Shown here piece by piece: positions 1 to 32,000 of a stretch of DNA of 32,000 bases; positions within the stretch are counted from its first letter, which is position 1, and every line of letters begins with the position of its first letter. The DNA comes from Synechococcus elongatus PCC 6301 (GTDB taxonomy: Bacteria; Cyanobacteriota; Cyanobacteriia; Synechococcales; Synechococcaceae): NCBI RefSeq assembly GCF_000010065.1, contig NC_006576.1, positions 30,001-62,000 on the forward strand, in the 5' to 3' direction. The translations under genes and the position numbers were made by a program. A model generated the notes under the pieces. That model saw nothing but the letters and a program-made list of their open reading frames with translations, had not been told where the DNA came from and did no database searches.

Positions 1-418
1 GTAGCGTCAGCCCCAGTTGGAGCCCAGGATGGTGCAGCCACATGGGAATGCCTGGAATTGAGATGCCTAGCATCATCGGCAGCGAGCCAATCACCAATAA
101 GCTGGCGATTAGTCCACTCACCCACACTCGCTGGGCCAATTGCCGTTGCGATCGGGCACGGCGATGCCGCTCCTGCGCTTCAACTTCGTTATCCCAGGGG
201 TCTTGGAGGGGAAAAGCGTGGTAGCCTGCAGCCTCAATAGCGGCCTGAATCGCTGCCACCTGAGTCAAAGCGGGGTCATAGCAGACCTGCGCCTGCTCTG
301 CACCAAAATTGACGCTGCACTCCTGCACCCCCGGCAATGCCTGAATGAGGGCTTCAATACGACCCGCACAAGCAGCACAGCCCATGCCTCGCAGCGTCAG
401 AGTTTGCTGATTGACCAT
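1..418 (-). CDS. pacS: Copper-transporting P1B-type ATPase, N-terminal part only (the gene runs off the left edge of the window)
   Basis: Absent from the ORF track because it is open at the window edge. Reading the reverse complement from the ATG (CAT at 416-418) gives MVNQQTLTLRGMGCAACAGRIEALIQALPGVQECSVNFGAEQAQVCYDPALTQVAAIQAAIEAAGYHAF... This is an HMA domain with the GMxCxxC copper-binding motif, followed by hydrophobic helices (WVSGLIASLLVIGSLPMMLGI). I recognise this N-terminus as S. elongatus PacS. Confidence 0.9.
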   Translation of the reverse strand, partial: MVNQQTLTLRGMGCAACAGRIEALIQALPGVQECSVNFGAEQAQVCYDPALTQVAAIQAAIEAAGYHAFPLQDPWDNEVEAQERHRRARSQRQLAQRVWVSGLIASLLVIGSLPMMLGISIPGIPMWLHHPGLQLGLTL

Positions 419-473
419 GACTGGACTCCAGACTCGAACGTAGCTCTAATCGTCCCCAGTCTTAAGTCTCTAG

Positions 474-489
474 TTGACTGCAGAGTCAA
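474..489. promoter_or_regulatory. Dyad TTGACT-GCAG-AGTCAA located 56-71 nt upstream of the pacS ATG; candidate operator and/or -35 element
   Basis: Perfect 6-bp inverted arms separated by 4 nt, read directly from the sequence. TTGACT is close to the sigma70 -35 consensus on either strand. No experimental support is visible. Confidence 0.3.
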
Positions 490-534
490 GACGAGTGACA
501 AAACTTCTCTTAAAAGCGCGATCGCCCTGCCCCA

Positions 535-546
535 GCCCAATTGGGC
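535..546. promoter_or_regulatory. Perfect 12-bp palindrome GCCCAATTGGGC in the pacS/MIP divergent spacer
   Basis: Read directly from the sequence. It lies in a 612-nt non-coding region with no credible ORF. Function unknown. Confidence 0.2.
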
Positions 547-882
547 CTCTTTCGACCTGCTCTACTGCTTGCTCCCAGACGTAGCCAAGCTGAGGAGAGA
601 ACGATCGGAGTCAAGCACATGTTAAGGCTCAAGTGCTTTGCCCGCTTGAGCGACGGCCCCTCGTCAATGCCTCTTTCGTTTTGTCGAACCGCATTGGATC
701 CACTAGCAACTATGAGCTTGAGCAGGACGTTTTAAGCATGTTGAGCTCTTCTATTGCCCCAGATTCAGCGCTCAGGCCTTCGTTACGCTAGTGGCATTGA
801 AGTCAGTTAGTTGAATGAGCTGTAATCAAGGTGCGATCGCCTTTCCTTTGGTTATTGGCTCACAACCTGAAGGGTAAACATT

Positions 883-971
883 AGGCTGACAGTCCGTGCT
901 GGCTTGAGTCAATCAGCCTGATCCGGTCAGTTGATCCCAGCCATCGCCTATCTCTGACTCGACTGGGATCA
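883..971 (+). promoter_or_regulatory. Two consecutive hairpins in the putative 5' leader of the MIP gene
   Basis: AGGCTGA (883-889) pairs with TCAGCCT (913-919). TGATCCCAG (932-940) pairs with CTGGGATCA (963-971), giving a 9-bp stem with a 22-nt loop that ends 60 nt before the ATG at 1032. The transcription start site is unknown, so calling this a leader is an inference. Confidence 0.3.
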
Positions 972-1031
972 TCATTCGTTCCTGCCTCTGCGCAACGACG
1001 ACCCACTCCATTCCTCTGCGATCCAGTCTCT

Positions 1032-1841
1032 ATGAAGATGCTTAGAGCACTTAAACACCACTGGCCAGAATACTTAATTGAAGCTTGGGGGCTTGGGCTG
1101 TTTATGGTGGCAGCTGGGGTTGTCGGAACGCTTGTCTTCTATCCCCAATCTCCTGCCTATCAAGCGATCGCAGACCCTTTCCTACAGCGAGTCGTGATGG
1201 GCTTGGGGATGGGTTTGACGGCAATGATCATCATGTATTCACCTTGGGGAAAGCGATCGGGGGCTCATATCAACCCAGCCGTAACGCTCACGTTCTACCG
1301 GCTTAAAAAAATTGCTGCCTGGGATGCTTTTTTCTACGTTGTTTTTCAGTTTATTGGTGGACTTCTAGGAGTCGTGCTGGTTGCCTTTTTACTACAAACT
1401 CCCTTTACCCAAGCACCGGTCAACTATGTAGTCACGGTCCCTGGAAAACAGGGGGCGATCGTTGCATGTATCGCAGAGTATTTCATTGCTGTACTCATGA
1501 TGAGTATGGTTCTCTTCACCAGCAATCAGCCAAAGCTAGAGCGATTCACTCCATTTTTTGCGGGCTGTCTCATTGTCAGCTACGTCATTTTTGAATCGCC
1601 GCTCTCAGGGTTTGGCATGAACCCTGCTCGAACCGTTGCCTCAGCTTTACCCTCGGGTATTTGGACAGCTATCTGGCTTTATTTCCTTGCACCGATCGCA
1701 GGCATGTTAACTGCAGCAGAACTCTATCTGCGAATGATCGGGCCTCGCAAAATCTTCTGTGCCAAGCTCTACCATGATCCTTTGTATCGCTGTATACACT
1801 GCGGCCATCTCATTCATTGGCATCGTCCTCATCTGAGATAG
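1032..1841 (+). CDS. MIP-family channel (aquaporin/aquaglyceroporin-like) with an atypical Cys/His-rich C-terminal tail
   Basis: 269-aa ORF. Both MIP signature loops are present (SGAHINPAVT and GFGMNPARTV) and about six hydrophobic helices are visible. The tail reads FCAKLYHDPLYRCIHCGHLIHWHRPHLR. An alternative start exists at M3 (1038). Confidence 0.9.
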   Translation: MKMLRALKHHWPEYLIEAWGLGLFMVAAGVVGTLVFYPQSPAYQAIADPFLQRVVMGLGMGLTAMIIMYSPWGKRSGAHINPAVTLTFYRLKKIAAWDAFFYVVFQFIGGLLGVVLVAFLLQTPFTQAPVNYVVTVPGKQGAIVACIAEYFIAVLMMSMVLFTSNQPKLERFTPFFAGCLIVSYVIFESPLSGFGMNPARTVASALPSGIWTAIWLYFLAPIAGMLTAAELYLRMIGPRKIFCAKLYHDPLYRCIHCGHLIHWHRPHLR

Positions 1842-1930
1842 GTCAAAAATATGGCTGCCAGACAGATTGGATGCGATCGCAGCCTAACAAAAGGCCTAGT
1901 TCACCTTATTAATAGCAATAATTGTGAATT

Positions 1931-1956
1931 TTTCTTATCCTCTAGGAGATAAGAAA
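1931..1956. promoter_or_regulatory. Imperfect palindrome TTTCTTATCCTC-TAG-GAGATAAGAAA inside an AT-rich spacer; candidate operator or weak terminator hairpin
   Basis: About 11 bp can pair with one bulged C, centred on CTAG. It sits 90 nt after the MIP stop codon and 350 nt before the GMC start codon. The surrounding 1900-2040 region is visibly AT-rich (TATAAAAAATAAAAGG). Confidence 0.25.
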
Positions 1957-2307
1957 CTTTATCCTTTGTCACCTCGCAGTCCACCCAAAGCAATGGTAAG
2001 TCTAGGGACATTTATAAAAAATAAAAGGTTCTAGCGCTCTCAAAAACGAGCGTTATGGTGAACTCGGTAGGCTTCAGTTCCAAACATCTGCCGAGTGGAG
2101 TAAATGTGTGGCCCGGATATTGACCAGGGTAGACTCCCGGCATCAACAAAGAAGGGGCTTAGGGGCTCTGATATATCCCGAGCAGCTTGCGCAGTTAGAG
2201 ACACCCTCTTCTGAGTGATGGTCTTGGCTAGTCGGTGCCTCCGCGCAATCTAATGGTGCGCCTTGATCGCCAACAGCTCCTTTGCTAACGCCTAAGATTT
2301 TTCCCCA

Positions 2308-3894
2308 ATGGCTATCAATCAAACTGACTACGACATTGTCATCATTGGCACTGGGGCTGGAGGAGGAACGCTACTCCATCGCCTTGCTCCAAGCGGCAAG
2401 AAGATTCTGATTCTTGAGCAAGGGCCTTATCTTCCCCGTGAAAAGGAAAACTGGAGCGCGACTGAGGTCTACGGCAAGGAGCGCTACCACACCCATGATC
2501 AGTGGTACGACAAACAGGGAACAGCCTTTCGACCCCAGATGAGCTACTGGGTAGGAGGCAACACCAAAGTTTATGGGGCTGCTTTGCTCCGTCTGCGGGA
2601 GCGCGACTTTGAAGCCGTTCAACATCGGGATGGGATCTCGCCCGAGTGGCCACTAAAATACGCAGACTTTGAGCCTTACTACAGTCAAGCTGAAGCCCTA
2701 TTTGATGTTCACGGCGAGGATGGCAACGATCCCACCGCCCCACCGCGCCAAACTCCTTACCCCTATCCGGCAGTCAGTCATGAACCCCGCATGCAGGAGA
2801 TCTATGACGGGCTGAAAGGACAAGGACTGAAGCCGTTCCATTTGCCCGTAGGTCTCAAACTTAACGAGACAGAGCGTGCCCTCTGGGACTGCATCCGCTG
2901 CGATAGCTGTGATGGTTTTCCCTGTTTGGTGCGGGGCAAAGCCGATAGTGAAGTTAATGCCGTCACACCAGCGCTGACTTACCCAAACGTCACCCTCAAG
3001 ACCGAGGCCAAAGTACTGCGGTTACTGACCAATGAATCGGGCCGCGAGGTGACGGCAGTGGAAACCCAAATTGGTGGTGAGACTGTTCTGTTCAAGGGCG
3101 ATGTGGTGGTGGTCAGTTGTGGCGCTGCGAACTCCGCCGCTCTGCTGCTGCGATCGGTGAGCGATCGCCATCCCAATGGCCTAGCCAACAGTTCCGATCA
3201 GGTCGGGCGCTACTTCATGAAGCACTTGACGACGGCGATGGTGGCACTTAACGCCAAGAAAAATGAGTCGGTCTACCAAAAAACGATCGCAGTCAGCGAC
3301 TTCTATTGGGGCGAAGACGGTTACGACTACCCAATGGGCTTCATCCAAAATACGGGCAATGTGTTGCCCGACATGATGCCGGCTGAAGCGCCGGGATTAC
3401 TGGCATCACTGCTCAAGTTCGTGCCCAGGCTGGATGTTGATTTAGGGCCTCAATACCAGGCTGCGGCTCAGCACTCAGTGGGCTGGTGGTTCCAAACGGA
3501 AGACCTGCCTGATCCAAACAATCGGGTGCGAGTCGTGAACGACCAAATTCATTTGGACTACACGCCAAATAACACTGAGTCGACTCAGCGCTTGGTTCAT
3601 CGCTGGATTGACATTCTGAAAGCAGTCGACCGTGCCGATCACGTTCTTCCCTTTGACCTCTATCCCCGCAGTAGTTCGCCCATTCAGGTGTTGGGACACC
3701 AGTGCGGCACCTGTCGCTTTGGGGAAGACCCGACAACATCAGTGCTCGATCTCAACTGTCAGGCTCACGATGTTGACAACCTCTATGTGGTTGACAGCAG
3801 CTTCTTCTGCTCCAGTGCTGCGGTCAACCCGACCTTGACGATCATTGCCAACGCTCTACGGGTGGGCGATCACCTGCTCGAGCGGCTGGGCTAG
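2308..3894 (+). CDS. GMC-family FAD-dependent oxidoreductase, resembling the flavoprotein subunit of sugar/gluconate dehydrogenases
   Basis: 528-aa ORF. N-terminal FAD Rossmann motif DIVIIGTGAGGG...ILILEQG. C-terminal GMC region HQCGTCRFGEDP...NLYVVDSSFF...VNPTLTIIANALR. Internal Cys cluster CIRCDSCDGFPC. Confidence 0.9.
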   Translation: MAINQTDYDIVIIGTGAGGGTLLHRLAPSGKKILILEQGPYLPREKENWSATEVYGKERYHTHDQWYDKQGTAFRPQMSYWVGGNTKVYGAALLRLRERDFEAVQHRDGISPEWPLKYADFEPYYSQAEALFDVHGEDGNDPTAPPRQTPYPYPAVSHEPRMQEIYDGLKGQGLKPFHLPVGLKLNETERALWDCIRCDSCDGFPCLVRGKADSEVNAVTPALTYPNVTLKTEAKVLRLLTNESGREVTAVETQIGGETVLFKGDVVVVSCGAANSAALLLRSVSDRHPNGLANSSDQVGRYFMKHLTTAMVALNAKKNESVYQKTIAVSDFYWGEDGYDYPMGFIQNTGNVLPDMMPAEAPGLLASLLKFVPRLDVDLGPQYQAAAQHSVGWWFQTEDLPDPNNRVRVVNDQIHLDYTPNNTESTQRLVHRWIDILKAVDRADHVLPFDLYPRSSSPIQVLGHQCGTCRFGEDPTTSVLDLNCQAHDVDNLYVVDSSFFCSSAAVNPTLTIIANALRVGDHLLERLG

Positions 3895-3962
3895 GTGAAT
3901 CCGCGTTTTCACAATTTTGATCCGTAGCTAGCTCTCACGAAACAACTCAAGGATGACTACCC

Positions 3963-4763
3963 ATGGGCAAACTCGATAATCAAATCGCGCTCGTTACAGG
4001 CAGTAGCCAAGGCATCGGCCAAGAAATTGCCATTCGGCTCGCCTCGGAAGGAGCCAGCGTTGTCATTGACTATCGCTCTCACCCGGAAGGTGCGGAAGAG
4101 ACTCGCAAGCAGGTAGAAGCGGCGGGTGCTCAATGTCATTTAGCCAAAGATCATGCGCCAGAAGGCTATGTGGTGCAGGCGGATCTGGGCGATGTCACCC
4201 AGGTTCGTAATCTTGTTGCCGAAAGCATTAAGCACTTTGGCAAGCTCGATATCTTAGTCAACAATGCTGGGATGGAACGGCGGGCTCCTTTCTGGGAGGT
4301 GACTGAGGCTGATTACGACATGGTTCTTAATGTCAATCTCAAGGGGGCTTTCTTTGCTGCTCAAGCGTTAGTACAACATCTTTTAGAAACAAAACGCCCT
4401 GGCAAGATTATCAATATCAGCTCCGTTCACGAAGAGTTGCCTTTCCCCAATTTTGCTTCCTATTGCCTCAGTAAAGGTGGCATCAAAATGATGACTCGCG
4501 ATCTGGCAGTTGAACTAGGAGAGTACGGGATTACGATCAATAATGTTGCCCCAGGGGCGATCGAGACGCCGATCAATACAAACCTGTTGAATAATCCAAC
4601 CGAGCTGAATGCACTCCTCGGTAATATCCCCCTAAAGCGCCTCGGCAAGCCCAAGGATATTGCTTCCCTTGTGCTATTTCTTGCATCCCCTGATGCTGAC
4701 TACATTACAGGCACAACGATCTTTGCTGATGGCGGACTGCTCTGGAATTACCACGAGCAATAG
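3963..4763 (+). CDS. Short-chain dehydrogenase/reductase, glucose 1-dehydrogenase-like
   Basis: 266-aa ORF with AAGGA 10 nt upstream of the start. Motifs TGSSQGIG (cofactor binding), NNAG, and the catalytic S...YxxxK (ISSVHEELPFPNFASYCLSKGG). PGAIETPIN and the overall sequence closely resemble Bacillus glucose 1-dehydrogenase as I remember it (INMSSVHE...YAASKGG...PGAINTPIN). Confidence 0.9.
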   Translation: MGKLDNQIALVTGSSQGIGQEIAIRLASEGASVVIDYRSHPEGAEETRKQVEAAGAQCHLAKDHAPEGYVVQADLGDVTQVRNLVAESIKHFGKLDILVNNAGMERRAPFWEVTEADYDMVLNVNLKGAFFAAQALVQHLLETKRPGKIINISSVHEELPFPNFASYCLSKGGIKMMTRDLAVELGEYGITINNVAPGAIETPINTNLLNNPTELNALLGNIPLKRLGKPKDIASLVLFLASPDADYITGTTIFADGGLLWNYHEQ

Positions 4764-4863
4764 GCAGGGATGACTGAGGTGATCGTTCCAGCCTTAGTGC
4801 TTGTTGGAGCGCCCTAATTCTGTTTTCGCGATCGCCCTATTTATCTCAGCTTGGAACAGCCTC

Positions 4864-7536
4864 ATGAATCCTGAACAACAGCGAATTCAGCAGAGCGTGG
4901 AACCCAATTCGCCTTGGCGACAATGGGGACCCTATCTGAGTGAGCGGCAGTGGGGCACGGTGCGCGAAGACTACAGTGCTGGCGGCGATGCTTGGGATTA
5001 TTTCCCCCATGATCATGCGCGATCGCGGGCTTATCGCTGGGGGGAAGATGGGCTGGGTGGTTTTTGCGATCGCCAAGCCAATATCTGCTTTGCGCTGGCC
5101 TTTTGGAATGGCAACGATCCCATTCTGAAAGAGCGGCTGTTTGGCTTGACAAATTCTGAGGGAAACCACGGGGAAGACGTCAAAGAATACTACTTTTACG
5201 TCGACAACACCCCTACCCACAGCTACATGCGCTGGCGGTATAAATATCCCCAAGCGGCCTACCCCTACGAGACACTTGTCACGGTCAATGGGCAGCGATC
5301 AAAGTTCGAGCCGGAGTATGAGCTGCTCGATACCGGCATTTTTGACAGCGGCTATTTCGATATCGAAGCGGAATATGCCAAAGCAACGCCATCTGACCTT
5401 GGCATTCGCCTCCAGATCACCAATCGCGGACTGCAAACTGCCCCGATCGCGGTGCTACCGACATTATGGCTGCGTAATACCTGGACTTGGACAGGGGAGG
5501 TGCCTGCCGGCAGGCTCACACAAGTTGATGACCAAGCGATCAAACTGAGCCACCGCGATTACGGCGATCGCTGGCTTTACTGCGATCGGGTAAATGGTGC
5601 CGAGCTAGAGCTGCTGTTTACCGACAACGAAACGAACTTTGCACGACTGTTTGGCAGCACTAATCCGTCGCCTTACGTCAAGGATGCGTTTCATCAATAC
5701 CTAATCGAAGGCGATCGCGAGGCAGTCAATCCGGTGCAGACCGGCACGAAAGCGGCGGCTTGCTATCGCTTAGAAATCCCAGCCGGCCAAACCGTCACGC
5801 TCCAACTTCGCTTTTGCGATCGCCCCCAGACTGCTGCTTTTGACACCGATTTTGCTGACAGCTTCAGCCAACGGCAGCAGGAAGCCGACGACTTTTACCA
5901 AACGCTCTTTCCTAAACTGGGCGACGGCGATCGCCTAATTCAGCGCCAAGCTTTAGCTGCTTTGCTCTGGAGTAAGCAGGTCTATCTCTACGAAGTGCAG
6001 ACTTGGCTGCAGGGTGATGCAGGACAACCACCGCCACCAAGTCCCCGGAGCAAGGGCCGCAATACCAATTGGCGCATGTTCTCTGCCAACGAGGTCATCC
6101 TCATGCCTGACAAGTGGGAATACCCTTGGTTTGCGGCTTGGGACTGGGCCTTTCACTGCGTCGTGATGGCACTCATCGATCCTGAGTTTGCCAAACAGCA
6201 GCTACGCCTGTTGCTAAGCGATAACTACGTCAGTCCTAAGGGTCAGATTCCGGCCTATGAGTGGGCCTTTGGTGATGTCAATCCGCCTGTTCAGGCTTGG
6301 GCCGCTTGGAAGATTTACCAATCAGAAAAGGTTAGAACTGGCGAGGGCGATCGCGAATTTCTACAGCAGATATTCCAGCGCCTGTTACCGAATTACTACT
6401 GGTGGCTGAACCGAGAAGACCGTGACGATAAGAGCCTATTCCAAGGCGGTTTTCTAGGACTGGATAACATCACAATTTTCAATCGCAGCGCTCCTCTCCC
6501 AACGGGCGGCTACCTTGAACAGTCCGATGGCACCGCTTGGATGGGACTGTTTTCGCTCAATATGCTGGCGATCGCCCTGGAGCTGAATCAGCAAGGCACG
6601 ATTTACGACCACGCGATCAGCAGCTTTGTGCGGCAGTTCCTCAACATTGCCCAGGCGATGAATCAAATGGGTGATGACAATCTGGCGTTGTGGGACGAGA
6701 CACACGGCTTCTACTTCAGTGCCCTCCGGCTCCCTGATGACAGTGAGGAGCAGCTACAGGTCTACTCCTTGGTGGGATTAGCGCCAATGCTGGCCGTGCT
6801 GACGCTGGAGCCTAAATTTGTCCATGACTTGTCTGACATTCAAGAGGTGATGGACTGGGCCGCCAAGCATCACCCGGAACTGATCAACAACGTTGTCTGC
6901 ACAACAACGGAATGCAGCGAACAACGCCATCTTCTCGCGATCGCTAGTCCTGATCAGCTGCGGCGGTTACTGCAGCGACTACTCAATGAGGACGAATTTC
7001 TGTCGCCCTACGGCATTCGCTCGATCTCGAAGGCCCATGCTCAAGACCCCTTCGTTCTTCACTATCAAGGCAACAGCTTCGGGGTGGACTACGAGCCGGG
7101 AGAATCGACCAGCGCCACCTTTGGCGGCAATTCCAACTGGCGCGGCCCGATCTGGTTCCCTATGAACTATCTCTTGATCGAAGCGCTACAGCGCTACTAC
7201 CACTACCTCGGCGACGAGTTCCAGGTTGAATGTCCCACTGGCTCAGGACAACTGATGACACTCAAACAGGTCGCCCAAGAACTGTCGCAACGGCTGGTCA
7301 ACATCTTCCGCACGCAACCTGATGGTTCTCGACCCACTTACGGCGACATCGAACGCTTCCAGATCGATCCCCACTGGCGTGATCTGCTGCTGTTCCATGA
7401 ATACTTCCACGGTGATACCGGCAAAGGTCTGGGCGCGAGTCAGCAAACTGGCTGGACTGCCTTGGTTGCCCAGTTGATTCAAGAACTAAACGACGAGACT
7501 TTCTACGACTCTCTGGGCTTGATGCCATCGTTTTAG
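4864..7536 (+). CDS. GH63-like (MGH1/YgjK-type) glycoside hydrolase, probable alpha-glucosidase
   Basis: The ORF is open from a TTG at 4801. I prefer the ATG at 4864 (MNPEQQRIQQ..., 890 aa) because the conserved block WGPYLSERQWGTVREDYS...YFPHDHARSRAYRWGEDG starts about 20 aa later. The family assignment comes from recalled similarity to 'probable glucosidase / MGH1-like' proteins. I did not locate catalytic residues. Confidence 0.8.
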   Translation: MNPEQQRIQQSVEPNSPWRQWGPYLSERQWGTVREDYSAGGDAWDYFPHDHARSRAYRWGEDGLGGFCDRQANICFALAFWNGNDPILKERLFGLTNSEGNHGEDVKEYYFYVDNTPTHSYMRWRYKYPQAAYPYETLVTVNGQRSKFEPEYELLDTGIFDSGYFDIEAEYAKATPSDLGIRLQITNRGLQTAPIAVLPTLWLRNTWTWTGEVPAGRLTQVDDQAIKLSHRDYGDRWLYCDRVNGAELELLFTDNETNFARLFGSTNPSPYVKDAFHQYLIEGDREAVNPVQTGTKAAACYRLEIPAGQTVTLQLRFCDRPQTAAFDTDFADSFSQRQQEADDFYQTLFPKLGDGDRLIQRQALAALLWSKQVYLYEVQTWLQGDAGQPPPPSPRSKGRNTNWRMFSANEVILMPDKWEYPWFAAWDWAFHCVVMALIDPEFAKQQLRLLLSDNYVSPKGQIPAYEWAFGDVNPPVQAWAAWKIYQSEKVRTGEGDREFLQQIFQRLLPNYYWWLNREDRDDKSLFQGGFLGLDNITIFNRSAPLPTGGYLEQSDGTAWMGLFSLNMLAIALELNQQGTIYDHAISSFVRQFLNIAQAMNQMGDDNLALWDETHGFYFSALRLPDDSEEQLQVYSLVGLAPMLAVLTLEPKFVHDLSDIQEVMDWAAKHHPELINNVVCTTTECSEQRHLLAIASPDQLRRLLQRLLNEDEFLSPYGIRSISKAHAQDPFVLHYQGNSFGVDYEPGESTSATFGGNSNWRGPIWFPMNYLLIEALQRYYHYLGDEFQVECPTGSGQLMTLKQVAQELSQRLVNIFRTQPDGSRPTYGDIERFQIDPHWRDLLLFHEYFHGDTGKGLGASQQTGWTALVAQLIQELNDETFYDSLGLMPSF

Positions 7537-7548
7537 GGGCCTGCGACG

Positions 7549-9594
7549 ATGACCATTACTTTCGGCCGAGAGATTTGTAGTGATCTCGCGATCGCCCAGC
7601 AGCGCGAATGGCTGGTCACTAACGGAATTGGTGGTTACGCCTCAGGCACGGTCGCTGGACTTCCGACTCGCAGCTACCACGGACTTTTAGTAGCAGCGCT
7701 GAAGCCACCCCTCGATCGCACCTTGCTAGTCACACATCTCGATGAGCAAGTCGACTATGGCAAGCTATCGCTGCCTTTGAGTACGACCCGCTGGGTTGAC
7801 GGCACCGTTGCTCCTCGAGGCTACGAGCAGATTGAGCAGTTTGGGTTGGAGGGCACCATACCGGTCTGGCAATTTGCGATCGCCGATGCCCGACTAGAAA
7901 AGCGAATCTGGATGGAGCCGGGCGCCAACACCACCCTTATTTCCTATCGTTTTGAACGGGGCAGTCTGCCGCTGCAGCTTACCGTTAAGGGGCTGGTCAA
8001 CTATCGCGGTTACCACAGTCGCACCCAGGCGGGCGATTGGCGCATGGATGTGCAGCCCGTCGATCGCGGCTTGAAGGTAACAGCTTTTCCAGAAGCGACT
8101 CCTTTCTATTTGTTCGCAACTTGGGGCAAGTGGGCGATCGCCCCTGAGTGGTATCGCGACTTTGAGCTGGCAGTTGAGGCCGAACGAGGACTGGACGATC
8201 GCGATGACAACCTGAGGGTGGGTTCGCTGACGGTGACGCTCAATCCCGGTGAGACGCTTTGCCTTATTGCCAGTACTGAAGCCAGCCCGGATCTGGATGC
8301 GGCGGCTTCCCTCCAGCGCTACCAAGATCGGACGCAAGCCAAGCTCCAACAATGGCAGGCAGCGAATCCGACCTTGGCGGATCAAGCCCCTGATTGGGTG
8401 CGGCAACTGGTGTTGGCGGCAGATCAGTTCATTGTCGATCGTCCGCTGCCCAATCATCCCCAGGGCAAAAGCATTCTCGCGGGTTACCACTGGTTCGCCG
8501 ACTGGGGTCGAGACACGATGATCAGCCTACCGGGGTTGACGCTAGCGACAGGTTGGCCCGATCTCGCCCGAGAAATTCTGCTCACGTTCGCCCAGTTTGT
8601 TAGTCAGGGAATGTTGCCTAATCGCTTCCCTGACGATGGCAATCCCCTCACCGATGCCGACTACAACACGGTGGATGCCACCCTTTGGTATGTGGAAGCT
8701 GTCCGTCAATACCTCGATTGCAGTGGGGATAAGACGCTACTGGCCGAGATTTTTCCAGTGCTGCAGAACATCATTGGCTGGCATCAACGGGGCACCCGCT
8801 TCAATATTCACCTTGATCCTCAAGATGGTCTGCTGACTGCGGGAGCAGCAGGTGTGCAGCTCACTTGGATGGATGCCAAAGTTGGCGACTGGGTAGTGAC
8901 GCCTCGCATTGGTAAGCCAGTCGAGATCAATGCCCTTTGGTATGCCGCCCTGCGATCGCTGGCTCACTTTGCTCGGTGTTTAGGGCAGCCCAGCACTGAC
9001 TACGACCAACTGGCAGAAGCGACCTTGCAGGGATTTCAGCGGTTTTGGCAAGCAGATCGGGGCTACTGTTTCGATGTACTCGACAGCCCCACGGGGTCAG
9101 ATGCTAGCCTACGCCCCAATCAACTGCTAGCAATTTCCCTCGGTTGCGATCGCGATCAGCCGGCACTACTCACGCCTGACCAGCAACAACAGGTGGTGAC
9201 CCTCTGCGGTCAGCAGTTATTAACGTCTTTTGGACTGCGGAGTCTCGATCCTCGTCATCCGCAATATCAGGGGCACTACGGCGGCGACCAAACCCAGCGC
9301 GATGCGGCTTATCACCAAGGCACCGTTTGGGCTCGGCTCTTGGGCTCTTTTGCGATCGCCCACTATGCCGCCTTTGGCGATCGCGCCTTGGCAGCTCAGG
9401 TTTTGCAACCGATCGCCCATCACTTGCAAACTGCAGGGCTGGGAACGATTAGCGAAATCTTTGATGGCGATGCACCCTTTCTCCCGCGCGGCTGCATTGC
9501 CCAAGCTTGGTCCGTGGGTGAAATTCTGCGCGCTTGGACAGTGATTCACCAGACGGCAGTGTCCCCTGATCCTGCTGCGATCGCTCTGACCTGA
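7549..9594 (+). CDS. Archaeal-type glycogen debranching enzyme (GH133 amylo-alpha-1,6-glucosidase domain)
   Basis: 681-aa ORF beginning 12 nt after the GH63 stop codon. N-terminal GDE_N-like block EWLVTNGIGGYASGTVAGLPTRSYHGLLVAAL. C-terminal (alpha/alpha)6 region with GYHWFADWGRDTMISLPGL and QAWSVGEILRAW. Confidence 0.85.
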   Translation: MTITFGREICSDLAIAQQREWLVTNGIGGYASGTVAGLPTRSYHGLLVAALKPPLDRTLLVTHLDEQVDYGKLSLPLSTTRWVDGTVAPRGYEQIEQFGLEGTIPVWQFAIADARLEKRIWMEPGANTTLISYRFERGSLPLQLTVKGLVNYRGYHSRTQAGDWRMDVQPVDRGLKVTAFPEATPFYLFATWGKWAIAPEWYRDFELAVEAERGLDDRDDNLRVGSLTVTLNPGETLCLIASTEASPDLDAAASLQRYQDRTQAKLQQWQAANPTLADQAPDWVRQLVLAADQFIVDRPLPNHPQGKSILAGYHWFADWGRDTMISLPGLTLATGWPDLAREILLTFAQFVSQGMLPNRFPDDGNPLTDADYNTVDATLWYVEAVRQYLDCSGDKTLLAEIFPVLQNIIGWHQRGTRFNIHLDPQDGLLTAGAAGVQLTWMDAKVGDWVVTPRIGKPVEINALWYAALRSLAHFARCLGQPSTDYDQLAEATLQGFQRFWQADRGYCFDVLDSPTGSDASLRPNQLLAISLGCDRDQPALLTPDQQQQVVTLCGQQLLTSFGLRSLDPRHPQYQGHYGGDQTQRDAAYHQGTVWARLLGSFAIAHYAAFGDRALAAQVLQPIAHHLQTAGLGTISEIFDGDAPFLPRGCIAQAWSVGEILRAWTVIHQTAVSPDPAAIALT

Positions 9595-9636
9595 TCACCT
9601 ACCTTGGGCTACTTGACCCGTCTTTCTTAGCTGCCC

Positions 9637-11028
9637 ATGACCCCAGACTCCCACAGCTTTGTCTCCTCGCTCCTCGCATCACGGATGCGATTCCGACGCT
9701 TTCTCGAAGCCTCTGAGGGACTTAATCTGGTGCTGCTTTGGGCCGCGATCGCGGGGTTGATGGTCGGGCTGGTGGGTGGCGCTTTTCGTTGGCTGACCTC
9801 GGCTACTCTGAACGGGCGTGTCCGCTGGCTAGCGTCTTTGCCTCAAGGGCCGGAATTAGTTGCCTCAGTCCTGCTGTCTAGCGGGATGGTAGCACTGGGG
9901 TTTTACCTGATGCGCCGCTTCGCTCCCGATACGTCTGGTAGCGGCATTCCCCAAATTGAAGGCTGGCTAGCCGGTTTTTTCTCACTGTTCTGGTGGCGGG
10001 TGTTGCCGGTGAAATTTCTCGCTGGCATTTTGACCCTCGGCAGTGGCATGGTCATGGGTCGCGAAGGCCCGACGATTCAAATGGGCGGTGCGATCGGTCA
10101 GATGGTCTCGGACTGGTTTCGAGCTTCAACCGAGCAAGCGCGGGTGCTGGTGGCAGCGAGTGCTGGGGCTGGTTTAGCAACTGCTTTCAATGCACCCTTA
10201 GCCGGAATCGTCTTCGTTTTTGAAGAAATGCGGCCCACCTTTCAGAATCGCCTGAGAGCTTATCAGGCCGTGACGATCGCCTGCATTACCGCGACGATTG
10301 GTCTCCAGCTCCTACTCGGCAAAGGACCCACGATTGAGCTGGCGCAGTTTGGGGCGCCGCCCCTCTCCTCTCTCTGGGTGTTTGTGCTGCTGGGGCTGGC
10401 TTGTGGAGCGATCGGCTATAGCTTTAACCGGCTGCTGGTCTGGAGTCTCAACTGCTTTGCCACCCTCCATGGACTGCCCCTGCGGCTAACAGGGCTGGGC
10501 GTTGGTGGTTTCATTGGCTTGGTCAGCTGGCTCTATCCTCCCGCAACCAACAGTGGCGAAAATCTGGTGCTTTGGGCGTTTGATACGGTCGAGCCGATCC
10601 ACACATTGCTGTTACTGTGCAGCCTGCGATTTGCCCTGACGCTCCTCTGTTATGGCTCCGGCGCACCGGGCGGGATCTTTGCTCCACTGCTCTCGATCGC
10701 TACTTTGTTTTCTCTAGGATTGGGGCAATTAACGATCGACTGGTTGCCAGGATTATTGCTGCCGCCGGAGGTACTTGCGATCGCGGGGATGGGAGCATTC
10801 GTTGCGGCCACCATTCAGTCACCGCTGACCGCCATTTTGTTAACGACTGAAATTACCAGTAACTATCAACTCATCCTGCCGATCATGGTGAGTTGCTCGG
10901 CAGCAACCCTGATCGCTCATGGACTGGGCAGCCGCCCCATCTATACGGTCTTGCTCGAACGGCAACTGGCTAAGGCAGGGATTGCTGTGCCAACACCGAA
11001 GGCTCAGAATGGGGCGATCGATCTTTAG
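9637..11028 (+). CDS. Canonical CLC-type Cl-/H+ antiporter (ClC-ec1-like, no cytoplasmic domain)
   Basis: 463-aa ORF. All CLC signature segments are intact: GSGIPQIEG, GREGPTIQMGG, FVFEEMRP, GGIFAP, SNYQLILP. Confidence 0.9.
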   Translation: MTPDSHSFVSSLLASRMRFRRFLEASEGLNLVLLWAAIAGLMVGLVGGAFRWLTSATLNGRVRWLASLPQGPELVASVLLSSGMVALGFYLMRRFAPDTSGSGIPQIEGWLAGFFSLFWWRVLPVKFLAGILTLGSGMVMGREGPTIQMGGAIGQMVSDWFRASTEQARVLVAASAGAGLATAFNAPLAGIVFVFEEMRPTFQNRLRAYQAVTIACITATIGLQLLLGKGPTIELAQFGAPPLSSLWVFVLLGLACGAIGYSFNRLLVWSLNCFATLHGLPLRLTGLGVGGFIGLVSWLYPPATNSGENLVLWAFDTVEPIHTLLLLCSLRFALTLLCYGSGAPGGIFAPLLSIATLFSLGLGQLTIDWLPGLLLPPEVLAIAGMGAFVAATIQSPLTAILLTTEITSNYQLILPIMVSCSAATLIAHGLGSRPIYTVLLERQLAKAGIAVPTPKAQNGAIDL

Positions 11029-11229
11029 CAAAGTATCTGCAGATTACCCACAGCAGCCATTGTTTTAGCTGAGACTGTCTCAAGGGCGAAACAAGGAGAC
11101 TTAAGTTGTCCTAGAGGTAGAGGATTGTCCTCTTCACTAACCGTCCTAACTAGACGAGAGACCGCTCTAAATGAGGTTAGAGCTTTGATAGCAACAGCCT
11201 CATTCATCTGCCCCGAAAACGATCGCGTC

Positions 11230-12984
11230 TTACATCCGCTCCAGCACCGAGATTCCCAGCAGCGATAGGCCTAGCTTGAGAGTTCGTGCCGTCAAGTCGC
11301 AGAGCAATAGACGGCTGGTGCGCTGGGGTTCTTCCGCGTTGAGAATTGGGCAGCGATCGTAGAACTGGTTGAAGGTTTGGCTCAGTTCAAACAGATAGCT
11401 GCAAAGGCGATTTGGCAGCAGGTCGCGGGCGACTTCATCTAGGACTTCACCTAGTTGCAACACTTGCTTCGCCAGCGATCGCTCAGTGGGTTCCGTCAGC
11501 TCTGCAGCCACGGGATCCAGTTGCGCAAAATCAATGCCACCTTTGCGAGCAATGCCCTGAATCCGCACGTAGGCGTAGAGCAGATAAGGCGCCGTATTGC
11601 CTTGCAGCGCCAGCATCTTGTCAAAGCTAAAGATGTAGTTGCTGTTGCGGTTCTGGCTAAGGTCAGCGTACTTCACCGCGCCAAGACCAACCGCTTGCGC
11701 CACGGCTTCAATAAATTCCGGGGTTTCCGATCGCTCTTCAGCAGCAATGCGGGTCGTCAGATCCGTGCGAGCCCGATCGACCGCTTCATCTAGCAGATCC
11801 CGCAGACGGACCGTGTCACCAGCGCGAGTTTTCAGCTTTTTACCGTCTTCTCCCTGCACTAGCCCAAAAGGGACATGCTCAATCTGCGCAGCCGCTGGCA
11901 ACCAACCCGCTCGTTGCGCCACTTGGAAAACTTGGGCAAAGTGATTGGCCTGCCCCGAATCCGTAACGTAGATAATCCGCTGGGCCTGATCTTGACCCAG
12001 GCGATAACGCAGTGCTGCCAAATCCGTCGTGGCGTAGTTATAGCCACCGTCACTTTTCTGGACAATCAGCGGCAAGGGCTGACCTTCTTTGTTCTGGAAG
12101 CCCTCCAGAAACACGCATTGTGCGCCCTGGTCTTCCACCAGCAGACCCAGTCGCCGCAGGTCTTCAACGATCGCTGGCAGATAGGGATTGTAGAAGCTCT
12201 CACCCCGTTCTTCGAGCTGAATATCGAGGCGATCGTAGATTTTCTGAAATTCGCGCCGCGATTGATCGCAAAGCAACTGCCATGCCTGACGCGCCGTAGC
12301 TTCACCCGACTGCAGATCGACCACGCGCTGCCGAGCCGTCTCTTGGAAGCTCGGGTCTTCGTCAAAGCGCGCCTTGGCCTGTTTGTAGAACGCTACCAAG
12401 TCACTGATATCCAGTGCATCTGGCTGACTGAGGGCCTGCGGATATTGCTCCTGCAGGAAGGCAATCAACATGCCAAACTGGGTGCCCCAATCGCCGACGT
12501 GGTTGAGCCGCAGCACCTCATGGCCTTGGAACTCCAGCACCCGCGCAATACTGTCACCAATAATCGTCGATCGCAGGTGACCAACATGCATTTCCTTGGC
12601 AATGTTGGGGCTAGAAAAGTCGACGATCACGCGCTGCGGTGGGCTGACCGGTTGAATCCCTAGCCGTTCATCCGTCTGCAGTTGTTGCAGTTGCGCAACT
12701 AAATAGGACGGCTGCAGCGTGAAGTTGATGAAGCCCGGCCCCGCGATCGCAGGCGGTTCACAGAGATCGGCCAGATTAAGATTTTGAACAAGGGTTTCTG
12801 CGATCGCCCGAGGTGGTTGGCCAAGTTGCTTCGCCAAAGACATTGCCACATTCGACTGATAGTCGCCGAACTTAGGATTGGTGGCGGGCACAAGCAGAGG
12901 ATCCGTCGCTGCCCACTCGGGACCAAAGCTCGCGGCCAATGCCGCTTGAAAGCGATCGCGAAGTTGCGCGAGAGGGGCAGCCAT
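11230..12984 (-). CDS. argS: Arginyl-tRNA synthetase
   Basis: The ORF is open to 13002 ([10 protein letters not shown]...). The start at M7 (12984, [12 protein letters not shown]...) matches the usual ArgS N-terminus, although the ATG at 13002 has GGAGA 11 nt upstream, so both remain possible. Class I HIGH motif (EMHVGHLRS), the tRNA-binding and anticodon-binding regions, and the C-terminal ...LGISVLERM are typical of ArgS. Confidence 0.95.
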
Positions 12985-13140
12985 TACCAAAATCTTGAGC
13001 ATGCTTGGGACAATCTCCCCATCATCTCACCGTTCAGCAGCCGTCAGCCCGCAGGCAGTCTCAGCAGTCGAGGCTTGAGCAGAGACAGGGTCTTGAGTGA
13101 GCACGATGATTCTGGACTGCAGGCAAGATCTAGGCGAGGC

Positions 13141-13980
13141 CTAACCCTCGACCGAGACTTCTTCTTCAGGGCGATCGCTGCAGAGGAATTTCACCAGAAC
13201 AGTTCCAAACAAATAGAGCGCTGTTACGGCGCCGGCCAGCAAGCTTTGGGTCAGTGGATCGGTCGAAGGCGTTAGCACGGCGCCCAGAACGACAGCAGCC
13301 AGCAGTACATAGCGCCAGCCCGCCAGCATACGCCGGGCATCCACAATTCCCAGTGCACCTAAAATGAGCTGCACCACGGGAACCTGAAACGCCAGGCCCG
13401 TGCTGAACAACAGCAACAGCACAAACTCGAAGTAGCGCTCGATCGACCAAATTTGCTCGACGACATCCGCGCCGTAACTGGCAAAAAAGTTGAGTGCTGC
13501 TGGAATCAATAGCCAGTAAGCAAAGCCCAAACCCGCCCAAAACAGCACCGAGGAGCCTAAGACCACGGGTGTGAGGATGCGTCGTTCACGTCGGGTGAGC
13601 CCGGGCAAAACAAAGCGGATGACGTGGTAGAGGATGATTGGGCTGGCCAACAAGAGGCCGCTGTAGCCTGCGACTTTGATCGAAACAAAGAAGAACTCGC
13701 CAGGTGAAAGCTGCAGGAAGCGAATCCCTTGGGCGGGGCGCTCCAAAAATGCCACCAGCGGACGCACGCCGACGAAGCAGGCGATCGCACTCACCGCCAC
13801 CGCTGCCACACTGTAAAACAGACGCTGCCGCAGTTCTTCGAGGTGATCGAACAACGACATTTCCACATCGTCTTCGGGCAATGCCTCTGCCTCAGGTTCC
13901 GGTTCTGAGGCCGGAGTCTCCGAAGGACGATAGAGGGTCGGCGCTGCCGTAGTTTCCAGATCGGAGGAGGGTGGCGTCAT
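13141..13980 (-). CDS. tatC: Twin-arginine translocase subunit TatC
   Basis: 279-aa ORF. An acidic N-terminal extension precedes the TatC core ([17 protein letters not shown]...), and six hydrophobic helices are visible. Confidence 0.95.
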
Positions 13981-14155
13981 GATTCACCAGCGCAGCAGTC
14001 TTTCCCATTGTGGAGTACCTCGCGGCAATGCGAGAGTCCCCGGCTCGACTCAGCAGTGCTTGGCAGTAGTTGGGCGATCGCGCCAAGCAGTCTGAGAGAA
14101 AGGTTAGCGTCTCGAATTATGAGGGATAACTCTGACCGCCTCGATTGGTTCGCCT

Positions 14156-14341
14156 TCACTTGACCAAGGTCTCGAAGATTTGATTGCCGCTCCCGGTATC
14201 AATAAGTGGCATTAGATCTTTGTAGAGGCTCTCAGCTTCGAGCAGTGGCAGCGGCAACGGATTAAAGGGGTTAACTCTCCAGAAGCTCCCTGCAAGGAGA
14301 ATCAAAAGCAGACTTGCTATCTGGGGGCATGGTATCAGCAC
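14156..14341 (-). CDS. Hypothetical 61-aa protein with a hydrophobic N-terminus (GTG start); may not be real
   Basis: ORF-track entry only. It lies upstream of tatC in the same direction, with no ATG start, no obvious SD and no recognisable motif. Confidence 0.2.
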   Translation of the reverse strand: MLIPCPQIASLLLILLAGSFWRVNPFNPLPLPLLEAESLYKDLMPLIDTGSGNQIFETLVK

Positions 14342-14375
14342 TCAGATATAGAGAGTCTCAGATTCTCAAAAAATC

Positions 14376-14927
14376 ATGGCAAAACTCACTTCTATCTCCC
14401 ACCCACTCAGAGTTGATTTTCTTCCTCCTAGTAGTCACGGTCTTGCGGGTCAGTTGGGGATGACCCTCGCTCCAGGACGTAAAAGTCAGGGTCTCATCGG
14501 TCAGTGGGATCGTGATTTGATCACGGATCTCGAACGTCTCAAGCATCACTATCTCTGCGATCGCCTCGTTTCCCTCATTGAAGACCACGAACTTGTAGCG
14601 ATAGGAATTCCTACACTCTACGAAGCAGTCCGGCAGCAGGGGATTGCGCTCTCACGTCTAGCCATTGTCGATGGCGGAACACCGACTGACTTAGAGACTT
14701 ATCAATTACTCATTACAGATTTAATTCAAGCGCTATCTGCGAGGGAAACGATTGTCATTCACTGTCATGCAGGTCTGGGGCGTACGGGTATGTTGGCTGC
14801 ATCTATTCTAGTCACCAAAGGACAACCCCCTGAAGCCGCGATCGCAGCCGTACGAGCACTTCGTCCACGAGCGATCGAAACTCATGCTCAAGAACAAATC
14901 ATTTACAAAATTGCAGCGAAAATCTAG
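14376..14927 (+). CDS. Cys-based protein phosphatase of the dual-specificity/PTP superfamily
   Basis: 183-aa ORF with the CX5R P-loop HCHAGLGRTG in the expected position near the C-terminal third. The 76-aa ORF overlapping on the minus strand has no support. Confidence 0.85.
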   Translation: MAKLTSISHPLRVDFLPPSSHGLAGQLGMTLAPGRKSQGLIGQWDRDLITDLERLKHHYLCDRLVSLIEDHELVAIGIPTLYEAVRQQGIALSRLAIVDGGTPTDLETYQLLITDLIQALSARETIVIHCHAGLGRTGMLAASILVTKGQPPEAAIAAVRALRPRAIETHAQEQIIYKIAAKI

Positions 14928-14980
14928 CCCTGATGAACTATAAAGCCTGGAATGCTCACTCGCTGAATGATCAATTGCTG

Positions 14981-15472
14981 TTAGCGATCGAAGACAGCCA
15001 CATCAAAATCGTCGATCTTCCAGCCTTTACCCTCGCGGAGGAACGTCACCGTTAGATCTTGGCTCTGACCATTGCGGAGGGAGAGAGTGACCGGCAGGAC
15101 AACGCGATCGCCCTGCAGATCGGGCTTGCCTGGCCGCGATCGCAGATACTGCCGCAGGCCAGTTCGCTGCAGCACTCGCTTGAATTCCTTGAACGGCACA
15201 CGACCTTTATAGGCAGGTGTCAGGCTGGCGTAAGCCGCTTCGAGGCGACCTTGACCGATCATCGCCACAAATTCGCCTAGCGCCTCAGTCAGGCCGCGGC
15301 TCCCAAGAACAATGCGAATCGCTTGAAAGCTCCAAATACCTATCAGCGTCCCAAGAACGATGATGAGCGTGAGCGCGGGATCCGGAAGGAGCTGCAAGAA
15401 TTCCATGGACAGTTGCTGGGCACTGACTCCATTCTCTGTCACAACGGCTGGGGGGTAAAACGCCGAAGCCAA
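14981..15472 (-). CDS. Hypothetical membrane-anchored protein (one N-terminal TM helix plus a small soluble domain)
   Basis: 163 aa from a TTG start. An internal ATG at 15406 (MEFLQLLPDPALTLIIVLGTLIGIWSF...) would give 141 aa and place the TM helix at the N-terminus. The soluble part (LRNGQSQDLTVTFLREGKGWKIDDFD) looks like a small alpha+beta cone-type domain. No family is assigned with confidence. Confidence 0.6.
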   Translation of the reverse strand: MASAFYPPAVVTENGVSAQQLSMEFLQLLPDPALTLIIVLGTLIGIWSFQAIRIVLGSRGLTEALGEFVAMIGQGRLEAAYASLTPAYKGRVPFKEFKRVLQRTGLRQYLRSRPGKPDLQGDRVVLPVTLSLRNGQSQDLTVTFLREGKGWKIDDFDVAVFDR

Positions 15473-15861
15473 GCGACAACCTAGCCATCGTGTGGCTCCG
15501 GACGCTGCTTGGGTCGCATGGCATAAGTCACAGTCTCGAAAGCAACTGGATTAAATGCTCGTCGTTCTTGACTGAAAATCAATCAGCCCTAGCCCTAATC
15601 AAATGGCGATCGCTCATCGCTAGCGATCTGAATAATTCACCTGGGTTAAGAATTAATTACTTGGGCCAGCAAAGAGAGTGATTCAATCTAGATTTTTTAT
15701 TCTCACGGGGATTTGCAAAATTGGTGGTAGATATCTTGTTTAGCTCACGCCGCACAAGAACACGAATGTCGGGTCAGTGGTGCTAGGTGTCTTGATCCTT
15801 GGCTTGGATTGAGTGGTCCCAATCCTGTTACCGACTCACTTTGGTTGAGCCTTCACCACCT

Positions 15862-16050
15862 ATGGCGCTATCTTTGCTGCATTATCGATTGCTTGGAATT
15901 GGCTTATGGATCGCATTAATCCTGACAAGTTTGATCTGCTGGGGGTCCGGATTGTTTTGTGAGGTGTTTTGGTCATTATGTATGCCCCTAGAGGCTGGCG
16001 ATCGCGCCTCAATACTCGGCATAATTGAGTTCAGACTTAATCTGGCTTAA
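15862..16050 (+). CDS. Hypothetical 62-aa small membrane peptide; may not be real
   Basis: ATG at 15862 inside the 15799-16050 ORF. It contains one clear hydrophobic helix ([23 protein letters not shown]) and lies in a 639-nt gap that is otherwise gene-free. No SD and no recognisable homology. Confidence 0.2.
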
Positions 16051-16111
16051 ATCTCAATCAGCTGCCGACTGACAGTCATTCATCGTTGCTTCCCCTGCAC
16101 TCCTCTTTCAC

Positions 16112-17791
16112 ATGCTGAACTTTGCTTGCGATCGCTTCTATCGCTATGACGAGCTGACTCAACTCCTGCAGGATTGTGCAGCTGCCTACCCTCAATTGCT
16201 GAAGTTGGAGTCTTTAGGCAAAAGCCATGAAGGACGAGAGCTTTGGCTGCTGCGAATCACGGACTACAGCAAAGGCGATGATACGGAGAAACCAGCCCTC
16301 TGGATTGATGGCAATATTCACGCCACCGAGCTAGCAGCTTCTAGTGCATGTCTGCACTTTTTGCAGGTGTTGTTGCGAGGATTTGAGCAAGGTAATCCGG
16401 TCGTTCAACGCTGTCTACAACGCTGCACCATTTATTTATGTCCGCGCCAAAATCCTGATGGTGCTGAGTTAGCCCTCGCCGATCAGCCTCAGTTTCTGCG
16501 ATCGAGTACGAGACCCTATCCCTTGCGCGATCGCGATTCTAGTGGCTTGCAAGAAGCCGATATTGATGGTGATGGCCGCATTCTGTTGATGCGCATTCCC
16601 GATCCGCATGGGGCTTGGAAAGTCCATCCGCAGGAACCACGCCTATTGGTTCGTCGCGATCCAGTTGAGACTGGAGGTCAGTACTATCGAGTGCTGCCAG
16701 AAGGATTGATTCAAGACTACGACGGCGATTTAATTCCCTTGCAACCCCGTCAGCAGGGCTTAGATCTCAATCGCAATTACCCGATCGATTGGCGACCGGA
16801 GCATGAGCAACTGGGAGCAGGACCTTTCCCCGCTTCGGAACCAGAAGTACAAGCTGTCGTCAAATTTTTGAGCGATCGCACCAATCTATTCGCAGCGATT
16901 TCTTTCCATACATTTAGTGGTGTATTACTGCGTCCCTACAGTCATAAACCAGATGATACTTTCCCGGTTGCAGATCTGCGGGCTTATGAAGTGATTGGCA
17001 AAGCGGGTGAAGAACAAACCGGCTATCCGGCGATCGGGGTTTATGATAACTTCCGCTATCATCCCAAGGAGATTACGACTGGCGTTTTTGATGACTGGGC
17101 CTACGATCATCTAGGGCTATTTGCTTGGACAGTCGAGATTTGGAGCCCGCAGAAGGCCGCTGGTATCGAAAAATACGACTGGATTGATTGGTTCCGTGAG
17201 CATCCAGTTGAAGACGACTTAAAGTTCCTAGAGTGGAACGATCGCGAGTTAGAAGGCAAAGGCTTTATTGACTGGTATCCCTTTGAGCATCCGCAGTTAG
17301 GACCGCTGGAACTCGGCGGTTGGGATGACTTGCACACTTGGCGCAATCCGCCCCAAAAGTTTCTGCAAGCCGAACTCGATCGCTTTCCGCAATGGTTGCT
17401 CTGGCAGCTCCAAATTGCGCCGCAGCTCGAAGTGATTAGGGCTGAAGTTCAAGCCTTGGGTGATCGCCTCTATAAAGTCAAGTTCGTGTTACAAAATAGT
17501 GGTTGGTTGCCAACTTACATCAGTCAAAAGGCTCTGGAGCGGCATTTAGTTGATCCGCTCGTTGCAGAACTCCAGCTTCCCGAGGGTATCGAACTCTGCC
17601 AAGGTAAAGCACGGCAAGAGCTAGGGCAATTGGAAGGGCGATCGCAAAAAGGCGTGATGCCCGAGGCCGATCCCACCAGCGATCGCGCTAAAGCAGAGTG
17701 GATTATTCGGGGCGATCGCGGTCAAGTGATCACGATCGAAGCTCGTCACCCGCGCGCAGGTAAATTGCAGCAACAACTGACCTTGAACTGA
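16112..17791 (+). CDS. M14-family zinc carboxypeptidase, apparently cytoplasmic, with a long C-terminal extension
   Basis: 559-aa ORF. M14 zinc ligands HxxE (NIHATELA) and a downstream His (SFHTFSG). The N-terminal pattern YRYDELTQLL...YPQLLKLESLGKSHEGRELW is typical of M14. No signal peptide is visible. Confidence 0.9.
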   Translation: MLNFACDRFYRYDELTQLLQDCAAAYPQLLKLESLGKSHEGRELWLLRITDYSKGDDTEKPALWIDGNIHATELAASSACLHFLQVLLRGFEQGNPVVQRCLQRCTIYLCPRQNPDGAELALADQPQFLRSSTRPYPLRDRDSSGLQEADIDGDGRILLMRIPDPHGAWKVHPQEPRLLVRRDPVETGGQYYRVLPEGLIQDYDGDLIPLQPRQQGLDLNRNYPIDWRPEHEQLGAGPFPASEPEVQAVVKFLSDRTNLFAAISFHTFSGVLLRPYSHKPDDTFPVADLRAYEVIGKAGEEQTGYPAIGVYDNFRYHPKEITTGVFDDWAYDHLGLFAWTVEIWSPQKAAGIEKYDWIDWFREHPVEDDLKFLEWNDRELEGKGFIDWYPFEHPQLGPLELGGWDDLHTWRNPPQKFLQAELDRFPQWLLWQLQIAPQLEVIRAEVQALGDRLYKVKFVLQNSGWLPTYISQKALERHLVDPLVAELQLPEGIELCQGKARQELGQLEGRSQKGVMPEADPTSDRAKAEWIIRGDRGQVITIEARHPRAGKLQQQLTLN

Positions 17792-17792
17792 C

Positions 17793-19181
17793 CTATTTGC
17801 CGATACAAAAGCGGCTAAAGATCAGATCCAACATCGACTCGGCGATCCCTTCGCCGGTGATTGAACCAAGCGCAGCAATCGCTTCTCGCAAATCAATCGT
17901 CCAAAAGTCGAGAGGAAGTTGCGCTTGCAAGGTTTCTTCGACACGTCGCAGGGCAGTTTGAGCAGTTGTCAAGGCGGCAACTTGCCGTTGATTCAAGGCC
18001 CAATCCCAATTGGCACTGGTTAAGTCGCCAGTTCCGACTGCTGCCAGAATGGCGGCTTCTAAATCCTCAATCCCTTTTTGTTGTGCAGCGGCTGTCCAAA
18101 CGATCGCCTTAAACTCCTGCTGCGGCAGAGCGATCGCGTGGCGTTCTGCTTCTGACAGGCGATCGCGTTTGTTGATGACTAATAGGATAGGGCGATCGCT
18201 CACTGCTTCCCAAATGGTTTGATCCTCAGCGCTCCAACCGGCACTGGCATCGATCGTCAGCAGCACGAGGTCGGCTGACTGAGCGGCTCGGCGCGATCGC
18301 TCAACCCCAATTTGCTCCACCTGATCGCTGGTTTCGCGGATACCAGCCGTATCTAGGACTTGCACGGGAATACCGCCGACGATCAGCTGCGATTCCACCA
18401 AATCGCGAGTCCTACCGGGTAGGTCAGTGACAATGGCGCGATCGCAGCGACTCCAAGCATTGAGCAGGCTGGATTTACCGACATTGGGTCGCCCCACGAT
18501 CGCAATCTTCAGGCCCGTACGCAACAGTTCCCCGCGATCGGCAGTTGATAAAATCGCTTGCATGTCCGCACCCGCAGCCGTTAATTGAGCGGCGATCGCC
18601 TCCAAATCCAACGGCGGTAGATCGTCTTCAAAATCGATGCGGGCTTCGACTTCCGCCAAAATGTCCAGACAGCGATCGCGGAGCTGGCGAATCGGGTGCC
18701 CTAACTTGCCCTGTAAGCTCCCTAGTGCAGCCTGTGCTGCTTGAGGCGATTGGGCACTAATCAAATCGGCAATACTCTCGGCCTGACTAAGATCCAAGCG
18801 GCCATTCAAAAAGGCCCGCAGCGTAAACTCTCCCGGTTCTGCCAGCCTTGCGCCAGCCCGAATGCAGAGTTGCAGCGTTTGCTGAACTGGCATCAAACCG
18901 CCGTGGCAGTGCAACTCGACCACGTCTTCCCGCGTATAGGAGCGGGGTGCCAACATTGGCAATAACAGCGCCTCATCAACCAGTCTCCCCGACTCTGGAT
19001 CGCGAATATAACCGTAGAGAATGCGGTGGCTTTCCCAAGGTTGTTGCCCGGCAATCTGAAAAATCTGGCGAGCGATCTCAGTTGCTGCCGCCCCCGACAG
19101 TCGCACGATGCCAACACTGCCCTGTTGAGGAACAATGGCAGTGGCGATCGCAGCAATGGTGTCGCCTGAAAAACCGACCAT
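17793..19181 (-). CDS. mnmE: tRNA modification GTPase MnmE (TrmE)
   Basis: The ORF is open to 19241, but the start at M21 (19181, [15 protein letters not shown]...) gives the conserved N-terminus [10 protein letters not shown]-domain motifs [13 protein letters not shown] and NKRD are present, as is the invariant C-terminal CIGK. Confidence 0.95.
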
Positions 19182-19209
19182 GCGAGCTGAACAAGGAGCA
19201 ACGGTTCCG

Positions 19210-19716
19210 GTGTTATTATCCGCCCGCCAGCGTCGATACACTTGGCCGCAACGTTGGCAACGCCGCTGTCGCTATTGGTATTACCGCGCGTTGCGCCTTG
19301 AAACCTGCCCGAAAGCACTGGCACGGGGGATTGGTCTGGGTGTGTTTGCCGGCTGCTTCCCGCTATTTGGTCTGCAGATTTTGATTGGGGTCAGCCTCGC
19401 TACGATTCTGAGAGGCAACAAGGTTCTAGCGGCGGCTGCAACCTGGATCAGCAATCCCTTCACCTATCTGCCGTTGTTCAGCTTCAATTTCCAGTTGGGG
19501 CGGCTGTTTGTGCCCACCGACAACCGCCTGCTGACTCTGGAAAAGCTTAGCTCTTGGCAAACGCTGCAGGACTTAGGAAGCGACTTCCTCCATGCCTTGA
19601 TGTTGGGTAGCCTTCTGGTGGCGATCGCCCTTGGCTTTGCTGCCTACTGGATTAGTTTGCATTTGGCACAACGGCACCATCAGCAGCGCCGTCACCGTCG
19701 TGCCGCCAACGATTGA
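19210..19716 (+). CDS. DUF2062-family membrane protein
   Basis: The conserved core [42 protein letters not shown]...NPFT is recognised as DUF2062. The start is ambiguous: GTG at 19210 (AAGGAG at 19193-19198), ATG at 19180, or ATG at 19135. Confidence 0.75.
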
Positions 19717-21130
19717 GCAGCGCTTCTAATGGCTCCCAGTTGTCATCGATTGCGATCGGGTCCCAAACGGATTCAACCACCGGACGAATGGGTGAAATCT
19801 CTGGATTGGCTTGGGCGAGCTGCTGCTGAATGAGCGGCAGTTGCGACTCGGGTAGATGGGTGAGCAGCTGGTGATAGCGATCGCGCCAACCTTGCCACTG
19901 GGCTTCCGGCAAGGCTTCTAGGTCAGTCGTGATCCAATCAGGCAAAATTGCGCTGAGGTCACTGCGCCAACTGGGTTGGAATTGAGCGCGGAGTCTGGCA
20001 AAAAACTCGTTATAGCCGATTGGTGCGCGCAGCAGCAGTTGCAGCGTGGTGATGATCAAGTCATCCGCGATCGCTGAATGGAGCTGATCGGCTTCAAAGC
20101 CTAGACGCCGCAGCATCAAGCGGCTGTAGGTTGCTTGGTAGCGATCGCCAAAACCTGCGATGCCAGCTTCCAGATCGGCTGCCGACATCACCATGCCCAA
20201 GGGCACTTGCAGTAACTCCAGGTTGAGCTGGCAGATGCCGGGCTGATTCTCGTAGCGATAGCGGCCACTGTGGTCGAAGTAGGCGGCGGTGAACTTTGGA
20301 TCGAAGCGATCGAGAAATGCCCACGGGCCATAGTCGAAGCTTTCGCCCACAATCGAAAGGTTGTCGGTGTTGAGGACGGCGTGGCAGAACCCAGCGGCCA
20401 TCCATTGCGCGGCTAGATCCGCAGTCCGTTCCGTCAGTTCTGCGTAGAACTTGGCATCGGCCTCAGGGTCACCCAGTAGATGGGAATAGTAGGTCGCAAT
20501 TACATGATCGAGCAGTTGCCGCACCAGATCCGCCCGTTTGAAGTAGTGCAGGCGCTCAAAGGTGCCAAAGCGAATATGAGTGCGGTTAAAGCGCACCATC
20601 ACCGACGATCGCGTGGGCGAGGGTTCATCACCGCGCCAGAGCTCCTCGCCTGTTTCAATCAAGCTCAGACAACGCCCTGTCCGTACCCCAAGTCGCTGGA
20701 GAAATTCTGAGGCCAACACCTCTCGCACTCCCCCTTTGAGGGTGGGCTTGCCATCGCCGCCCCGGGAATAGGGTGTTCGGCCCGATCCCTTAGTGCCAAA
20801 GTCGTAGAGCCAGCCGTTGCGTCCACGTACTTGGCCGTAGAGGAAACCGCGACCATCGCCCAAGTCTGGGCTGTAAATGCCGAATTGATAGCCGTGGTAG
20901 CGCATCGCCAGCAGCGGCGATCGCCCTTGGAAGCGGCCAAACGCCTCAATGAAGTGCTCATCTGCCACCGTTGCCGGATCGAGCCCGAGGATGGGCAGTA
21001 GGCGATCATTGCGGAACCGCAGCTGGTGCGCAGGGAAGGTCGCAGCTTCAACGGGATCGGAAAATTCACTGCCGAGGCTGGCAAACGCCGGTTCGTAGGG
21101 CAGGGTCAAAAAGGGATTGGTGCTTGGCAT
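19652..21130 (-). CDS. selO: SelO/YdiU-family protein adenylyltransferase (AMPylating pseudokinase, UPF0061)
   Basis: 492-aa ORF with hallmark blocks MRYHGYQFG, DGRGFLYG, GSGRTPYSRGGDG, GGVREVLASEF and HAVLNTDNLSIVGESFDYGPWAF. Confidence 0.9.
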   Translation of the reverse strand: MPSTNPFLTLPYEPAFASLGSEFSDPVEAATFPAHQLRFRNDRLLPILGLDPATVADEHFIEAFGRFQGRSPLLAMRYHGYQFGIYSPDLGDGRGFLYGQVRGRNGWLYDFGTKGSGRTPYSRGGDGKPTLKGGVREVLASEFLQRLGVRTGRCLSLIETGEELWRGDEPSPTRSSVMVRFNRTHIRFGTFERLHYFKRADLVRQLLDHVIATYYSHLLGDPEADAKFYAELTERTADLAAQWMAAGFCHAVLNTDNLSIVGESFDYGPWAFLDRFDPKFTAAYFDHSGRYRYENQPGICQLNLELLQVPLGMVMSAADLEAGIAGFGDRYQATYSRLMLRRLGFEADQLHSAIADDLIITTLQLLLRAPIGYNEFFARLRAQFQPSWRSDLSAILPDWITTDLEALPEAQWQGWRDRYHQLLTHLPESQLPLIQQQLAQANPEISPIRPVVESVWDPIAIDDNWEPLEALLNRWRHDGDGAADGAVVPNAN

Positions 21131-21170
21131 TCCTCTATTAGACCGCTTCCAGTTGGCTGCAACGAGTTTC

Positions 21171-21983
21171 TCAAGTTGAGGTTCCCGTTGCGAGGCGATC
21201 GCGAAATTGGCGAAGTTGTTTCAAGAGGCGATCGCGATCAAAGCTCCGGGGATCAATCCGCTCCCCCGAGAGATCGACCTCCTTATGGGTAGTGATGCGC
21301 TCTGCCGGAACCTCAGTTTGAGCAATCAACCAAGCCAAACTCCGGTACCGCGCGACGGTGTAGCCACTGTGCGGGGGGTCAGAATCCTGCCCATCTAGCG
21401 GCGTCTCAAGGGAGATGTGATAGGAAAAACTATTGACCGAAGGTGGGTGCTCGGGATCGCCGTAGAGCGTCTCCAGTCCTTCGGCGGTGTCAAAGCCCGA
21501 CTCTGCCGCACCATAGGCTTTGGCTTGAGCAGGCACGATCGAGATCACAGCACCATTGCGGCGAATGATGGCGTGGTAGCTAGCAGCTTCAGAATCCTCA
21601 AGGTCGCCGCGCGGGAACCAATCGATCGCTGAATCGGCTGAGTAGAACGTTTCATGCAGCACAATCAAGGGTTCGTTGTCGACGAGGCTACCATCGGCGT
21701 TGAAGCGCAGTCGCTCACCGTAATTATTGGGATGGGCCCAGGCAATCTCAGAGGCTGGTGTTTGGTCCGCTAGTTCGGGTGCAGGACGGCGAAAAAACTG
21801 TTGAAAGGCGATTGCAGTAGGGAGGGGCACCAGCGATTGCGACTGTTGTCGGTCGTGTAGAAGAACCCCCGTTAGCAGTACCCCTAGGAAGAGCAGCAAA
21901 CAGGCCAAACGCTGCCAGAATCGGCGCCGCAACAATGCTGCAACAAGCCTGGACACAGGCGATCGCTCCTCAAGGATCGGCAC
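21171..21983 (-). CDS. N-acetylmuramoyl-L-alanine amidase (Amidase_2/AmpD-PGRP fold) with an N-terminal membrane anchor
   Basis: 270 aa from a GTG start. TM helix LACLLLFLGVLLTGVLL. Amidase_2-like blocks LIVLHET, SYHAIIRRNG, AKAYGAAESGF...SYHISLE and TTHKEVD...RIDPRSFD. Confidence 0.8.
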   Translation of the reverse strand: MPILEERSPVSRLVAALLRRRFWQRLACLLLFLGVLLTGVLLHDRQQSQSLVPLPTAIAFQQFFRRPAPELADQTPASEIAWAHPNNYGERLRFNADGSLVDNEPLIVLHETFYSADSAIDWFPRGDLEDSEAASYHAIIRRNGAVISIVPAQAKAYGAAESGFDTAEGLETLYGDPEHPPSVNSFSYHISLETPLDGQDSDPPHSGYTVARYRSLAWLIAQTEVPAERITTHKEVDLSGERIDPRSFDRDRLLKQLRQFRDRLATGTST

Positions 21984-22328
21984 GACTCTGCTAGATCATC
22001 TGACGATCTGTCTGTCAAATCCAGCACAAGCCTAGCAACTCCAGAGTCTTGTCTCGGAGCAAGCTCTATCGCGATTCTGAATCGCCGTGATGGGGCGATC
22101 GCCACTTGGGCCAACGGGTTCCCATCTCCGTGGCTGCCGACCAGCAGAGATAGAGTATGAGCACTACAATTCCTGCCAAAAAAGGCAGTAAATCATCGGG
22201 CATTGCGGCACCTCCTCATGTGATGCAAACGGCAAACTTTAGATTAGCGATCTCGCTGCAATCGCAGCTGCCCACGCTGGCCAAGCGATCGTGTCACGAT
22301 CAAAGCGATTGCTTCCTGTCGTTGCGCC

Positions 22329-23639
22329 ATGTCTTCTGCTACGCGCCGCCGCCTCGCGATCTGGTACACCCTGCTGACTGCCATCCTCTTGCTGGCCTTT
22401 GCAGTGAGTGCTTATGTCTATGCGCGCGGCACGCTGATCGATCGTGTCGACGACACCCTCAGCCACGTTGTGGAAGTGATCGAGCGATCGCTGGTGATAG
22501 AACCAACGGGCCCCAGCCGCACCCCCCAAGTCAACCTCGAGATCAGTTTTCGCAGCCGCGAAGCCAGTGCAGAAGCCGATCGCATTGACTTGGAGTGGTT
22601 TAGCCCCAGTGGTGACTTACTCTGGAGCACCCTCGATGCACCACTGGCCGTGCCCCTATCCCTGAGCCGACGAGCTGAAACCGTCAGTTTCCCGAGCGCC
22701 TACGATGAGCCGGCCTTGGTACGCCAGCTAACTGAGCCTGTCATTTTCGATCGCCAATTGCTGGGCTACCTGCGGGTTAGTCATCCCTGGTTTGAAGTCA
22801 GTGCGCCCATCCAGCAACTCCTGATCGATCTCAGCTTTGGCAGTGCTCTGATGCTGGTTGCGGTGGCGGCAACCGGCTGGTTTTTATCAGGTTTGGCCAT
22901 GCGCCCAGTCTACGAGTCTTACGGGCAGCTCAAGCAATTTACGGCGGATGCTTCCCATGAACTGCGCAATCCGATCGCGACGATTCAGGCCAATGTGCAA
23001 GCCGCCCTGACTGAGCCCCAAGGCTTGGCCCCCGAACAACAGCAAGTTTTGCAGGTCATTGAACGCTTGACCCGTCGCCTTGGCAGCCTTGTTGATGATC
23101 TGCTGTTCTTGGCCCGCCAAGATAGCGGTCTACAGCAACCGGCTCCAATCCAAAACCTCGATTTAGATGCCCTCCTACTGGATGTGGTCGAGGAGCAAAG
23201 TCTCTATGCCCAAGAGCAAAACCTGAGCTTAGATTTACAGCTGCCTGATGCGGATCAGGCCCTGCAGCTGACTGGAGTGCGGGAACAACTGGCTCGCCTG
23301 TTCACCAATTTGATCGCCAACGCTCTGCAGTACACACCAGCATCGGGTCAGGTGACGGTTCAGGTGCAGCCACTTAATCAAGGACTGCAAGTGGAAGTTC
23401 GCGACAGCGGCATTGGCATCAGTCCCGAGACGTTGCCTCACGTCTTTGAGCGGTTTTATCGTGCCGATCCAGCCCGGCGACCGCGCGATCGCGGCGGCTC
23501 TGGCTTAGGACTGGCGATCGCTCAAGCAATTGTGGAGCGTCACCACGGCAAAATCCACCTGCGCAGTCAAGTCGGGCAAGGAACAACCGCGGTCGTTTGG
23601 CTACCATTCAATCAGCCGGATGCAGCGCGTTCCCTTTAA
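22329..23639 (+). CDS. Sensor histidine kinase with two TM helices and a periplasmic loop; no cognate response regulator in the window
   Basis: 436-aa ORF. TM1 is LAIWYTLLTAILLLAFAVSAYVYA and TM2 is SALMLVAVAATGWFLSGLAM. H-box FTADASHELRNP. N box (NLIANALQYT), G1 (VRDSGIGI) and G2 (GGSGLGLAIA) are present. Confidence 0.9.
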   Translation: MSSATRRRLAIWYTLLTAILLLAFAVSAYVYARGTLIDRVDDTLSHVVEVIERSLVIEPTGPSRTPQVNLEISFRSREASAEADRIDLEWFSPSGDLLWSTLDAPLAVPLSLSRRAETVSFPSAYDEPALVRQLTEPVIFDRQLLGYLRVSHPWFEVSAPIQQLLIDLSFGSALMLVAVAATGWFLSGLAMRPVYESYGQLKQFTADASHELRNPIATIQANVQAALTEPQGLAPEQQQVLQVIERLTRRLGSLVDDLLFLARQDSGLQQPAPIQNLDLDALLLDVVEEQSLYAQEQNLSLDLQLPDADQALQLTGVREQLARLFTNLIANALQYTPASGQVTVQVQPLNQGLQVEVRDSGIGISPETLPHVFERFYRADPARRPRDRGGSGLGLAIAQAIVERHHGKIHLRSQVGQGTTAVVWLPFNQPDAARSL

Positions 23640-23701
23640 CCGCGATCGCCCTAGATTGACTCGTGTCCAGAGCGATCACCCAGCCAGACTATCGACTTGC
23701 G

Positions 23702-24142
23702 CTAGTCCGTTAAATCAAGGGTGAATGACTTGGCGTTTTTGGTGTCAATTTCTGAGAAACCTTGCGTGAGGTAGCCCCGACGTTCGCAGTTTTGGTCCCC
23801 TAAAATTGAGAATTCTTCGGGGTCACGAATGCAGAAATTGTAGTCGCCTTCCCAGAGCAGAGAAGCATCTGTATTTTCAGCATAGTAGTAGTAATAGCGA
23901 AGCTTTAAGCGGCCGCCAACCACCGTTTCGCAGCCCCGTGGGGAAATGCTATACCACCCCCGCGATCGCCAGGATTCTCCCTCCTTATAGCCGACGGCGA
24001 GATTGACGGTCTTGCGTGTTTTGTTGCAGATCACCAGTTCGGCACTGGCTGGCTCTGCAAAACTGCTGAACCCTAACCACGCCACCGTTGAGACTGCTGC
24101 GATCGAGCAAACCTGGCGAACACCCGAGAATAACTGCTTCAT
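23702..24142 (-). CDS. DUF1036-family secreted or membrane-associated protein
   Basis: 146-aa ORF. Signal-peptide-like N-terminus ending ...FAEPASA. Core ELVICNKTRKTVNLAVGYKEGESWRSRGWYSISPRGCETVV...RYYYYYAE matches my memory of DUF1036. Confidence 0.8.
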   Translation of the reverse strand: MKQLFSGVRQVCSIAAVSTVAWLGFSSFAEPASAELVICNKTRKTVNLAVGYKEGESWRSRGWYSISPRGCETVVGGRLKLRYYYYYAENTDASLLWEGDYNFCIRDPEEFSILGDQNCERRGYLTQGFSEIDTKNAKSFTLDLTD

Positions 24143-24224
24143 TCAATTCAGGCGCAAAATCTACTTTCAGTGTCGGGGATTCATTCCTGACTGACAACAA
24201 TGTTCCTTTAATTATTGCTAAGCG

Positions 24225-26804
24225 TTAACGTCTCTGAATGATTACGGTTTGCGGTGCCTGTGCTAACAGATCTTTCCAGAGGGTTGTGGTGGGCAGCTGT
24301 TCCAAGGTCATCGATAGCATCACCGCTTCGATCCCTCGACTTTGCATCACATCCAATAGCACTGCTGTCACCGATCGCGCACAGATCAAGTCTGCTTGGA
24401 TGGGTTGCCGCAGGCGGTTCTCCAGTCGTCGCTGCAGCTGCTGGAGACGGTTGGCTGAAACGGTTTGTCGAGGGAGGTCGATCTGACAGAGGGAGATATC
24501 TGGATCGGTAATCAACTGCAGGATTTGTTCCAAGGGCTCGGCCAAACCTGTCTGGGGCACCTGGGCGCTGAGGGGAATCAGCCAATGGCGTAGCGGCAGA
24601 GTCGGGCGATCGCCCTGCAGGAGTGGCGCCTTGGCCAGGAATGCAGCCCCGGGTTTGACCAACAGCACCCGGCAGGGAGCCTGCTGCAAAATCTGATCAA
24701 TCCCTTCGCGGAACAGCCGTTGGGCTAAGGAAGCCCCGCCACCCCAGCCCATCACGAGATCGTTGATGTGGCGATCGCTAATCGTTTCTAGAATCGCAGC
24801 AGAAAGATCGTGACAAACCCGGACTTGCGTATGAACCGGAATCTGCCAGCGTCGGCCCAACCGCTCGGCCTGCCGCAACATTCGCCGTGCTCCAAGAGTT
24901 GAAACTGCTGTTTGAGAGGGATCGGCTTCGCGAGAGACAGGAATCAGGTGCAGACATTCCAGCTCGTAGTTCCGCAAACTGGCGAGCCCTGCCGCCAACT
25001 GCAACAGAGATTGAGCTGTGCGCGGATTGGCCAGTAGCACTAGCAGACGTCCTTGGCCGGTAGCGGGCGATCGCGTTTCGTAGGCGACGTAGGAGGGGGC
25101 GATCGGCGTCGCAGCAATATCTTGACCGCTTAGGAGTTCCGATTCGGCCCGAATGATGTCGGCTCGTGTGATGATTCCGACCAGCTTGCGGCCATCGACC
25201 ACGGGCAACCGGCTGATTTGGAAGCGGTTCAGCACGTAAAGAACGTGGGCCAGAGTGTCTTGGGGGGCAACTGTCAGCGGGTGAGGCGTCATGATTTCGC
25301 TGAGCCGCACGGACTCGCCTTTGCCTTTGAGGGTTTGTTCATCCAGATCGGAGCTGGTAACAATGCCGACTAGAGCACCTTTTTGAGTAACAGGAAAACC
25401 TCGGTGGTGAGTGCGGTTGAATTGCTGGATTACTTCAGTCAGGGGTAGGCTGGCTTCCAGAGTTTCCACAGGACTAGCCATCACCTGGGCAGCAGTCAGA
25501 CCCAAGCTGCTGTTGAGAGTTGGCAAGGCGCCAACCACTGCGGCTGCTTTGCTGGGCGATCGCGCCAAGCTGGCAATTCCATAGGCGGTAATCGAGGCCA
25601 CCATCAGCGGTAACACTGCGTTGAAATCGCGGGTCATCTCGAACACAATCACGATCGCCGTGATCGGCCCTTGGGTGACGGCGCTAAACATCGCGCCCAT
25701 ACCCGCCAAGGCATAGGTTGCCGGAGCATCGATCCGCAGCGGAATCCCAACCTGCAAAAAGATCGCCTGAATGGAAAGCACCACGCCCAGACCCAAACTG
25801 GAACCGAGCACCAGCGCTGGCGCAAAAATCCCGCCAGAAGCCCCTGATCCAGCAGCCACCAGCGTCAGACCAAAGTTGATCGCCAACATCAGCAACGCGA
25901 TCGAGCCACTGTCCGGGATGGTCACCCTAAAGGGGTTACTCAGGCCTTGCCGCAGCGCAGCAGGGAGCAACAGCAGTAGTAAGGCCGAGATCCCACTGGC
26001 GATCGCAACCCGCCAAGGCAGCCCCTTGAGCGGTAAGCGTTCATAACAGCGTTGACTGAACGCCAAGCCGCGATTGAACAAAATGCCTAGGCCCCCTGCA
26101 AACAGTCCTAAAAGTAGGACAACGGGCAGCTCAGGCACGGTCAGGGCGGCTGGAGCAGCAACAATTTCAGAGCTGAAACTCAGGCTTTGACTGCCGAGAA
26201 TTCCCGAAACAACTGCCCCAATAAAGGCTGCGAGGACTGCTGTCCCAAGGGTGAAGCTAGAGACATCATGGAGCAGTTGCTCCAGCACTAGCATCACACC
26301 GGCTAGCGGTGCATTAAAGCCAGCCGCGAGGCCAGCGGCAGCCCCGGAAGCAATCAACTGTCGTCGGTAGTCTGGCGAGGTGGGGAACCACTGGCTCATC
26401 TGACCCGCGAGGGAAGCGCCCACTTGCACGGTTGGGCCTTGCCGCCTTAGGGGCAGCCCTGAACCAACCACCAGCATCGTGCTGGCAATTTTGACGATCG
26501 CAACCCGTAGGTTCAAGGCGATGCGGCTGCCTGACAGTGCGGCTTGCACTTGGCTGATGCCGCTGCCCTCGGCTTCGGGGGCAAACCGTTGCACCAGCCA
26601 ACCGGCGATCGCGCCCAGAATCGGTGGCAAAAGGAGCTGCAGGCCAAGTGGCAGTCCCGGGCGATCGCGCAGATCTTGAACACCCGTTGCACCCAGTTTG
26701 AGCAGGAAGGCACTCGCCCCTGAAACCAGCCCGATTGCGCAAGCTTCCAGCACAGCCCACTGCTGCGCTTTAGCAAACCGTGGCGGAAAACGCAGACGAA
26801 ACAC
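24225..26804 (-). CDS. Atypical CLC-family anion channel/transporter fused to a CBS pair and two USP-like domains
   Basis: 859 aa from a GTG start (CAC at 26802-26804). The CLC TM domain spans residues 1 to about 415 (GSGISQ, RRQGPTVQ, GGIFAP). The CBS pair spans about 437-555 (…HRGFPVTQKGALVGIVTSSDL… and …ISRLPVVDGRKLVGIITRADI…). Two Rossmann-like USP-type repeats span about 585-859. Confidence 0.9.
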   Translation of the reverse strand: MFRLRFPPRFAKAQQWAVLEACAIGLVSGASAFLLKLGATGVQDLRDRPGLPLGLQLLLPPILGAIAGWLVQRFAPEAEGSGISQVQAALSGSRIALNLRVAIVKIASTMLVVGSGLPLRRQGPTVQVGASLAGQMSQWFPTSPDYRRQLIASGAAAGLAAGFNAPLAGVMLVLEQLLHDVSSFTLGTAVLAAFIGAVVSGILGSQSLSFSSEIVAAPAALTVPELPVVLLLGLFAGGLGILFNRGLAFSQRCYERLPLKGLPWRVAIASGISALLLLLLPAALRQGLSNPFRVTIPDSGSIALLMLAINFGLTLVAAGSGASGGIFAPALVLGSSLGLGVVLSIQAIFLQVGIPLRIDAPATYALAGMGAMFSAVTQGPITAIVIVFEMTRDFNAVLPLMVASITAYGIASLARSPSKAAAVVGALPTLNSSLGLTAAQVMASPVETLEASLPLTEVIQQFNRTHHRGFPVTQKGALVGIVTSSDLDEQTLKGKGESVRLSEIMTPHPLTVAPQDTLAHVLYVLNRFQISRLPVVDGRKLVGIITRADIIRAESELLSGQDIAATPIAPSYVAYETRSPATGQGRLLVLLANPRTAQSLLQLAAGLASLRNYELECLHLIPVSREADPSQTAVSTLGARRMLRQAERLGRRWQIPVHTQVRVCHDLSAAILETISDRHINDLVMGWGGGASLAQRLFREGIDQILQQAPCRVLLVKPGAAFLAKAPLLQGDRPTLPLRHWLIPLSAQVPQTGLAEPLEQILQLITDPDISLCQIDLPRQTVSANRLQQLQRRLENRLRQPIQADLICARSVTAVLLDVMQSRGIEAVMLSMTLEQLPTTTLWKDLLAQAPQTVIIQRR

Positions 26805-26950
26805 GCGTCAGGTTAGCGAAACGCTTGTGTAGCCTAGCGCGAGATCTCAATTTGCAGCGATTGAAGGGGCCGATCTGACGACCGGAGTGAGCAAGTCCCG
26901 CATAGGCTCGCCTTCACTGTTGTGGGGCAGGACGCCGATTCCCAGCTTGC

Positions 26951-28240
26951 CTACGTCGCACTGACCAGGGAAAGCGCTGGCACTGCGATCGCAGGAGTCC
27001 AGCAGTTACCCTGCCAACTCAGGTCGTTGGCCAGCTGACAGTCTTGCAAGGCAGTGTAGACATTCCCCGCCAGCATGGTGTCTTTGACTCGGCCAGTGAT
27101 GTGGCCGTTTTGAATGCGATAGCCCAGGTCAACGTTGACGGAAAAATCACCCGCTAAATCGGGACCACCGCCTAGGGTTTGATCGAGCAGAATACCATCG
27201 TCGATCGCGGCAATCAGTGCAGCCAAAGAAGCAGTGCCCGGTTCTAAGCAACAGTTGACCAGTGCCGGTTGGGGATAGCTTCCCAGCCCAGGGCGGAAAC
27301 CATTGCCCGTTTTCTCGCTTGGATGCGAACCACAACGGCGATCGCGGTAGAAGCCCTTCAAAACCCCGGCTTCAATCAGGGTGAATGTCTGGGTGCGATC
27401 GCCTGCATCATCAAAAGGACAGGCATAGGGTCCAAAGTCAGGTCTTTGGCTGAGTGTCACTGCCGGACTGAGAATGCGATTGCCCAGCCGCTCACTCCAA
27501 GGTGAGCTACCTTCCTGCACCCGTTGACCATTCAAGGCCGCTTGCACGGTGCCCCAGAGTAAATCCGTCGCTCGGGCCGCAATCACCACTGGGCGTTGCC
27601 CTTGAGGTGCTGGTACGCTTTGCTCGGCCCATTGCAAGCGCTGCAAAATTGAGGTGGTCAGGGCGTTTGGATCCAAGACTGCTTGGTCTAAGGCCTCTTC
27701 GCCAACCGCTAGAAAATCCTCGCCTCGCGTCCACTCCACCTGCAGATAGGCGCTGAGGCTAACATCCTGCTGCTGTAGATTCAGCCCCCGACTGTCGATC
27801 AGGCGCACCGCTTCCTGACTACAGGTCCATTCGCCGCTGCAGAGTACTGCCGGATAGCGGTCGCGGATGTGGGCGATCGCCGAGCGCCCTGCGGTCATCA
27901 ACGCCTCTACCGCCACCGGCGATCGCGAATCGGGAAACTGCGCCTGCCAAGGATCGGCTAAAAGCGGTTCTTCTGGATCATTGAGATCACTGAGGGCACA
28001 GGCTCGGTCGACCAATTGCTGTGGATCGACGGCGCCATAGGCCACCGCTAGCCCGGGTTTGCCCTGCCGCCACAAGCGCAGAGCGACCCCCTCCGACTGA
28101 GTGGACTCCAGTTGCTTCAGTTCATTGGCTTCGAAGTAGACCGGACGGGATTCGCTGCTCGTCCAATAGACCTCAGCCAGCTCCGCGCCCGATCGCTGTG
28201 CTAAATCTAGCAGTTGTTCCGGCTGCAATTCGCTGCTCAT
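26951..28240 (-). CDS. pmbA: TldE/PmbA-type member of the TldD/PmbA (peptidase U62) family
   Basis: 429-aa ORF with the overall family pattern (…GVALRLW…, …FDDAGDRTQ…, …GNGFRPG…, …DGILLDQTLGGGPDLAGDFS…). No HExxxH motif was found, so it resembles the non-catalytic PmbA/TldE partner rather than TldD. Confidence 0.85.
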   Translation of the reverse strand: MSSELQPEQLLDLAQRSGAELAEVYWTSSESRPVYFEANELKQLESTQSEGVALRLWRQGKPGLAVAYGAVDPQQLVDRACALSDLNDPEEPLLADPWQAQFPDSRSPVAVEALMTAGRSAIAHIRDRYPAVLCSGEWTCSQEAVRLIDSRGLNLQQQDVSLSAYLQVEWTRGEDFLAVGEEALDQAVLDPNALTTSILQRLQWAEQSVPAPQGQRPVVIAARATDLLWGTVQAALNGQRVQEGSSPWSERLGNRILSPAVTLSQRPDFGPYACPFDDAGDRTQTFTLIEAGVLKGFYRDRRCGSHPSEKTGNGFRPGLGSYPQPALVNCCLEPGTASLAALIAAIDDGILLDQTLGGGPDLAGDFSVNVDLGYRIQNGHITGRVKDTMLAGNVYTALQDCQLANDLSWQGNCWTPAIAVPALSLVSAT

Positions 28241-28243
28241 CGC

Positions 28244-29101
28244 CTACCCTAGCGGCAACTCGCGCAGCAACCAGAAACCGGCAAAGCGATCGCTGTTGGG
28301 ATCGACTTGCACGGCCAAGAAGTGCAGTCCCTTTGCCGCCTGTTTCGCAGCGTTAAACTGAGTCGCTTCCTGCTGAAGGGCTGGGACGTTCAGTGCTGCT
28401 AAAGTCCAGCGCTCACTGCCACCCGTTTCCAAGAGCAGTTGTTTGGCTGGCGAATCGTAGGTTAGCCAAGCCGGTTCCAGTCCCGAAAGCCAAGCGGCGA
28501 TCGGCATGGCGCGACTTGCAAAGATGATCAGGCCAGGAATCGGTGTCTCGTCGGGCAAATCAATCCCAGCCAGCGGGAAAGCTTCCCCAAAATCGATCCC
28601 CCATTCCCCATGCTCCGCCAGTGCCGCGAAGGGCAAATCGACAAAGGCCCAGCGATCGCCCCGCAGGGCATCAGGCAAGGGCTGGGGGGCTTCGTCGGGC
28701 ATCTGAACCCCTGCAACTGGGCCAGGGTTGTAGCCGGGATGCGTCGCATAGACCTGCTGTCGCCGCTCTTCCAGCCAGTTGTGGAGACTGACGGTTCGGC
28801 GACTGAGCTGACAGGGGAGCCCCAGATCCGTGCAGGCCTTGCGAATCATGTTGTTCATCGGCCGCCGGAAGTAGCGAATCCGATCGGGGGGCGTGCCTGC
28901 TTCGGCGATCGCGCTTTTCAAGGCATCCTGCAGCGTCACCGAGTTGACCTGATCGCCGGTGACAAAGTCGGCATAGCGAAAAGTCACGGCGGGAGCCTCA
29001 ACAGTGGTCACGGTTTCCGCGATCGCCACTTCCCAAAGCTTTTTGCCTGCCTCATCAAGGATCGGCCGCGAGTAAAAATCGAGTTCCCAAATGCGGGTCA
29101 T
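28244..29101 (-). CDS. Tab2/ATAB2-family RNA-binding protein (DUF1092)
   Basis: 285-aa ORF. The N-terminal signature WELDFYSRPILDEAGKKLWE is what I recall for cyanobacterial and plastid Tab2 homologues, which act as translation activators of psaB in Chlamydomonas. Confidence 0.8.
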   Translation of the reverse strand: MTRIWELDFYSRPILDEAGKKLWEVAIAETVTTVEAPAVTFRYADFVTGDQVNSVTLQDALKSAIAEAGTPPDRIRYFRRPMNNMIRKACTDLGLPCQLSRRTVSLHNWLEERRQQVYATHPGYNPGPVAGVQMPDEAPQPLPDALRGDRWAFVDLPFAALAEHGEWGIDFGEAFPLAGIDLPDETPIPGLIIFASRAMPIAAWLSGLEPAWLTYDSPAKQLLLETGGSERWTLAALNVPALQQEATQFNAAKQAAKGLHFLAVQVDPNSDRFAGFWLLRELPLG

Positions 29102-29104
29102 GCC

Positions 29105-29992
29105 CTACTGCGACTCCAGTTGCTTACGGGCTCGCTCAGCGCGATCGGCGGCAGAGGCTTGCAATTCCGCAACGTTTTCAAGAATTTCGCCGGGGTGATT
29201 TTCCAACACCTTGGTCGAGAGTGAAATCCGACCTTTGGTGTTGTCGATCGCCACGACCAAGGCTTGAATCGGGTCGCCAATTTTGAAGATTGCGCCGACA
29301 TCCGCCACAAATTTCTGGCTGATTTGGTTGATCGGCAGCAGCGCCGTCGCCCCTCCCAAATCAACAAAGACGCCAAAGGGTTTCAGCCCCGTCACCTTGC
29401 CGTTGATCAACTGACCGACTTCAATTTCCCGCACCAAGGCCGTGCGAGCCGCTTGCCGTTCCGACAGCACCAGCTTTTTATCGGCGCGGTTAACTTCCAA
29501 GAACGCAACCGTCAGGGTTTTACCCTTGAGGCTGTCCAAGTCTTCTTTCTCGTTCAGGTGCGATCGCGGAATAAAAGCGCGTAGCCCTTCCAGATCTGCC
29601 GTGACGCCGCCCTTGTTGCTACCGGTGACCTTGACCTGTACGGTTTGGCCGCCTTCCTGTAGCTCAGCGACGCGGGTCCAAGCCTGTTCCAAGGCCAAGG
29701 CTCGCAGGGACACCGTCACCTGGCCATCTTCGTTTTGGTCGCGGATGACGAGGAACTCAAGCTCTTCATCTTTGGGGAGATGCGCTTCCAAGTCCAATAC
29801 AGCGTGGAGAGCCGCTTCGCGCTTAGGTAAGAAGGCCGGCGCTTTGCCGCCAATGTCGATGTAGGCCCCATCGGTGCTGTATTCGCAGACCTTGCCGCGT
29901 ACCAGTTGGCCTTTTTGGGAATCCAGCGACTGGGCTTCCAAGGCTAGGGCAAAGTCGTCGTAGGAAGGGGTGTTGGCGGCAGAAGGACTCAT
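29105..29992 (-). CDS. Ribosomal protein S1-like RNA-binding protein with three S1 domains (short paralogue, rps1B/nbp1-like)
   Basis: 295-aa ORF with three OB-fold S1 repeats (GQLVRGKVCEYSTDGAYIDIGGK..., GQTVQVKVTGSNKGGVTADLEGLRAFIPRSH..., GQLINGKVTGLKPFGVFVDLGGATALLPINQ...). Confidence 0.9.
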   Translation of the reverse strand: MSPSAANTPSYDDFALALEAQSLDSQKGQLVRGKVCEYSTDGAYIDIGGKAPAFLPKREAALHAVLDLEAHLPKDEELEFLVIRDQNEDGQVTVSLRALALEQAWTRVAELQEGGQTVQVKVTGSNKGGVTADLEGLRAFIPRSHLNEKEDLDSLKGKTLTVAFLEVNRADKKLVLSERQAARTALVREIEVGQLINGKVTGLKPFGVFVDLGGATALLPINQISQKFVADVGAIFKIGDPIQALVVAIDNTKGRISLSTKVLENHPGEILENVAELQASAADRAERARKQLESQ

Positions 29993-30088
29993 ACTGTTCG
30001 GACGATGGACTTTCGCAGAATGCGGTTCTTCCTACTTTGACACTGCATTGCGATCGCTCACTAGCCCCTGAGGAGACAAGTCACGGCA

Positions 30089-30904
30089 ATGTTGCATGGA
30101 TCCATCCCCGCCGAGCGCTTCTTTCCTTACCTAAGCTGGCCTGAGATTGCGGCGCTACCCGATCCCGATCGCGTCCTGATCATTCAGCCGATCGGGGCGA
30201 TCGAGCAGCACGGTCCGCATTTGCCGCTGGTAGTGGATACCGCGATCGCAACCGCTGTGACCGGCGAGGCATTACGAAGATTGCCTGCCGAAATTGCTGC
30301 CTATGCCCTGCCAACCCTCTGCTACGGCAAATCCAACGAACATTGCCAGTTTCCGGGCACGATCAGGCTGCGGACAGAAACCCTGCTGGCCGTTTTGATC
30401 GACAGCGCTCACAGCCTCTATGCTGCGGGGTTCCGGCGACTGATCTGGCTAAATGGCCATGGGGGGCAGCCCCAGGTTTTGCAACTCGCGGCTCGTGATC
30501 TGCGCGAACAATTTCCAGGTTTCGAAGTTCTGCCACTGTTCGTCTGGAATGTACCCAACCAGATTGGTGAGCTGTTGACACCTCGCGAGCAGACTTTGGG
30601 TCTCCATGCTGGCGATGCGGAAACCAGCCTGATGCTGCATCTGCTGCCCGATCAGGTGCGAATGGATCAGGCGATCGCGGAATATCCGCCAGACTTGGAT
30701 GCTGAGGGTTTGCTGAGCTGGGAAGGCAATCTGCCGATCGCTTGGCTGACCCATGACCTCAGCCAGAGCGGTGTCATTGGCGATCCAACCCCAGCAACCG
30801 CTGCGAAAGGGGCAGAAATTTTTGAGCAATTGGTGCAGGGTTGGGTGCAAGTGCTGACGGTGATCGCCCACTGGCAGCGATCGTCCCTGCTGCCACCAAA
30901 GTAA
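30089..30904 (+). CDS. Creatininase-family metal-dependent amidohydrolase
   Basis: 271-aa ORF with GAGGAG 12 nt upstream of the start. Family signature IQPIGAIEQHGPHLPLVVDT, plus GHGGQ and HAGDAETS blocks. Confidence 0.85.
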   Translation: MLHGSIPAERFFPYLSWPEIAALPDPDRVLIIQPIGAIEQHGPHLPLVVDTAIATAVTGEALRRLPAEIAAYALPTLCYGKSNEHCQFPGTIRLRTETLLAVLIDSAHSLYAAGFRRLIWLNGHGGQPQVLQLAARDLREQFPGFEVLPLFVWNVPNQIGELLTPREQTLGLHAGDAETSLMLHLLPDQVRMDQAIAEYPPDLDAEGLLSWEGNLPIAWLTHDLSQSGVIGDPTPATAAKGAEIFEQLVQGWVQVLTVIAHWQRSSLLPPK

Positions 30905-30978
30905 ATACCGCTAGAGTGTAGATTGGTGCGTACCCCCTGGGATCCACCAAATCCCACATTCTCCCTCTCATCCGTGTC

Positions 30979-30984
30979 AGGAGA
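30979..30984 (+). promoter_or_regulatory. Shine-Dalgarno AGGAGA for ado
   Basis: Located 10 nt upstream of the ATG at 30995. Confidence 0.6.
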
Positions 30985-30994
30985 CCGCAGACTC

Positions 30995-31690
30995 ATGCCG
31001 CAGCTTGAAGCCAGCCTTGAACTGGACTTTCAAAGCGAGTCCTACAAAGACGCTTACAGCCGCATCAACGCGATCGTGATTGAAGGCGAACAAGAGGCGT
31101 TCGACAACTACAATCGCCTTGCTGAGATGCTGCCCGACCAGCGGGATGAGCTTCACAAGCTAGCCAAGATGGAACAGCGCCACATGAAAGGCTTTATGGC
31201 CTGTGGCAAAAATCTCTCCGTCACTCCTGACATGGGTTTTGCCCAGAAATTTTTCGAGCGCTTGCACGAGAACTTCAAAGCGGCGGCTGCGGAAGGCAAG
31301 GTCGTCACCTGCCTACTGATTCAATCGCTAATCATCGAGTGCTTTGCGATCGCGGCTTACAACATCTACATCCCAGTGGCGGATGCTTTTGCCCGCAAAA
31401 TCACGGAGGGGGTCGTGCGCGACGAATACCTGCACCGCAACTTCGGTGAAGAGTGGCTGAAGGCGAATTTTGATGCTTCCAAAGCCGAACTGGAAGAAGC
31501 CAATCGTCAGAACCTGCCCTTGGTTTGGCTAATGCTCAACGAAGTGGCCGATGATGCTCGCGAACTCGGGATGGAGCGTGAGTCGCTCGTCGAGGACTTT
31601 ATGATTGCCTACGGTGAAGCTCTGGAAAACATCGGCTTCACAACGCGCGAAATCATGCGTATGTCCGCCTATGGCCTTGCGGCCGTTTGA
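30995..31690 (+). CDS. ado: Aldehyde-deformylating oxygenase (ferritin-like non-haem di-iron enzyme, alkane biosynthesis)
   Basis: The track ORF begins at a GTG at 30923. The true start is the ATG at 30995 ([36 protein letters not shown]..., 231 aa). Di-iron ligand pattern E...ExxH twice: [34 protein letters not shown]. The sequence is recognised as S. elongatus PCC 7942 orf1593. Confidence 0.97.
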
Positions 31691-31704
31691 TCCAGGAAAT
31701 CTGA

Positions 31705-32000
31705 ATGTTCGGTCTTATCGGTCATCTCACCAGTTTGGAGCAGGCCCGCGACGTTTCTCGCAGGATGGGCTACGACGAATACGCCGATCAAGGATTGGAG
31801 TTTTGGAGTAGCGCTCCTCCTCAAATCGTTGATGAAATCACAGTCACCAGTGCCACAGGCAAGGTGATTCACGGTCGCTACATCGAATCGTGTTTCTTGC
31901 CGGAAATGCTGGCGGCGCGCCGCTTCAAAACAGCCACGCGCAAAGTTCTCAATGCCATGTCCCATGCCCAAAAACACGGCATCGACATCTCGGCCTTGGG
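31705..32000 (+). CDS. aar: Acyl-ACP reductase, N-terminal 98 aa only (the gene runs off the right edge)
   Basis: Absent from the ORF track because it is open-ended. The ATG at 31705 lies 14 nt after the ado stop codon, with AGGAA at 31694-31698. The translation [69 protein letters not shown]... is recognised as orf1594. Confidence 0.97.

Follow-up and report, generated by a model that had tools for sequence, protein, structure and literature searches.

Six neighbouring genes of Synechococcus elongatus PCC 6301 encode candidate enzymes for the release and the oxidation of glucose as well as two putative membrane transport proteins, and this raises the question of whether they serve a common pathway and, if so, which one. 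In the window, i.e. the complete stretch of 32,000 nucleotides analysed here, the first-pass annotation had described five genes on the same strand that are separated by gaps of 68, 100, 12 and 42 nt. According to the ORF calls, this description is exact if the GH63-like gene starts at the ATG at position 4864, and this start is backed by the N-termini of homologues and by the annotation of PCC 7942 (1633895-1636567). All five family assignments were upheld by Pfam and NCBIfam profiles and by PDB matches. The locus is arranged as follows (window positions):

1032-1841, + strand: MIP-family channel, equivalent of Synpcc7942_1571
1842-2307, + strand: spacer of 466 nt between the MIP and GMC genes
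2308-3894, + strand: GMC flavoprotein dehydrogenase with a putative Fe-S motif, Synpcc7942_1572
3963-4763, + strand: SDR, probable NAD(P)+ glucose 1-dehydrogenase, Synpcc7942_1573
4864-7536 (ORF from 4801), + strand: GH63-like glycoside hydrolase of 890 amino acids, Synpcc7942_1574
7549-9594, + strand: GH133 protein with GDE_N and GDE_C domains, following the GH63-like gene
9637-11028, + strand: ClcA-type H+/Cl- exchanger, equivalent of Synpcc7942_1576

The genes Synpcc7942_1571 to 1576 of S. elongatus PCC 7942 have the same lengths and the same spacing as this block; downstream, argS and tatC are encoded on the opposite strand. The block from MIP to ClC (1035-10970) is also collinear with the S. 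elongatus strain IITB7 although the flanks differ on both sides, and since parts of it recur across phyla, the juxtaposition goes beyond chance. With moderate confidence, we favour the idea that the genes form a functionally linked module that is induced at dusk via RpaA and that would break down stored sugar without phosphorolysis and oxidise it directly. The first-pass annotation had proposed a route from glucan to oxidised glucose: its oxidation of glucose at C1, the co-regulation and the conservation of the genes are retained, whereas the idea is not new, ClC is not part of the core and the entry into OPP/ED metabolism is unsupported for this organism.

As judged from its sequence, the SDR is probably an NAD(P)+ glucose 1-dehydrogenase. 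Its best PDB matches are the glucose 1-dehydrogenases of Bacillus megaterium (1e-60), it scores 231.8 with the NCBIfam profile NF005559 'glucose 1-dehydrogenase' (cut-off 215), the motifs SSVHE, YxxxK and PGAIxTPIN are conserved, and glucose 1-dehydrogenase is the widespread annotation of its cyanobacterial orthologues (72-86% identity). The protein had been called very similar to the Bacillus enzyme; the family is correct, but the identity to BmGDH is only about 40% (computed with a BmGDH sequence that is consistent with the alignment to 1GEE), so this wording is too strong. Two observations count against our reading: the SDR stays under the cut-off of the stricter profile NF006493, and its C-terminal tail is unlike that of the Bacillus-type glucose dehydrogenases.

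The second oxidoreductase carries the GMC_oxred_N and GMC_oxred_C domains (Pfam). By sequence and also by fold, its closest solved relatives are the Burkholderia FAD-glucose dehydrogenase alpha (8e-31) and the large subunit of the Gluconobacter fructose dehydrogenase, the AF2 model of GMC being weak (pLDDT 64). With these enzymes of B. cepacia and G. japonicus, GMC has in common the FAD domain, two conserved motifs with His (HQxGT) and Asn (AVNP), presumably the catalytic residues of the GMC family, and a group of Cys residues at the site of the 3Fe-4S cluster. This Cys motif, C195-x2-C198-x2-C201-x4-C206, shows no or almost no variation between phyla, and in the alignment it is matched to the Cys cluster that binds 3Fe-4S in FAD-GDH; however, its spacing (CxxCxxCx4C) differs from the CCx4Cx3C of the two relatives, and the identity is about 22%. 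Moreover, the relatives are membrane-bound heterotrimers of the periplasm in which the small subunit is a Tat hitch-hiker and a further subunit is a multi-haem cytochrome c, whereas GMC has no signal peptide, and no gene for a small subunit or a cytochrome c subunit is present nearby. The lack of these subunits and the weak model count against our reading.

The GH63-like protein matches the Pfam families MGH1-like_GH and Glyco_hydro_63 and belongs to a family of 4083 clusters at 50% identity (E <= 1e-30). Its AF2 model (pTM 0.86) is nearest in fold to the ER alpha-glucosidase I, followed by E. coli YgjK; as in these and in the other GH63 enzymes compared, the mannosyl-/glucosylglycerate hydrolases, an N-terminal beta-sandwich is combined with an (alpha/alpha)6 barrel. 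The C-terminal motifs align with those of known GH63 enzymes, and D534 (GLDN) and E846 (HEYF), both invariant, are located within the aligning stretches. However, the identity to the known enzymes is only 10-14%, the protein falls into a large uncharacterised clade, and profile comparison gives E-values of only 1e-6 with yeast glucosidase I and 0.15 with Thermus MGH. The known substrates of GH63 enzymes are small glucosides and mannosides (kojibiose-type linkages, nigerose, mannosyl-/glucosylglycerate) and not alpha-1,4-glucan, an observation that speaks against our reading.

The GH133 gene begins 12 nt after the GH63-like gene. The GDE_N and GDE_C domains of its product are detected with an E-value of 1e-118, TIGR01561 gives 370 (cut-off 364), and the motifs WGRD, TWMD and YHQG align with the glucosidase domain of yeast GDE. 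These domains and conserved motifs are common to the glucosidase domain of eukaryotic GDE and to the stand-alone GH133 of Sulfolobus, the null mutant of which over-accumulates glycogen. In contrast to eukaryotic GDE, the protein lacks a fused GH13 4-alpha-glucanotransferase domain, and thus a separate transferase or another mode of debranching would be needed.

The association of these genes is found far beyond S. elongatus. We considered 43 GH63-like loci, each from a different species and flanked by 6 kb or more on either side, out of 80 broad-set loci in total. In 16 of the 43 loci, a GH133 gene is located no more than 10 kb from the GH63-like gene, often directly adjacent and on the same strand; 13 have a glucose dehydrogenase (an SDR or the non-homologous MDR type), 11 an orthologous GMC with the same Cys motif (48-58% identity), eight a MIP and five an SMP-30 lactonase, and Zwf and Gnd-like genes recur too. 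In six loci, an MDR-type glucose dehydrogenase (PF16912) takes the place of the SDR next to the GH63-like gene, and this replacement as well as the nearby SMP-30 lactonase, Zwf and Gnd-like genes support an oxidation of the released glucose at C1. The conserved co-occurrence extends over Cyanobacteria, Acidobacteriota, Nitrospirota, Verrucomicrobiota, Gemmatimonadota, Proteobacteria and Eremiobacterota. Reciprocal searches from GMC and SDR yielded the orders SDR-GH63-MIP-GMC (Aliinostoc), GH63-MIP-GMC (Lyngbya) and SDR-MIP-NDH2-like-GMC (Pseudanabaena). Within the full set of examined loci, genes for NDH-2 and terminal oxidases are found repeatedly: cydAB directly follows GH63-GMC-MFS-SDR in locus L062, COX1-3 and an NDH-2-like gene separate the SDR gene from the GH63-like gene in L082 and are adjacent in L086, and NDH-2 is present in L001, L034, L043 and L090. 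On the other hand, 17 of the 43 loci contain none of the eight partner types checked, and GH133 is missing from many otherwise complete modules (L085, L087, L089, L091). Finally, the lactonase and VOC partners in other phyla bear signal peptides, so part of the chemistry is extracytoplasmic there. These last three observations count against the module as we read it.

The MIP gene had been treated as a flank; its recurrence across phyla, in eight of the 43 loci, rather makes it a core member. The protein matches Pfam MIP with 96.8 bits and scores slightly under the cut-off of TIGR00861; its best PDB match is of the NIP2;1 type. An assignment as AqpZ was rejected in the profile search. There are two NPA motifs, and a Phe precedes the arginine of the second by six residues, a spacing that would correspond to that of the selectivity-filter Phe of GlpF. 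MIP orthologues (45-85% identity) adjoin GMC or SDR in many phyla and have a common C-terminal tail, CAKL[HY]H-x4-5-CIFxC. The spacer downstream of the MIP gene contains blocks that are identical to IITB7, such as a 44-nt run at 2086-2129, whereas the surrounding coding DNA is 79-88% identical. It has no Rfam match and no conserved small ORF, and a consensus scan of the locus revealed no informative promoters or terminators. Judging from this pattern of conservation, the GMC-SDR unit probably has its promoter and 5' leader in the spacer, which may thus have a regulatory role. As for the ClC protein, it is a clear member of the ClcA equivalog (NF003640, 569 with a cut-off of 350) with the motifs GSGIP, GREGP, GIFAP and FEEM. 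An adjacent ClC gene is present in IITB7 and Planktothrix as well as in a cyanobacterial MAG and on a JGI contig; beside the GH63-like gene, it was found in none of the 43 well-flanked loci and in none of the 80 broad-set loci in total. The exchanger, previously regarded as a flanking channel that could tie the genes to osmotic or ionic adjustment, is a lineage-specific neighbour outside the conserved core that recurs only in the closest cyanobacterial relatives.

Published RNA-seq data place Synpcc7942_1572 to 1574 in the RpaA-dependent dusk regulon, together with glgP, gap1 and gnd. All three are among the about 90 genes with abrogated expression in the rpaA mutant: the ratio of mutant to wild type is 0.013-0.05 at dusk and early dark for GMC (1572), 0.012-0.06 for the SDR (1573) and 0.03-0.13 for the GH63-like gene (1574), i.e. 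1-13% of the wild type. The genes 1571 to 1575 are all higher in the subjective night (log2FC 1.7 for the MIP gene 1571). Expression is coordinated, in line with the linkage assumed in the first-pass annotation; the genes 1571, 1575 and 1576 are not in the rpaA list, which speaks against our reading.

The pathway as such is not a new idea: the conversion of glycogen via glucose to gluconate at night was proposed in 2025 for exactly these genes, Synpcc7942_1571-1575 (PMC11889915). That hypothesis came without comparative or biochemical evidence and names 1575 malQ/amylomaltase, whereas the profiles used here identify a GH133 debranching enzyme. New in the present work is the conservation of the neighbourhood across phyla. 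In methanotrophs, a shunt from glycogen via free glucose to gluconate has been shown experimentally (Rozova et al. 2021, PMC8062543): in these obligate methanotrophs, which do not grow on sugar, an SDR-type NAD(P)+ glucose dehydrogenase oxidises glycogen-derived glucose to mobilise the internal reserve, and 6-phosphogluconate is then reached by means of a gluconate kinase. There, amy is located immediately upstream of gntK, and the neighbourhood of gdh is not described (PMC8062543); unlike in that system, the glucose dehydrogenase of the window is embedded with GH63-like, GH133, Fe-S GMC dehydrogenase and MIP genes, and it has no linked kinase. In Lyngbya aestuarii and Spirulina sp., glucose dehydrogenase and gluconate kinase enzymes of a GDH/GK bypass have been demonstrated, and cyanobacterial homologues of the B. 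megaterium enzyme (1GCO-like) are specific for glucose and prefer NADP+ (bioRxiv 10.64898/2026.04.01.715859); the assayed enzymes are not established as orthologues of the SDR of the window. A gluconate kinase, lactonase or dehydratase gene is absent from the window, and no gluconate kinase or lactonase has been identified in PCC 7942 (PMC11889915). This leaves gluconate without a known onward route, which weakens our reading, and the suggested entry into OPP/ED metabolism is therefore unsupported for this organism.

Could the genes serve another purpose? One possibility, which we regard as unlikely, is that a compatible solute or a small glucoside is turned over: the substrate hydrolysed by the GH63-like enzyme would be a small alpha-glucoside of the glucosylglycerol/glucosylglycerate type, or one that is trehalose-like or sucrose-related, MIP would pass water or the released neutral aglycone (e.g. 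glycerol), the dehydrogenases would dispose of glucose and perhaps a polyol, and ClC would aid ionic adjustment. The small glycosides used by characterised GH63 and MGH1-like enzymes fit this idea, as do the presumably GlpF-like position of the MIP Phe, the status of MIP as a core partner across phyla, a Plectolyngbya locus in which MIP-GMC-GH63 is linked to genes for a GH100 invertase and an S6PP-like phosphatase, and an MFS sugar transporter and a ClC adjoining the GH63-like gene in L083 and L084. However, the debranching enzyme GH133 is the single most common neighbour, GH15-like, alpha-amylase and NTP-transferase genes are found near some loci, and the expression follows the dusk regulon of glycogen catabolism rather than a salt response. 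Moreover, the freshwater strain S. elongatus PCC 7942 uses sucrose and is not known to make glucosylglycerol or glucosylglycerate.

Even less likely, in our opinion, are two co-regulated but mechanistically separate units that are held together only by a common dark or dormancy regulon. A MIP-GMC redox or stress unit, elsewhere accompanied by VOC, lactonase and HbpS-like proteins, would then act on a small molecule other than glucose (e.g. a polyol, an aldehyde or a compound related to peroxide), next to a GH63-GH133-SDR sugar unit. Such a separation would explain why Anthocerotibacter has kept MIP-GMC-VOC although its GH63-like gene is reduced to a remnant of 83 aa, why the Pseudanabaena cluster lacks that gene, and why in L008, L068 and L085 the genes for MIP and GMC adjoin or even overlap each other; it would also agree with the signal peptides of the VOC, lactonase and HbpS partners and with the ECF sigma, anti-sigma-like, SpoIIE, FMN reductase and MOSC genes interspersed in Acidobacteriota loci. 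Yet GMC directly adjoins the GH63-like gene in L062, L034, L085 and L010, its closest characterised relatives are all sugar oxidisers, and the GDH-type SDR is linked as tightly to MIP and GMC as to the GH63-like gene. That unrelated genes without a common pathway came together by chance or for purely historical reasons is highly improbable: the gaps of 68 and 100 nt and the 466-nt spacer leave room for independent promoters, the consensus scan was uninformative, and the 17 loci without any partner would be expected, but specific orthologues recur in at least seven phyla in varied gene orders, the block is kept as a unit between different flanks in two S. elongatus lineages, and 1572, 1573 and 1574 all depend strongly on RpaA.

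Most likely, therefore, the locus encodes a hydrolytic, oxidative sugar-respiration module for the dark that frees glucose from stored glycogen. The GH133 and GH63-like proteins, as two cytoplasmic (alpha/alpha)6 hydrolases, would liberate glucose from small alpha-glucosides or from the dextrins that are derived from glycogen; since both CAZy families are inverting, the product would be beta-D-glucose. The SDR, a presumed NAD(P)+ glucose 1-dehydrogenase of a class that is specific for beta-D-glucose, would convert it to glucono-1,5-lactone and then gluconate, with formation of NAD(P)H. GMC may be an FAD and Fe-S dehydrogenase rather than an oxidase that takes electrons from glucose, gluconate or a glucoside. 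The MIP channel would be an unusual but genuine core partner, and the ClcA exchanger a clade-specific add-on. Via a quinone, cytochrome or ferredoxin-type acceptor, the electrons collected by GMC would feed the respiration of S. elongatus in the dark.

Downstream of ClC lie argS and tatC, both on the opposite strand; the cluster itself comprises the following genes:

1032-1841, forward strand, MIP protein
2308-3894, forward strand, GMC oxidoreductase
3963-4763, forward strand, SDR
4864-7536, forward strand, GH63-like hydrolase (the mechanical ORF begins at TTG 4801)
7549-9594, forward strand, GH133 debranching enzyme
9637-11028, forward strand, ClC protein

Since the N-termini of homologues and the published annotation agree on ATG 4864, we start the GH63-like gene at this codon, and with it the gaps of 68, 100, 12 and 42 nt that the first-pass annotation had given for the genes from GMC to ClC are confirmed. 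The PCC 7942 genes 1572, 1573 and 1574 lie at 1631339-1632925, 1632994-1633794 and 1633895-1636567, respectively (Puszynska & O'Shea 2017, supplementary table). Their lengths and spacings match those of the window genes for the GMC, SDR and GH63-like proteins, and we therefore conclude that the window represents the Synpcc7942_1571-1576 region of a PCC 7942-type chromosome. S. elongatus IITB7 has the block from MIP to ClC (window 1035-10970) in collinear form, with 79-88% identity at the nucleotide level, and both flanks differ. The 466-nt spacer between MIP and GMC (1842-2307) contains blocks that are identical in IITB7 although the flanking coding DNA is just 79-88% identical: one is a run of 44 nt, AACATCTGCCGAGTGGAGTAAATGTGTGGCCCGGATATTGACCA, and another has about 60 nt around TTTATAAAAAATAAAAGG. 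The spacer has no Rfam match and no conserved ORF; it may act as a promoter, as an RpaA site or as a leader. A consensus scan of 600-11400 for promoters and terminators returned fewer matches than shuffled sequences, with none in the intergenic gaps and no convincing terminator; the hairpin in the SDR-GH63 spacer reaches -32 kcal/mol, but is not significant (z = -1.7), and an Rfam search of window 1-14000 gave no match at E <= 0.1. In the literature, only 1574-1575 are stated to form one operon (PMC11889915). The genes 1572-1574 are part of a list of about 90 RpaA-dependent genes, alongside glgP, gap1 and gnd (Puszynska & O'Shea 2017), and 1571-1575 are all raised in the subjective night with log2FC values of 1.7 to 3.5 (2025 transcriptome, PMC11889915).

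Gene order, family membership, RpaA-dependent co-expression and conserved linkage of the module are firm observations, and we count the cytoplasmic location of its enzymes among them because signal peptides are absent. On balance, we lean towards a model in which the module releases glucose by hydrolysis and oxidizes it directly. The GH133 and GH63-like enzymes would act on glycogen-derived dextrins or on a small alpha-glucoside and set glucose free. Both GH63 and GH133 are inverting CAZy families, and the product of the hydrolases would thus be beta-D-glucose; this is the anomer used by glucose dehydrogenases of EC 1.1.1.47. The SDR would then convert glucose to gluconolactone with formation of NAD(P)H, and the putative Fe-S GMC dehydrogenase may oxidize glucose, gluconate or a glucoside and deliver the electrons to the respiratory chain.

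The best PDB matches of the SDR are the glucose 1-dehydrogenases of Bacillus megaterium (1e-60), and its identity to BmGDH is about 40% (calculated with a BmGDH sequence that agrees with the 1GEE alignment). The protein scores above the cut-off of NF005559 'glucose 1-dehydrogenase' (231.8 vs. 215), but below that of the stricter NF006493 (258.4 vs. 420); alignments to 1RWB and 1GEE and motif comparison revealed the catalytic Ser/Tyr/Lys (YxxxK) as well as SSVHE and PGAIxTPIN, two motifs typical of GDHs. The C-terminal YP(S/G)F..G(R)G tail of the Bacillus-type GDH is missing from the SDR, which ends in LLWNYHEQ instead. This ending is common to the cyanobacterial orthologues, and GDH-like SDRs in other phyla retain TLYPGF..GG. 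Glucose 1-dehydrogenase is the widespread annotation of the cyanobacterial orthologues (72-86% identity), and the earlier label of 1573, 3-oxoacyl-ACP reductase, is probably wrong. Indirect support for a glucose-specific reduction of NAD(P)+ by the SDR comes solely from the activity of cyanobacterial 1GCO-like GDHs (bioRxiv 10.64898/2026.04.01.715859). We found no sign that the assayed Lyngbya and Spirulina enzymes belong to the same orthologous group, as their names are absent from the best 120 matches of the SDR, and no SDR is encoded within 10 kb of the GH63-MIP-GMC locus in Lyngbya.

The GMC protein, with GMC_oxred_N and GMC_oxred_C domains, has as its nearest solved relatives in phmmer searches the catalytic subunits of the Burkholderia cepacia FAD-glucose dehydrogenase (8e-31) and of the Gluconobacter fructose dehydrogenase (3e-29). 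As its AF2 model is weak (pLDDT 64), we used solely the ranking of relatives by Foldseek, in which FAD-GDH and fructose dehydrogenase (5e-27 to 2.5e-23 with this low-confidence model) precede the pyranose oxidases (1e-17 or weaker). A putative Fe-S motif, C195-IR-C198-DS-C201-DGFP-C206, aligns to the 3Fe-4S-binding position of FAD-GDH and fructose dehydrogenase, but differs in spacing from the CCx4Cx3C of these enzymes; in the form CIRCxxCDGxPC it does not vary among the orthologues of other phyla or among 28 cyanobacterial homologues. The conserved His (HQxGT) and Asn (AVNP) are taken to be the catalytic pair. Cyanobacterial orthologues carry additional invariant cysteines at the His motif (H464-Q-C466-G-T-C469) as well as C484; those outside the cyanobacteria lack them and have HQNGT[IV]. 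The GMC protein has no signal peptide, and neither a small Tat hitch-hiker subunit nor a cytochrome c subunit is encoded in the window or the related loci examined; the 466-nt spacer holds no conserved small ORF that might encode the small subunit. Among the loci fetched from other genomes (numbered L001 onwards), two candidates for this subunit were rejected: the ORF of 98 aa that follows GMC in L082 has a non-coding appearance, and that of 83 aa in L088 of Anthocerotibacter panamensis (8939-9190, between a GMC paralogue and MIP) is a C-terminal remnant of a GH63-like gene. In this organism the GH63-like hydrolase has decayed, and MIP, GMC, SDR, VOC and lactonase are retained. Tat hitch-hiking of the GMC protein via a VOC partner was likewise discarded, as the VOC N-termini look Sec-type and have no twin arginine.

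Of the two hydrolases, the GH133 protein (681 aa) has stand-alone GDE_N (251 bits) and GDE_C (395 bits) domains and passes the cut-off of TIGR01561 (370.1 vs. 364.15). Unlike the eukaryotic bifunctional glycogen debranching enzyme, it has no fused GH13 4-alpha-glucanotransferase domain: only the glucosidase part aligns, and TIGR01531, whose cut-off is 1399, gives 83 bits. One study labels 1575 as 'malQ/amylomaltase' and 1574 as 'GDB1' (PMC11889915); we reject a GH77 amylomaltase since both Pfam and NCBIfam place 1575 in the GH133 debranching enzymes. An exact-sequence look-up of the GH133 protein returned no record. A Sulfolobus GH133 mutant accumulates excess glycogen, and no characterization of a bacterial GH133 enzyme turned up in the literature. 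The GH63-like protein matches the Pfam families MGH1-like_GH (83.1 bits, cut-off 27) and Glyco_hydro_63 (38.6 bits, cut-off 22.4), and none of the NCBIfam models. Its AF2 model (pTM 0.86, pLDDT 77.7) has the fold of an N-terminal beta-sandwich and a C-terminal (alpha/alpha)6 barrel and is closest, over the full length, to the fungal, murine and yeast ER processing alpha-glucosidase I (E 4e-20, TM 0.54-0.62), followed by E. coli YgjK; solved GH63 enzymes share only 10-14% identity with it. The invariant D534 (GLDN...R) and E846 (HEYF), candidates for the catalytic Asp/Glu pair of clan GH-G, lie within stretches that align with GH63 motifs; the active-site loops of the model have pLDDT < 50. The clade contains 4083 clusters at 50% identity (E <= 1e-30), and a literature search including GH63 in cyanobacteria found no characterized member.

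The remaining two proteins differ in their relation to the module. The first-pass annotation included ClC in the gene string; the protein belongs to the ClcA equivalog NF003640 (569.5 vs. a cut-off of 350), and the selectivity-filter and gating/internal glutamate motifs GSGIP, GREGP, GIFAP and FEEM of a ClcA-type H+/Cl- exchanger are all present. Its linkage is clade-specific, however, as none of the 80 loci with a GH63-like homologue has a ClC gene. The window has a second ClC gene 13 kb downstream (24225-26804, reverse strand), whose much larger product (859 aa) combines two CBS domains with a universal stress protein domain. MIP, previously treated as a mere flank, is a core member of the module. 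It is not AqpZ and no clear GlpF, and among solved proteins a NIP is its best relative; a Phe lies six residues ahead of the second-NPA arginine, a spacing that presumably corresponds to the GlpF arrangement. Module-linked MIP orthologues have in common a C-terminal tail on the cytoplasmic side, CAKL[H/Y]H-x4-5-(R)CIFxC, which contains three Cys and at least two His (residues ~240-269 in the window protein). Its conservation extends from cyanobacteria to Acidobacteriota and Nitrospira (L002, L008, L034, L043, L046, L052, L068, L081, L085, L088, L089), and it resembles a motif for metal binding or redox sensing.

The conserved linkage was evaluated with 80 loci containing GH63-like homologues (50-57% identity), drawn from a collection in which each species has a single genome; they cover Acidobacteriota, Nitrospirota, Chloroflexota, Verrucomicrobiota, Planctomycetota, Gemmatimonadota, Proteobacteria, Eremiobacterota and Cyanobacteria. 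Neighbours were counted within 10 kb at the 43 loci with at least 6 kb on each flank. GH133 is present at 16 of them, often directly adjacent and on the same strand, a glucose dehydrogenase at 13 (an SDR with the GDH signature or the non-homologous MDR type PF16912), an orthologous GMC with the same Cys motif at 11 (48-58% identity), MIP at 8, a tandem-VOC protein at 8 (GMC-adjacent every time), an SMP-30 lactonase at 5, and ClC at none. Zwf and short Gnd-like genes are recurrent near the GH63-like genes as well. The module genes recur together across phyla, in orders that are variable yet compact:

Gene orders at loci with module genes (the last five from reciprocal look-ups with GMC and SDR as starting queries)
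L002: MIP-...-lactonase-...-GMC-VOC-FMN reductase-MOSC-GH63-NTP transferase-MDR GDH-GH133
L012: lactonase-...-GMC-VOC-GH133-GH63
L008: MIP-GMC-VOC-...-GH63-GH133-...-SDR
Aliinostoc: SDR-GH63-MIP-GMC
Lyngbya aestuarii: GH63-MIP-GMC
Pseudanabaena: SDR-MIP-NDH2-like-DoxX-GMC
Chroococcidiopsis: SDR-MIP-FNR-like-VOC-...-GH63
Anthocerotibacter: SDR-GMC-(GH63 remnant)-MIP-GMC-VOC

At six loci, the unrelated MDR glucose dehydrogenase is found in place of the SDR, and this replacement is the strongest single argument for glucose as the shared intermediate. Several loci also contain genes of respiration or of the OPP pathway. In L082, the closest cyanobacterial relative outside S. elongatus, two DUF2231 genes, COX2-COX1-COX3 and an NDH-2-like Pyr_redox_2 gene are inserted between SDR and GH63-like (3502-9842); the same set adjoins SDR-GH63 in Kamptonema (L086, 1-6091), and cydA-cydB follow GH63-GMC-MFS-SDR in the verrucomicrobial L062 (10362-12817). 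L001 of a member of the Terriglobia has two GH63-like paralogues 6 kb apart (10001-12643 and 18664-21342), with an MDR glucose dehydrogenase, NDH-2 and a Pyr_redox_2/dimerisation-domain flavoprotein between them. In Plectolyngbya, genes for TAL/PGI, Gnd-like, Zwf, S6PP-like, aldolase, Pgl, GH100 invertase, MIP, GMC and GH63 lie on one strand.

The glucose-oxidation model has its main weaknesses in the following points: small glucosides are the preferred substrates of the GH63 enzymes known so far, several otherwise complete cyanobacterial modules have no GH133, and the model assigns no role to the MIP. Moreover, neither a gluconate kinase nor a lactonase is present among the larger ORFs scanned in the 32-kb window (29105-29992, 30089-30904 and 30923-31690 are among the few ORFs outside the scan), and none has been identified in PCC 7942 (PMC11889915); lactonases are present in the loci of other phyla. 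The turnover of a compatible solute or small glucoside would be consistent with GH63 biochemistry, with the MIP and with the invertase and sugar-transporter contexts, but we regard it as unlikely overall since the prominence of GH133 and the dusk regulon are at odds with it. It is a little less probable still that two separate sub-modules are united under one regulon, as suggested by MIP-GMC-VOC units that exist without an intact GH63-like gene and by the secretion of the VOC, lactonase and HbpS partners. In L002, L012, L043 and L052, Sec-type signal peptides are present on the tandem-VOC protein, on the long SMP-30 lactonase, on an HbpS-like/cupin protein and on a 246-aa protein, and GMC has none; part of the chemistry of the non-cyanobacterial modules is extracytoplasmic. 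A chance juxtaposition is effectively excluded and deserves hardly any credence.

A bolder and improbable extension of the glucose-oxidation model is that MIP, Fe-S GMC, GDH-type SDR and GH63-like hydrolase form an ancient cross-phylum respiratory module, in which a reserve sugar is hydrolysed and then oxidized without ATP cost and the soluble GMC docks on the Cys/His-rich tail of MIP, which would serve as membrane anchor or redox-gated partner and pass electrons on to NDH-2 and terminal-oxidase chains. If true, a channel-dehydrogenase complex of a new kind would be at hand, and the GH63-like family, with its more than 4000 sequence clusters, would receive its first function.

The glucan-to-oxidised-glucose interpretation of the first-pass annotation is supported in part, by the families, the conserved linkage and the co-expression, but it misjudged the status of ClC and MIP and overstated the novelty of the route: the same pathway idea has already been published for these very genes (PMC11889915). 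In methanotrophs, a glycogen to glucose to gluconate shunt has genetic and biochemical support (PMC8062543); this GDH-GK bypass proceeds via gluconate kinase to 6-phosphogluconate, whereas no linked kinase is present among the scanned window ORFs. Glucose-specific, NADP-preferring GDHs and gluconate kinase were demonstrated in Lyngbya and Spirulina in 2026 (bioRxiv 10.64898/2026.04.01.715859). In Synechocystis, the GDH/GK bypass has been disproved, and the ED pathway and the bypass were recently retracted. Together with the Sulfolobus GH133 mutant, the proposal for 1571-1575, the methanotroph shunt and the Lyngbya and Spirulina enzymes indicate that the general kind of pathway is known. As far as we found, what is undescribed is the cross-phylum assembly of the GH63-like clade, stand-alone GH133, partner-less putative Fe-S GMC and Cys/His-tailed MIP, frequently near NDH-2 or terminal oxidases.

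The module brings together three large families, the 890-aa GH63-like clade, the bacterial stand-alone GH133 and the putative Fe-S GMC without partner subunits, for which we found no assayed members in the literature, and it also includes a distinctive MIP subfamily. The cross-phylum conservation and the repeated insertion of terminal oxidase and NDH-2 genes suggest a general module for surviving starvation, or emerging from it, on stored glucan with no expenditure of ATP. The use of free glucose and gluconate by cyanobacteria at night is contested, and the cluster offers a clock-controlled and genetically tractable test case in PCC 7942 that is also relevant to the engineering of nocturnal carbon partitioning in production strains.

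Follow-up and report, generated by a model that had tools for sequence, protein, structure and literature searches.

INTRODUCTION

The closest described relatives of the protein analyzed here are ClC-ec1 (E. coli ClcA) and Synechocystis Sll0855 (PDB 3nd0), both of which are 2Cl–/1H+ exchangers. To our knowledge, every prokaryotic ClC characterized so far is an exchanger, and neutralization of the gating glutamate (Glu_ex, E148 in ClC-ec1) abolishes coupling in every exchanger tested besides ClC-ec1 as well. In ClC-ec1 itself, neutralizing Glu_ex abolishes H+ coupling, and the channel-like double mutant E148A/Y445S, which has lost both its outer (Glu_ex) and inner (Tyr445, the central tyrosine or Tyr_cen) gate side chains, runs at 14,400 per s, compared with 1,440 per s for the WT protein and 260 per s for E148A (PMC4769167). 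These gate mutants nevertheless keep an extracellular bottleneck (PMC4769167). A second engineered protein, the QQQ mutant (E113Q/E148Q/E203Q, PDB 6v2j), adopts an outward-facing open state, and neither ClC-ec1 nor cmCLC needs the internal glutamate (Glu_in, E203) to pump H+ (PMC7253180).

How channels arose from exchangers in the ClC family is an old question that has mostly been approached through engineered ClC-ec1 mutants of this kind and a few animal channels. CLC-K naturally lacks the gating glutamate, having Val at that position, and like other eukaryotic CBS-containing CLCs it carries a C-terminal CBS pair behind the membrane domain. For the plant proteins AtCLCe and AtCLCf, which form a 'prokaryote-like' CLC branch, cyanobacterial homologues have been reported and none characterized; in AtCLCe, Glu_in is replaced by Ser and the central Tyr by Thr (PMC4746265). 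Among the cyanobacterial proteins, Synechocystis Sll1864 is cited as an uncharacterized candidate for chloride export, and salt shock brings about a transient increase in its mRNA (PMC8670252).

RESULTS

Architecture and fold of the 859-residue protein

The gene lies at positions 24225–26804 of the window, the 32,000-nucleotide stretch of Synechococcus elongatus PCC 6301 DNA that we analyzed, and is read from the reverse strand, as are all of its features described below. The ORF begins with GTG and ends with TAA (24225–24227), and its 859-residue product is identical to BAD78235.1 of the same strain, which is annotated 'chloride channel protein'. The ORF list, this exact match and Pfam together define a ClC–CBS–CBS–USP–USP architecture. 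The neighboring genes encode a PmbA/TldD-like protein, a Tab2-like protein, an S1-domain protein, a DUF1036 protein and a histidine kinase, and these neighbors offer no functional clue.

The ClC transmembrane domain, delimited by Pfam, Foldseek and dN/dS, comprises residues 1–413 (25566–26804) with helices up to helix Q. Pfam Voltage_CLC (PF00654) matches residues 64–411 at 5e-81 (273 bits; cut-off, 24.8), covering profile positions 2–345 of 346. The AF2 model of the protein has a pLDDT of 81.8 and superimposes in Foldseek on ClC-ec1 and StClC with target-normalized TM-scores of 0.80–0.83 and an rmsd of ∼3 Å, which indicates a ClC fold. The protein shares the membrane fold of ClC-ec1 and Sll0855, along with the GSGI and GGIFAP motifs, at ∼27–30% identity over 365–370 residues. 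Foldseek matches to CLC-7, CLC-2, CLC-3 and CLC-K cover both the transmembrane and CBS regions, at an identity of only ∼20%.

The window contains a second ClC gene (9637–11028, forward strand, 463 aa), which served as an internal reference. A preliminary description of the sequence had identified this paralogue as canonical, and we re-found its ClC-ec1 signatures in the alignment: GSGIPQIEG, GREGP, FEEMR, GGIFAP and RPIY are retained, so that the central Ser (Ser_cen), both glutamates and the Tyr are all present. With a canonical exchanger encoded in the same window, the cell should still have exchange activity.

Glutamine replaces three pore glutamates

Residue equivalences were assigned using phmmer against ClC-ec1, StClC and Sll0855, a MAFFT alignment and a family profile compared with the PDB; unless stated otherwise, homologue counts refer to the 120 close homologues in the alignment. 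As the preliminary description had proposed from the same two codons, all three alignments, including the profile-HMM comparison with the PDB, place Gln122 (CAA, 26439–26441) at Glu_ex and Gln176 (CAA, 26277–26279, confirmed by a codon check) at Glu_in. By phmmer and MAFFT, Gln87 (26544–26546) is the equivalent of E113, the hydrogen-bond partner of Glu_in. The alignments thus put Gln at each of Glu_ex, Glu_in and E113, matching the three changes made in engineered QQQ, and the best matches of the family profile in the PDB are the E148Q and QQQ mutant chains. The three positions vary differently among the homologues. Gln is found at Glu_ex in 116 of 120. Glu_in is Glu in 117 of 120, and Gln at this position is restricted to the S. 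elongatus clade and P0134. The E113 column is Lys in 115 of 120 orthologues, and no members but those of the S. elongatus clade have Gln there.

It is highly improbable that the protein remains a coupled Cl–/H+ exchanger by way of another proton route. Such a route might be imagined because ClC-ec1 and cmCLC still pump H+ without Glu_in (PMC7253180) and because Glu175, the equivalent of E202, is kept. However, the residue whose neutralization abolishes coupling in ClC-ec1 (PMC4769167) is Gln in this protein, and the G-R-Q-G-P loop contains no alternative carboxylate.

The anion site itself is retained. The protein has GGIFAP and reads GSGIS where GSGIP would be expected, keeping Ser81 (26562–26564) at Ser_cen (S107 in ClC-ec1; MAFFT), and both GSGI(S/P) and GG(I/L)FAP are kept family-wide. 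These motifs bear on whether the gate changes mark a shift in substrate (nitrate, nitrite, bicarbonate or some other small anion in place of chloride) and not the conversion of an exchanger into a channel. Plant CLCs have had their selectivity retuned by filter residues, and the Pro-to-Ser change in GSGIS could be read in that light. In a sister clade, a branch in the Pleurocapsales, Ser_cen is occupied by Gly and Glu_ex by Arg, suggesting that filter chemistry is evolving. In addition, the Synechocystis gene sll1864, a candidate relative annotated as a potential chloride channel, is overlapped in antisense by nirP1, which encodes the small protein controlling nitrite excretion (PMC10907346). 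Against such a shift, Ser_cen, which is tied to the preference for Cl– over NO3–, is present in 119 of 120 homologues, and for fluoride in particular the CLC-F motifs are unlike those found here and the match to 6d0j/6d0k is weak (1e-14). We therefore judge a change of substrate to be an unlikely explanation.

The central tyrosine is lost together with helix R

The preliminary description had equated Y445 with a Phe codon at 25623–25625. The codon position is correct, but both MAFFT and the profile comparison with the PDB pair this residue, Phe394 (TTC), with Y419 in the helix Q region, and it is Phe in 120 of 120 homologues. Equivalence with Y445 is ruled out, in three alignments, by the pairing of TRDFNAVLP with MTDNYQLILP of ClC-ec1. 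Tyr445 instead belongs to GKPLY445SAIL, where helix R begins. At this point the orthologues read GS[IL]Y..LL and the 859-residue protein reads RSPSKAAAVV, an ungapped alignment placing Ala420 at Tyr_cen.

Alignment, AF2 and dN/dS all mark residues 414–436 (25497–25565) as a remnant of helix R that lacks the central Tyr. In the AF2 model, residues 416–432 are coil with a pLDDT of <50 and no helix R is formed; an orthologue control modeled with the identical 63-sequence set has helix R at residues 427–434 with Tyr428. Across residues 414–436, dN/dS is locally raised to 0.2–0.28. Judged from the alignment and the models, the true Tyr_cen is absent as well, together with the helix that carries it.

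A CBS–USP–USP cytoplasmic tail

The CBS pair that had been described behind the ClC domain is borne out (residues ∼437–558, 25131–25496; Pfam, motifs, AF2 and dN/dS). Pfam CBS (PF00571) matches two stretches at 8.6e-26, the AF2 model shows β-α-β-β-α units, and both ribose-type GhhT/SxxD motifs are present (GIVTSSD at 480 and GIITRAD at 543) and conserved in the family. USP domain 1 (residues ∼572–717, 24654–25091; Pfam, AF2 and dN/dS) is matched by Pfam Usp (PF00582; first copy) over residues 586–717 at 4.9e-11 (43.8 bits; cut-off, 24) and has a β-α-β Rossmann-like fold in the AF2 model. Its family motif MGWxG appears as MGWGGG, with a spacing unlike that of the canonical UspFG-type ATP motif, G-2x-G-9x-G-(S/T).

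Pfam is silent on residues 722–859 of this protein (no match at E<1), and the assignment of a second USP-fold domain (residues ∼740–859, 24228–24587) consequently comes from Pfam Usp matches in the orthologue tails (2e-10 to 4e-6, 28–42 bits), the alignment and the AF2 model, in which five strands and four helices reproduce the β-α topology. This domain is degenerate in S. elongatus: the glycine-rich loops found in 112 of 117 orthologues are changed from GGPN to AQVP and from GASREG to SMTLEQ. The tandem USP-type domains of the preliminary description are thus present, the first by Pfam and the second by fold, but calling both of them nucleotide-binding-like overstates the case for this protein because the glycine loops of the second are gone. 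On the evidence of motifs, the CBS and USP domains may bind ligands, which for the CBS pair would be adenosyl compounds. No solved structure covering a CBS–USP–USP tail was found among the Foldseek matches.

Distribution and selection in cyanobacteria

Orthologues of ∼860–900 residues with the same Pfam architecture and 45–50% identity over their full length occur throughout the cyanobacteria, most of them with Gln at Glu_ex and annotated only as 'chloride channel protein'; Sll1864 probably belongs to this group. They differ from the S. elongatus protein in keeping Glu_in, Lys at E113, Tyr_cen, helix R and the USP2 glycine loops. Gln is found at Glu_ex in 50 of 79 species-representative genomes. 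The nearest short ClC–CBS relatives all have Glu at this position. Glu is also kept by four of the close homologues and by a basal group that shares the architecture, so the architecture by itself does not demand uncoupling. A crude NJ tree, a distance tree without support values that serves here just to suggest in which order the changes occurred, shows the Q state as derived, with the S. elongatus clade nested within it. By this distribution of residues the three losses have different histories: Gln at Glu_ex goes back to the ancestor of a large clade of cyanobacteria, and the S. elongatus lineage alone has Gln at Glu_in and lacks Tyr_cen.

The preliminary description had allowed that orthologues retaining Glu, Glu and Tyr would make this a strain-specific degenerate copy. 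For the gate, the survey shows otherwise, Gln at Glu_ex and the CBS–USP tail being widespread. Glu_in and Tyr_cen are indeed retained in distant orthologues, their loss being specific to the S. elongatus lineage, but a dN/dS of 0.03–0.08 (∼0.05) within the lineage speaks against degeneration. By domain, dN/dS is 0.028–0.11 for the transmembrane region, 0.055 for the CBS pair, 0.03 for USP1 and 0.046 for USP2, and such low values imply purifying selection on a copy that is not decaying. A pseudogene or strain-specific degenerate copy is ruled out by an ORF that is intact in four lineage members, by conserved synteny and by overall dN/dS values of 0.045–0.08; upstream synteny is retained in members L001 and L004 and absent in L003.

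The same data bear on whether the ClC domain still transports at all. It could instead have become a membrane anchor for a sensor or regulator whose CBS–USP tail acts on other partners, which would fit the loss of four functionally important positions along with helix R, the remodeling that the tail is also undergoing in P0134 (L004), a more distant lineage member, and the failure of any curated NCBIfam transporter model to reach its cut-off with this protein (the ClcA equivalog scores 239.5 against 350), which leaves it without a curated family name. However, no other part of the gene is under constraint as strong as the transmembrane domain (dN/dS of 0.028 against the 92% relative), and the family-wide retention of GSGI(S/P) and GG(I/L)FAP would be difficult to account for in a protein that neither bound nor passed anions. 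A domain that has given up transport accordingly seems improbable to us.

An arginine private to PCC 6301 in the pore loop

Alignments and strain comparison show that Arg120 (AGG, 26445–26447), at the position of G146 in the G-R-E-G-P motif of ClC-ec1, is private to PCC 6301. This column is Gly in 120 of 120 homologues, in PCC 7942 and in every other S. elongatus sequence read, as well as in most representatives at 50% identity. A single base, at 26447, distinguishes the codon from that of the PCC 7942-type genome (GGG/GGA to AGG). The motif RRQGPTVQ given in the preliminary description is therefore right about Gln at the gate, but its first Arg belongs to PCC 6301 only, the others reading G-R-Q-G-P. 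A surplus of strain differences in the gene was ruled out, with 2 in 2.6 kb compared with 30 in 17.8 kb (∼1.7 per kb) for the region.

Replacement of an invariant glycine by Arg may impair the PCC 6301 allele. It is conceivable, although we lean against it, that this copy is a laboratory-strain loss-of-function variant in a family that may otherwise function: one base replaces a Gly of the G-R-x-G-P pore loop that none of the 120 homologues has changed, and G230 of human ClC-1, the equivalent glycine, is a site of myotonia mutation with altered pore properties. On the other hand, the ORF is intact apart from G120R, strain differences are not in excess, and Arg120 may be a sequencing error in the 2007 genome. 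Moreover, the argument bears on the allele and says nothing about what the gene family is.

DISCUSSION

On balance, and with moderate confidence, we favor the view that this is the gene of a dimeric anion transporter of the ClC fold which no longer exchanges Cl– for H+ and provides a passive, H+-uncoupled path for Cl– (or a small anion) regulated by its tail. The uncoupled, channel-like ClC of the preliminary description is in one respect predicted more strongly than before, with Gln at all of the QQQ positions and helix R gone, even though the original assignment of Y445 was wrong. The sequence retains the anion scaffold (GSGI with Ser_cen, and GGIFAP), Gln takes the place of Glu_ex, which serves as outer gate and proton shuttle, and likewise of Glu_in and its partner E113, and the inner-gate Tyr is deleted along with helix R. 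Purifying selection on the gene is strong. Because loss of Glu_ex uncouples ClC-ec1 and loss of both gates speeds its Cl– flux, channel-like behavior is expected of the S. elongatus protein. By analogy with those mutants it would be a natural 'both gates removed' design with ∼10-fold faster, channel-like diffusion of Cl–, and the Q-type orthologues that keep Tyr would be slow uncoupled uniporters or gated channels.

The parallels are not exact. Relative to ClC-ec1 and Sll0855, the S. elongatus protein has Gln at three Glu sites, lacks Tyr_cen and helix R, and adds a ∼430-residue CBS2–USP2 cytoplasmic tail. Unlike the engineered mutants it is natural and under purifying selection; compared with E148A/Y445S(A), which has likewise lost its outer and inner gate side chains, it has lost the Tyr with a whole helix, not by a point change, and its gate residue is Gln, not Ala. 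Gln is also larger than the Ala, Ser and Val of designed and natural ClC channels, and flux through E148Q ClC-ec1 is slow, which counts against a channel. Furthermore, loss of helix R could equally cripple the pore or alter its coupling to the tail. CLC-K shares the naturally absent gating glutamate and the CBS pair, but the S. elongatus protein is prokaryotic, has Gln rather than Val, lacks helix R and its Tyr, and carries two extra USP-fold domains. AtCLCe resembles it in lacking Glu_in and the central Tyr and, unlike it, keeps the gating glutamate; we know of no USP domains in AtCLCe.

With the intramembrane gates gone, control would pass to the cytoplasmic tail. Helix R joins the tail directly to the pore in the orthologues, so the tail may also supply an inner gate. 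The CBS pair with its ribose-type motifs and the two USP folds could sense adenine nucleotides or a related metabolite, USP2 having perhaps a structural role only in S. elongatus. Cl– conductance might in this way be tied to energy or stress state, for example in adjusting membrane potential or osmotic balance after salt shock or light–dark shifts.

A literature search found no study of the 859-residue S. elongatus ClC or its clade, in line with the earlier remark that no characterized member with this combination was known to its author, and the function of the clade is accordingly a prediction. Among the papers listed for the pore motifs GRQGP and GRRGPT none concerned a CLC, the matches shown being to the collagen-type string GKQGP.

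More tentatively still, prokaryotes may have here their first natural ClC channel. A large clade of cyanobacteria would have uncoupled an exchanger by a single Glu-to-Gln change at the gate and moved control to a nucleotide-sensing CBS–USP–USP tail, and the S. elongatus lineage would then have dropped the inner gate (helix R and Tyr), independently matching the laboratory 'both gates removed' design. If so, the Q-type, S. elongatus and Arg-gate/Gly-filter (Pleurocapsales) proteins would form a natural exchanger-to-channel series in genetically tractable organisms. Together with the E-type proteins that keep the Glu gate, the Q-type, the QQQ-like S. elongatus protein without Tyr and helix R, and the Arg-gate type would amount to graded versions of the key mutants, made and selected in nature. 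Since the hosts are model cyanobacteria, the genes can be knocked out, the reconstituted proteins studied by electrophysiology and the cells followed physiologically (salt shock, light–dark shifts, thylakoid or plasma-membrane potential). The ClC–CBS–USP–USP tail is a candidate means of coupling anion conductance to nucleotide or stress state, and the annotation 'chloride channel protein' covers at least three chemically distinct pore types.

A CLC protein fused to CBS and USP domains

The open reading frame at 24225-26804 (minus strand) starts with GTG and encodes 859 residues identical to BAD78235.1, annotated as 'probable chloride channel protein' in PCC 6301. Pfam recognizes Voltage_CLC over its full length (residues 64-411, 273 bits), followed by two CBS domains (as far as residue 554) and a single Usp domain (residues 586-717, 43.8 bits). 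No NCBIfam model reaches its cut-off, the ClcA equivalog scoring 239.5 vs 350. In Foldseek searches with an AlphaFold2 (AF2) model, the membrane domain superimposes on ClC-ec1 and StClC with target-normalized TM-scores of 0.80-0.83 and an rmsd of ∼3 Å, the eukaryotic CLC-7, CLC-2, CLC-3 and CLC-K structures span the TM and CBS regions, and the USP region is covered by no solved structure. Its HMM match, fold and motifs make the protein a member of the CLC superfamily; in sequence, it fails every criterion for the exchanger subclass.

The same genome encodes a canonical exchanger paralogue (9637-11028, plus strand; 463 aa). GSGIPQIEG, GREGP, FEEMR, GGIFAP and RPIY can all be read there, bearing out the preliminary description of this protein as ClC-ec1-type. 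Its gene begins 42 bp after a GDE_N/GDE_C glycogen-debranching-enzyme gene (7549-9594, plus strand) and shares its orientation; co-transcription of the pair is therefore possible. Downstream of the 859-aa ClC gene by 82 bp, and on the same strand, is a gene for a 146-aa DUF1036 protein with a signal-peptide-like N-terminus (23702-24142, minus strand); this gene order is kept in the S. elongatus genomes L001, L002 and L005-L007. In the metagenomic relative L003 (83% identical), a Crp-family regulator (cNMP_binding + HTH_Crp_2; 1843-2526) is found directly upstream of the ClC gene, where the PmbA/Tab2/S1 genes would be.

Gate and proton-pathway residues

We derived residue equivalences from three independent alignments: a phmmer search of all PDB chains, with alignments to Sll0855 (3nd0), StClC (1kpl) and the ClC-ec1 QQQ mutant E113Q/E148Q/E203Q (6v2j); a MAFFT alignment of the 859-aa protein, ClC-ec1, the paralogue and 120 homologues; and a profile of 63 family members searched against the PDB. 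All three place Gln122 (CAA, 26439-26441) at the external gating glutamate (Glu_ex, E148) and Gln176 (CAA, 26277-26279) at the internal glutamate (Glu_in, E203), as initially proposed from the sequence. They also pair Gln87, which had been missed, with E113, and the protein therefore naturally has all of the QQQ substitutions. Searched against the PDB, the family profile scores best with E148Q and QQQ mutant chains. Because Glu_ex is absent, it is unlikely that this protein is still a coupled exchanger.

The preliminary description had assigned the central tyrosine (Tyr_cen, Y445) to Phe394 (TTC, 25623-25625; TRDFNAVLP). This assignment is wrong: Phe394 pairs with ClC-ec1 Y419 (MTDNYQLILP), and its column is Phe in 120/120 homologues. 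Y445 comes 26 residues later, within GKPLY445SAIL, where helix R begins (RPIY in the paralogue). The corresponding motif, GS[IL]Y..LL, is present in 117/120 orthologues of the long protein; S. elongatus reads RSPSKAAAVV, without a Tyr, and an ungapped alignment puts Ala420 at the position. In the AF2 model of the 859-aa protein (mean pLDDT 81.8), helix Q stops at residue 413, residues 416-432 are coil with pLDDT <50 and there is no helix R, whereas a control model of the Phormidesmis orthologue P0004 made with the same 63 sequences has a helix at 427-434 that includes Tyr428 (pLDDT ∼77-84). The alignments and the comparison of models together indicate that the inner-gate Tyr is missing. The central Tyr is therefore lost, as claimed, but for a different reason: helix R itself is gone, a more drastic change than a Phe substitution.

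Ser independently replaces the central Tyr, on a Gln-gate background, in the related loci L044, L047 and L057 (Okeania, Dapis) and in L031, which suggests that the inner gate has been removed on more than one occasion within the Q-type clade (Gln at Glu_ex). The Okeania and Dapis proteins with this Ser have Asp at Glu_in.

Gate states across cyanobacteria

Homologues of full length (∼860-900 aa, 45-50% identity) that share the Pfam architecture of the 859-aa protein are spread across the cyanobacteria, in genera such as Phormidesmis, Leptolyngbya, Nostoc, Anabaena, Prochlorothrix, Microcoleus, Planktothrix, Pseudanabaena and Chamaesiphon. The combination of gate residues first described is only partly conserved among the closest 120 homologues. 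Gln at Glu_ex is the rule (116, with Glu in the other 4), but Glu_in is Glu in 117 and Gln in just 3, all from the S. elongatus clade, and Tyr_cen is likewise Tyr in 117 and absent from the same 3. The E113 position is Lys in 115. When S107/E148/E203/Y445 states were scored in 79 species-representative genomes, 50 had S/Q/E/Y, 14 had S/E/E/Y and 5 had G/R/E/Y; minor variants, such as S/Q/D/S (Okeania and Dapis), made up the remainder.

In a set of 50%-identity representatives drawn from 1.84 billion proteins, the long USP-bearing forms are mostly Q- or R-type (Arg at Glu_ex), with two E-type, and the nearest short ClC-CBS proteins (∼580 aa) all have GREGP. In a neighbor-joining tree of the membrane domain, which is crude and without support values, E-type USP-fused proteins adjoin the short ClC-CBS forms, Q-type proteins are derived, and the R-type, like the S. 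elongatus clade, falls inside the Q-type. A fourth and more distant member of the S. elongatus lineage, P0134 (L004 5001-7283, GCA_964481495.1; 54% identity), is Q/Q/no-Tyr and syntenic with the S1/Tab2/PmbA genes. It has 760 residues with a shortened, strongly diverged USP region, and Pfam finds only CLC and CBS domains.

Pleurocapsales, Spirulinaceae and their relatives contribute a sister clade that shares the ClC-CBS-USP2 architecture (L061, L068, L071, L074, L079; also L067, L075). Its proteins, P0280-P0399, have Arg at the gating-glutamate position (GRRGPTV, 119/120) and Gly at the central serine (Ser_cen, S107; GGGIP/GGGVP, 120/120), with Glu_in and Tyr_cen kept. A conserved positive charge in an anion gate is odd, and we found no description of it in the literature. 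Nostoc/Nostocales genomes (L008-L010, L014, L021, L023, L024, L026, L028, L035, L052, L076) encode long ClC-CBS-USP proteins with GREGP or GRQGP, as well as a third type, 'GSGMSEVK/GREGP', indicating several paralogous subfamilies with differing gate chemistry.

The CBS-USP tail and selection

The last 138 residues of the 859-aa protein have no Pfam match, although the aligned tails of orthologues score as Usp (28-42 bits), and in the AF2 model this second domain (USP2) has five strands and four helices that alternate as in the first (USP1). The tandem USP-like domains described previously are thus upheld as fold and homology. Nucleotide binding by USP2, on the other hand, is unlikely: the glycine-rich loops are replaced, GG[PA]N (112/117 orthologues) by SAQVP and G-A-S/T-R-E-G by SMTLEQ. 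The ribose-type CBS motifs GIVTSSD and GIITRAD and the USP1 motif MGWxG are retained.

The gene is under strong purifying selection and is not decaying. Nei-Gojobori dN/dS vs L001 (92% identical) is 0.045 for the whole gene, 0.028 for the TM domain, 0.055 for the CBS pair, 0.029 for USP1, 0.046 for USP2 and 0.28 for the helix R remnant (414-436); the whole-gene value vs L003 is 0.062. These whole-gene values rule out a strain-specific degenerate copy, the case named beforehand as refuting the proposal. A non-transporting sensor is disfavoured because the TM domain is very strongly constrained and the anion-site motifs are kept, and transport of a different anion is disfavoured by the retention of Ser_cen.

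Proposed mechanism

The protein retains the ClC fold and anion-binding motifs and has lost the outer-gate/proton-coupling carboxylate together with its inner partners; the inner-gate Tyr has gone along with helix R. ClC-ec1 with small residues at Glu_ex and Y445 is 'channel-like', with a water-filled conduit and no H+ coupling, and turns over at 14,400 per s vs 1,440 per s for WT (∼10-fold) and 260 per s for E148A alone (PMC4769167). QQQ ClC-ec1 takes an outward-facing open state, and H+ pumping does not strictly need Glu_in (PMC7253180). By analogy, the Q-type clade would be H+-uncoupled, and the S. elongatus protein may be a natural counterpart of the design in which both gates are removed, which would make it a passive anion conductance. 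Control of gating would then fall to the CBS-USP tail, or else to slower conformational transitions. In the orthologues, as in other CLCs, helix R links the tail to the pore. Adenine nucleotides are the default expected ligand for CBS pairs and USPs.

Functionally, its closest counterparts are probably the engineered QQQ and channel-like ClC-ec1 mutants; of natural proteins, it is probably nearest to CLC-K, in which the gating Glu is also missing. It differs from them in four respects: Gln at the gate, the lost helix R, its prokaryotic origin and the CBS-USP-USP tail. Databases list many proteins of this architecture, named generically as 'chloride channel protein', and our literature search found no paper on its pore chemistry or function; according to a 2016 paper, no cyanobacterial homologue of AtCLCe had been characterized (PMC4746265). 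The protein may act in Cl- and membrane-potential homeostasis, a tentative suggestion that draws on Sll1864 of Synechocystis, a putative orthologue. Sll1864 is discussed as a candidate for Cl- export, and salt shock causes a transient rise in its mRNA (PMC8670252). The 859-aa ClC is real and conserved, and on sequence grounds it points to a mechanism that should be directly testable in a model organism.

Changes private to PCC 6301

Two residues, G120R and D425G, set PCC 6301 apart from PCC 7942 and other S. elongatus sequences. Arg120 (AGG, 26445-26447, minus strand), one base different from a PCC 7942-type genome, takes the place of the first glycine in G-R-x-G-P, a position at which 120/120 homologues have Gly; D425G (25530-25532, minus strand) is in the helix R remnant. 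The RRQGPTVQ motif reported previously is therefore correct for PCC 6301, but the species at large has GRQGPTVQ. G120R may impair the PCC 6301 allele, and may reflect either loss of function in a laboratory strain or an error in sequencing; this allele may even be dead, a question separate from what the family is. There are 30 differences in the 17.8 kb between 14224 and 32000 relative to the PCC 7942-type chromosome L006 (CP085785.1), so the ClC gene is not enriched in strain differences. Ten of the 30 cluster at 21349-22462, in an Amidase_2 gene and the start of a histidine-kinase gene, and some assemblies give the amidase ORF 261 aa, others 270 aa.
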